Assembly: GCA_041741395.1 (NCBI GenBank)
Contig: JBGSKB010000112.1
Span: forward strand, 1-38,379
Length of the DNA: 38,379 nt
Direction of reading: 5' to 3'
From: Melioribacteraceae bacterium
GTDB lineage: Bacteria; Bacteroidota; Ignavibacteria; Ignavibacteriales; Melioribacteraceae
Shown: piece after piece, positions 1 to 38,379 of the stretch
How positions within the stretch are numbered: position 1 is the stretch's first letter
Layout: each line of letters opens with the position of its first letter
The notes under the pieces: model-generated
The model's database searches: none
The model's input: only the letters and a program-made list of their open reading frames with translations
Told to the model about the DNA's origin: nothing
Program-made: the position numbers and the translations under genes

Positions 1-244
1 GAAAATTAGAAATATTTCAAATGAATTGAAACAAAACAACATTTCAAAGTACCAGAGAAAAGAAATAATTAAAACTGTTGACGAAAAAATTTCCATTTCA
101 AATAAAATTCATTATTTACGATTAATGCAAAGTTTATTTAAATATTGGCATGTAGCGCATCTTCCATTTGCCTTAATTATGTTGATAATTATGTTCGTTC
201 ACATAGTAGTTACCGTTACTTTTGGTTATAGATGGATTTTTTAA
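1..244 (+). CDS. C-terminal fragment of a membrane-anchored protein of unknown function (5' end outside the window)
   Basis: The frame of the 26..244 ORF stays open back to base 2, so the TTG at 26 is probably internal. It ends in one clear hydrophobic helix with His residues (HLPFALIMLIIMFVHIVVTVTFGY). I recognise no family motif. Confidence 0.4.
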   Translation, partial: KIRNISNELKQNNISKYQRKEIIKTVDEKISISNKIHYLRLMQSLFKYWHVAHLPFALIMLIIMFVHIVVTVTFGYRWIF

Positions 245-413
245 CTAAAATTAATGTGAATTTATTCGATTTTTAATACAGTATGTATTAATTACATGTA
301 AATTTTTAGTATCAATTTTATAAAAGTGCCATTTTACTTAGTTTTATTAACCTAAAGTATGGCATATTTATTGACTAATTGTCCTATTTAACTATTAAAG
401 TTGGGAAAGGAAT

Positions 414-1745
414 TTGGAAGTTTTAATAGAATATTTATTATCATCCATTGTTGTAATTCTTCTAATATCAATAGTTTTGTTTGCCTACTATAAAAGTCAT
501 AAAACAAAAACCGAAATTAATAAATTAAAAATTGATAGAGCAAAAGAATTTGGTTTTCATGAACCAATTTCACTTCATCCGGTAATCAACGAAGATATTT
601 GTATTGGAAGTGGTGCTTGCGTTGCCGCTTGTCCGGAAAAAGATATCTTAGGAATTGTTCATGGCAGAGGAAAATTAATAAATGCTTCTCAATGTGTAGG
701 ACACGGAGCTTGCTTTCATGCTTGTCCCGTTGAAGCAATTTCATTAGTAATGGGAACCGAAAAACGTGGTGTTGAGCTTCCGCATGTCAGTCCAAATTAT
801 GAAACAAATATTAAAGGAATTTATATTGCCGGTGAATTGGGCGGAATGGGTTTAATCAAAAATGCTGTTGAACAAGGCTCAAAAGCAATGGAAAATATTA
901 TTAAAACTCTGCCAAAAGAAAAAAACACAAAATATGATGTAATTATAGTTGGTGCTGGTCCGGCTGGAATTTCTGCTTCCTTAACGGCTGCAAATAATAA
1001 TCTAAAATTTTTAACACTTGAACAAGATAGTTTAGGCGGAACGGTTTTTTCTTTTCCAAGAGCAAAAGTTGTAATGACAAAACCGATGAATTTACCACTT
1101 TACGGAAAAGTGAAATTATTTGAAACTTCAAAAACAGAATTAATTGGACTTTGGAAAGAAGTTTTAGAAAAAAATAATATTTCCATTAATGAAAATGAAA
1201 AAGTATTAGAAATTATTGCTTATTCTCAATATTTTGAAGTAATTACAAATCATGATAAATACTCATGTTTAAAAGTTCTGCTTTCAATTGGAAGAAGAGG
1301 ATCACCAAGAAAATTAGGAATTCCGGGAGAAAATTTAGATAAGGTTGCATATCGATTACTCGAACCGGAATTAATAAAAAATCAAAAAGTAATTGTAGTT
1401 GGCGGAGGTGATTCAGCAATAGAATCAGCTTTATTACTTGCCGAAGATGGAACAAATCAAGTTACACTTTCTTATCGTTCTGCTTCGTTCAATAGACTTA
1501 AGCCAAAAATCCTTGAGAAAATTGAAAATGCAATCAAAACAAATAGAATAAATGTTATTTATGAATCAAATCTTACTGAAATTTTTGAACATGAAATTAA
1601 AATTCAACTTAAAAATGGAAGCACAATTCCAATACAAAATGATTTGATTTACATTTTTGCCGGTGGTGAATTGCCAAATAAATTCTTAGAGAAAATTGGA
1701 ATTAAAATAACTAAGAAGTATGGAGAAACGATATTAAAACATTAA
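414..1745 (+). CDS. Membrane-anchored 2x[4Fe-4S] ferredoxin-domain / FAD-NAD(P)-binding oxidoreductase (pyridine-nucleotide-disulfide / thioredoxin-reductase-like fold)
   Basis: N-terminal TM helix (LLSSIVVILLISIVLFAYY). Two ferredoxin cluster motifs (CIGSGACVAACP, CVGHGACFHACP). Two Rossmann dinucleotide motifs (VIIVGAGPAGISA, VIVVGGGDSAIESA). TTG start preceded by GGAAAGG. Confidence 0.8.
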   Translation: MEVLIEYLLSSIVVILLISIVLFAYYKSHKTKTEINKLKIDRAKEFGFHEPISLHPVINEDICIGSGACVAACPEKDILGIVHGRGKLINASQCVGHGACFHACPVEAISLVMGTEKRGVELPHVSPNYETNIKGIYIAGELGGMGLIKNAVEQGSKAMENIIKTLPKEKNTKYDVIIVGAGPAGISASLTAANNNLKFLTLEQDSLGGTVFSFPRAKVVMTKPMNLPLYGKVKLFETSKTELIGLWKEVLEKNNISINENEKVLEIIAYSQYFEVITNHDKYSCLKVLLSIGRRGSPRKLGIPGENLDKVAYRLLEPELIKNQKVIVVGGGDSAIESALLLAEDGTNQVTLSYRSASFNRLKPKILEKIENAIKTNRINVIYESNLTEIFEHEIKIQLKNGSTIPIQNDLIYIFAGGELPNKFLEKIGIKITKKYGETILKH

Positions 1746-1771
1746 TTCCCCAAATATTTCTTTTTTTAATT

Positions 1772-3322
1772 TTGCTTAATAATTTTCACATTGCACAAAT
1801 TTCACCAGGGGATTTAGCAAAAGCTCATACTGAATTTGAAGGAATGAGTAATTGTACAAAATGTCATGATTTAGGAAAACAAGTTTCGAAAGCAAAATGT
1901 CTTGATTGCCACACGGAAATTTCAGATTTAATTAATCTGAATAGAGGATTTCATTCAAATAAAAAAGTTGCTGCAAAAGATTGCTGGAGTTGCCACGGCG
2001 AACACTTTGGCAGAAATTTTAAAATCATAAAGTTTGATGAAAATAAATTTGATCATAACGAATCTGGATTTAAGTTAAAAGGAAGTCATAAAAAATTAGA
2101 TTGCGATAATTGTCACAAATCGGAATTTATTCATGATAAGAAATTAAGATCAAAGAAAAATACTTTTCTGGGATTGAGTACAAATTGTAAAAATTGTCAC
2201 GAAGATGTTCATCAAGGAACACTTGATGAAAATTGCGCAAAATGTCACACAGAAGAAAAATTTAAACTCGCAGAAAAATTTTCACATGAAAATACAAAAT
2301 TCAAATTAACCGGAAAACACCAAGAAGTTGATTGCGAAAAATGCCATGCTAAAGAAAAACGAAATAATAAATTATTTCAAAAATTTGCGGAAATAGAATT
2401 CAATAGTTGTAAATCGTGCCATGAGGATTTTCACAAAGGAAAATTTGGTAATGATTGTAAAAGTTGCCACAGCACAAATTCATTTAAGGAAGTAAACATT
2501 TCAAATAAATTTGATCATTCAAAAACTAATTTTCCACTAATTGCAAAACACAAAAATGTAAAATGTGAAAATTGTCATAAAGAAAGTTTAACAAGTAAAC
2601 CAAAATTTTCTAAATGCTATGATTGCCACACAGATTATCATAAAGGTGAATTTGTAAAAAATTATATTCAAACAGATTGCAAAATTTGTCATACAGAATC
2701 TGGATTTTCACCATCTAACTTTACTTTAGAAATGCATGATAAAACTGATTTCAAATTGACCAATTCACACATTGCAACGCCATGTTTTTCATGTCATTTA
2801 AAAAATGAAAATTGGATTTTTAAAATTTCAGGAGAAAAATGTATTTCTTGTCATTCAAATATTCATGGAAATGAAATTGGGGAAAAATATTTCCATAATG
2901 AAAAATGTGAATTTTGTCATTCTACAAAAACTTGGAAAGAGATTGAATTTGATCATACTACAACAGAATTTGAATTAACTGGAAAACATGTAACTGCATC
3001 TTGTAGAGATTGCCATTTTGCAATTGAAGACTCAAAAATAATTTCGCAAAAATTTATTCAGCTTAAAACAAATTGCTTATCGTGTCATAAAGATATTCAT
3101 CAAGGTCAGTTTATTGAAAATGAAAAAGAACTTTGTCAAAATTGTCATACATCTTTTAATTGGCAGCCGACTTTATTTGATCATAACAAAACAAGATTTG
3201 CATTAGATGGAGCACATCAAAAAGTTAGTTGCGATAAATGTCATAAGCAAATTGTTAGAAATGAAGTTTCTTTTACAAATTATAAAATAGAGGATGTAAG
3301 ATGTATAAGCTGCCATTCTTAA
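1772..3322 (+). CDS. Multiheme c-type cytochrome, 20 CxxCH motifs
   Basis: I count 20 CxxCH heme-binding motifs by hand, mostly in paired arrangement (CxxCH-x10-11-CxxCH), with recurring F(D/S)H..T.F.L.G.H spacers. The tracked TTG start gives no signal peptide; an in-frame ATT at 1733 would (see findings). The 3' end overlaps the next cytochrome gene by 22 nt. Confidence 0.85.
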   Translation: MLNNFHIAQISPGDLAKAHTEFEGMSNCTKCHDLGKQVSKAKCLDCHTEISDLINLNRGFHSNKKVAAKDCWSCHGEHFGRNFKIIKFDENKFDHNESGFKLKGSHKKLDCDNCHKSEFIHDKKLRSKKNTFLGLSTNCKNCHEDVHQGTLDENCAKCHTEEKFKLAEKFSHENTKFKLTGKHQEVDCEKCHAKEKRNNKLFQKFAEIEFNSCKSCHEDFHKGKFGNDCKSCHSTNSFKEVNISNKFDHSKTNFPLIAKHKNVKCENCHKESLTSKPKFSKCYDCHTDYHKGEFVKNYIQTDCKICHTESGFSPSNFTLEMHDKTDFKLTNSHIATPCFSCHLKNENWIFKISGEKCISCHSNIHGNEIGEKYFHNEKCEFCHSTKTWKEIEFDHTTTEFELTGKHVTASCRDCHFAIEDSKIISQKFIQLKTNCLSCHKDIHQGQFIENEKELCQNCHTSFNWQPTLFDHNKTRFALDGAHQKVSCDKCHKQIVRNEVSFTNYKIEDVRCISCHS

Positions 3323-6300
3323 TATTTTTTATTTTTGTATTCTCTATAAAATACTCTCAAACTCCGCATGGAGAAAATTTTAATTTTGATTGCGCAGTTT
3401 GTCATTCCACAAATGATTGGAAAGTTGATTTAAAGAAATTAGATTTTGATCATGCTCTAACAAACTTTGAATTGGTTGGTCAGCATAAAGTTTTGGATTG
3501 TCAATCATGCCATTCAACATTAAAGTTTGCGGATGTAAAAAATAATTGTTTTGATTGTCACACTAATATTCATCAAAGCACAGTTGAACCAAATTGCGAA
3601 CAATGCCATAATTCAAATTCTTGGGTTATTACAAATATTAATGACATGCACGATGTTAGTAGATTTCCATTGCTTGGCGCACACAAAATTGCTGATTGCA
3701 AAGATTGTCATACATCAGTAGATAAATTACAATTTCAAATTGTTGGTTCACAATGTGTTGATTGTCATTTAAGCGATTACCAATCAGCTCAAGCACCAAA
3801 TCATATTGAAGCTGGATTTTCTAAAGAATGTGAAGATTGCCATAATGTTAGTGATTTGGATTGGAATAAAGCAAATGTTACTCATGATTTTTTTCCATTA
3901 GTTGGCGGACATAAAATAAGTAATTGCTTTGATTGTCATGCCCAAACTACATTTGAAGGTTTATCGCAAGAATGTTTAACTTGTCATCAAAAAGATTTTA
4001 ATTCAACTAATAATCCAAACCATACTGCATCTGGGTTTTCGACCGATTGTTTAGAATGCCATAATACAAATCCAGGTTGGCAGCCAGCGTTATTTAAAGA
4101 ACACGATAAATTTTTTGTTTTAGACGGTGCCCACAAAACAATCGAAAATGATTGTGTAAAATGTCATACAAAAGGCTATATAAATACTCCAAATCAGTGT
4201 TATGATTGCCATCAATCAGATTATAATTCTGCAACAAATCCAGTTCATCAATCAGCAGGTTTTGGAACCGATTGCGAATCTTGTCATACAACAAAGGCTT
4301 GGGAACCGGCAACATTCGATCATGATAATCAATTTTTCCCAATTTATTCTGGTGAACATAAAGGCGAGTGGAATGAATGTTCTGATTGTCATACGAATTC
4401 TTCTAATTACCAAATATTTGAATGTACCACTTGTCACGAGCATAATCAGAATTCTATGAATGAAGAACATAGCGGAATAAATGGATATGTTTATGAAAGT
4501 AATGCATGTTTTGCTTGTCATCCAACCGGAAGTGAAAATGACGGATTTAATCATTCTGCAACAAATTTTCCTTTAACTGGTGCGCATACTTCAACTGCTT
4601 GTTCGGATTGTCATTCTTCTGGTTATCAAGGAACATCAATGGAATGCAATTCTTGCCATTTGCAAGATTTTCAAAATTCTGTAAATCCAAATCATCAACA
4701 AATTGGATTAGATCAAAATTGCGAGCAATGCCATTCTACAAATCCAGATTGGCAACCGGCTTCATTTCCGGTTCACAATGAATTTTATTTACTGGACGGT
4801 GCACATGCAATTATTGCAAATGATTGTAATTCTTGTCATTCTGCTGATTACGCAAACACTAAAAATTTATGCTATGATTGTCATACAAATAATTATACTA
4901 ATACCAGCAACCCAAATCATCAATCAACTGGATTTGGAACTGATTGCGAAACATGTCACTCGCAAAATGCTTGGCAGCCGGCAACATTTGATCATGATAA
5001 TCAATTCTTTCCAATTTATTCAGGCAAACATAATAATGAGTGGAATGAATGTTCGGATTGCCATACGAATTCTTCTAATTACCAAGTATTTGAATGTATA
5101 AATTGTCATGAACATGAAAAAACAAAAATGGATGAGGAGCATAACGGAATTCAAGGTTATCAATATATTAGCTCTGAATGTTTTGCTTGTCATCCAACTG
5201 GAAGTGAAGAAGGAGCTTTTAATCATGCTGCATCAGAGTTTCCACTAACCGGTGCGCACACTTCGCAAGAATGTATTGACTGTCATCAAAACGGATATTT
5301 AAATACTTCTACTGAATGTGTGAGTTGTCATCAAAATAATTTTAATAATTCAACTGATCCAAATCATGTTCAGGTAGGAATTTCAAATAAGTGCGAGGAT
5401 TGCCATAATACATCGGTTTGGAATCCTTCAACTTTTAATCATGCAACAACAGGATTTGAATTAGTTGGCGGACATAATATTACAAACTGTTCAAGTTGTC
5501 ATTCTGTAAATACAGCAAATGTATCCGCAGATTGTTATACTTGTCATGCAGATGAATATAGCCAGGCACCCGAACACGTTTCACAGAATTATCCGAAAAC
5601 ATGTCAAGAATGTCATAATACCACAAACTGGAGTGAGACAACATTTGATCATAACAATACAAATTTTGCATTGACTGGTGCGCATGTAAATACTGATTGT
5701 TCAACATGTCATACCAAGGGTTATGTGGGAACTCCAACAGAATGTTTTGCGTGTCATGAAACGAATTTTAATAGTTCGGTAAATCCAAATCATGTTCAAG
5801 TTGGAATTTCAAATAAGTGCGAGGATTGCCATAATACATCAGTTTGGAATCCTTCAACTTTTAATCATGCAACAACAGGATTTGAATTAGTTGGCGGACA
5901 TAATACTACAAACTGTTCAAGTTGTCATTCTGTAAATACAGCAAATGCATCCGCAGATTGTTATACTTGTCATGCAGATGATTATAGCCAGGCACCCGAA
6001 CATATTTCACAGAATTATCCGCAAGTTTGTCAGGAATGTCATAATACAACAAACTGGAGCGAAACAACATTTGATCATAACAATACAAACTTTGCATTGA
6101 CTGGAGCTCACACAAGTGCTAGCTGCAGCGATTGTCATTCATCAGGTTATTCCGGTACCTCAACAGTTTGTGCCGATTGCCATATTAGTAGTTTTAATAA
6201 TTCAACAAACCCAAGTCATACATCACTTGGACTTTCAACAAATTGTATAGATTGTCATTCTACAAATCCAGATTGGCAACCGGCTACTTTTGCTATTCAC

Positions 6301-6771
6301 AATAATTTTTATGTTTTACAAGGCGCACATTCAACCATCTCAAATGATTGTGCAACTTGCCATAATGGAAATTATAATAGCACTCCCCCAGATTGCTATG
6401 GTTGTCATAGTAATGATTATAATTCAACAACAAACCCAATACATTCAAGTTCTGGATTTGGAACAAGCTGTGAAGATTGTCATTCGCAAAACGCATGGAA
6501 ACCAGCAACATTCGATCACGATGGTCAGTATTTCCCAATTTATTCTGGAGAGCATAAAGGAGAATGGAATTCTTGTTCTGATTGTCACACAAATCAAAAT
6601 GATTTTTCTGTTTTTTCTTGTATTGATTGTCATGAACATAATCAAACCGATATGAATAATAAGCACAGAGAAGAAAGTGGATATTCATATAATAGTAATG
6701 CTTGTTACGATTGCCATCCAAATGGAAAAGAAAGCAACTTAAATAAAAAACAACTTTTTAGATTTGAATAA
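3301..6771 (+). CDS. Very large multiheme c-type cytochrome, 46 CxxCH motifs, Sec signal peptide
   Basis: Signal peptide MYKLPFLIFFIFVFSIKYSQ. I count 46 CxxCH motifs by hand, about one per 25 residues. Modular internal repeats are visible at both protein and DNA level. ATG start overlaps the upstream cytochrome gene. Confidence 0.9.
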   Translation: MYKLPFLIFFIFVFSIKYSQTPHGENFNFDCAVCHSTNDWKVDLKKLDFDHALTNFELVGQHKVLDCQSCHSTLKFADVKNNCFDCHTNIHQSTVEPNCEQCHNSNSWVITNINDMHDVSRFPLLGAHKIADCKDCHTSVDKLQFQIVGSQCVDCHLSDYQSAQAPNHIEAGFSKECEDCHNVSDLDWNKANVTHDFFPLVGGHKISNCFDCHAQTTFEGLSQECLTCHQKDFNSTNNPNHTASGFSTDCLECHNTNPGWQPALFKEHDKFFVLDGAHKTIENDCVKCHTKGYINTPNQCYDCHQSDYNSATNPVHQSAGFGTDCESCHTTKAWEPATFDHDNQFFPIYSGEHKGEWNECSDCHTNSSNYQIFECTTCHEHNQNSMNEEHSGINGYVYESNACFACHPTGSENDGFNHSATNFPLTGAHTSTACSDCHSSGYQGTSMECNSCHLQDFQNSVNPNHQQIGLDQNCEQCHSTNPDWQPASFPVHNEFYLLDGAHAIIANDCNSCHSADYANTKNLCYDCHTNNYTNTSNPNHQSTGFGTDCETCHSQNAWQPATFDHDNQFFPIYSGKHNNEWNECSDCHTNSSNYQVFECINCHEHEKTKMDEEHNGIQGYQYISSECFACHPTGSEEGAFNHAASEFPLTGAHTSQECIDCHQNGYLNTSTECVSCHQNNFNNSTDPNHVQVGISNKCEDCHNTSVWNPSTFNHATTGFELVGGHNITNCSSCHSVNTANVSADCYTCHADEYSQAPEHVSQNYPKTCQECHNTTNWSETTFDHNNTNFALTGAHVNTDCSTCHTKGYVGTPTECFACHETNFNSSVNPNHVQVGISNKCEDCHNTSVWNPSTFNHATTGFELVGGHNTTNCSSCHSVNTANASADCYTCHADDYSQAPEHISQNYPQVCQECHNTTNWSETTFDHNNTNFALTGAHTSASCSDCHSSGYSGTSTVCADCHISSFNNSTNPSHTSLGLSTNCIDCHSTNPDWQPATFAIHNNFYVLQGAHSTISNDCATCHNGNYNSTPPDCYGCHSNDYNSTTNPIHSSSGFGTSCEDCHSQNAWKPATFDHDGQYFPIYSGEHKGEWNSCSDCHTNQNDFSVFSCIDCHEHNQTDMNNKHREESGYSYNSNACYDCHPNGKESNLNKKQLFRFE
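5359..6103 (+). repeat. Near-identical in-frame tandem duplication inside the 46-heme cytochrome gene (two ~320-bp copies, period 426 bp = 142 aa)
   Basis: Copy 1 (5359..5678) and copy 2 (5785..6103) align base for base with only scattered substitutions. At protein level: NPNHVQVGISNKCEDCHNTSVWNPSTFNHATTGFELVGGHN.TNCSSCHSVNTAN.SADCYTCHAD.YSQAPEH.SQNYP..CQECHNTTNWSETTFDHNNTNFALTGAH. Confidence 0.85.
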
Positions 6772-6779
6772 AAATACGC

Positions 6780-8390
6780 ATGATTAAAAATATAAAAATA
6801 TTATTGTTGCTTTCGTTTATCGTTTTATCAGCACAGCAAAAAGATAAAACAGTTGTTTCCGGAAAAATTGAGTATGTATCTTCTCAATTTACTTATGTTA
6901 GTTTTTCAAATACAGAAGGAATAAATATTGGTGATACTTTATTTATTAAAAATAAATTAACAAATATTCCCAAATTAATAGTTCATTCAAAATCATCAAG
7001 ATCATGCGCAGCAACGGTTATCAAAGAAAAATTACAGAAAGGATTTGAAGTTTTTGCTTATGTGAAAGGTGAAAATGAAAAATCTTTAATTATTAAAGAT
7101 GATGAAAAAAATATTTTAACACACGAAAAATCGGAAGAAGTGAAACCAGACGTAAATGAAAATTCAAGCAAGTATAAATCCGAAAAAGATAATTTCTCCG
7201 GTAAATTTAATTTATCTAGTTATTCTAATTTATCAAATAGTACAAGCAGTGAAAATTATCAAAAGTGGAGATATTCATTTTCACTAAACGCAGACAATAT
7301 AAATAACTCCGGATTTTCATTTTCGAATTATATTACTTTTAGATATAGAGCCGATGAATGGAACTATACTAAATCACACTTAAGCGATGCAGTAAAACTT
7401 TATGATCTTGCAGTTTCATACGAAATGCAAAAAACAAAGTTTACTTTGGGAAGAAAAATAAATTCTAATATTGCAAACATTGGAGCGATTGATGGTTTGC
7501 AAGTTGAATCAAATTTTAAGTCGCTGTCAATAGGCGGAGTTATTGGTTCAAGACCAAATTTTAGTGATTATGGATATAATATTAATCTTCTGCAAATTGG
7601 AGGATTTGTAAGCAAAACTGATTCATTAGGAAAAGGTGAAATGCAAAATACACTTTCTGTATTTCAGCAAATGAATAATGGAACAACTGACAGAAGATTT
7701 TTTTACTTACAACATTCGAATAATATTATAAAAAATCTTGGAGTTTTTTTATCCACAGAAGTAGATTTATTTAAAAATGAAAATAATAAAGCAAGCAATG
7801 ATTTTAGATTAACGAGTTTTTATGTTTCCGCAAGATTTACTCCGGCAAGATGGCTTTCCGCAACAGCAAGTTATGATGCCAGGAAAAATGTTATTTATTA
7901 TGAAACATTTAAAAATTATGCTGATGAGCTTATAGAATCAGTGCTTAGACAAGGTTTTAGATTGAGATTAAACATAAGACCAGTGAATTATATTTTTGTT
8001 AGTTTAAATTCCGGATATAGATTTAGCGAAAACGATGACAAACCATCGAATAATTTTGGAATTTCTGTTACACATTCTAGAATTCCATACCTAAATATTT
8101 CTGCCAATATAAATTATCTTGGGCTAAAAACAACTTATTTAAACGGAAATATAATTGGATTAAGACTTTCCAAAGATTTATTAGATGGTGCTGTATATGG
8201 AACATTGGGTTATAGAAATGTAAATTATAAATTCATAAGCACAGAAAGTAAACTCTTGCAAGATATTTTTTCTGCAGATATTTCTTTTCGAATAAATAAA
8301 AGTTTAGCTCTTTCATTTAGTTTTGAAGGTACCTATGAAGGCAAATCAAGTTATTCAAACATTTACACTAATTTTTCTTGGAGATTTTAA
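6780..8390 (+). CDS. Predicted outer-membrane beta-barrel protein (porin-like) with an N-terminal ~100-aa soluble domain
   Basis: Signal peptide MIKNIKILLLLSFIVLSAQQ. Long stretch of alternating hydrophobic/polar, Y/S/N/G-rich strands. C-terminal ...YTNFSWRF ends in an aromatic residue, as is typical of OMP barrels. Lies 9 nt downstream of the 46-heme cytochrome on the same strand. Confidence 0.6.
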   Translation: MIKNIKILLLLSFIVLSAQQKDKTVVSGKIEYVSSQFTYVSFSNTEGINIGDTLFIKNKLTNIPKLIVHSKSSRSCAATVIKEKLQKGFEVFAYVKGENEKSLIIKDDEKNILTHEKSEEVKPDVNENSSKYKSEKDNFSGKFNLSSYSNLSNSTSSENYQKWRYSFSLNADNINNSGFSFSNYITFRYRADEWNYTKSHLSDAVKLYDLAVSYEMQKTKFTLGRKINSNIANIGAIDGLQVESNFKSLSIGGVIGSRPNFSDYGYNINLLQIGGFVSKTDSLGKGEMQNTLSVFQQMNNGTTDRRFFYLQHSNNIIKNLGVFLSTEVDLFKNENNKASNDFRLTSFYVSARFTPARWLSATASYDARKNVIYYETFKNYADELIESVLRQGFRLRLNIRPVNYIFVSLNSGYRFSENDDKPSNNFGISVTHSRIPYLNISANINYLGLKTTYLNGNIIGLRLSKDLLDGAVYGTLGYRNVNYKFISTESKLLQDIFSADISFRINKSLALSFSFEGTYEGKSSYSNIYTNFSWRF

Positions 8391-9166
8391 ATTGTTATTT
8401 CACCATGCAAATAAAGTACTGCTTTTCCCGAAATTTTAACGCGGTCACTTAAAAATTCACAAAATAATTCTCCACCTCGTTTTGAAACTTGTAAAGCATG
8501 AAGATTATTTTTGTTCAGCTTTTTTGCCCATAATGGTATTAACAAAGTGTGTGCATAACCGGTAACCGGATCTTCATCTATACCAACATCCGGTGCGAAA
8601 AATCGAGAAACAAAATCGACATTATTTCCTTTAGAAGTAATAATTACTCCATGGGTTTTTAATTTTAGAAAATCTTTTATTTTTGGATTTAAATTTCTAA
8701 CAGTGTCTTCACTGTCCAAAACACAAATTGTTGATTTATCAAAATAAACTTCATTTGGAGTTTCACCTAAAGCGTTAATTAAAATTTCGTTTGATTCAAT
8801 TAGTTGAGGATTTCTGGAAGGAAAATTTAAATTAATTAAACCATTTTCTTTTGTCACAATTAATTTTCCACTTCGAGAATTAAATTCGATTTTATTTTCA
8901 GAATAGTTTAAAATGTTAAACATTACAAATGATGATGCAAGAGTTGCGTGTCCGCATAAATCAACTTCACTTGTCGGAGTGAACCATCTTATTCTATATC
9001 CATCTTTTTCATTTACAAAAAAGGCAGTTTCTGCTAAATTATTTTCGGCAGCAATATTTTGCATTAATGAATCTTCCAGCCAAACATCCAATGGTACAAC
9101 TGCAGCGGGATTTCCCTTAAAAACTTCACTTGTAAAAGCATCAACTTGGTATAGTTTTAATTTCAT
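8387..9166 (-). CDS. PhzF-family (phenazine biosynthesis-like) isomerase
   Basis: N-terminus MKLKLYQVDAFTSEVFKGNPAAVVPL plus later motifs (FFVNEKDGYRIRWFTPTSEVDLCGHATLAS, EDPVTGYAHTLL) are characteristic of the PhzF/YddE family. Its stop overlaps the stop of the convergent barrel gene. Confidence 0.9.
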   Translation of the reverse strand: MKLKLYQVDAFTSEVFKGNPAAVVPLDVWLEDSLMQNIAAENNLAETAFFVNEKDGYRIRWFTPTSEVDLCGHATLASSFVMFNILNYSENKIEFNSRSGKLIVTKENGLINLNFPSRNPQLIESNEILINALGETPNEVYFDKSTICVLDSEDTVRNLNPKIKDFLKLKTHGVIITSKGNNVDFVSRFFAPDVGIDEDPVTGYAHTLLIPLWAKKLNKNNLHALQVSKRGGELFCEFLSDRVKISGKAVLYLHGEITI

Positions 9167-9212
9167 AACTTTCTCTTTTATTCATAATTTGTAAAATGAA
9201 TTTTATAATTGT
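9117..9212. repeat. 96-bp direct repeat, copy A (phzF codons 1-17 plus 46 bp of upstream DNA)
   Basis: Aligns without gaps to 11780..11875 (offset 2663 bp) with 8 mismatches in 96 by hand alignment. Similarity ends sharply at both edges. Confidence 0.9.
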
Positions 9213-9221
9213 GTAAGTAAT

Positions 9222-9247
9222 AAAAGCCCGTTGTTAAACGGGCTTTT
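9222..9247 (-). terminator. Hairpin terminator downstream of the LRR/T9SS gene
   Basis: AAAAGCCCGTT-GTTA-AACGGGCTTTT: 11-bp stem with 4-nt loop and A/T runs on both sides. Located 46 nt past the stop of the 9293..11557 gene. Confidence 0.6.
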
Positions 9248-9292
9248 ATAAGATAATAATTTGTCTATTTATTTACACTAGGACATTTGTCG

Positions 9293-11557
9293 TTATTTCA
9301 CCAATAACATTTTCTTTGTATTAGTATAATTTCCAGCTTTCAATGTATAAAAGTAAATTCCGCTTGTGAGCTTGCTAGAATTAAAGTTGTATGAATAAGC
9401 ACCGGCAGATTTATTTCCATTTTCTAATACAGATATAGTGTTTCCCAATACATCATATATTGTTAAACTTACATAACTAGATTTTGGTATTGAGTAACTT
9501 ATTACTGTTGATGGATTAAAAGGATTTGGATAATTCTGTCTCAATTCATATTCTGTCTGTATTGAGTTAGTTTTATTTACATCAGTTGGTGAAATAATAA
9601 TCCCTAACCTTACTTCCGAAAAATGTTTTGCATATATTGTAAAATAATTTTCATCAACTTCTTTTCTTATTCCATCAAAATCTGGATTTAATCCATTAAC
9701 AGTAAAAAATGGAGTTAATTGATCTATTTTGAAATTTAAAAGATCTAATAAAGTAGTTATGTTAACAATAGGTATTTTGATATATGCTTCCTTTCCGTTG
9801 TTAAAGTAATAATATTCTAATGGATTATGAGAACCGGATACCGACCCATTTATCTCAATGCTTAAGAAAAATAACTCTATTATACCTTGTGTATCTAGAT
9901 TTTTAACTTGAGCTTCATCACATATTTCTGATAAGTTAATAGAAATGTTAATGTCTTCATTTAAACTTCCCAAAGGAATTCCAAATTCAGTTCCAACAAT
10001 AGAATTATAAAATGGTTGATAATTAGAAAATGGAGATGGAAGTGTATAGGAAGGAAATACACAGCTTTGCCCCTCAAAAAAAGAACCTTTTTCTATTACT
10101 AATGGATTATGTGGATCATTACAATTTGGTAATACTATTTCATAACTTATTTTATAAGGGGGTATACATGGTCCATTTGCCAAAATCTGCTGCTTTGTTG
10201 GATTAACTAAATTACCAGATATATCATAAAAATCAACCACTATTCCTTTATCAAATAGAGGAAAAAGACCACAAAAACTAGTAAGTGAGATATTATTTTT
10301 GATCCTTAAGGAACTACCAATATAAGTTAAGTTTGCCAATCCATCTAAGTTAGCAAGCTTAGGATTGTTTGTAATCATTAAAGTTCTCGCAGATTTAAGA
10401 TTTTTTAAGCCATCAACATTTTCTAATGAAATATTATTACTTATATCTAAAAAATTTTGGTCAACTGATATAATATTATCTAGTCCATCTAAATTTTTTA
10501 ATGATGAATTACCAAAAATATTTATACCTAAAGCAGATGTGATATTTTTTAATCCCAAAATACTTTTAAGAGAAACATTTTGATATAATATAATACCAAT
10601 ACCATTTACAAAAGACGTAAGACCAATTAGTCCATCAAGATTTGTAAGTGAGGAATTATTACTAATTATTAAAGCAGAAGCACTTTTTAAGTTTGTGAGA
10701 GCATCTAAATTAACAAGTAATGGATTGAGACCAATTTCTATATTTATCACAGATTTAATATTTTTAAGTCCGTTAATATTATTGAGTACTTCATTGTCAC
10801 CAATAGCTATACTGCTATTGAAAGTGGTTATATTTACTAAACCATCCACATTAGTTAATGCTGAATTTCCCTGAATAATAATATCATTTTTAACTGAGGT
10901 TATTCCACTTAATCCATTTAAATTTGTAAGTGAGGAATTAGAAACAATGAATAGATGACCTCCGAGAGATGTAAGATTGCGTAATCCGTCCACATTTGTA
11001 AGTTTAGGATTAGATTGTAATACCAGGTCCCAATCAATAGAAGTAATACTTTTTAATCCCTTTAAATTTGTGAGAGAAGAATTATCATTAATCATAAGAT
11101 ATTTACTTACATGTGTAATTTTACTTAATCCATCTATATTAGTAAGTAAATTATTATTAATTACTTCAATATATCCACCAACAGAAGCAATATTACTTAA
11201 TTCATCTAAACTTGTTATTAACGAATTGCTTATTACAGTGAAATTCCCCCCCACATTTGTAATGTTATTTAATCCATTTAAATTTGTAAGCAAAGAATGT
11301 TCCGCAACATCAAACGATCCCCCAACGGATGTAATAGAAGACAGAGGGGTTAAATCTGTAATATCTCCTGAGATATCTTGGATTATGAGATTACCAGATA
11401 TTGAGGTAAAATTATTCGCACCAAAAGTATTAATTTCAGCTTGCGAAGTAAGTTTTACATCACCCGTATAAGTTTGAGCTTTTGCTGAAGTATTAAAAAA
11501 AACAAAAAACAAAGAAACAACATATAGAATATTCTTAATAAATCTAAAAGGTATCAT
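9293..11557 (-). CDS. Secreted leucine-rich-repeat (BspA/receptor-L-like) surface protein with T9SS C-terminal sorting domain
   Basis: Signal peptide (LFFVFFNTSAKAQT). About 17-18 tandem ~22-23-aa repeats of the form L.NL.GL.NIT.VGG.L.I..N..LT. C-terminal NYPNPFNPSTVISYSIP...GIYFYTLKAGNYTNTKKMLLVK resembles the type-A T9SS sorting domain. Confidence 0.8.
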   Translation of the reverse strand: MIPFRFIKNILYVVSLFFVFFNTSAKAQTYTGDVKLTSQAEINTFGANNFTSISGNLIIQDISGDITDLTPLSSITSVGGSFDVAEHSLLTNLNGLNNITNVGGNFTVISNSLITSLDELSNIASVGGYIEVINNNLLTNIDGLSKITHVSKYLMINDNSSLTNLKGLKSITSIDWDLVLQSNPKLTNVDGLRNLTSLGGHLFIVSNSSLTNLNGLSGITSVKNDIIIQGNSALTNVDGLVNITTFNSSIAIGDNEVLNNINGLKNIKSVINIEIGLNPLLVNLDALTNLKSASALIISNNSSLTNLDGLIGLTSFVNGIGIILYQNVSLKSILGLKNITSALGINIFGNSSLKNLDGLDNIISVDQNFLDISNNISLENVDGLKNLKSARTLMITNNPKLANLDGLANLTYIGSSLRIKNNISLTSFCGLFPLFDKGIVVDFYDISGNLVNPTKQQILANGPCIPPYKISYEIVLPNCNDPHNPLVIEKGSFFEGQSCVFPSYTLPSPFSNYQPFYNSIVGTEFGIPLGSLNEDINISINLSEICDEAQVKNLDTQGIIELFFLSIEINGSVSGSHNPLEYYYFNNGKEAYIKIPIVNITTLLDLLNFKIDQLTPFFTVNGLNPDFDGIRKEVDENYFTIYAKHFSEVRLGIIISPTDVNKTNSIQTEYELRQNYPNPFNPSTVISYSIPKSSYVSLTIYDVLGNTISVLENGNKSAGAYSYNFNSSKLTSGIYFYTLKAGNYTNTKKMLLVK

Positions 11558-11745
11558 TTAACCTCCATTTACAAATTGTAATTAAAAATTATAGTTAATA
11601 AATTTAAGTTATTTTTAATATAATAAGTTTAATTGTAAATTTTAGTGTTTTATAATACAATTACAAGAAAAATCTAAGTAAATAATTTTTAATAATAGAT
11701 TTAAGTAAAAGTGATAAAAAAAGTTTGCGATTATGAATAATTATT

Positions 11746-11829
11746 TTATGATAACACAATAACAGAAGTAGAAATTCTTTTAAAAACTTCACTGCTAAAA
11801 GCATCAACTTGATATAATTTTAATTTCAT
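11746..11829 (-). pseudogene. Relic 5' fragment of a phzF copy (27-codon ORF: first 17 aa match PhzF, then unrelated sequence and a stop)
   Basis: Minus-strand translation is MKLKLYQVDAFSSEVFKRISTSVIVLS*. Residues 1-17 match the intact PhzF N-terminus (MKLKLYQVDAFTSEVFK) at 16 of 17 positions. Lies within repeat copy B. Confidence 0.7.
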
Positions 11830-11875
11830 AACTTTCTCGTTTATTTATAATTTGTAAAACGAATTTAATAATTGT
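11780..11875. repeat. 96-bp direct repeat, copy B
   Basis: Partner of 9117..9212, about 92 percent identical. Ends 21 nt before the decarboxylase ATG. Confidence 0.9.
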
Positions 11876-11895
11876 TTAAAAATAAAGAGAATTTT

Positions 11896-13335
11896 ATGTT
11901 TTCAGAAACGAAAGATATGCCTATTGAAGAGTTTAGAAAATATGGTCACGAATTAATTGATTTTATTGCAGATTACATAGAGAATATTGAGGAAAAATCG
12001 GTACTTGCTCAAATTCAACCCGGTGATGTGAAAGAAAAATTACCTCAAACTCCTCCGCAAAAAGGGGAAAAGATGGAAAGTATTTTAAATGATGTAAACG
12101 AAATTATTATGCCCGGAATGACGCATTGGAATCATCCAAATTTTATGGCATATTTTAACTCGACTGCCTCAACCCCAGCAATATTAGGTGATTTCTTAAG
12201 TTCAGCTTTTAACATTAACGGAATGATTTGGAAAACCGCTCCAGCTTCAACAGAATTAGAAGAAGTTGTATTAGATTGGTTTCGTCAGATGTTACAATTA
12301 CCGAAAAAGTTTTTTGGAATTATTTACGATTTGGCTTCAGTTAGTTCAATGCATGCAATTGCGGCAGCACGCGAACAAGCAAAATCAACATATCAAAATT
12401 ATGATATCACAAAACTTCGACTTTATTGTTCAGAACACGCTCATTCTTCAATTGAAAAAGGAGTTATTACTTTAGGGTTACCACTTTCTGCTGTTGTTAA
12501 AATTAAAACCGATGATCAATTTAGAATGATTACTTCAGAGCTTGAAGAAGAAATTATTAAAGATTTCAAAAATGATTTTTTGCCATTTTGCATTATTGCA
12601 ACAGTTGGGACTACATCAACAACAAGTATTGATCCGGTTGATGTAATTTCTCAAATTGCAAAAAAAAATAAATTGTGGCTTCATGTTGATGCTGCACATG
12701 CCGGATCCGCAGCAATAATTCCCGAGATAAGATCAATTTTAAGCGGAATTGAAGATGCAGATTCTATGGTTGTAAATCCGCATAAATGGCTTTTTGTCCC
12801 AATTGATTTAAGCGTATTATTTACTCAAAAACCAGAAGTAATAAAAAAAGCATTTTCAATTATTCCAGAATATTTAAAGACGGATGAAGAATCTAAAGTT
12901 ATAAATTATATGGATTATGGAATTCAGCTTGGGAGAAAATTCCGTTCCTTAAAATTGTGGTTTTTAATTCGCTACTTTGGAGTTGAAGGATTACAAAATA
13001 TTTTGCGTGAACATTTAAGATTAGGTGAACTTTTTGCTGATTTTATTGATCGACATCCAAACTTTGAAAGATTAGCACCAACTCCATTAAGTACAATATG
13101 TTTTAGAGCTGTTCCAAATAAAAAAATGAATGAAGAAGAATTAAATGATTTCAATAAAACATTGATGGATGAAATTAATAATTCTGGTAAGTTATTTTTA
13201 AGTCACACAAAACTTAACGGAAAATTTACGATACGAATAACAATTGGCGGAATAAGAACTGAAGAAAAACATATTTTGAATGCTTGGGAATTGATTCAAC
13301 TAAAATATAATTACTTAATAAAAATTAGGCGATAA
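11896..13335 (+). CDS. Pyridoxal-dependent group II decarboxylase (aromatic-L-amino-acid / tyrosine / tryptophan decarboxylase-like)
   Basis: Motifs HWNHPNFMAYFNS, TVGTTSTTSIDP, LHVDAAHAGSA and the PLP-lysine motif NPHKWLFVPIDLS. I prefer the ATG at 11896 (MFSETKDMPIEEFRKYGHELIDF) over the tracked TTG at 11872, which lies inside the duplicated repeat. Confidence 0.85.
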   Translation: MFSETKDMPIEEFRKYGHELIDFIADYIENIEEKSVLAQIQPGDVKEKLPQTPPQKGEKMESILNDVNEIIMPGMTHWNHPNFMAYFNSTASTPAILGDFLSSAFNINGMIWKTAPASTELEEVVLDWFRQMLQLPKKFFGIIYDLASVSSMHAIAAAREQAKSTYQNYDITKLRLYCSEHAHSSIEKGVITLGLPLSAVVKIKTDDQFRMITSELEEEIIKDFKNDFLPFCIIATVGTTSTTSIDPVDVISQIAKKNKLWLHVDAAHAGSAAIIPEIRSILSGIEDADSMVVNPHKWLFVPIDLSVLFTQKPEVIKKAFSIIPEYLKTDEESKVINYMDYGIQLGRKFRSLKLWFLIRYFGVEGLQNILREHLRLGELFADFIDRHPNFERLAPTPLSTICFRAVPNKKMNEEELNDFNKTLMDEINNSGKLFLSHTKLNGKFTIRITIGGIRTEEKHILNAWELIQLKYNYLIKIRR

Positions 13336-13336
13336 G

Positions 13337-13975
13337 ATGAATTCTTTGCTTGAATTTACCGTAATTGCTTTTACTTCTTTGTTTACAATGATGAATCCAC
13401 TTGGAGTAATACCAGTATATATTTCCTTAACTTCTCACTTGGATCCCAAAGTTGCAAAAAAAGTAGCGTACAAGGCAGTTTTAACAGCATTTATAATTTT
13501 AGTGCTTTTTGCAATAGCTGGTAAATTTATCTTTGATTTTTTTGCGATTACAATTCATAGTTTAAGAATTGTTGGCGGCATTATTTTTTTTATTGCCGGT
13601 TATGATATGTTACAAGCAAGATTGAATAGAACTAAATCACGAGAAGATGAACATTTTGAAGATGCTAAGGATATTGCAATTAGTCCGCTTGGAATTCCAT
13701 TAATTACCGGACCGGGAGCAATTACTGTTTCAATATTTTTGTTTAATGATGCGGTAGAAATTTCACAAAAAGTTATTTTGTTTTCTGTAATATTTTTATT
13801 GATGACTATAATGCTAGTATCATTATTAACAGGAAGAAAGTTAATGGAATTTCTTGGCGAAACGGGAAATAAAGTCTTAATGAGAATAATGGGATTGATA
13901 GTAATGGTTATTGCAGTTGAGTATATGTTTAGCGGATTGACACCGCTTGTAAGAAAAATGTTAAAGATTGAATAG
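13337..13975 (+). CDS. MarC-family (UPF0056) integral membrane protein
   Basis: Six-TM-like hydrophobic profile. N-terminal FTSLFTMMNPLGVIPVYISLT is typical of MarC/YhgN proteins. Starts 2 nt after the decarboxylase stop, so co-transcription is likely. Confidence 0.75.
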   Translation: MNSLLEFTVIAFTSLFTMMNPLGVIPVYISLTSHLDPKVAKKVAYKAVLTAFIILVLFAIAGKFIFDFFAITIHSLRIVGGIIFFIAGYDMLQARLNRTKSREDEHFEDAKDIAISPLGIPLITGPGAITVSIFLFNDAVEISQKVILFSVIFLLMTIMLVSLLTGRKLMEFLGETGNKVLMRIMGLIVMVIAVEYMFSGLTPLVRKMLKIE

Positions 13976-13982
13976 AAATTTC

Positions 13983-14015
13983 AAACATGCCATATTTCAA
14001 AAATACGGCATGTTT
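13983..14015. terminator. Hairpin between convergent genes (possible bidirectional terminator)
   Basis: AAACATGCC-15 nt-GGCATGTTT followed by ATTTT. Sits between the marC-like stop (13975) and the stop of the giant minus-strand ORF (14028). Confidence 0.5.
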
Positions 14016-14027
14016 ATTTTACACTTT

Positions 14028-17000
14028 TTATTTTTTAATCTTTTCTTTCAGTTTTTTAACAACAGCAAATTTAGCAGCGGCTAAAGTTTCTCTGTTTACT
14101 TTTTCAGTAATTCTTCCTCGAGTAATATCTTCCAAATTTATATAACCATTCATAAAAAGCAATTGAAGTATCATATTGTTTTCAATGGTCGATTTACTAT
14201 ATCCGTTTGCAATGTAAAGTTTATCGCAATCTTTATAAAACTCATCTGCAAAACTTTCATTGTTCGGAAGATCCATAAGCTGTTCGTAAGTTTCTGTATA
14301 TCCGCTTAATTCAACATTAATATTTGGTGTAACTAAAAGCGGACTGAATTCCTTTTTCTTTTCAACCGGACCAAAACCTTTAATTGATGTTAAATCAACA
14401 CTCACTTTTTCATTATCAATTCTTACAAACTCTGCCTTACGCATTTGTTCTAATTGGAATAAGAAAAAGTTATATCTGTTAACTTCAGCATTTTGTTTTT
14501 CATCAGAAAATATATGCGGATATTTTTCCTTAACAATATTTCTAATATAATTTTTATTCTTATTTATTTCCGGTTTAGAAATCCTAACTTCTTGAATCAT
14601 TTTTACCATATCTTGTGCGGCGGCTTGCGGACCGGAAATTTCTTTTCCTTTTCTTCCAAGGTCAGTTGATAATATTCCAAATTGAATATGTCTGCCGGCA
14701 CCTTTTTCTTTTTCACCGCCTTTTAAAATATTTACTAAATGTTTTTTCATTTCATACTGACTTTCTTCAGCAACAAAAGGCTGTCCAGCCGGAGTGCTTG
14801 CCAATGAATTAAAGAAACTGCTGAAAATTGTTCTATCAACCAAAATTTCCTTAATTGAAGATTCTTCAGATTTTGAATCAATACAGTTTGCAATAAATCT
14901 ATTTTTAATTATATCAAACTTTACCGAATCAATTTTATATTTAATTCCATCGGTGTGTTTGAAAATCTTTTTATCAAAAATTTTATTTACAACTTCTTCA
15001 ATATCAATTTTATCAATTAGTTTGTATGAAGAACACAAATAATATTTTCCGGTAAATTCATCAAGTTCCCAATCAAGAACATCATCAAGATAATTGCCGT
15101 GTTTGTCCATTATTTCAACAACATTTTTATCATTTGTGTATCTAAGTAAAGTTCTTTGGAAATTCGGATTATCTGAACTTGTTGCTTTCTCTTTTCTTTC
15201 GCCATGGGAATCGCGATAGAGTAAAAAGTTTTCCGGATTTTTATAAACTGTAATTCCGGCTTCTTGTCTGCCGAAGTTACTGGCTGTTAACATAATATCA
15301 ATTTTATACGGCATTTTTATATCGCACAAACCGCTAATTGTACTTCTAGAATTTAAATCTTCAACATTACTATCTGCGGCACTTTCAAAAAGTGAGTTGT
15401 AATATTTAATAAAATCGGGATCAAAATCCGTTACGCGAGAAAAATCACCTTCTTCAGTTCCAATTCCATATAAGTTACCTTCGGCATCCGGAAATACATA
15501 AAACATATCTCCGGCAATTAATTTTATAGATCTAATTCCGGGTAAATCTTTTTTAAGCCATTTCAACATCATGGCGGCAAGCATTTCAGATTTTCCAACT
15601 CCGCTATCGCCATCAACTTGAATTACAAATATACTTCCGTCTTCTTCTTCAATGGCAAATAATGAACCATGAATCGGCATTCCACCCATTTCTTTAACTT
15701 TCTCGTTCATCATTGTAAGCCAAGGTTTTTTGATGTTACCGAAATAATCGGTTTTCATCTTTAATGGTGTTACTAAAGTTTTGATATTTCCATTTGGACC
15801 TTTAATGTTGAAGTAACCAATTTGCGGATAAGAAATTACTTTTTCCGGTGCACCATAAAATAAAATTACATCGGGAATAAAATCTTTTAAATCATTTAAA
15901 CTAACTTCATCAGCTGAAATTAATCTGTGATTATCGGTTAAATATTTTATATAAGATTTTTGAATTATGTATAAAACCTTTACCAAACCGTGCTTAATAA
16001 TTTTGCATCTATAATCATCGGCATCCATATTTTTAACAAATTTTGATAAACGATGTTTGAAAAAAACTGCAGATGGTTTTGTATCTAAATTTTTGATGTA
16101 CTCATTTAAATCTTCATATTTTCTTTCTTCTTGAATATCGAGTTCTCTATCAACTTTGTGCATTGCATATTCACGTTTCTTGGAATCTGTAACAATTCTG
16201 GTATGAGTTTGAACGGGCTGTTCAGAAGCTATAACTCCGCATTTCTTCATTACCTCTTCAATCCATTTTAATGAACCATCATCAAATGAACTTAGAGTTT
16301 TATTGCTGAATTCATAATTTTGATGAAGTGTAATTCCATGTTGAATCATTTCATTTATGCTGGAATTCTGCTGTCTGTATTGGGTTTCTACAAATTTAAT
16401 TAATATGTGAGTGTATTTATCATAATATTCAGTTGAACGAGTTTTATTAATTATTTTTATAAAAAATAAAATTATATCACGAGAAACTTGATGAAGTTTT
16501 TCTTGAGTAATTTTCTCATTCTTGTATCTGTAAATTTCATTTATAATTTCATTTACTTCTGAATTTATAATTTCAAAAATAAATTCTTCGGTAAATAATT
16601 TAACTTCGCCATTTTCTTTTTGCGCTAATTTTGAAGATAGAAATTGTACTTTTTGATTGAGTATATTTAAGAAACTATCATCTTTTTTAAGCAAGTAGAA
16701 ATATAAAAGTTGTTCAGGTATGGTTAAATTTGGAACAAGAATTTTATTCAATAAAGTGCTGAGAATTATTCCATCTAATTTTTTGCTAAATATATGATCA
16801 TCTAATTTCTTAAATATTTTATCCAAAAATATGTTTGCGTATTGCTTTAGGTTAAATTCATGAACAGAAAATCCCACAACTTCATTAAACTTTTCCACAG
16901 AAGTTTTTAATAGCTGTTCATAATTTGGTTCAATAGATTCTTGCTCAAACGGCAAGTTGAAGTGAAGCAGTAATTCACGAATATATTTTCTTAGAACTAT

Positions 17001-20000
17001 ATTTGTTCCTTCAAGTTTTGCAATATCACCGGCAAAATCTTCAGAAGCATTTAAAGCCATAATTTTTACTTTTGAATCTGAAAAAAGAATTCTTTCCATT
17101 TCAATAAGTATTTCTTTCATTATTATGATTTCATCAGGGTCATCAAGCACATGATAATTTGGTTTGTAATCCATTTTATTATCAATGTACTTTTGTATTG
17201 TAGGCTTGCCAAATCTATTTATAACAGTATTAAAATCTAAATTTTTTATCTGCGGAATTGATTTGTAAATCTGCGGTAATAAATTTTCATAAATTTTAGA
17301 AAATGCTTTGCTCTTAATAAAGCTTCCTAAATCTCTGCATTCGCCGATATTTTCATAAAACTCAATAACAGAATTTTGTGATTTATTGAGTGAATTAATT
17401 GTAACGCCGCAATCTTTTGGAAATGAATGATAGAGCGTCATTATATTGCTGATTGTGAGACTGTTTTTCTTTTGCTTTTTAATATTCTTAATAATTTCAA
17501 AATCGCTTAAGATATTTTTGATAAAATCCTTATCGGTTGGCGATGAGAAAATTTCATCTAAAATATCATCAGTTCTTTTTTCTGAATTTTCAAGTTTCGC
17601 TTTTTCGTTTTTGAAAATTTTGAAATATTTCAGAACAATTCTTAAAGCATTTTCAAATTCTTTTTTAAAAACATCATAACTTTTTTCTGAACCTTGAACA
17701 TAATCACCAATTGAAAAACGTAAAAATCCGGTTTGATATGGAATTATAGCAATACCACGTTCTTGAGCTAATCTTTTTGTAAATTTTTCTAAATCTTGAT
17801 AGAAAAATTTATCAGTTAATTTTAGGTTAAATAAATAAGATCCATCCGAAGGAAGAACTTCCACAAAATTATTATCCGGTTCATCAAGAATTTTTGAAGC
17901 AACTTCTTTAGCAATTTTTAATCTTTTTATAGATTCTGCGCCAAAATTTTTATTTACTCTAAATTTATTTATTTCGGTTACAAGATGTTTTTGATAATAA
18001 CTGAAAAACGGTTCGCCTTTATATTTGAAATCATCCGGCAAATCTAAAACATCAAGTTTATCTAAAGACGTAAGTTCATCCAATAAAAACAAATGCAGTG
18101 GACTTCCTTCAAACGGAGAAAATCTTTTTGCGGATTTTCCTTGATTTGCAATTTCTTTTTTATCGTTAAAATTTTCTATTTCATCAGTAATATATTTTTC
18201 AATTCTTGCTTTAATTTTATAACGTGAAGCTTCTTTGGGAAGTTCTCGTTCCATTCTGTCTTTAATCTTTTTTGCAAGCTGAGCTGTTTCTAAAGTATTT
18301 ACAAGAATGTAAAGTGAGTTTGTATTTCCTTTTTCAATTCCGTTTTGTTCTTTTGCAAAATCAATTACATCTTTTCTTGCCGGAGTTGCAATTAACGAAC
18401 CCAATCTGCTTCCGGTTGCACCTAAATTTTTTGTCGTTGAAAGTGAAGATACTGCGCTGATATTTCCCATTGCGGAAATATTATTCATAATATATCTGGA
18501 AATAGTTCTCCACTTTGGTTCTTTCGGGTCTTCAATTTTTACCGAATCGCTGTAAGCTTCATCTAATAATAAAGTAATTTTACTATTGTTTAAAAACTTT
18601 AAAAGTTTTATTAATGAAACATTGTTAAAATCTGTGTAACCAGAAGGATTTGATGGATCATTAATTACTATTGTTAAATTTTCACAAAATCTATCCCACA
18701 AACTTCCGGTATCATCAAATAGCTGGAAGTTATTTTTCATTCTATTTAATCTAAGAAAAAGTCTTTCAAAATCGATTCTACCGCTTTCATCTAAACCAAT
18801 TTCTAAATCAAATGGATTTATATCAAATCTATCTTCCGGAAATAAATCTTTGTATTCCCAAGATGCTTCTTGGTTAAACAAAATGTACGGCATCAAAACA
18901 CGGTCGGATAAAATATCTCTAATTATCATCTGAACATCATCTGCAACAGAAGTAATTTCTAAATTGCTTAAGTTGCTAATAAATTCTTTGATAATTTCTT
19001 TTTCACTTTCAGATTTGGTTTCGTAAGATTCTTTAATTCCAAGATCAATTAATAAATTGTAAAATCTTCCGGTGTTATCTGATTCGTTTTGAACTTTGGT
19101 AATATATTCTTTATACTTTTCTAAAAATAAGTTCAATCCAAAATTTTTGTGGAAATGATTTTTTAAAGTTCGCTGATAATTATCTGGAATAATATCAATT
19201 ATGGTTTTGCATTTGCTGATAACTTTTGGATCGAGAGATTTTAATTTTCTTTGAAGCAGATAATTTCCGTAAGTTCTAATTTGACCTCGTCCTCCGCCCT
19301 CTATAATTGTTGCAATATTTACTTGTTCAATATTTGAATAAAAATAAGATTTTGTTCTTGATTCAAACTCGGCAATTAATGCTTTGTTAATTTTTTGAAG
19401 AGATTTAGGATTTTTGCAATTTTGAACAAGAACAATAAAATCTTTTAATTTTGTAAGTGAATATTTATCTCTAATAATCTGTTTAACAAAATTGTTGAAT
19501 TTAAATAAATACAAATTCTTCAAATGATTTTCGGTTTCACCTAATTGCTCAAGTTTGAATTGCTTTAATTCTTCATTGTAATCTGCAATTTTTTGTTCAG
19601 CGCAATTTCTGAATTTCTCTAAATTTTCATCATTTACTTTATCCAAAATCAATCGGAGGTTTAATTGACTATTAGCCAAGGCCCCAAGTTTTTTTGTATG
19701 AACTTTATTTAGTGTATTTATTATTTTATTATGAAACGCAAAGACTAAAGAAGTATTTGTACTTTTTGATTCGGGTGAATCATCAACTAAAACAATTCTT
19801 GTTAAATATGGAAACCATTTTTTATTATTGAAAATATTTTTTCTCATATTTTCAATTTTAACAATGAAAATACTTGTTGTGTCCAATTCTATTTGCTTAG
19901 ATAAATCTTCCGGATTTTTAAACTCAATAACTTTTACATCATTTTTATTAAATATTTCATTGGAAAACAATTCCACAACTGTATCTGAACTTCCGCCAAC

Positions 20001-20666
20001 AACGGTTTTAATAAGTCCATCTAAACCTTTAAAATTAACCGTAAGAAATGTTCTACTTAAAAAATCTTGTTTTTCTGCATTAGTTGTATAGTGAGAACTT
20101 TGAATAATCATCTGCTCAAGAACATCCATAAAATAATTCCATTGAGCTTCTTCAGTATCACCAACAATTCCAATTACATCTCTGTATTTTCTCAACTCAG
20201 CTACATCATCACCTAAAACAAATTTATACATTAAATCTAAATGAGATTCTGTAACCGGCGGAGTTCCAACCGAATAATCATGGGAATTTAGAATATTTAA
20301 AGTCTGTTCTTTCGTTTTGGAGTCAACAGCTTCCGTATCAATAAAATATTTTAATTTATTCTCGAAATTCTGTTTTTTTTCTCTATATTGAAAAGCTTTT
20401 GAATCTTCGTGAGGAAAAAGCATTAAAGAAACATCAATATAACCCGGAATTGATTCTTTCAATTCTAATAATAGTTTATCAATTTCTGCATTTTGTTTTG
20501 AGGGATCAACCGGTTCTTCATAGCAAATTCTAACAAAATTTTTAAGCAGATTTAGAGTATCATTGGGCATAAAGTTTTCTGCTCTTTCACCTAATGATTT
20601 AAAAAGATTTATATAATCATGTGCTTCAGATCTCAATTTGACCTTTGGTTTTTCTGTTATTTGCAT
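14028..20666 (-). CDS. Giant 2212-aa multidomain protein: PLP aminotransferase class I/II-like module plus HprK/PEPCK-like P-loop kinase module, remainder unassigned
   Basis: A single uninterrupted 6.6-kb ORF. Aminotransferase-fold motifs: IVINDPSNPSG (aa 669-676, nt 18639..18662), LLLDEAYSD, SSLSTTK(746)NLGATGSRLGSL (Lys codon nt 18429..18431), GIAIIPYQTGFLRFSIG. Kinase motifs: MPIHGSLFAIEEEDGSIFVIQVDGDSGVGKSE (Walker A nt 15588..15611), then LIAGDMFYVF and GIGTEEGDF. No signal peptide or TM helix seen. Confidence 0.8.
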   Translation of the reverse strand: MQITEKPKVKLRSEAHDYINLFKSLGERAENFMPNDTLNLLKNFVRICYEEPVDPSKQNAEIDKLLLELKESIPGYIDVSLMLFPHEDSKAFQYREKKQNFENKLKYFIDTEAVDSKTKEQTLNILNSHDYSVGTPPVTESHLDLMYKFVLGDDVAELRKYRDVIGIVGDTEEAQWNYFMDVLEQMIIQSSHYTTNAEKQDFLSRTFLTVNFKGLDGLIKTVVGGSSDTVVELFSNEIFNKNDVKVIEFKNPEDLSKQIELDTTSIFIVKIENMRKNIFNNKKWFPYLTRIVLVDDSPESKSTNTSLVFAFHNKIINTLNKVHTKKLGALANSQLNLRLILDKVNDENLEKFRNCAEQKIADYNEELKQFKLEQLGETENHLKNLYLFKFNNFVKQIIRDKYSLTKLKDFIVLVQNCKNPKSLQKINKALIAEFESRTKSYFYSNIEQVNIATIIEGGGRGQIRTYGNYLLQRKLKSLDPKVISKCKTIIDIIPDNYQRTLKNHFHKNFGLNLFLEKYKEYITKVQNESDNTGRFYNLLIDLGIKESYETKSESEKEIIKEFISNLSNLEITSVADDVQMIIRDILSDRVLMPYILFNQEASWEYKDLFPEDRFDINPFDLEIGLDESGRIDFERLFLRLNRMKNNFQLFDDTGSLWDRFCENLTIVINDPSNPSGYTDFNNVSLIKLLKFLNNSKITLLLDEAYSDSVKIEDPKEPKWRTISRYIMNNISAMGNISAVSSLSTTKNLGATGSRLGSLIATPARKDVIDFAKEQNGIEKGNTNSLYILVNTLETAQLAKKIKDRMERELPKEASRYKIKARIEKYITDEIENFNDKKEIANQGKSAKRFSPFEGSPLHLFLLDELTSLDKLDVLDLPDDFKYKGEPFFSYYQKHLVTEINKFRVNKNFGAESIKRLKIAKEVASKILDEPDNNFVEVLPSDGSYLFNLKLTDKFFYQDLEKFTKRLAQERGIAIIPYQTGFLRFSIGDYVQGSEKSYDVFKKEFENALRIVLKYFKIFKNEKAKLENSEKRTDDILDEIFSSPTDKDFIKNILSDFEIIKNIKKQKKNSLTISNIMTLYHSFPKDCGVTINSLNKSQNSVIEFYENIGECRDLGSFIKSKAFSKIYENLLPQIYKSIPQIKNLDFNTVINRFGKPTIQKYIDNKMDYKPNYHVLDDPDEIIIMKEILIEMERILFSDSKVKIMALNASEDFAGDIAKLEGTNIVLRKYIRELLLHFNLPFEQESIEPNYEQLLKTSVEKFNEVVGFSVHEFNLKQYANIFLDKIFKKLDDHIFSKKLDGIILSTLLNKILVPNLTIPEQLLYFYLLKKDDSFLNILNQKVQFLSSKLAQKENGEVKLFTEEFIFEIINSEVNEIINEIYRYKNEKITQEKLHQVSRDIILFFIKIINKTRSTEYYDKYTHILIKFVETQYRQQNSSINEMIQHGITLHQNYEFSNKTLSSFDDGSLKWIEEVMKKCGVIASEQPVQTHTRIVTDSKKREYAMHKVDRELDIQEERKYEDLNEYIKNLDTKPSAVFFKHRLSKFVKNMDADDYRCKIIKHGLVKVLYIIQKSYIKYLTDNHRLISADEVSLNDLKDFIPDVILFYGAPEKVISYPQIGYFNIKGPNGNIKTLVTPLKMKTDYFGNIKKPWLTMMNEKVKEMGGMPIHGSLFAIEEEDGSIFVIQVDGDSGVGKSEMLAAMMLKWLKKDLPGIRSIKLIAGDMFYVFPDAEGNLYGIGTEEGDFSRVTDFDPDFIKYYNSLFESAADSNVEDLNSRSTISGLCDIKMPYKIDIMLTASNFGRQEAGITVYKNPENFLLYRDSHGERKEKATSSDNPNFQRTLLRYTNDKNVVEIMDKHGNYLDDVLDWELDEFTGKYYLCSSYKLIDKIDIEEVVNKIFDKKIFKHTDGIKYKIDSVKFDIIKNRFIANCIDSKSEESSIKEILVDRTIFSSFFNSLASTPAGQPFVAEESQYEMKKHLVNILKGGEKEKGAGRHIQFGILSTDLGRKGKEISGPQAAAQDMVKMIQEVRISKPEINKNKNYIRNIVKEKYPHIFSDEKQNAEVNRYNFFLFQLEQMRKAEFVRIDNEKVSVDLTSIKGFGPVEKKKEFSPLLVTPNINVELSGYTETYEQLMDLPNNESFADEFYKDCDKLYIANGYSKSTIENNMILQLLFMNGYINLEDITRGRITEKVNRETLAAAKFAVVKKLKEKIKK

Positions 20667-20974
20667 ATTATTATAATATTATTAGTAAAAAGTTAATTTT
20701 TTGATTGTAAAGGTAGATAAAAGTTTTTTTCGTCATTAACTTTATTAAAAAAAACAGCTTATTATATACCTAAAAAGAGAAGGAAAAATTTGTAAAAATT
20801 ACTTCTTGATCTAAATATACTTAACTTTTTTATTTTTTTTTCGATACTAGGGGGATAAATTAAGAAAATATGATTCTTGTTAAAATCGAAAAAAGAATAA
20901 ATAATAAAATTTCCCCCCAAATTTTGTTTCTTTTTCATCATTTTGCATAAAAAGCAAAGGGTAGTAAAAAAGTA

Positions 20975-21003
20975 TTGACTTTAAAGTCAAAAAACCTTAT
21001 ATA
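20975..21003 (+). promoter_or_regulatory. Sigma-70-type promoter candidate for the sigma factor gene
   Basis: TTGACT (20975..20980), 17-nt spacer, TATATA (20998..21003), about 70 nt upstream of the start codon. The -35 element is half of a perfect 16-bp palindrome, TTGACTTTAAAGTCAA (20975..20990). Confidence 0.5.
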
Positions 21004-21076
21004 CTCTGGATTTTTTTCGCAAATAAGTTTCAGTGTCTTAATTTGAGAATTTCTATAAATTAACGGAGTACCTTAA

Positions 21077-21937
21077 TTGAAAATCACTAAACAAATAACC
21101 AACAGAGAAAGTCAATCGTTGGACAAATATTTCCAAGAAATTGGCAAAGTGGATCTTATTACCCCAGAGGAAGAGATCGATTTGGCAATTAAAATTAGAG
21201 AAGGGAATAAAGCTGCTTTAGATAAGCTTACAAAAGCTAATTTAAGGTTTGTGGTAAGTGTTGCTAAACAATACCAACATCAAGGATTACCACTAAGCGA
21301 TTTGATTAACGAAGGCAATCTTGGTTTGATTAAAGCTGCAAAGAAATTTGACGAAACGAGAGGATTTAAATTTATATCCTATGCCGTATGGTGGATTCGA
21401 CAATCAATTATGCAAGCTATCGCAGATCAATCAAGAATGGTTCGTTTACCTCTAAACAGAGTTGGAGAATTGTCCAAAATTTCTAAAGCTGCAAGCATGC
21501 TTGAACAAGAACTTGAAAGAAAACCAAGTGTTGAAGAAATTGCTCAAGAATTAGAAATGAATGTTGATGACGTTGCTTATACACTTCGTCATTCTGGAAG
21601 ACAAGTTTCTGTTGATGCTCCATTTTCACAAAGTGAAGATAGTAAAAGTAGTCTTTTAGATATTATGCCAAACGATGATCAACCTTCTCCAGATCATAGA
21701 TTAATGAGTGAATCATTAAGAAATGAAATTGAAAGAGTGCTTTCTACATTATCTGAAAAAGAAGCTACCGTAATTAAATTATATTTTGGATTTAATACTG
21801 AATATACAGCTACTTTGGAAGAAATTGGTGAAATATTAAACTTAACTCGTGAAAGAGTTAGACAAATTAAAGAGCAAGCTTTAAGAAAATTACGTCATGC
21901 TTCAAGAAGTAAAAAACTTAAAGTTTATCTTGGTTAA
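21077..21937 (+). CDS. rpoD: RNA polymerase sigma-70 family factor, compact primary-like (RpoD/SigA-type without region 1.1)
   Basis: Region 2 ([58 protein letters not shown]), region 3, and region 4 ([26 protein letters not shown]) are all present. TTG start with GGAG 8 nt upstream. The ~286-aa size matches primary sigma factors of the Bacteroidota type. Confidence 0.85.
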
Positions 21938-21958
21938 AACATAATTTGTATTCTTGCG

Positions 21959-21989
21959 AGCGGTTAGGGAAACTTAACCGCTTTTTTTA
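21959..21989 (+). terminator. Rho-independent terminator of the sigma factor gene
   Basis: AGCGGTTAGG-GAAA-CTTAACCGCT: 10-bp stem including one G-U pair, GNRA-type loop, followed by TTTTTTTAT. Begins 22 nt after the stop codon. Confidence 0.85.
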
Positions 21990-22007
21990 TGCCCTTTTCC
22001 ACCCAAA

Positions 22008-22195
22008 CTTCTTGATCTTAATCTTGCTCTTACACTTGATCTTTTTTCAAATCTTTTCCTTAACTCAAACAAATAAATTAACCCGTTAATTAATTTTTCT
22101 AAATTTTACCAATAACAAAACCTTCTAATATTTTGTAAAGAAAGAAATTGAAGAGCATATTAATTAAGAGTAAGATCAAGATTAAGATGAAGAGG
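22008..22195. repeat. Imperfect 26-bp inverted repeats separated by 136 bp, built from CTTGATCTT / AAGATCAAG motifs
   Basis: Left arm CTTCTTGATCTTAATCTTGCTCTTAC (22008..22033). The reverse complement of 22170..22195 is CCTCTTCATCTTAATCTTGATCTTAC, matching at 23 of 26 positions. An extra CTTGATCTT lies at 22035..22043. Confidence 0.7.
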
Positions 22196-22269
22196 TGAAT
22201 TAAAAACATTAGAATACTGCATAATTATAATTTAATTTATGCATCGGAATTTTAAATAATATTTTCTTA

Positions 22270-22299
22270 TTGACATTTTCCCTCAAAATATTTTATCTT
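22270..22299 (+). promoter_or_regulatory. Candidate trp operon promoter
   Basis: Perfect TTGACA at 22270..22275, with weak -10 candidates TTATCT/TATCTT 17-18 nt downstream. The predicted start would leave almost no 5' leader before the leader-peptide ATG, so the assignment is tentative. Confidence 0.3.
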
Positions 22300-22309
22300 G
22301 CACAGCATA

Positions 22310-22384
22310 ATGAACAAAATGAATTTAACATATTGCAAATCAAATAACTGGTCTTGGTGGTGGAACATATCTAATACTATGTAA
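22310..22384 (+). CDS. trpL: trp operon leader peptide (24 aa, MNKMNLTYCKSNNWSWWWNISNTM)
   Basis: Short ORF absent from the ORF track. It has four Trp codons within five positions (TGG at 22349, 22355, 22358, 22361). It lies 180 nt upstream of trpE and directly before a strong intrinsic terminator, the classic attenuation layout. Confidence 0.75.
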   Translation: MNKMNLTYCKSNNWSWWWNISNTM

Positions 22385-22407
22385 CCAGTGAAATATATTA
22401 GGAATTT

Positions 22408-22447
22408 AAAACCCTTCTTGGTAAATCACTGAGAAGGGTTTTTTGTT
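22408..22447 (+). terminator. Attenuator (rho-independent terminator) in the trp leader
   Basis: AAAACCCTTCT (22408..22418) pairs with AGAAGGGTTTT (22432..22442) across a 13-nt loop, followed by a T-run (TTTTTTGTT). Located between the leader ORF and trpE. Confidence 0.8.
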
Positions 22448-22567
22448 ATATAGATGAGTTTTTCTTAATCGCACTCTAAAATAAGATTGATATTATGAGC
22501 ACAATTTAAAGTAGGAATAAGATAATAAATAAAAATACGATATAAGTTAATTTCAATTAGGTATAAA

Positions 22568-24049
22568 ATGAAATTTGCAGAATTTGAAGAATTATCAAAA
22601 AAATATAATGTAATTCCCGTTTATGAAATTATTACAGCAGATCTTCTTACTCCAGTTTTAGCGTACATTAAAATTAGAGAAAAAAATAAATTCTCTTTTT
22701 TGCTTGAATCCGTTGAAGGAATTGGAAGATTAGCCCGATATTCATTCATCGGAACTTCGCCAAAAGAAATTATACAATCAGAAAACAATCATATTACAAT
22801 TACAAAAAATGGAAAATCAAAAATATTAGAAATTGAGCTGTTAGATTATTTACACAATTTGGTTGAAAAATATAATCATCCGCAAATTGAGGAACTGCCC
22901 GATCTTACTGGGGGAATAGTTGGTTATTTGGGATTTGAAATAATTTCTAAAATTGAGCCGACAATTTTATTTAACCAAAATATTGCTCAAGATTTTCCCA
23001 ATTCTATTTTAGGATTGTTTGATACAATAATTGCATTTGATCATTACAAACATAGAATAATTTTAATAGCAAATGTTTTTGCCGATGAAATTCAAAATCC
23101 GAATTCAGCTTATGACGAAGCAATTTTAAGAATTTCCGAAATAAAGAAAAAAATTGTTCGGCCAATTTCTTATCAAAATAAATTTAAAGCAATTTCTGAA
23201 TTTGAAGGGAAAATTAATCTTGAAGAATTTTCATCAATAATTAAAAAAATAAAAAACAATATTTATAATGGAGACGTTTTCCAACTTGTAATTTCCGAAA
23301 GATTTCACCAAGAGTTTGAAGGCGATTTGCTCAATGTTTATCGGGCTTTGCGAATTATAAATCCATCTCCATATATGTATTTTATGGAAATTAATGAGGA
23401 CTTAACAATTATCGGAACATCGCCGGAAGATTTGCTAAAAGTAAAAGATGGAAACGCAACAATTTTGCCAATTGCAGGAACCCGAAGACGCGGTAAAACT
23501 AAAGAAGAAGATTCACAGTTAGAAGTTGAATTAATGAATGATCAAAAAGAAATTGCTGAACATACGATGCTTGTTGATCTTGCGCGAAACGATCTTGGAA
23601 GAGTTTGCGAACACAATTCGGTTTATGTTTCCGAAATGAAAAAAGTTCAAAGATTTTCTCATGTTATGCATATTGTTTCTCGTGTTGAAGGAAAATTAAG
23701 AAATAATAAAAATTGTATTGATGCTTTGAAAGCAAGTTTTCCAGCTGGAACAGTTTCCGGTGCGCCAAAAATTAGAGCAATTCAACTAATAAATGATTAC
23801 GAAAAAGTAAGACGCGGACCTTACGCCGGCTCGGTGGGATATATTGATTTTAATGGAAACTTAGATATGTGTATTGCAATTAGAACTTTTTTTGCAAATA
23901 AAAATATAATTTATTGGCAAGCCGGTGCTGGTATTGTTGCAGACAGCAAACCGGAATTAGAATTGAAAGAAATTCAAAATAAATCGGCAGTTTTAGTAAG
24001 TGCGTTAAAATTTGCAGAGGAAATTGATGAAAATATTAGTAATAGATAA
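22568..24049 (+). CDS. trpE: Anthranilate synthase component I
   Basis: FLLESVEGIGRLARYSFIG, IAGTRRRG, LVDLARNDLGRV, FPAGTVSGAPKIRA and GPYAGSVGY motifs. First gene after the attenuator. Confidence 0.95.
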   Translation: MKFAEFEELSKKYNVIPVYEIITADLLTPVLAYIKIREKNKFSFLLESVEGIGRLARYSFIGTSPKEIIQSENNHITITKNGKSKILEIELLDYLHNLVEKYNHPQIEELPDLTGGIVGYLGFEIISKIEPTILFNQNIAQDFPNSILGLFDTIIAFDHYKHRIILIANVFADEIQNPNSAYDEAILRISEIKKKIVRPISYQNKFKAISEFEGKINLEEFSSIIKKIKNNIYNGDVFQLVISERFHQEFEGDLLNVYRALRIINPSPYMYFMEINEDLTIIGTSPEDLLKVKDGNATILPIAGTRRRGKTKEEDSQLEVELMNDQKEIAEHTMLVDLARNDLGRVCEHNSVYVSEMKKVQRFSHVMHIVSRVEGKLRNNKNCIDALKASFPAGTVSGAPKIRAIQLINDYEKVRRGPYAGSVGYIDFNGNLDMCIAIRTFFANKNIIYWQAGAGIVADSKPELELKEIQNKSAVLVSALKFAEEIDENISNR

Positions 24050-24593
24050 TTACGATTCTTTTACATATAATCTTGTACAGCTTGTTGGAAAATTTACATG
24101 CGATATAAATGTTAAACGAAACGATGAAATAAATATTGATGAAATTAAAAAGTTAAATCCAGATAAAATTTTAATTTCTCCAGGTCCAGGCAGACCAGAA
24201 GATTCTAATATTTCGTTAGCTGTTATTCAAGAATTAGGAAAAACAATTCCCGTACTTGGTGTTTGTCTTTGTCACCAAGGAATAGGTTATTGTTTTGGAT
24301 CAACAATCACTAACGCTCCAAAACTTATGCATGGAAAAACATCTAAAGTTTTGCATGATGGAAAAACAATTTATAAAAACATTCCACAATATTTTGATGC
24401 GGGAAGATACCACTCACTGGTTATTGACAGATCAACACTTTCTGAAGATTTGGAAATTACTTCGTTTACAGAAGATGAAATAATTATGGGAGTTCGTCAT
24501 AAAAAATATCCAATTGAGGGAATCCAATTTCATCCAGAATCAATCTTAACTCCCGAGGGAGAAAATTTAATTAAAAATTGGTTGGAATTATGA
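24027..24593 (+). CDS. trpG: Anthranilate synthase component II (glutamine amidotransferase)
   Basis: MKILVIDNYDSFTYNLVQ, the catalytic-Cys motif PVLGVCLCHQ, and GIQFHPES. I prefer the ATG at 24027 (AGAGG upstream) over the tracked TTG at 24012. Overlaps the trpE 3' end. Confidence 0.9.
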   Translation: MKILVIDNYDSFTYNLVQLVGKFTCDINVKRNDEINIDEIKKLNPDKILISPGPGRPEDSNISLAVIQELGKTIPVLGVCLCHQGIGYCFGSTITNAPKLMHGKTSKVLHDGKTIYKNIPQYFDAGRYHSLVIDRSTLSEDLEITSFTEDEIIMGVRHKKYPIEGIQFHPESILTPEGENLIKNWLEL

Positions 24594-25609
24594 AAGAACA
24601 ATTAGAAAAAGTTATTGCCGGAGAAAGTTTAACATTTCAAGAAGCATACAATGTTATGTACTCAATAATGAGCGGAAACGAAAACAATTCTAAAATTGCA
24701 TCATTGCTTACAGCACTAAAAATAAAGGGCGAAACCTCGGAAGAAGTTGCCGGATTTGTAAAGGCAATGCGAGAAAAAGTTATAAATATTAGTTGTGAAA
24801 AAGAAAGAGTTATAGATGTTTGTGGAACCGGTGGCGACGGTTCGGGAACATTTAATATTTCTACAGCCGTTTCTTTTGTTGTAGCCGGCGCCGGGGTGAA
24901 TGTTGCAAAACATGGAAATCGTTCAATCTCAAGTAAAAGCGGAAGTTCTGATGTTTTACACGAACTTGGAGTTGATGTTCAGCTCAATCCCGAATTATCT
25001 GAAAAAGCATTAAATGAAATTGGAATTGCATTTTTGTTTGCACCGCTTTATCATCCGGCAATGAAGCATGTTGCGCCAATTAGAAAAGAGTTAGAGTTTA
25101 GATCAATCTTTAATATTCTTGGTCCGCTTACCAATCCAGCTGGAGTTAAACGTCAACTAATTGGAACTTTCAGTGATAAAACAGCACAACTTATGAGCGA
25201 AGCAATAAAATTATTGGAGATGGAAAAAGTAACATTTTTGTGTACAAATAATTCGTACGATGAAATAACTTTAACAGACTCCACAAAAGTTTATGAAGTA
25301 AATCAAGATCATTCAATGTATTACTATTCTTTAACTAATGAAAACTTTGGCTTCCCAAAAATAACTTTAGAAAATATTCAAGGTGGAAACGCAAAGGAAA
25401 ATGCAGAAATTATTTACGATATTTTTTCGAATAAAAATATCGGTCCGGCATACGATGTTGTGATTGCCAATGCAGCATTAGCTTTGAAGACTTCGGGAAT
25501 TTCGGATAATTTACTTGATTGTAAACAGATTGCTGAAGAATCAATAAAGTCTAGCGCAACATTAAATAAGTTAAATGAATTAAAAGAATTTGGTGAAAAA
25601 TACAAATGA
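24590..25609 (+). CDS. trpD: Anthranilate phosphoribosyltransferase
   Basis: CGTGGDGSGTFNISTA, NVAKHGNRSISSKSGSSDVL and NILGPLTNPA motifs. The ATG at 24590 forms an ATGA overlap with the trpG stop, so I prefer it over the tracked TTG at 24578. Confidence 0.9.
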   Translation: MKEQLEKVIAGESLTFQEAYNVMYSIMSGNENNSKIASLLTALKIKGETSEEVAGFVKAMREKVINISCEKERVIDVCGTGGDGSGTFNISTAVSFVVAGAGVNVAKHGNRSISSKSGSSDVLHELGVDVQLNPELSEKALNEIGIAFLFAPLYHPAMKHVAPIRKELEFRSIFNILGPLTNPAGVKRQLIGTFSDKTAQLMSEAIKLLEMEKVTFLCTNNSYDEITLTDSTKVYEVNQDHSMYYYSLTNENFGFPKITLENIQGGNAKENAEIIYDIFSNKNIGPAYDVVIANAALALKTSGISDNLLDCKQIAEESIKSSATLNKLNELKEFGEKYK

Positions 25610-26400
25610 CAATTCTAGATGAAATAATTTCTGTAAAAAGAGAAGAAGTAAAATATCTTAAGCAAAATTTTACTTTAAGCAGATATAAAGATTCTGAATA
25701 TTTCCAAAAAGAAAAAATGAGTTTGTTCAATTCGTTAAATAAGAAAAATAGAATATCAATAATTGCAGAAATAAAAAAAGCAAGTCCGTCAAAAGGAATA
25801 ATTCGTGAGGATTTTAATCATTTACAAATTGCAGACATTTATATGAATTGCGAAGTTGATGCAATTTCAATTCTTACTGATCAAAAATTTTTCATGGGAA
25901 ATATTTCTTACTTAAAAGATATTGCAAAAATTAAAACTGTTCCATTACTAAGAAAAGATTTTATAATTGATGAATATCAAATCTATGAAGCTAAATCGAA
26001 CGGAGCAGATGCAATATTATTGATTGCAGAAGTTTTGTCAAAAAATCAAATTGCTGAATTGACAAATGCAGCCGAAGAAATTGATTTAGAAGTTTTGTTG
26101 GAACTACATTCGGTTGAAGAAATTGAAAAAATAAAATTTTCTCTAAATAAAATAATTGGCGTAAATAATAGAGATTTGAAAACATTTAAAGTTGATTTAG
26201 AAACCACAAAAAATATTGGAAAATTAATTCCGCAAGAAAATTTATTGGTTTCGGAAAGCGGAATATCAAAAAAGCAAGATATGAATTTTATAAAATCCAT
26301 AAAAGCTAATGCTGTATTGGCTGGTGAACATTTTATGAAATCAAAAAAAATTGAAAATGATTTAAAGATGTTTAAAGAAATGTGTTATTATGAAAATTAA
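25606..26400 (+). CDS. trpC: Indole-3-glycerol phosphate synthase
   Basis: IIAEIKKASPSKGIIR, AISILTD, LLRKDFIIDEYQIYEA, GVNNRDLKTF motifs. ATGA overlap with the trpD stop. Confidence 0.9.
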   Translation: MTILDEIISVKREEVKYLKQNFTLSRYKDSEYFQKEKMSLFNSLNKKNRISIIAEIKKASPSKGIIREDFNHLQIADIYMNCEVDAISILTDQKFFMGNISYLKDIAKIKTVPLLRKDFIIDEYQIYEAKSNGADAILLIAEVLSKNQIAELTNAAEEIDLEVLLELHSVEEIEKIKFSLNKIIGVNNRDLKTFKVDLETTKNIGKLIPQENLLVSESGISKKQDMNFIKSIKANAVLAGEHFMKSKKIENDLKMFKEMCYYEN

Positions 26401-27016
26401 AATTTGTGGAATTACAAATTACGAAGACGCAAAAATAGCTTCAGATTTGGGCGCAGATGCAATTGGTTTTATTTTTTATAAAAATAGTAAACGATTTGTT
26501 TCACCTGAAAATGTAAAAAATATTGTTGATAAATTACCGCCATTTTTAACTAAAGTTGGAGTGTTTGTTAATGAAGAAGCGGATATTGTAAATCAAATTA
26601 TGAAAAGTTGTAAATTAAATATTGCACAGTTACATGGAGATGAAAATTTAGAATATATCTACAAAATAAATTATCCAATTGTAAAAGCCTTACGAGTTTC
26701 TCAGAATTATGATTACAATATTTTATCAGAGTATTCCCAACATAATATTTTGCTTGATACTTATAATGATGAAAATTTTGGTGGAACCGGAGAAAGTTTT
26801 AAGTGGGAAAATATTCCCTTCGAAATAAAACAAAAAATAATCTTAGCTGGCGGAGTTTCTGAAAATAATCTTGAAGAAATATTTAAGAAAATAAATCCTT
26901 ACGCAATTGATGTTTCGTCATCATTAGAAATATTTCCGGGGAAAAAAGATCATGAAAGACTAATAAAACTTTTTTGGAAACTAAATGAATTAAGAAAAGA
27001 AATAGAACACAGATAA
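26390..27016 (+). CDS. trpF: Phosphoribosylanthranilate isomerase
   Basis: MKIKICGIT..DA......GADAIGFIF, AQLHGDE, GGTGESF, LAGG motifs. 11-nt overlap with trpC. Confidence 0.9.
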   Translation: MKIKICGITNYEDAKIASDLGADAIGFIFYKNSKRFVSPENVKNIVDKLPPFLTKVGVFVNEEADIVNQIMKSCKLNIAQLHGDENLEYIYKINYPIVKALRVSQNYDYNILSEYSQHNILLDTYNDENFGGTGESFKWENIPFEIKQKIILAGGVSENNLEEIFKKINPYAIDVSSSLEIFPGKKDHERLIKLFWKLNELRKEIEHR

Positions 27017-27112
27017 CGCTGATTAAGCTGATTATCACTGTTAAATCCATTTTTTCTGTGTAATCTGTGTTTCATTGTCTTTAGAATTTTTAACGAATAT
27101 TGAGAAGAAAAT

Positions 27113-28324
27113 ATGTACCAATCAATTAAATATAATTATCCTAAAAAAGACGGCAAGTTTGGAGAGTATGGTGGAAAGTATGTTCCAGAAACTTTGATAT
27201 TTGCATTGGAAGAGCTTGAGCAAACTTACATCAAATTAAAATCTGATGAAAAGTTTATCAATGAGTTGGATGATTTACAAAAAAATTATAATGGCAGACC
27301 AACTCCTTTAACTTTTGCTGAAAGATTAACAAATCATTTTGGAAAAGGAAAAGTTTATTTAAAGCGAGAAGATTTATGTCATACCGGTGCGCACAAATTA
27401 AATAATGCCTTAGGACAAATATTAATTGCAAAATATCTTGGTAAAAAAAGAATAATTGCAGAAACCGGCGCTGGACAGCATGGAGTAGCAACAGCAACCG
27501 TTTGCGCAAAATTCGGATTGGAATGTTTTGTCTATATGGGTGAAGAGGATATTGAACGACAAAAATTAAATGTTTTTCGAATGAAAATGTTAGGTGCGAC
27601 GGTAATTCCGGTAAGCTCAGGAAGTAAAACTTTAAAAGATGCAACGAACGAAGCAATTAGAGATTGGATTGCAAATGTAGAAAACACTCATTACATTATT
27701 GGTTCAGTTGTTGGACCTCATCCTTACCCAATGCTGGTAAGAGATTTTCAATCAATTATTGGAAAAGAAACAAAGCTGCAAATAATGGAAAGAGAAAATA
27801 AATTACCAAATTATGTTTTAGCGTGTGTTGGGGGCGGATCAAATGCGATGGGAATATTTCATGAATTTATTGAGGATGAAAACACTAAATTAATTGGAAT
27901 TGAAGCTGGCGGTTATGGAATTAATTCAAATTTACATTGTGCAACTTTAACTTTGGGAACTGAAGGAATATTTCACGGAATGAAAACTTATTTGTTACAG
28001 AATGAGTTTGGACAAATATCGCCGGTTCATTCAATTTCTGCTGGATTGGATTATCCGGGAGTTGGTCCGGAGCATAGTTTTCTAAAAGATGAAAAGCGAG
28101 TTCAGTATTTTTCAATCACCGATGAAGAAGCATTATCGGCAACAATAAAAGTTTCAGAATTTGAGGGAATTTTACCGGCATTAGAAACAGCCCATGCCTT
28201 TGCGTATTTAGAATATTTGATGCCGCAAACCAAAAAAGATGAAATAATTATTGTAAACGTAAGCGGCAGAGGTGATAAAGATTTAAATACAATTATTGAT
28301 AAACTTGGTGCTAAAATATTATGA
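27113..28324 (+). CDS. trpB: Tryptophan synthase beta chain
   Basis: [33 protein letters not shown] (PLP lysine), [20 protein letters not shown] motifs. Confidence 0.95.
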
Positions 28325-29109
28325 GCAAAATTAGAGAAAAAATAGTTGAGGTAAATAACAGAAACGAGAAAGCTTTAACAATATTCCTAACTGCTGGTTT
28401 TCCGAGTGTGGGAAAATTTGTTGAATTAGCTTTGAAGATTGAACAAGCTGGAGCTGATATTCTTGAAATAGGATTACCATTTGGTGATTCGCTTGCCGAT
28501 GGTCCGGTAATTCAATCATCTTACACAGTTGCATTAAAAAACAATGTTAATTTGTTAACGACTTTTGAATTAGTTTCTGAATTAAGAAAACAATCGCAAA
28601 TTCCAATTGTGATTATGAGTTCAAGCAATCCCGTATTGGCTTTTGGTAAAAAGAAATTTGTACAAAATTGCCAAGATACAAAAGTTGATGGAATAATTAT
28701 TCCCGATATTCCGCTTGAAGAATATGATGATTTCTATAAAAATGATTTTATTGGAATTGATAAAATTTTACTAACAACACCAACTTCAAGTGAAAAGAGA
28801 ATTTCTACGATTGATGAAAAAAGTTCCGGATTTGTCTATTGTGTTAGTGTTGTGGGAACTACCGGAGTTCGTGAAAAATTTGATGATTATGTGTTGAGAA
28901 ATTTAGAGAGAACTTATTCAATTGTTAAAAACAACAAAATGCAAATTGGCTTTGGGATTTCTACACCAGAAGATATAAAAAAATTCTCTCCTTTTTGTGA
29001 TGGTGTAATTGTCGGAAGTGCGATCGTGAAATCGTTAGCAAACGATGATGATAAATTTTCAAAAACAATTGAGTTGGTGAAAGAGTTAAAAAGAGCAACA
29101 AAAAGTTAA
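28321..29109 (+). CDS. trpA: Tryptophan synthase alpha chain
   Basis: [33 protein letters not shown] motifs. ATGA overlap with the trpB stop. Confidence 0.9.
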
Positions 29110-29206
29110 AAATGAAAATTAAAAAAGTTAAGAAGCAAAAACTTTTGCCACTAATGCACGAATTAAAAATCTTTTTCTTCTTAACTTCAAAACGCTTTAT
29201 ACGTTT

Positions 29207-30238
29207 CTACTTTTCAACAAATTCCAACCAAATTGATTTTGTAATTTCTTTGGCAAGGAAAATACTTTTTCCTTTTTCAAAAATTTTATTTAAAAAGGTT
29301 TTATCGAAATTATCATTTATAATTTTTAACAAATCAGATTTTGAATCAACTGAAATTGTAATTCCGGAAATTTCATATTTATTCGATTCAATCAAAACTA
29401 TTTTAAAATTAGCATTTTTAAACTCGACAATTTTTCCAGTAAAATTTGGAATATAATAATTTCCAATTGGCTCAAATCCAATATCTACAAGCTCACGAGC
29501 GGTTATTTTAATGTTTTTTGTTTCAAACCAAACCGAAGAAATTCCTTTTGTATTGTTAATGTGATTAGTTTTTGAATTATTCAGTTTATCAAATTGAATA
29601 AAGAAAATCGGTAATTCAGAATTTATTCCTTTTGCAGAAAGAGTTGAATAATCATTACCTTTTTGTAATTCAACAAAATTTGAATTAATTACAGAAAAAT
29701 TATTTTTAAGGTTTTCAATTTCATTTACTCGCAAAGCAAATTGCAGTCCAAATTTATTTTGCGAAATAATTTTTTCATATTCTTTTGTAAAATTTTCTGT
29801 TGGATTATTTACTTCAACAAGCTCAATTTCTGTATTATCATTAAACTCAATAAAATTATTTCTAATACCGTTTTTGTGAACTTTTCCTTCCTTAATTGAA
29901 AATCCCAATTTTTTAAAAAGCACAGAAATTTCATTTAAATTTTCCGAGCCAATAATTACATGATCTAAAAAAGAATTTTTAATTGACGAATATATATTGT
30001 TGTGAATAATTATTGAATCATTGGTGAGTATTTTTTTTTGTTTATTAAGAAATTCTATACTCTGAGTTAAACTATCGGCAGTTTCATCAAGTTTAATTTT
30101 TTCGGATTTAATTTTATCAGTTTCTGAAATATGTTCTTTTTTTGATTCTTTAACATTTTGCTCATTGCTGCATTTGACAACAAGAAAAATAAATATTAAT
30201 AGAAAAGTTAGTTTTTTAAGTTGAATTATTAATTTCAT
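29207..30238 (-). CDS. Exported (possibly lipid-anchored) protein with a glyoxalase-like / VOC-type domain
   Basis: Signal peptide MKLIIQLKKLTFLLIFIFLVVKC with a Cys at the end of the hydrophobic region. LDHVIIGSENLNEISVLFKKLGFSIKEGKVHKNGIRNNFIEFNDNTEIELVEV resembles the glyoxalase-like domain pattern (DH...G..H..G..N....F.D.TYLEL). Confidence 0.55.
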   Translation of the reverse strand: MKLIIQLKKLTFLLIFIFLVVKCSNEQNVKESKKEHISETDKIKSEKIKLDETADSLTQSIEFLNKQKKILTNDSIIIHNNIYSSIKNSFLDHVIIGSENLNEISVLFKKLGFSIKEGKVHKNGIRNNFIEFNDNTEIELVEVNNPTENFTKEYEKIISQNKFGLQFALRVNEIENLKNNFSVINSNFVELQKGNDYSTLSAKGINSELPIFFIQFDKLNNSKTNHINNTKGISSVWFETKNIKITARELVDIGFEPIGNYYIPNFTGKIVEFKNANFKIVLIESNKYEISGITISVDSKSDLLKIINDNFDKTFLNKIFEKGKSIFLAKEITKSIWLEFVEK

Positions 30239-30464
30239 ATCTGTTATTTAGATTATTATAAAGTGATTGATTATATCAAAGGCAATTTAAGAATTTTTCT
30301 CGATTAAACTTATTGTTTACAGACAATGTCAAATTTTAGTAATTAATATCAAAAAAGGTGAGTCGAGTTCAAATAAAGTACAATTTTATCCGTTTATTTC
30401 ACTCAAAAAAAGTGTAGATTTTCAAAGTATTTTTTTCCTTTTTTGAATTTTTAAATGATACTTA

Positions 30465-31514
30465 ATGATAAAAAAATATAGTTATATTCTAATTCTTCTT
30501 GTACTTCTAGCAATTATTTTATTTGCCATTCCCATAAATGTTACAACAAGTGTAACATCAAAGGGTAAATTATTACCATCCAAAGTTTGGATAATTTCTA
30601 AAGGTTTGGAAGGGTTACTTTATACAACTTTGGTTGATAATGTTAACGGTGTAAATGAGGAATATTCGATTACGCAATTTGCCCGTGGAGATTTAATAAA
30701 GTTTTCTCTGAGTAAAAATATTAAACCGGGTAAAAATGTTTTTATTAATGATACAATTGGGATTGTTTACTCAAGTTTAAACGAACAAGAAATTGCTGAA
30801 TTAAAAGGTGAATTGGAAGCCGCAAAAGCATCTCTACAAATTGGAATAAGTGGAGAAAAAGAATCAATTATTGAACTTGAAAATAGAAATTTAGCTTACT
30901 CAAAAAAACAAGTTGAGGAACAAACTAAGTTTTTTGAACGACAGAAAAAATTATTTGAAAAACAATTAATTACACAAGATGAATTTGAAACCGAATATGC
31001 AAAACTAGAATTGTACAAAATAAATATCAGCATTGCCGAAGAAAGATTGAGATCAGTTTTAACCGGAACAAAAAGAGAGGAAATTCAGTTAATTAATTCT
31101 CAAATAAAATCACTGGAGAATCAAATTTCGGTGCTTCAAGAAAAATCAAATAATTTCCTTTTAAAATCACCTATTAACGGAATAATTTCTGAATCTTACA
31201 ATCAAGATACATTGTTAATTATCAACAGCGAAAATAAATTTACTGTTTTGATTCCGATTAAATTGAATATGGCTAACTCTTTTAACATTGGAAATGAAGT
31301 TGAAATAATTCCGCGAAAAGGAAATTCAATTGTTGCTAAAATTGAATCAATTGATAAATCAGTAAAAATATATTTTGAAGAACATTTCATAATTGCTAAA
31401 ACTGTTTTTGAAAGTTCTTCGGATATATTTTATTCCAACGAAATTGTTGAATGCAAAATATACGGCAGCAAGGTTAGTTTATTGGATTATATTATATTTT
31501 ATCTAAATAAATAG
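30465..31514 (+). CDS. HlyD-family membrane-fusion-like protein
   Basis: N-terminal TM anchor, a barrel-sandwich segment (GDLIKFSLSKNIKPGKNVFINDTIGIVY), a long coiled-coil (ELKGELEAAKASLQ...EERLRSVLTGTKREEIQLINSQIKSLENQISVLQEK), then LKSPINGIISE. This is the typical HlyD/MFP order. No transporter partner gene is adjacent. Confidence 0.6.
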   Translation: MIKKYSYILILLVLLAIILFAIPINVTTSVTSKGKLLPSKVWIISKGLEGLLYTTLVDNVNGVNEEYSITQFARGDLIKFSLSKNIKPGKNVFINDTIGIVYSSLNEQEIAELKGELEAAKASLQIGISGEKESIIELENRNLAYSKKQVEEQTKFFERQKKLFEKQLITQDEFETEYAKLELYKINISIAEERLRSVLTGTKREEIQLINSQIKSLENQISVLQEKSNNFLLKSPINGIISESYNQDTLLIINSENKFTVLIPIKLNMANSFNIGNEVEIIPRKGNSIVAKIESIDKSVKIYFEEHFIIAKTVFESSSDIFYSNEIVECKIYGSKVSLLDYIIFYLNK

Positions 31515-31516
31515 TT

Positions 31517-32308
31517 ATGAGATTAGAATATAAATTTTTAGTTAGAAATGAACTTTTGGATAGTTTAAGAAAAAAGATTCTTCCATTTGTTGAGCTGGAT
31601 AAATTTGTAAAAGAAAATAATGGTAATGAATATACAGTAAGAAGCATTTACTTTGACACTTCTAATTTCGATTATTATCATGAAAAGATTAATGGAATTA
31701 AAATCAGAAAAAAATTGCGAATAAGAAGTTACGATACAAAAGCAGATGACAATTTAGTTTTTTTAGAAATAAAAAATAAGTACGATAATTTTATTGGTAA
31801 AAATAGATCGCCAGTTTTATTCCATAATTTAAAAAATTTACTAAACACAAATGAAATTGAAACTTACGCATTAACAAATAACGGTTATGCAAATTCAATA
31901 AATGATGGCGAAAAGTTTTTGCATCACATTTATAGAAGTGGATTGAAACCAACTATTTTAATTGTGTATGAGCGCGAGGCTTTTTTGTCAAAGTTTGATA
32001 ACGGCTTAAGAATTACTTTTGATAAAAGTATTAGATTTTATGATAACCCCAATATTGATAGTCTTTATAGAGATGATGATTTAGAAATTGCTTCGCCAAA
32101 CCATTTTGTATTAGAACTTAAATTTAGTAACGGTTACCCAAAATGGCTTCAGGATATTGTACAAGAGTTTGGTTTAATTAGAAGGTCAATTTCTAAATAT
32201 ACAATTTGTATTGATTCATCTAAAAGAATTAACCCAATGCGGAAGAATTTAAGTACATCAAATTACTCATTATTTTATGATCAGAATGTTGAAGAAGGAA
32301 TTTTTTAG
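31517..32308 (+). CDS. VTC-domain protein (polyphosphate polymerase-like, triphosphate-tunnel/CYTH fold)
   Basis: MRLEYKFLV..., YTVRSIYFDTSNFDYYHEKINGIKIRKKLRIRSY, VFLEIKNK, ILIVYEREAF, LRITFDKSIRF: alternating charged beta-strand motifs typical of bacterial VTC-domain proteins. Starts 2 nt after the HlyD-like stop. Confidence 0.75.
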   Translation: MRLEYKFLVRNELLDSLRKKILPFVELDKFVKENNGNEYTVRSIYFDTSNFDYYHEKINGIKIRKKLRIRSYDTKADDNLVFLEIKNKYDNFIGKNRSPVLFHNLKNLLNTNEIETYALTNNGYANSINDGEKFLHHIYRSGLKPTILIVYEREAFLSKFDNGLRITFDKSIRFYDNPNIDSLYRDDDLEIASPNHFVLELKFSNGYPKWLQDIVQEFGLIRRSISKYTICIDSSKRINPMRKNLSTSNYSLFYDQNVEEGIF

Positions 32309-32310
32309 AA

Positions 32311-32985
32311 ATGCTGCAAGATATTAATAATATTTTTAATGTTGGAATTACTCCGAAAGAAATGCTTTTAAATTTATTAGTTGGTTTATTAGCTGGAATT
32401 ATTATTTCAGTCTTTTATCGTAAATCGTATAATGGTCCCGGTTATCAAGCTTCATTTGTAAATTCACTGATTTTATTGGTTATAATTACATCAATTGTAA
32501 TTATGGTAATTGGAAATAATTTGGCCCGTGCATTTGGCTTGGTTGGCGCAATGTCAATTATCAGATTTAGAACGGCTGTAAAAGAAACCCAAGATATTAT
32601 ATATATTTTCTTTTCGCTTGCAATAGGTATGGCAGTTGGTGTTGGTCAACATGGGTTTGCTATTTTTAGTGCTGTATTTATTGGAATTATTACTTTAGTT
32701 CTTTCAAAATCGAAATTTTCAACTCCAATAAAAAGTGATCTTCTTCTTCAATTTACATTTAATTCAAACGGCAATGATTCTTCATCTTACAACAAATTAA
32801 TTGATGAATACTGCAAAAAAAGTAAATTGATAAATGCAAAAGCCGTTGGTACAGAAGAAACACTTGAACTTTCTTATTATGTCGGATTTAAAAGTAAAGA
32901 TTATACAACAGAGTTTGTCCAAAAATTAAGGAAAGTTAAAGGCGTTTTAAATGTTAATCTTTTCTATGATGAAGAATATTTTTAG
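32311..32985 (+). CDS. DUF4956-family integral membrane protein
   Basis: Four hydrophobic helices and the signature AFGLVGAMSIIRFRTAVKETQDIIYIFFSLAIGMAVGVG, plus a ~85-aa soluble tail. Starts 2 nt after the VTC gene. Confidence 0.7.
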   Translation: MLQDINNIFNVGITPKEMLLNLLVGLLAGIIISVFYRKSYNGPGYQASFVNSLILLVIITSIVIMVIGNNLARAFGLVGAMSIIRFRTAVKETQDIIYIFFSLAIGMAVGVGQHGFAIFSAVFIGIITLVLSKSKFSTPIKSDLLLQFTFNSNGNDSSSYNKLIDEYCKKSKLINAKAVGTEETLELSYYVGFKSKDYTTEFVQKLRKVKGVLNVNLFYDEEYF

Positions 32986-33052
32986 TTCATTTCCCTTTCT
33001 ATAAGATCAAAATCTTATTAAATTATTTTATCAATCACAAAAAGGAATAGTC

Positions 33053-35392
33053 ATGAAAAACAATTTACTCATGTCTCTATTCATATTAATTTCTATTTCA
33101 ACTTTTACATTCTCACAAAATGATGAAAGCTGGAAAGTGTATGACGATACTGAAGTTGCAATTTATAATATAACAATGGATGAAAATGATTTGCAATTTA
33201 TGTTTGAAAATCCTCAAAGCGATTCCATGCACCTTGCTTCAATAAAAATTAAAAATGCCATTTTAGATGAAACAATAGATTCAGTGGGAATTAGAATTAG
33301 AGGAAATACTTCCAGAGAATCAAACAAAAAATCACTTAAACTTTCTTTTAACACTTTTAAAAAGGGAAGAAAATTTTACTCTTTAGAAAAAATAAATTTG
33401 AATGGTGAACATAATGATCCATCAATTATAAGAAGCAAATTAAGCTGGGATTTTTTTAACGATATTAAGGTTAAGTCAAGTAGAGCAGCTCACGCGGCAG
33501 TTTATATTAATGAAAAATATTTTGGATTGTATGTTTCCATTGAACATATTGATGAAAATTTTTTATCAAAAAATTTTGATGATGACACCGGAAATTTATG
33601 GAAATGTTTATATGGTTCGGATCTAAAATATATCAATAATAATCCCAACACTTATAAAATGTCTTCCGGCGAGCATAGAGTCTACGATCTTATCACAAAT
33701 AATACTCAAGATGACTATTCAAAACTTGCAGAGTTAATTGATTTAATAAATAATTCAGATGATGAAACTTTTAAAACACAACTTCCTCTAAAACTAAATT
33801 TGCTCGGAACTTTGCAATATTTTGCAATAAACATATTAACCGGAGGCTGGGATGATTATTGGTTTCTGACAAATAATTATTATTTATATCACCAACCTTC
33901 AACAGATCAATTTAATTTAATACCTTATGATTATGATAACACTTTTGGGATTGATTTTTTCAATATTGATTGGGCTTCCGTAAATCCTTATGTTTTTGCT
34001 AAAATCAATAATGGTCCCAGACCTTTAATTACAAGGCTTTTGAAAGCGCCGGAATTTAGGAATTTATTTACACACTTAATTAAATTCTATAAAGAAAAAT
34101 ATACCCAAACATCTATGTGGATAAGCCATATCGATGAATTAAAAAATAAAATAACCGCTTTTGCAATTGAAGATACTTTTAGAGTTAAGGATTATGGTTT
34201 TTCAATTGAAGATTTTAACAACTCCTATTTTGCAGATGGTTTTTCAAAAGATCCGGCAAAATATTCTTTAAAAGATTTTATTAATAAAAGAAATTCAACT
34301 CTGGAAAATCAGCTTAATTTTGTTGATGCAAACCCAATTATTTATGATATAAATATTACTGCAAATTATTTTGAAGCTTTTGATACTATTTATGTTAACT
34401 GCTCGGTTTTTAGCAGCAATGGAATTAAAAAGGTAAAGGCGGAATTACTTAATACTAAAACCGATGAAACTTATTTTTATGAAATGCAATTCAATCCAAA
34501 TCTAAGTTCGCTTGATATAAAAGAAAATGATTTGTGGAAGGGGAAAATATTTAATATACCAAATAGTTTTAGCGGAGAACTAAAAATTGTTGTAGAAGAC
34601 AGCAGTGGAAAAATAATCAGCTACCCGAGCAAAGCCATTAAAATCAATACCCCAGGTGATGTTACTCAAGAAGTATTGCTAAGTGAATTGATGAGTTCAA
34701 ACTCGACAACAATACAAGATAATTTTTCAGAATATGATGATTGGCTTGAAATTTATAATTCCCAAGATACATCTGTAAATTTAAGTGGAAAATATCTTAC
34801 GGATAAAATTGATAATCTCACAAAATGGCAATTCCCAGAGAACTTTGTTATTCAACCAAATCAACATATTTTAATTTGGTGTGATGAAGACTCAAGTCAA
34901 GGAATAAATCATGCAAACTTCAAATTAAGTGCTGATGGAGAATTTGTAGCAATTGTAAATAATGATGGAGTCACAATTATTGATTCGGTAACACTACCAA
35001 AATTAAATGTAAATGAATCTTATGCAAGACAAAATAATTCTGGTGATTGGTCTGTGACAAATTCACCAACACCTGGGGAAGATAATCTTATTGTGAGTAT
35101 AAATAATCAAAAAAATGATAAATATTTTTTAAAATTAAATGCTTATCCAAATCCGTTTAATCCATCAACAAAAATAGAATATAGGATACCAAATTCAGAA
35201 AGACTAAACAACTTTACAATTAAAATCTACGATATTCTTGGAAGGGAAATAACGACCCTATTAAACGAAAAACAAAAGCCTGGAGATTATATTATTGAAT
35301 GGAATGCAATTAATCAAACGAGTGGAGTTTATATTATTCATTTATATTCAGAATCATTCACAAAAACTTTAAAATTATTGTTAATTCGTTAA
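33053..35392 (+). CDS. Secreted CotH-family kinase-like protein with lamin-tail domain and T9SS C-terminal sorting domain
   Basis: Signal peptide. CotH motifs: VGIRIRGNTSRESNKKSLKLSF, INLNGEHNDPSIIRSKLSWDFF, VYINEKYFGLYVSIEHIDENFL, GGWDDYWFLTNNYYLYH, LIPYDYDNTFG. LTD-like segment: LLSELMSSNS...YDDWLEIYNSQDTSVNLSGKYLTD...ILIWCDED..HANFKLSADGEFVAI. C-terminal AYPNPFNPSTKIEYRIP...GVYIIHLYSESFTKTLKLLLIR. Confidence 0.8.
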   Translation: MKNNLLMSLFILISISTFTFSQNDESWKVYDDTEVAIYNITMDENDLQFMFENPQSDSMHLASIKIKNAILDETIDSVGIRIRGNTSRESNKKSLKLSFNTFKKGRKFYSLEKINLNGEHNDPSIIRSKLSWDFFNDIKVKSSRAAHAAVYINEKYFGLYVSIEHIDENFLSKNFDDDTGNLWKCLYGSDLKYINNNPNTYKMSSGEHRVYDLITNNTQDDYSKLAELIDLINNSDDETFKTQLPLKLNLLGTLQYFAINILTGGWDDYWFLTNNYYLYHQPSTDQFNLIPYDYDNTFGIDFFNIDWASVNPYVFAKINNGPRPLITRLLKAPEFRNLFTHLIKFYKEKYTQTSMWISHIDELKNKITAFAIEDTFRVKDYGFSIEDFNNSYFADGFSKDPAKYSLKDFINKRNSTLENQLNFVDANPIIYDINITANYFEAFDTIYVNCSVFSSNGIKKVKAELLNTKTDETYFYEMQFNPNLSSLDIKENDLWKGKIFNIPNSFSGELKIVVEDSSGKIISYPSKAIKINTPGDVTQEVLLSELMSSNSTTIQDNFSEYDDWLEIYNSQDTSVNLSGKYLTDKIDNLTKWQFPENFVIQPNQHILIWCDEDSSQGINHANFKLSADGEFVAIVNNDGVTIIDSVTLPKLNVNESYARQNNSGDWSVTNSPTPGEDNLIVSINNQKNDKYFLKLNAYPNPFNPSTKIEYRIPNSERLNNFTIKIYDILGREITTLLNEKQKPGDYIIEWNAINQTSGVYIIHLYSESFTKTLKLLLIR

Positions 35393-35454
35393 TAAAAAGT
35401 TTCATTATTCGATTATAAAATTGTAAAAGGAAAACATTTTTATTTGGAGTAATA

Positions 35455-36279
35455 ATGTCTAAGAAGAAAAAAGAAAAATCTAATGAGCAAAAAGAATCTC
35501 AAAACGAGTTTTCAAAAAAATTTTACGAGAAAGAATTAGAGAGACTTCAGATAGAACTTGTGAAATTACAAGAGTGGGTAAAAGAAACAAAATTAAAAGT
35601 AGTTATAATATTTGAAGGACGTGATGCTGCCGGAAAAGGTGGTGTAATTAAAAGAATTACACAAAGTCTTAATCCAAGAATTTGCAGAGTTGTTGCTTTA
35701 GGAACGCCTACAGAAAGAGAGAAAACCCAATGGTATTTTCAAAGATATGTACCACATTTACCAGCTGCCGGGGAAATAGTTTTATTTGATAGAAGCTGGT
35801 ACAACCGAGCTGGTGTTGAAAAAGTTATGGAATTTTGTACAGAAGAAGAACATAAAGAATTTTTAAGATCTTGTCCCGAATTTGAAAGAATGCTGGTTCG
35901 ATCAGGAATAATTTTAATTAAATATTATTTTTCTGTTAGTGATGAAGTACAAGAAAAAAGATTTCAGGATAGAATTCAAGATAGAACCAAACGATGGAAA
36001 TTAAGCCCCATGGATTTGGAATCTCGTTCTAAATGGGTTGAATATTCAAAAGCAAAAGATGAAATGTTTTCGCACACTGATATTAAACAAGCACCGTGGA
36101 ATGTTGTAAATGCGGATGATAAAAAGAAAGCCAGATTAAATTGCATAAGTCATTTACTTAGTTTAATTGACTATAGAGATTTAACACCGGAACCGATAAA
36201 ACTCCCAGCCAGACAAAAGGACAAAGGTTACGTTAGACCACCTATTTCTGATCAAACTTTTGTTCCAGCAAAATATTGA
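35455..36279 (+). CDS. ppk2: Polyphosphate kinase 2 (single-domain PPK2)
   Basis: VVIIFEGRDAAGKGGVIKRITQSLNPR (Walker A), TQWYFQRYVPHLPAAGEIVLFDRSWYNRAGVEKVMEF, KRWKLSPMDLESR. GGAG lies 6 nt upstream of the ATG. 62 nt downstream of the CotH gene on the same strand. Confidence 0.9.
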   Translation: MSKKKKEKSNEQKESQNEFSKKFYEKELERLQIELVKLQEWVKETKLKVVIIFEGRDAAGKGGVIKRITQSLNPRICRVVALGTPTEREKTQWYFQRYVPHLPAAGEIVLFDRSWYNRAGVEKVMEFCTEEEHKEFLRSCPEFERMLVRSGIILIKYYFSVSDEVQEKRFQDRIQDRTKRWKLSPMDLESRSKWVEYSKAKDEMFSHTDIKQAPWNVVNADDKKKARLNCISHLLSLIDYRDLTPEPIKLPARQKDKGYVRPPISDQTFVPAKY

Positions 36280-36512
36280 ATCAAAAAAAAATCACAATAA
36301 TGCTAAGTTTGCTCATGTAGTTAGAAGAAATTAAAGTTAAATGTGCAGAAGTAAAATTATTGCACATAATGCTTTACTTGGCAAATATGATTTTACGTCT
36401 ATTCCTTATAAGGAATTTACAGATCTTATTGTAGGTATTTAATTTAGATTTTATTTGGTTGAATTTCGAATTATTTTTAAAACTAAATAACATCAAAAAA
36501 TAGAGGAATACT

Positions 36513-38379
36513 ATGTTCAAAATTTTAATAAATATTGGATTGATATTTATTATGTTCGGATGTTCTAAAAATAAGATAAAAATTGAGTATCCCAAAACAG
36601 CCAAAGTAGATACAGTGGATAATTATTTTGGAACAAAAGTTGATGATCCATATCGCTGGCTTGAAGATGATAAATCAGAAGAAACTCAAAAATGGGTAGA
36701 ATCGCAAAATAAAGTTACAGAAGATTATTTATCGAAAATTCCATTTAGAGAAAAAATGAAAAATAGATTAACTGAATTATGGGATTTCGAAAAATATTCT
36801 GCTCCGCAAAAAGTTAAAGATTATTATGTTTTCAATAAAAATGATGGACTGCAAGAACAATATGTAGTTTATATTCAAAATGGATTAAATGCGGAACCCG
36901 AAGTATTAATTGATCCAAATAAGCTTTCTGATGACGGCTCTGTTAGTTTGGGCGATGTTACATTTTCAAATGATGGAAAATACTGCAGCTATTCAATTTC
37001 CAGAGGTGGTTCAGATTGGCGCGAAATTTATGTTTTGGAAATTGATTCAAAAAAAATTTTGAGTGATCATATTATGTGGGCAAAATTTACAAGTATAGCA
37101 TGGTATAAAGATGGGTTTTATTACAGCAGATATGATGAACCAAGCGAGAAGGATAAACTTAAAGCTAAAAATGAATTTCAAAAATTATATTATCACAAAT
37201 TAGGAGATACTCAAACTCTTGATAAATTAATTTTGGAAGACAAAACAAATCCACAATTAGGATTTTCCGCATCGGTAACTGATGATGAAAAATATTTAAT
37301 TATTTATGGTTGGCAAGGCTCACCAAGTGAAAACAGTATTTATATAAAAAATTTAGAAACCAATTCACCAATAAAATTAATCTTTGATAAGTTTGATGCA
37401 GAGTATGGCGCTGTTGATAATTTGGAAGACAAATTTTTATTTGTTACAAATAAAAATGCTCCGCACTCAAAGTTAATATTAGTTGATCCATCAAATCCAA
37501 ATGAAGAAAATTGGAAAAATATTATTGGTGAATCAAAAGATGTATTAAAATCCGTATCACTTGTTGGTGGAAAACTTTTTACAGAGTATTTAAAAGATGC
37601 TACTACAAAAGTTACTGTTCACGATATTGAAGGAAAAGAATTATATGAACTCAAGCTACCCGGAATAGGCACTGCATATGGTTTTGATGGAAAAAAAGAT
37701 TATACAGAATTGTTCTACACTTTTACTTCGTTTAATTATCCACCTACAATTTTTAAGTATGATATAGAAAAAAATGAGTCGGAGTTATTCAGAAAATCGA
37801 ACGTTAAATTTAATCCAGATGATTATGAAACAAAACAAATTTTTTATAACAGCAAAGACGGCACAAAAATTCCATTATTCATTACACATAAAAAAGGATT
37901 AGAATTAAACTCAGAAAATCCAACTTTACTTTATGCTTATGGGGGATTTAATATTTCAGAAACACCATATTTTTCGGTTACACAAGTTCCAATTTTAGAA
38001 AATGGGGGAGTGTATGCAATGGCTTGTTTAAGAGGCGGTGGTGAATATGGTGAGGAATGGCATAAAGCAGGAATGCTTGAAAAAAAGCAAAATGTGTTTG
38101 ATGATTTTATTTCTGCGACAGAATATTTAATAAAGGAAAAATATACGTCATCAAAAAAACTTGCTGTACAAGGCGGATCAAATGGAGGAACATTGATTGG
38201 AGCCGTAATTAATCAAAGACCAGAATTATTTGCTGTTGCATTTCCAGAAGTTGGAGTTATGGATATGTTAAGATTTCATAAATTTACAATTGGGTGGGCT
38301 TGGATTCCGGAATATGGATCTAGTGAAGATTCATTACAGTTCTTAAATTTGTATAAATATTCTCCGCTTCATAATATTA
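36513..38379 (+). CDS. Prolyl oligopeptidase (S9A family), probable lipoprotein, 3' end truncated by the window
   Basis: Not in the ORF track because no stop is reached. ATG at 36513 with AGAGGA 5 nt upstream. MFKILINIGLIFIMFGCSK (signal peptide ending in Cys). DNYFGTKVDDPYRWLED is the typical POP N-terminus. The catalytic-Ser motif GGSNGG appears in LAVQGGSNGGTLIGAVINQRPELF near 38170. Confidence 0.9.
   Translation, partial: MFKILINIGLIFIMFGCSKNKIKIEYPKTAKVDTVDNYFGTKVDDPYRWLEDDKSEETQKWVESQNKVTEDYLSKIPFREKMKNRLTELWDFEKYSAPQKVKDYYVFNKNDGLQEQYVVYIQNGLNAEPEVLIDPNKLSDDGSVSLGDVTFSNDGKYCSYSISRGGSDWREIYVLEIDSKKILSDHIMWAKFTSIAWYKDGFYYSRYDEPSEKDKLKAKNEFQKLYYHKLGDTQTLDKLILEDKTNPQLGFSASVTDDEKYLIIYGWQGSPSENSIYIKNLETNSPIKLIFDKFDAEYGAVDNLEDKFLFVTNKNAPHSKLILVDPSNPNEENWKNIIGESKDVLKSVSLVGGKLFTEYLKDATTKVTVHDIEGKELYELKLPGIGTAYGFDGKKDYTELFYTFTSFNYPPTIFKYDIEKNESELFRKSNVKFNPDDYETKQIFYNSKDGTKIPLFITHKKGLELNSENPTLLYAYGGFNISETPYFSVTQVPILENGGVYAMACLRGGGEYGEEWHKAGMLEKKQNVFDDFISATEYLIKEKYTSSKKLAVQGGSNGGTLIGAVINQRPELFAVAFPEVGVMDMLRFHKFTIGWAWIPEYGSSEDSLQFLNLYKYSPLHNI

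Follow-up and report, generated by a model that had tools for sequence, protein, structure and literature searches.

A conserved family of giant proteins joins an aminotransferase module to a divergent PEPCK-like module

The window analyzed here, a stretch of 38 379 nt from a Melioribacteraceae bacterium, encodes a protein of 2212 amino acids (Table 1) and raises the question of which reaction, if any, the two enzyme-like parts of this single chain may carry out together. An earlier note, made from the sequence alone, had described an orphan in which an aminotransferase fold is joined to a HprK/PEPCK-like kinase fold, and had proposed a channelled transamination and phosphorylation or, as an alternative, a regulatory kinase with a PLP-like sensor domain. 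The single unbroken reading frame was found as described, and all motifs are located as quoted: IVINDPSNPSG at residue 666, LLLDEAYSD at 699, SSLSTTK(746)NLGATGSRLG at 740 and GIAIIPYQTGFLRFSIG at 971 in the aminotransferase part, and IHGSLFAI at 1665, GSIFVIQVDGDSGVGKSE at 1677, LIAGDM at 1716 and GIGTEEGDF at 1734 in the kinase part.

Table 1. Features of the giant gene and its flanks (positions in the window; Pck, E. coli PEPCK)
Feature	Position	Strand	Remarks
Complete ORF, 2212 aa	14028..20666	-	257 kDa, pI 6.3, ATG start, uninterrupted
N-terminal region, aa 1-444	19335..20666	-	helices and a five-stranded alpha/beta domain (aa ~219-310)
Class I/II (fold-type I) PLP aminotransferase module, aa ~445-1010	17637..19334	-	PF00155, Foldseek, ACC synthase profile match
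NDPSNPSG (aa 669-676), with N673	18639..18662	-	class I 'NPxNPTG' motif; invariant
DEAY (D702...Y705)	18552..18563	-	counterpart of aminotransferase D222/Y225 PLP-binding motif; invariant
K746 codon	18429..18431	-	predicted PLP Schiff-base lysine; invariant
Linker region, aa 1011-1435	16362..17636	-	predicted helical
PEPCK-like module, aa ~1436-1971	14754..16361	-	Foldseek, hhalign, Pfam PEPCK_ATP in giants
YFGNIKK (aa 1641-1647)	15726..15746	-	aligned to Pck Y207-GGEM-K212-K213; invariant
Walker A/kinase-1a loop GDSGVGKSE (aa 1686-1694)	15585..15611	-	aligned to Pck GLSGTGKTT (S250, K254, T255); invariant
G1719-D1720-M1721	15504..15512	-	aligned to Pck D268-D269 region; register ambiguous by one residue
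N1772-S-R1774	15345..15353	-	aligned to Pck N331-T-R333, substrate-binding NxR motif; invariant
C-terminal region, aa 1972-2212	14031..14753	-	mostly helical
16-bp-stem hairpin	13982..14016	-	directly past the stop codon, between convergent genes
AT-rich intergenic region, 410 bp	20667..21076	.	common to the giant gene and a divergent sigma-70 gene (21077-21937)

The label 'orphan' turned out to be wrong: the gene is real and belongs to a conserved, uncharacterised family with more than 336 homologues. The best 120 of these are 58–98% identical and essentially all of full length (about 2170–2270 aa; one partial sequence of 1918 aa), and the N-terminus MQxxGKPK is kept among homologues. As many as 272 GTDB species genomes carry relatives, spread over Bacteroidota, Ignavibacteriota and Calditrichota, including cultured Anaerophaga, Thermophagus and Carboxylicivirga as well as Alistipes/Odoribacter MAGs. 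The fusion is kept at near-constant length in these 272 genomes and in second-tier giants at ~30% identity. No gene neighbourhood was found to be conserved among 81 loci, which is consistent with the monocistronic reading proposed before; the neighbourhoods offer no hint of a pathway. Both the upstream region and the 3' hairpin named in the earlier note are present. The hairpin is likely a bidirectional terminator shared by the two convergent genes, and the intergenic region is presumably a promoter region; no promoter was identified within these 410 bp. The immediate convergent neighbour encodes a MarC membrane protein (13337–13975), and the PLP enzyme that had been assigned to this place, a PLP decarboxylase, is encoded one gene further on (11872–13335). 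The giant protein is cytoplasmic; we observed neither a transmembrane segment nor a signal peptide (maximal 19-residue Kyte–Doolittle mean of 1.29), as had been claimed.

The aminotransferase fold was borne out by profile and structure searches. Pfam PF00155 matched the window protein with an E-value of 6.7e-10 (39.1 bits, cut-off 19.7) and was detected in 17 of 18 giants, while a Foldseek search with an AF2 model of aa 1–1100 (pLDDT 81, pTM 0.79) yielded fold-type I PLP enzymes only; in addition, the module profile matched ACC synthase 1iax (E 7.7e-5). Among the nearest structures are Asp/Tyr/Phe aminotransferase, AlaAT, ACC synthase and HisC, a mixed set, and the sequence gives no substrate specificity. 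K746 lies opposite the lysine of the ACC synthase motif SLSKDMGLPGFRVG in the HMMER alignment, and R754 is aligned with the phosphate-binding arginine of that enzyme. No substitution of G457–G459, R460, N669, N673, D702, Y705, K746, R754 or R983 occurs among 37 family members or among the 18 giants at 20–25% identity; these giants also keep the GGGR loop. Judged by these residues, the module is catalytically intact. It shares its fold and the motifs NPxNPxG, DEAY, SxxK...GxR and C-terminal GxxR with class I PLP enzymes (ACC synthase 1iax, AlaAT 3ihj/3tcm, S. aureus Sar2028 2x5f, tyrosine aminotransferase 3dyd). Unlike these enzymes, it is part of a multidomain chain and contains two mainly helical insertions of ~115–130 residues each (aa ~475–590 and ~800–930) in addition to a 444-aa N-terminal extension.

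For the second module the assignment to the HprK/PEPCK superfamily stood, but the emphasis on HprK did not, as the module is PEPCK-like: in a Foldseek search against the PDB the best 50 matches were PEPCK throughout (E-values down to 7e-6, probability 1.00), with 340–420 aligned columns and ~12% identity to the solved structures. A module profile compared with E. coli Pck by hhalign gave an E-value of 5e-6 across Pck 148–412, and a second profile gave 1e-4 with a score of 43.7, about 8.7 SD above the scores of 60 shuffles (17.7 ± 3.0, maximum 27.1). The outer boundaries at aa ~1436 and ~1971 come from a low-stringency alignment that covers Pck 8–540. The similarity, which had been placed at aa ~1650–1760, actually spans about 400–540 residues. 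Pfam PEPCK_ATP matched 9 of 18 giants (best E 4.2e-5), Hpr_kinase_C none of the 18; the window protein itself is below the PEPCK_ATP threshold (16 bits against 26.5). The following correspondences between Pck and the giant are invariant: Y207 to Y1641, K212/K213 to K1646/K1647, H232 to H1666, S250 to S1688, K254 to K1692, T255 to S1693, D268 or D269 to D1720, K288 to R1744, and N331/R333 to N1772/R1774. In Pck, Y207 is the CO2/substrate-site tyrosine, and the K212/K213 pair supplies the Mn-binding lysine. The presence of these substrate- and Mn-site motifs (YxGxxKK, His, NxR) argues for a small-molecule reaction of the PEPCK type rather than for a protein kinase.

This part of the chain is thus a complete, very divergent PEPCK-type module. 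In overall fold, in size (about 540 aa) and in the order of its motifs (YxGxxKK, His, the GxSGxGK[ST] P-loop, Asp, an EGG-type segment with a basic end, NxR) it resembles the ATP- and GTP-dependent PEPCKs (EC 4.1.1.49/4.1.1.32; E. coli Pck, rat cPEPCK, C. glutamicum PEPCK 2zci). It differs in its low identity, in its fusion to an aminotransferase within a 2212-aa chain, in the loss of one Asp of the D268/D269 pair and at R65, the oxaloacetate/PEP-carboxylate-binding arginine of E. coli, where the alignments place D1494 or E1482 and no counterpart arginine; the invariant R1490 and R1498 lie nearby. PPi-dependent PEPCK (~130 kDa; Propionibacterium, Entamoeba) is a much enlarged, sequence-divergent class of PEPCK. 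It has no InterPro family (PPO-node review). This class is a precedent for an enlarged PEPCK that escapes family databases, but it uses PPi and has no aminotransferase module, whereas the giant keeps a canonical nucleotide P-loop; it was not among the best 50 Foldseek matches.

The closest sequence relatives of the module are not canonical PEPCKs, but uncharacterised proteins of 545–600 aa (e.g. Thermotogota HOO32190.1; P0209–P0269) with ~30% identity (E 1e-10 to 1e-16), annotated as hypothetical or mis-named EcfA2. They share the motifs DYFGYxKKMxLTLHN, LPIHGA, GDSGAGKSE, DDMG, GTEIGAFVRLDDL, NARV and AKGTT with the giants. In contrast to the giants they keep both Asp residues (DDM) and have no aminotransferase module. 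Their gene contexts vary. One of them, P0209, is encoded in a sugar-nucleotide/DegT aminotransferase operon, a hint that the PEPCK-like clade may not act on oxaloacetate or PEP.

Taken together, we favour, with a probability of about 45%, a bifunctional enzyme that would couple aspartate/oxaloacetate transamination to a nucleotide-dependent interconversion of oxaloacetate and PEP. Oxaloacetate is the product of aspartate aminotransferase and the substrate of PEPCK. The aminotransferase module would interconvert an amino acid and its 2-oxo acid; the most plausible pair is aspartate and oxaloacetate, partnered by glutamate/2-oxoglutarate. The PEPCK-like module would catalyze OAA + NTP <-> PEP + CO2 + NDP, so that the labile oxaloacetate would be made and used on one polypeptide. 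What we infer here is the activity of both modules, their substrates and nucleotide, the direction of the reactions and any channelling; the channelled step of the earlier note, sharpened to aspartate, oxaloacetate and PEP, is our leading proposal. The claim of two small-molecule-type catalytic folds in one chain is supported by the conservation of both residue sets, K746 and the Walker A Lys/Ser being invariant in the 37 family members and in the giants at 20–25% identity. Such a fusion points to a so far unstudied enzyme that would connect amino-acid metabolism with that of PEP/oxaloacetate. Neither a study of the family nor a characterised enzyme of this architecture was found in literature searches and in one comprehensive review, in agreement with the earlier note. 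Several observations count against our reading: the mixed structural neighbours, the sub-threshold PEPCK_ATP score, the identity of only ~12% to solved PEPCKs, the unplaced R65 counterpart, the single Asp, the uninformative neighbourhoods, the operon of P0209, the conservation of PLP-binding residues in non-catalytic sensor domains as well, and ~1100 residues to which no role is assigned.

Both modules may instead act in one pathway through an intermediate other than oxaloacetate, which we consider unlikely but the most serious alternative. The aminotransferase part would then use another 2-oxo acid (e.g. alanine-derived pyruvate, or an oxo acid that is sulfonated or aromatic), and the PEPCK-like part would (de)phosphorylate an enolate or convert PEP to pyruvate like pyruvate kinase. 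The extreme divergence of the PEPCK-like clade, the unplaced R65 counterpart, AlaAT and ACC synthase among the nearest structures and the operon of P0209 would fit such a pathway; the invariant counterparts of Y207, K212, K213, H232, N331 and R333, which form the OAA/CO2/Mn site of PEPCK, find their simplest explanation in chemistry of the PEPCK type with a substrate that resembles OAA or PEP. Somewhat less probable still is a PLP-based ligand sensor that controls the PEPCK-like enzyme allosterically without turnover of its own. PLP-binding residues are also kept in non-catalytic aminotransferase-fold sensors such as GabR/MocR, in which the class I fold likewise keeps its PLP lysine and is fused to a second functional module, a wHTH DNA-binding domain; the large extra regions of the giant could carry allostery, and its PEPCK-like core is more conserved than its aminotransferase module. 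However, the full catalytic constellation, including the alpha-carboxylate arginine R983, N673 and Y705, is invariant even in the distant giants, and the partner here is an enzyme module, with no DNA-binding or other output domain detected.

That the C-terminal module is a HprK/P-like protein serine kinase/phosphorylase, possibly with the aminotransferase module as its target, appears very improbable. HprK/P belongs to the same structural superfamily as the nucleotide-binding domain of PEPCK, and GDSGVGKSE is the Walker A signature of the HprK type, GxSGxGKSE; moreover, the stand-alone family, used as a profile, weakly matches HprK structures (1jb1, E 0.024) and one member matches Hpr_kinase_C below threshold. 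Against this, no HprK chain is among the best 50 Foldseek matches, Hpr_kinase_C matches neither the window protein nor any of the 18 giants, nine of which match PEPCK_ATP, the YxGxxKK and NxR motifs specific to PEPCK are invariant, and the module is PEPCK-sized (~400–540 aa), while the Pfam model of the HprK C-domain has 171 positions. Least probable of all is a structural or scaffolding protein with degenerate, inactive domains: no catalytic domain can be recognised in roughly half of the chain, but both catalytic sets stay invariant even between far-diverged members and conservation is strongest around the active sites, which argues against degeneration.

The remaining helical and alpha/beta regions are probably structural or regulatory and would join both modules. 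For aa 1–444 (AF2 pLDDT mostly 80–92) a Pfam search gave no match or family assignment, and hhalign revealed no similarity to the aminotransferase module. Between the two modules the chain is predicted to be helical, as the earlier note had it. In the C-terminal region LSTDLGRKGKEISGPQAAA (aa ~1999–2017) resembles TxLGIxGxExxGPxxAA, the C-terminal consensus of the stand-alone PEPCK-like relatives, a likeness seen by eye between motifs that MAFFT leaves unaligned. Along the chain, mean identity to the window protein is lowest at aa 1250–1400 (29–37%), reaches 86% at aa 301–350 and is highest overall in the PEPCK-like core at aa ~1590–1850 (78–86%), the most conserved part of the giant.

The 2212-aa window protein is encoded by a single unbroken ORF on the minus strand, with a predicted mass of 257 kDa and a pI of 6.3. 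The eight motifs that the earlier note had quoted from it were all found at the residues assigned to them, and its statement that transmembrane helices and a signal peptide are lacking agrees with our observation that no hydrophobic segment of the product is long enough for either. Overall its observation was largely confirmed, apart from the emphasis on HprK and the word 'orphan'. For the latter we found the opposite: a word-indexed search returned more than 336 homologues, and relatives were encoded in 272 species genomes when a single genome of each GTDB species was scanned. Of the more than 336 homologues, the best 120 are 58-98% identical and practically all full length, at about 2170-2270 aa with one partial of 1918 aa. 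Homologues come from Ignavibacteriota/Melioribacteraceae, Bacteroidales, Calditrichota and a small number of MAGs with other labels. Database names for them go no further than 'aminotransferase class I/II-fold PLP-dependent enzyme' or 'hypothetical protein', and metabolic reconstructions therefore miss this giant. A relative is carried by the cultured Anaerophaga thermohalophila, Thermophagus xiamenensis and Carboxylicivirga fragile and by MAGs of Draconibacterium, Alistipes, Odoribacter, Rikenellaceae, Lentimicrobiaceae and Salinivirgaceae. Family members from at least three phyla are 52-98% identical over 2200 residues. The whole chain is highly conserved, with a peak of 78-86% at aa 1600-1860 and a minimum of about 30% in aa 1250-1400 only. 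The gene is real, strongly constrained and widely distributed. Querying exhaustively by HMMER with aa 1101-2212, we observed three tiers of relatives: (i) the core family of giants; (ii) proteins of 2000-2200 aa at about 30% identity, the majority of them with PF00155 as well (three of four in one scan; 17 of 18 giants in another); and (iii) stand-alone proteins of 545-600 aa, which match aa ~1530-1832 only.

The aminotransferase fold proposed in the earlier note was recovered by both sequence and structure. PF00155 matches aa 664-808 with 39.1 bits (Pfam cut-off 19.7, E 6.7e-10), and the AF2 model of aa 1-1100 (pLDDT 81, pTM 0.79) retrieved 2x5f, 3ihj, 3piu, 3tcm and others in Foldseek with E-values of 1e-5 to 1e-4 and a probability of 1.00; these structural matches are class I aminotransferases, ACC synthase, AlaAT and HisC. 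With the family profile, tomato ACC synthase was aligned to aa 666-797 (E 7.7e-5), which places K746 opposite the Lys of SLSKDMGLPGFRVG and R754 opposite its Arg. K746, in an SxxK context, is the predicted Schiff-base lysine and R754 the predicted phosphate-binding arginine, and in the HMMER alignment the class I motif positions are matched by D702 (pyridine N), Y705 and N673 (O3') and the Gly-rich phosphate loop G457-G459/R460. None of these residues, nor N669 or R983, varies in 37 family members or in 18 giants whose shared identity is only 20-25%. R983 (GFLRFS) lies near aa 936-979, where NCBIfam aminotransferase models align weakly, and is a candidate equivalent of AspAT R386, the arginine contacting the alpha-carboxylate of the substrate. 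The core fold is interrupted twice by helical insertions (aa ~475-590 and ~800-930), and a 444-aa region without family assignment precedes it.

For the second half of the chain, the HprK/PEPCK superfamily named in the earlier note was right, but the module is PEPCK-like and, at aa ~1436-1971, much larger than had been stated. The AF2 model of aa 1101-2212 (pLDDT 75) gave PEPCK for all of its best 50 Foldseek matches in the PDB, with 340-420 aligned columns, E-values down to 7e-6 and a probability of 1.00. When the PDB was searched by sequence alone, the full-length protein and its profile retrieved only aminotransferases; it took the kinase-module profile (E 0.009), hhalign and Foldseek to reveal PEPCK. 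A profile of the module and its stand-alone relatives matches T. thermophilus ATP-PEPCK over an aligned stretch YAGEIKKSIFTVMN...PMH...GLSGTGK. By hhalign, one module profile matched E. coli PEPCK (Pck) with E 5e-6 over Pck 148-412, and an independent profile of the giants reached E 1e-4 with a score of 43.7, compared to 17.7 +/- 3.0 for 60 shuffles; a low-stringency alignment covered Pck 8-540, opposite aa 1436-1971 of the giant. In the window protein itself PF01293 (PEPCK_ATP) scored 16.0 bits, below its cut-off of 26.5 (E 0.0053), and NCBIfam PRK09344 gave E 0.055, while 9 of 18 distant giants match PEPCK_ATP with a best E of 4.2e-5 (curated threshold status unrecorded). Residues were mapped after the numbering of E. 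coli Pck had been checked (see the table). The kinase-1a P-loop GxSGxGK[TS], GDSGVGKSE at aa 1686-1694, aligns with GLSGTGKTT of Pck and is invariant. An equivalent of Pck R65, the N-domain arginine for the OAA/PEP carboxylate, was not placed by three alignments to Pck: E1482 or D1494 stands opposite in the low-stringency alignments, with the invariant R1490 and R1498 within a few residues. Two invariant segments of the PEPCK-like core, about 85% conserved, have a pLDDT below 50, namely aa ~1740-1780 (window ~15327-15449) and ~1819-1833 (~15168-15212). PEPCK has mobile lid loops, and we read these segments as probable mobile active-site loops or lids that would become ordered on substrate binding.

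Features of the window and residues of the PEPCK-like module aligned to E. coli Pck
Feature	Position	Strand	Description
Fer4 and pyridine-nucleotide-disulphide oxidoreductase	414-1745		Before the multihaem cytochromes
Adjacent multihaem c-type cytochromes	1772-3322, 3301-6771	+	516 and 1156 aa, MtrC/MtrF-like domains
536-aa ORF	6780-8390		After the multihaem cytochromes; no Pfam match
754-aa protein	9293-11557	-	Sole recognisable feature a T9SS Por_Secre_tail sorting domain
Hairpin	13982-14016		16-bp stem; downstream, between the giant ORF and the convergent MarC gene
Giant ORF	14028-20666	-	2212 aa
Upstream spacer			410 bp, AT-rich; between the giant gene and the divergent sigma-70 gene
Sigma-70	21077-21937	+	286 aa, divergent from the giant gene; regions 1.2, 2, 3 and 4, without region 1.1
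trpE-G-D-C-F-B-A	22568-29109	+	Complete tryptophan biosynthesis operon, downstream of the sigma factor gene
779-aa protein	33053-35392	+	CotH kinase, lamin-tail and type IX secretion C-terminal sorting domains
PPK2 polyphosphate kinase	35455-36279		Next after the CotH-type protein
Pck Y207	Y1641		Aligned, invariant; substrate/CO2-site residue of Pck
Pck K212 / K213	K1646 / K1647		Aligned, invariant; K212 substrate/CO2-site residue, K213 Mn2+ ligand in Pck
Pck H232	H1666		Aligned, invariant; Mn2+ ligand in Pck
Pck S250	S1688		Aligned, invariant
Pck K254	K1692		Aligned, invariant
Pck T255	S1693		Aligned, invariant
Pck D268 or D269	D1720		Invariant; register-dependent, other position Gly or Met; only one Asp of the DD pair kept; D269 Mn2+ ligand in Pck
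Pck K288	R1744		Aligned, invariant
Pck N331 / R333	N1772 / R1774		Aligned, invariant; substrate/CO2-site residues of Pck

In one chain an aminotransferase module is joined to a PEPCK-type module, with conservation of both catalytic residue sets, and the giant is a new domain architecture made from known folds, including a new divergent PEPCK-like lineage. The literature searched, among it a review that covers the PEP-pyruvate-oxaloacetate node comprehensively, contains no account of an aminotransferase-PEPCK fusion or of DUF4914. Both modules are probably enzymes, and we infer that both are active and share an intermediate. Since oxaloacetate is the product of aspartate aminotransferase and the substrate of PEPCK, an Asp/OAA/PEP coupling is the simplest mechanism: the aminotransferase site would catalyze Asp + 2-oxoglutarate <-> OAA + Glu, and the PEPCK-like site, coupled to it, OAA + NTP <-> PEP + CO2 + NDP, with direction and nucleotide left unspecified. 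We hold this substrate assignment tentatively, at somewhat less than even odds. The complete reading, a 'transaminating PEP carboxykinase' (probability roughly 0.3), is that the 257-kDa chain would turn Asp, 2-oxoglutarate and NTP into PEP, CO2, glutamate and NDP, or the reverse, with oxaloacetate passed between the aminotransferase site and a fourth, highly divergent PEPCK lineage, as an unrecognised enzyme class of central metabolism. In a still more novel variant the PEPCK-like site would make the phosphoenol derivative of another 2-oxo acid.

That two active modules exchange a different oxo acid is possible and in our view rather doubtful, and it is unlikely that the aminotransferase fold serves as a PLP sensor. 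An HprK-like protein kinase would be consistent with the Walker A sequence, in which direct reading matches GDSGVGKSE of the giant to the GxSGxGKSE of HPr kinase/phosphorylase, and one stand-alone relative scored 22.7 bits against Hpr_kinase_C (PF07475), under the threshold of 33.3. However, this profile matched neither the window protein at E <= 1 nor any of the 18 giants at E <= 0.05, and no HprK chain occurs among the top 50 Foldseek matches. HprK membership was rejected on these two grounds; no HPr gene was found in the window neighbourhood examined, and we consider such a kinase highly improbable. A degenerate scaffold, in which the folds would have lost catalysis, is contradicted by the conservation of both catalytic residue sets and deserves hardly any credence. 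Should the transaminating PEP carboxykinase be correct, it would be a new enzyme at the PEP-pyruvate-oxaloacetate node of anaerobic Bacteroidota (including the Alistipes/Odoribacter MAGs), Ignavibacteriota and Calditrichota. Provided that the two modules are active, the giants would be an undescribed enzyme architecture where carbon and nitrogen metabolism meet, present in cultivable strains as well as in those MAGs, and together with the stand-alone 545-600-aa family they would define a new, very divergent PEPCK-like lineage that current family databases do not recognise.

About 1100 residues lie outside the two modules. Pfam and NCBIfam searches of aa 1-440, aa 1010-1509 and the C-terminus found no credible family. 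The look-alike motifs VVGGSSDT, VDDSPES and HTKKLG had prompted the idea that the N-terminal region is a degenerate second aminotransferase half, forming an intramolecular pseudo-dimer; hhalign of the N-terminal against the aminotransferase profile gave a match probability of 0.2% over 6 columns, and the sequence lends the idea no support. No other pair of segments of the giant was found to be related by hhalign.

We clustered the flanking ORFs of 81 loci and observed no neighbour family in more than five of them; three individually examined gene contexts likewise had no conserved neighbourhood, and because of this we regard the giant gene as standing alone. Only 3-4 of the 81 loci repeat the sigma-70, MarC and PLP-decarboxylase neighbours, and only four the pairing with sigma-70. 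The convergent PLP enzyme of the earlier note exists, as a PLP-dependent decarboxylase, but lies one gene beyond MarC, which is the convergent gene. In the 410-bp upstream region we found no Bacteroidetes-type -7 motif (TAnnTTTG), and sigma-70-type promoter matches were no more frequent than in shuffles. The short sigma-70 is similar to the compact primary sigma factor found in the Bacteroidota group. At the locus of P0134, a distant second-tier giant about 25% identical overall, the giant gene separates PPDK and glutamate dehydrogenase genes from an arginine-biosynthesis operon; these amino-acid and PEP-metabolism surroundings are suggestive and a single occurrence.

The stand-alone PEPCK/HprK-like proteins (P0209-P0269; loci L086-L089) are uncharacterised; HOO32190.1 is an example from Thermotogota, where the family is labelled hypothetical or mis-named EcfA2. 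Strongly conserved among them are DYFGYxKKMxLTLHN, LPIHGA, GDSGAGKSE, DDMG, NARV, AKGTT and FANPFGP. The gene of one member, P0209 (L089, 7001-8764), overlaps the end of a DegT aminotransferase/epimerase/NTP-transferase sugar-nucleotide operon, and another member is located near 2-oxoacid:ferredoxin oxidoreductase genes. Elsewhere in the window, the genes at 414-8390 may be an extracellular electron-transfer cluster of an Ignavibacteria-like genome, and the 779-aa protein looks like a secreted CotH-type kinase.

Follow-up and report, generated by a model that had tools for sequence, protein, structure and literature searches.

An adaptor–VTC–DUF4956 gene module as a candidate route for polyphosphate export in diderm bacteria

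Polyphosphate in bacteria is usually ascribed to PPK1 and PPK2 and regarded as a cytoplasmic store, and we know of no explanation as yet for the route by which it reaches the bacterial surface or the medium. Could such a route be encoded in a locus of the Melioribacteraceae bacterium analysed here, and which of its genes would belong to it? The window, that is, the whole stretch of DNA analysed, comprises 38,379 nt of contig JBGSKB010000112.1. An earlier note, made from the letters alone, had read five adjacent genes in it as one polyphosphate-linked envelope system, in which VTC and DUF4956 proteins would make and export the polymer, a HlyD-type adaptor might guide it across the periplasm, an exported CotH kinase would use it, and PPK2 would balance the cytoplasmic pools.

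Table 1. Genes of the locus, with positions counted from the first letter of the window.
Feature	Position	Strand	Length	Basis	Standing
Membrane-anchored periplasmic adaptor (membrane fusion protein, HlyD/MacA/EmrA-like)	30465-31514	+	349 aa	Structure model and Foldseek	Core
VTC-domain protein, predicted polyphosphate polymerase	31517-32308	+	263 aa	Pfam PF09359	Core
DUF4956 inner-membrane protein	32311-32985	+	224 aa	Pfam PF16316	Core
Exported CotH-family atypical kinase	33053-35392	+	779 aa	Pfam PF08757	Accessory
Single-domain PPK2	35455-36279	+	274 aa	PF03976, TIGR03707	Clade-specific neighbour

The ORF list agrees with the earlier note on the five same-strand genes (Table 1) and on their gaps of 2, 2, 67 and 62 nt in the order adaptor, VTC, DUF4956, CotH and PPK2, while Pfam and NCBIfam scans support its domain assignments for the last four. 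A hairpin 3′ of PPK2 (~36340-36366) scored no better than shuffled sequence (z -1.6). The locus is flanked in the window by the trp operon and by genes for a glyoxalase-like protein and a prolyl oligopeptidase, and its host, a member of the FCB group, is diderm and non-sporulating. A role in anti-phage defence was rejected, as PADLOC returned zero matches for the five proteins.

Gene neighbourhoods were surveyed in 80 species-level genomes with this VTC subfamily, in which linkage was scored within 10 kb, and in metagenomes with the adaptor as anchor, where 39 loci were informative. The VTC subfamily occurs in no fewer than 481 species-level genomes; for the adaptor subfamily, 545 cluster representatives were counted at E ≤ 1e-30. 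The pairing of VTC with DUF4956 proposed in the earlier note proved near-universal: DUF4956 lies within 10 kb of VTC in 76 of the 80 genome loci and immediately 3′ of it in nearly all loci, usually with a gap of a few nt. The adaptor is encoded immediately 5′ of VTC in 67/80 genome loci, and gaps within the module are mostly -95 to +45 nt across these loci. VTC adjoins the 3′ side of the adaptor, and is followed by DUF4956, in all 39 informative metagenome loci. The adaptor, which the note had treated as a possible guide only, is hence a dedicated core component and not an optional one. CotH is found within 10 kb of VTC in 31 loci and is absent in 49, and PPK2 is linked in 6 (L008-L013, the closest Ignavibacteriales/Melioribacteraceae relatives) and absent in 74; PPK2 is also linked in one metagenome contig (1/46 loci, L090). 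Clustering of adaptor, VTC and DUF4956 is far above chance, while that of CotH is weaker and that of PPK2 is clade-restricted. The expected co-occurrence therefore held for the first three genes and failed for CotH and PPK2 as constant members, so that a conserved five-gene operon was rejected. The conserved unit consists of three genes, adaptor, VTC and DUF4956, whose identities to the window proteins co-vary (Spearman 0.71). Genes for PhoU, a Na/Pi cotransporter, PHO4 and alkaline phosphatase are present in some of the neighbourhoods.

The VTC protein is soluble and consists of the VTC domain alone (PF09359, 159.4 bits against a cut-off of 23, E 1.4e-46, residues 2-234), with neither an SPX nor a TM domain. 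Its solved-structure relatives are Vtc2/3/4 only, and the family profile matches the catalytic domain of yeast Vtc4 (3g3q) at E 1.6e-12. Residues K6, R68, R70, K86 and E200 align to Vtc4 K200, R264, R266, K281 and E426, with all five unchanged across 25 homologues and in Gram-positive ones at 26-33% identity. A catalytic role of Vtc4 K200 and K281 is said to have been described by Hothorn and co-workers in 2009. The Vtc4 R264A/R266A/E426N mutant complex has been termed catalytically impaired (PMC9911596). The tunnel residues, on which the earlier note had made its reading depend, are therefore kept, and the protein is a predicted polyphosphate polymerase that looks functional. Its N-terminus reads E-x-K (R2, E4, K6), compared with T-T-K in Vtc4. 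Like the eukaryotic VTC complex (Vtc4 plus the Vtc1/2/3 channel; 3g3q, 7ytj, 8i6v), the bacterial pair combines a tunnel domain bearing these five residues with a cytoplasmic polymerase set directly against a membrane partner. It differs in that the bacterial VTC lacks the SPX sensor and the fused C-terminal three-helix TM domain, and in that DUF4956, the partner, is encoded as a protein of its own and bears no relation to the three-helix Vtc1-type channel. The proposed destination also differs, being the envelope or exterior rather than the vacuole, with a periplasmic adaptor added.

The product of the first gene has no Pfam match at E ≤ 0.01, and its NCBIfam matches remain below cut-off (CzcB 6e-11, HlyD 1e-9; 15-42 bits against cut-offs of 95-450). 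Its homologues show only weak hairpin-domain matches (PF25881 and PF25893). The HlyD-type identity suggested earlier was nevertheless upheld by an AlphaFold model (pLDDT 81), which has the membrane anchor (TM helix 2-21), lipoyl/beta domains and long alpha-hairpin (~104-229) of the adaptor fold, and by Foldseek matches to MacA (E 7e-15), then MacAB-TolC, EmrA, AcrA and MexA. A single RLS/RLT-type motif, R159-x3-L163-x6-T170, lies at the predicted hairpin tip and follows the RxxxLxxxxxxS/T TolC-binding motif as defined in PMC3391258; across 98 unique homologues, it is conserved at R (97/98), L (91/98) and S/T (87/98). On this model, the first gene encodes a periplasmic adaptor with putative TolC docking through the motif. 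The adaptor is absent in 7/7 Anaerolineae loci compared with 6/73 others (Fisher p 5e-7), and also from the Gram-positive (plasmid) loci examined. A 308-aa gene 5′ of VTC in a Planococcus plasmid was rejected as an adaptor analogue, since its only match, to AP_endonuc_2, is sub-threshold and denotes a xylose isomerase-like TIM-barrel.

In its fold, its TM anchor (as in MacA/EmrA/HlyD) and the position of its motif, the protein resembles efflux and type I secretion adaptors. Such systems differ from the window, where domain scans found no ABC, RND or MFS transporter gene and no outer-membrane factor gene such as TolC, in agreement with the missing pump remarked on earlier. No recurrent ABC/RND/MFS pump or TolC-type gene was seen among the neighbours of the 80 loci either, and a linked pump or TolC was thus rejected. 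With a recurrent pump missing, DUF4956/VTC is left as the sole candidate for an inner-membrane partner of the adaptor, and since DUF4956 and the cytoplasmic polymerase are the only linked inner-membrane parts, any export would be synthase-coupled and not pump-driven.

DUF4956 itself was assigned by PF16316 (58.5 bits against a cut-off of 30.6, E 8.8e-16). Membership in the MgtC family (PF02308) is unsupported at 19.7 bits, below the cut-off of 31.4, but the architecture is alike. The model (pLDDT 73) has MgtC-like helices at ~15-133 and an ACT-like beta-alpha-beta-beta-alpha-beta domain at 144-219, for which Foldseek gave weak ACT-domain matches only. The order of a small helical membrane domain and then a cytoplasmic ACT-like domain is that of the MgtC/SapB/YhiD family, from which DUF4956 is set apart by its sub-threshold score, its own invariant RFRTAxK and its obligate linkage to VTC. 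The full stretch, G76-x-VGA-x-SI-x-RFRTA-x-K91-x3-D95, shows no variation across 30 homologues or in Gram-positive ones of 30% identity. By analogy, we predict that DUF4956 is the membrane partner or translocon of VTC.

MgtC proteins are discussed as regulators (PMC12345266), and DUF4956, with its weak MgtC match and ACT-like C-terminal domain, could accordingly be an MgtC-like anchor or regulator that senses a ligand and controls VTC. Synthesis would then be membrane-tethered and intracellular, the polyphosphate would stay in the cytoplasm, where PPK2 could use it, and the adaptor and CotH would serve another envelope role, linked to the synthesis by co-regulation alone, for example under phosphate stress. 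The phosphate genes in some neighbourhoods fit this account, as does the position of PPK2, a cytoplasmic polyphosphate user, immediately 3′ of DUF4956 without an intervening CotH in two relatives (L010 and L013), although PPK2 is linked in so few loci. It leaves unexplained why the adaptor subfamily is confined to the VTC neighbourhood and keeps a TolC-docking motif, why the adaptor is lost exactly where the outer membrane is missing, and why linkage to an exported CotH recurs. We therefore consider purely intracellular synthesis unlikely.

The same three genes could also form a new tripartite efflux or secretion pump with a cargo other than polyphosphate, in which VTC would be a triphosphate/NTP hydrolase motor, DUF4956 an inner-membrane conduit and the adaptor the connection to TolC. 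Candidates for the cargo would be a cation, some small molecule or a factor required by CotH. PMC4641920 describes tunnel hydrolases, cyclases and polymerases as having one catalytic core in common, so that residue conservation in VTC alone leaves the reaction unfixed. Adaptors of efflux and type I secretion have the fold and RLS motif seen here, and the E-x-K terminus departs from that of Vtc4. However, its Pfam score and its solved relatives place the protein in the VTC family and not in CYTH, the polyanion-friendly invariant R/K motif of DUF4956 suits polyphosphate, and to our knowledge no tunnel enzyme energises transport. A pump of this kind seems to us quite improbable.

The fourth gene encodes a CotH-family protein (PF08757, 203 bits, E 1e-59, residues 80-416) that aligns with B. 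cereus CotH (5jd9) at E 3.7e-27. Its D267 and D293 correspond by alignment to the catalytic D228 and metal-binding D251 of B. subtilis CotH, mutants of which are inactive (PMC7821199), and of 44 VTC-linked CotH proteins, 42 and 43, respectively, keep the equivalent residues. The catalytic-residue check proposed earlier thus found both aspartates in place, and the kinase domain looks functional. Export, too, is borne out by a hydrophobic, signal-like N-terminus (MKNNLLMSLFILISISTFTFSQ, read directly off the ORF translation), a lamin-tail domain (LTD, residues 539-647) and a T9SS type-A sorting domain at 698-774 (TIGR04183, 37.2 bits against 23; PF18962, 33 against 27). The kinase domain and both aspartates are shared with Bacillus spore-coat CotH, whereas export by Sec and T9SS, the LTD and sorting domain, and a non-sporulating host are not.

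Beyond the three-gene module itself, CotH alone recurs as a neighbour, and no other extra gene comes close to its frequency. CotH lies immediately 3′ of DUF4956 in 16 loci (16/43 same-strand genes there, by Pfam), is the first upstream neighbour in 7 and the second downstream gene in 5, and is paired directly with VTC in two Bacteroidales loci. A CotH-anchored plasmid search for nearby VTC gave four matches, all weak. CotH is a frequent exported accessory outside the core, while PPK2 (PF03976, E 1.2e-106; TIGR03707 equivalog, 387.1 bits against 301.8) is a local, clade-specific addition. Both could be independent of the module and adjacent through local gene-order history; CotH would then be a kinase or adhesin of the surface, drawing on environmental ATP or acting before export. 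Their absence from many loci is consistent with this, as are the 67- and 62-nt gaps, which could hold separate promoters, and the changed copy number and fragmentation of CotH in the closest relative. Full independence is nonetheless hard to credit: CotH is the commonest extra neighbour, recurs beside VTC-DUF4956 in unrelated Gram-positive loci and pairs with VTC itself in the Bacteroidales, and no terminator-like sites were found on the + strand between the five genes.

Part of this combination is already known. A CotH/polyphosphate polymerase/DUF4956 set lies beside Gram-positive pelDEADAFG operons (Whitfield et al., bioRxiv 10.1101/768473), as SIR_1592-1594 in Streptococcus intermedius (PMC12345266), and the same triad occurs in NELoc-2 of C. 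perfringens (PMC2879425). The window has the same three families in tight synteny, with CotH likewise predicted to be secreted, but differs in its lack of any pel or glycosyltransferase genes, in its upstream adaptor, T9SS-sorted CotH and PPK2, and in its FCB diderm host. The triad was not found outside Pel loci by the S. intermedius authors (PMC12345266); it is present beyond them, since this window and further genome, metagenome and Gram-positive loci carry it. Deletion of the DUF4956 and CotH homologues in S. intermedius reduced Pel-dependent aggregation, while deletion of the VTC homologue caused no aggregation defect (PMC12345266), which makes a strictly linear pathway from VTC through DUF4956 to CotH doubtful or points to redundancy. 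The earlier statement that the function of the combination was undetermined thus needs amending for the known triad and its deletion phenotypes, and stands in that its polyphosphate role is still one that we infer. In our literature search, no paper found named DUF4956 with VTC, or CotH with extracellular polyphosphate, and none reported the adaptor-containing diderm form of the module.

The reading that we prefer, with a rough probability of 0.45, is that adaptor, VTC and DUF4956 carry out synthase-coupled polyphosphate export via the adaptor and a TolC-type channel from outside the locus, CotH being a frequent exported accessory. The three-gene module probably makes polyphosphate and moves it out across the envelope. 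The kept Vtc4 residues suggest that the VTC enzyme would synthesise the polymer on the inner side of the membrane, with nucleoside triphosphate as its substrate. DUF4956, probably oligomeric, would pick up the chain through the basic, invariant RFRTAxK segment and, by analogy with yeast VTC, move it across the inner membrane. The adaptor would form a tube through the periplasm and, with its hairpin tip, dock onto a TolC-type outer-membrane channel whose gene lies elsewhere, as the adaptor's fold, RLS motif and absence in lineages without an outer membrane suggest, and the polymer would thereby reach the cell surface or medium. The T9SS-exported CotH, an optional partner, may work on the polyphosphate once exported, or together with it, for example by taking it as a phosphoryl donor where ATP is lacking or by phosphorylating surface proteins or polysaccharides. 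In this clade, PPK2 would link the cytoplasmic polyphosphate and nucleotide pools.

We infer these biochemical steps of synthesis, export and use by CotH from gene content, conserved gene order, predicted folds and conserved residues. Export is supported by the gene order and lineage pattern, the VTC residues, the adaptor fold and RLS motif, the invariant basic motif of DUF4956, the co-varying identities, and a CotH that recurs and, in the window, is exported. It is weakened by the resemblance of DUF4956 to MgtC, a regulator and not a channel, and by the moderate pLDDT of its model, by a TolC-type gene linked neither in the window nor among recurrent neighbours, by the lack of CotH in ~60% of loci and of PPK2 in >90%, and by the finding of no VTC-DUF4956 (Rosetta-stone) fusion among the best 120 matches of either family. 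CotH kinases, moreover, are known to use ATP, and we know of no polyphosphate-dependent CotH. More speculative, and on balance somewhat unlikely, is the idea that the module is a dedicated envelope-spanning polyphosphate secretion system and a tripartite exporter of a new class, made up of a tunnel polymerase, an MgtC-like translocon, the adaptor and TolC, whose polymer would feed secreted CotH kinases as an extracellular phosphoryl or energy currency or would be an anionic matrix component.

The module is a concrete, widespread and testable candidate for polyphosphate export, a route not yet shown in bacteria, and it suggests a phosphoryl-donor supply for exported CotH kinases working without ATP. 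For the CotH genes linked to Pel in streptococci and clostridia, the question of the donor arises equally. If the export reading is true, it could account for surface protein and polysaccharide phosphorylation without ATP and for the source of bacterial extracellular polyphosphate, and the synthase-plus-channel logic of eukaryotic VTC would have a bacterial counterpart with different membrane parts.

The five genes lie on the + strand, separated by gaps of 2, 2, 67 and 62 nt, and the coordinates and gaps claimed in the earlier note agree exactly with the ORF list. No + strand terminator-like site was found between the five genes. Four of the five labels (VTC, DUF4956, CotH and PPK2) were borne out by profile scans, and the DUF4956 protein also has a sub-threshold match to MgtC. 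Pfam gave no match for the first ORF and its NCBIfam adaptor matches are sub-threshold, so its label as an adaptor was put to a separate test. None of the five proteins matched the PADLOC anti-phage defence models. The window has a G+C content of ~29% and is most closely related to metagenome-assembled genomes of Ignavibacteriales/Melioribacteraceae. Judging from its predicted genes, the region at 414-8390 may be an extracellular electron-transfer cluster of this Ignavibacteriota genome, and the 114-aa ORF is probably not a gene.

Features of the window, in order of position
Feature	Position	Strand	Remarks
Fe-S/flavin oxidoreductase	414-1745		first gene of the 414-8390 region
Multihaem cytochrome, MtrC/MtrF-like domains	1772-3322		large; follows the Fe-S/flavin oxidoreductase
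Multihaem cytochrome, MtrC/MtrF-like domains	3301-6771		1156 aa
ORF, no Pfam match	6780-8390		536 aa
T9SS cargo, second in the window	9293-11557	-	754 aa; sorting domain, no other recognisable domain
ORF	14028-20666	-	2212 aa; sole Pfam match a partial aminotransferase class I/II segment (residues 664-808)
trp operon	22568-29109		5' flank of the five genes; unrelated
ORF	29112-29456	+	114 aa; low-complexity, lysine/phenylalanine-rich; overlaps the glyoxalase-like gene
Glyoxalase-like gene	29207-30238		5' flank, divergent; opposite strand to the 29112-29456 ORF; unrelated
Adaptor (HlyD-like)	30465-31514	+	349 aa
VTC	31517-32308	+	263 aa; VTC profile E 1.4e-46
DUF4956	32311-32985	+	224 aa; DUF4956 58.5 bits, above cut-off
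CotH	33053-35392	+	779 aa; CotH E 1e-59, then lamin-tail and T9SS type-A sorting domains (profile scans)
PPK2	35455-36279	+	274 aa; PPK2 family, TIGR03707 equivalog, 387 bits (cut-off 301.8)
Prolyl oligopeptidase gene			3' flank of the five genes; unrelated

The AlphaFold model of the first protein, built on 32 homologues (pLDDT 81), comprises an N-terminal TM helix, beta domains and an alpha-hairpin of ~60 residues per arm. Its Foldseek matches are to MacA (7e-15), MacAB-TolC, EmrA, AcrA and MexA, and predicted fold and matches thus bear out a HlyD-type periplasmic adaptor. A single RxxxLxxxxxxS/T motif (R159, L163, T170) falls precisely on the predicted tip of the hairpin, and among 98 unique homologues the R is kept in 97, the L in 91 and the S/T in 87. 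This is the RLS/RLT motif, through which MacA, AcrA and HlyD have been shown to bind the tip of TolC (PMC3391258).

The VTC subfamily is present in at least 481 species-level genomes (one genome scanned per species), and neighbourhoods were counted in the best 80 of its loci, scored with profiles built for this analysis. DUF4956 was found within 10 kb of VTC in 76 of the 80 loci, in nearly all cases as the adjacent gene, only a few nt away, and the adaptor gene is immediately 5' of VTC in 67. The reverse search, a metagenome scan anchored on the adaptor, returned 46 loci, 39 of them with enough downstream sequence to judge; VTC is the next gene in all 39 (gap -32 to +19 nt), and DUF4956 follows wherever the contig runs on. 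The adaptor subfamily has 545 cluster representatives at E ≤ 1e-30, with a uniform length of ~350 aa. These counts exclude chance co-location of the three genes, which co-occur as a unit. The adaptor is missing from all seven Anaerolineae loci as against six of the other 73 (Fisher p 5e-7), Chloroflexota being regarded as without a classical outer membrane, and none was found in the Gram-positive plasmid loci. From the counts and this lineage pattern, the conserved unit is adaptor-VTC-DUF4956 in diderms and VTC-DUF4956 in lineages without an outer membrane; hosts of the adaptor-bearing module belong to the diderm FCB group and related lineages. The lack of a pump gene in the window also recurs, as neither an ABC, RND or MFS pump nor an outer-membrane factor was recurrent among the neighbours of the 80 loci.

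The view of the five genes as one system holds for these three and not for the other two. CotH is a frequent accessory, found within 10 kb of VTC in 31 of the 80 loci; in a Pfam scan of flanking genes it accounts for 16 of the 43 same-strand genes directly 3' of DUF4956, and it is directly 5' of the adaptor in seven loci and the second downstream gene in five. PPK2 is a clade-specific accessory, present among the 80 loci only in the six closest relatives (L008-L013), two of which carry it directly 3' of DUF4956 with no CotH between.

Several loci vary this arrangement or add to it. In the closest relative (GCA_020635285.1, 90% identical; L001/L008, 4677-16277), the stretch from the glyoxalase gene to the adaptor additionally contains an LTD protein and a beta-helix-bearing CotH of 1130 aa, and pieces of fragmented CotH precede PPK2; the number of CotH copies thus shifts even from one close relative to another. 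Two Bacteroidales MAGs (L049, 7696-10768; L062, 7558-10768) carry CotH-LTD immediately 5' of VTC with neither DUF4956 nor adaptor within 10 kb, a variant pairing kinase and polymerase only, and L049 continues with a LytTR two-component pair. The Calditrichia loci L005-L007 (~8282-12219 in L005) have further phosphate-related neighbours, namely a separate CYTH-domain protein two genes 5' of VTC and an SdiA-regulated/phytase-like protein directly 3' of DUF4956.

Vtc2/3/4 were the sole matches of the VTC family profile among solved structures (3g3q, E 1.6e-12). Residues K6, R68, R70, K86 and E200 align with K200, R264, R266, K281 and E426 of the yeast polymerase subunit Vtc4, so that the basic and glutamate tunnel residues are kept; all five are invariant among 25 aligned homologues, and also in Gram-positive homologues of 26-33% identity. 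A Vtc4 R264A/R266A/E426N complex has been described as catalytically impaired (PMC9911596). No SPX or TM domain was found in the window VTC protein. DUF4956 is the most conserved core protein (median identity to the window proteins 53%; VTC 48%, adaptor 34%), and its segment G76-x-VGA-x-SI-x-RFRTA-x-K-x3-D95 stays invariant in homologues as distant as 30% overall identity. Its model (pLDDT 73) has five helical segments (residues 15-133) and a beta-alpha-beta-beta-alpha-beta C-terminal domain with weak Foldseek matches, all to ACT domains, in agreement with the description of the S. intermedius homologue as MgtC plus ACT (PMC12345266). A tail of acidic and aromatic residues, DEEYF, closes the protein almost invariantly (32971-32982; alignment A5), and the C-terminus of VTC in the closest relatives reads EEGIF (32291-32305; alignment A1); both tails could be docking peptides.

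The best-supported reading, to which we assign a probability of about 0.45, is polyphosphate export coupled to its synthase. VTC would polymerise phosphate from NTP at the membrane, DUF4956 would carry the chain across the inner membrane, and the adaptor would bridge to a TolC-type channel encoded elsewhere. An envelope-crossing rather than purely cytoplasmic function is suggested because the adaptor is exclusive to VTC, has a predicted TolC-docking motif and was lost from lineages that have no outer membrane, and because no other inner-membrane partner is linked. Against export, TolC gene linkage is absent, and in S. intermedius deletion of VTC gave no aggregation phenotype whereas deletions of DUF4956 and CotH did. 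MgtC-like proteins, moreover, are regulators and not channels, which favours membrane-tethered but intracellular synthesis regulated by DUF4956; the same three properties of the adaptor make this alternative unlikely. A new tripartite pump with the tunnel enzyme as hydrolytic motor for a different cargo is less probable still.

If polyphosphate is exported, CotH is a candidate recipient. The window protein aligns with B. cereus CotH (E 3.7e-27), and its D267 and D293 are equivalent to D228 and D251 of B. subtilis, residues whose mutants are inactive (PMC7821199). The catalytic aspartates are thus conserved in the window, and likewise in 42 (D267) and 43 (D293) of 44 VTC-linked CotH proteins. 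Predicted export by T9SS would place the kinase where ATP is absent. CotH is also the sole recurrent extra neighbour of the module, in diderms and Gram-positives alike; we give little credence to CotH and PPK2 being functionally independent of the core. The simplest link would be that CotH consumes or alters the exported polyphosphate, or draws on it to phosphorylate surface substrates. A polyphosphate secretion system that supplies extracellular CotH kinases is possible, if doubtful.

The triad of CotH, polyphosphate polymerase and DUF4956 has been noted beside Gram-positive Pel operons as an accessory set (bioRxiv 10.1101/768473) and partly tested by genetics in S. intermedius, by authors who reported no triad outside Pel loci (PMC12345266). 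It occurs widely outside them, in the window, the 80 genome loci and plasmid loci. Exopolysaccharide loci surround the triad in C. perfringens NELoc-2 and on Gram-positive plasmids; their settings include Pel, a chitin-synthase-like GT2 accompanied by a HEAT-repeat protein, and clusters of GT2 and GT4 genes, which makes a polysaccharide or matrix target plausible. Two plasmid loci, from Planococcus maritimus (NZ_CP059541.1; L134, 4470-12824) and Pseudobutyrivibrio (pNP95; L135, 3956-9760), show by their neighbours that such embedding extends to non-Pel loci: in one, the genes 3' of VTC-DUF4956-CotH encode an uncharacterised 689-aa protein, a HEAT-repeat protein and a chitin-synthase-like GT2, which is the order of NELoc-2, and in the other the triad lies between GT2 and GT4 genes. 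In the literature searched, we found no paper linking DUF4956 with VTC by name, and no description of the adaptor-VTC-DUF4956 module. The five-gene system is best re-drawn as a three-gene core with two accessories, and what is new here is a dedicated TolC-type adaptor joined to a bacterial VTC module that was already known, if uncharacterised.
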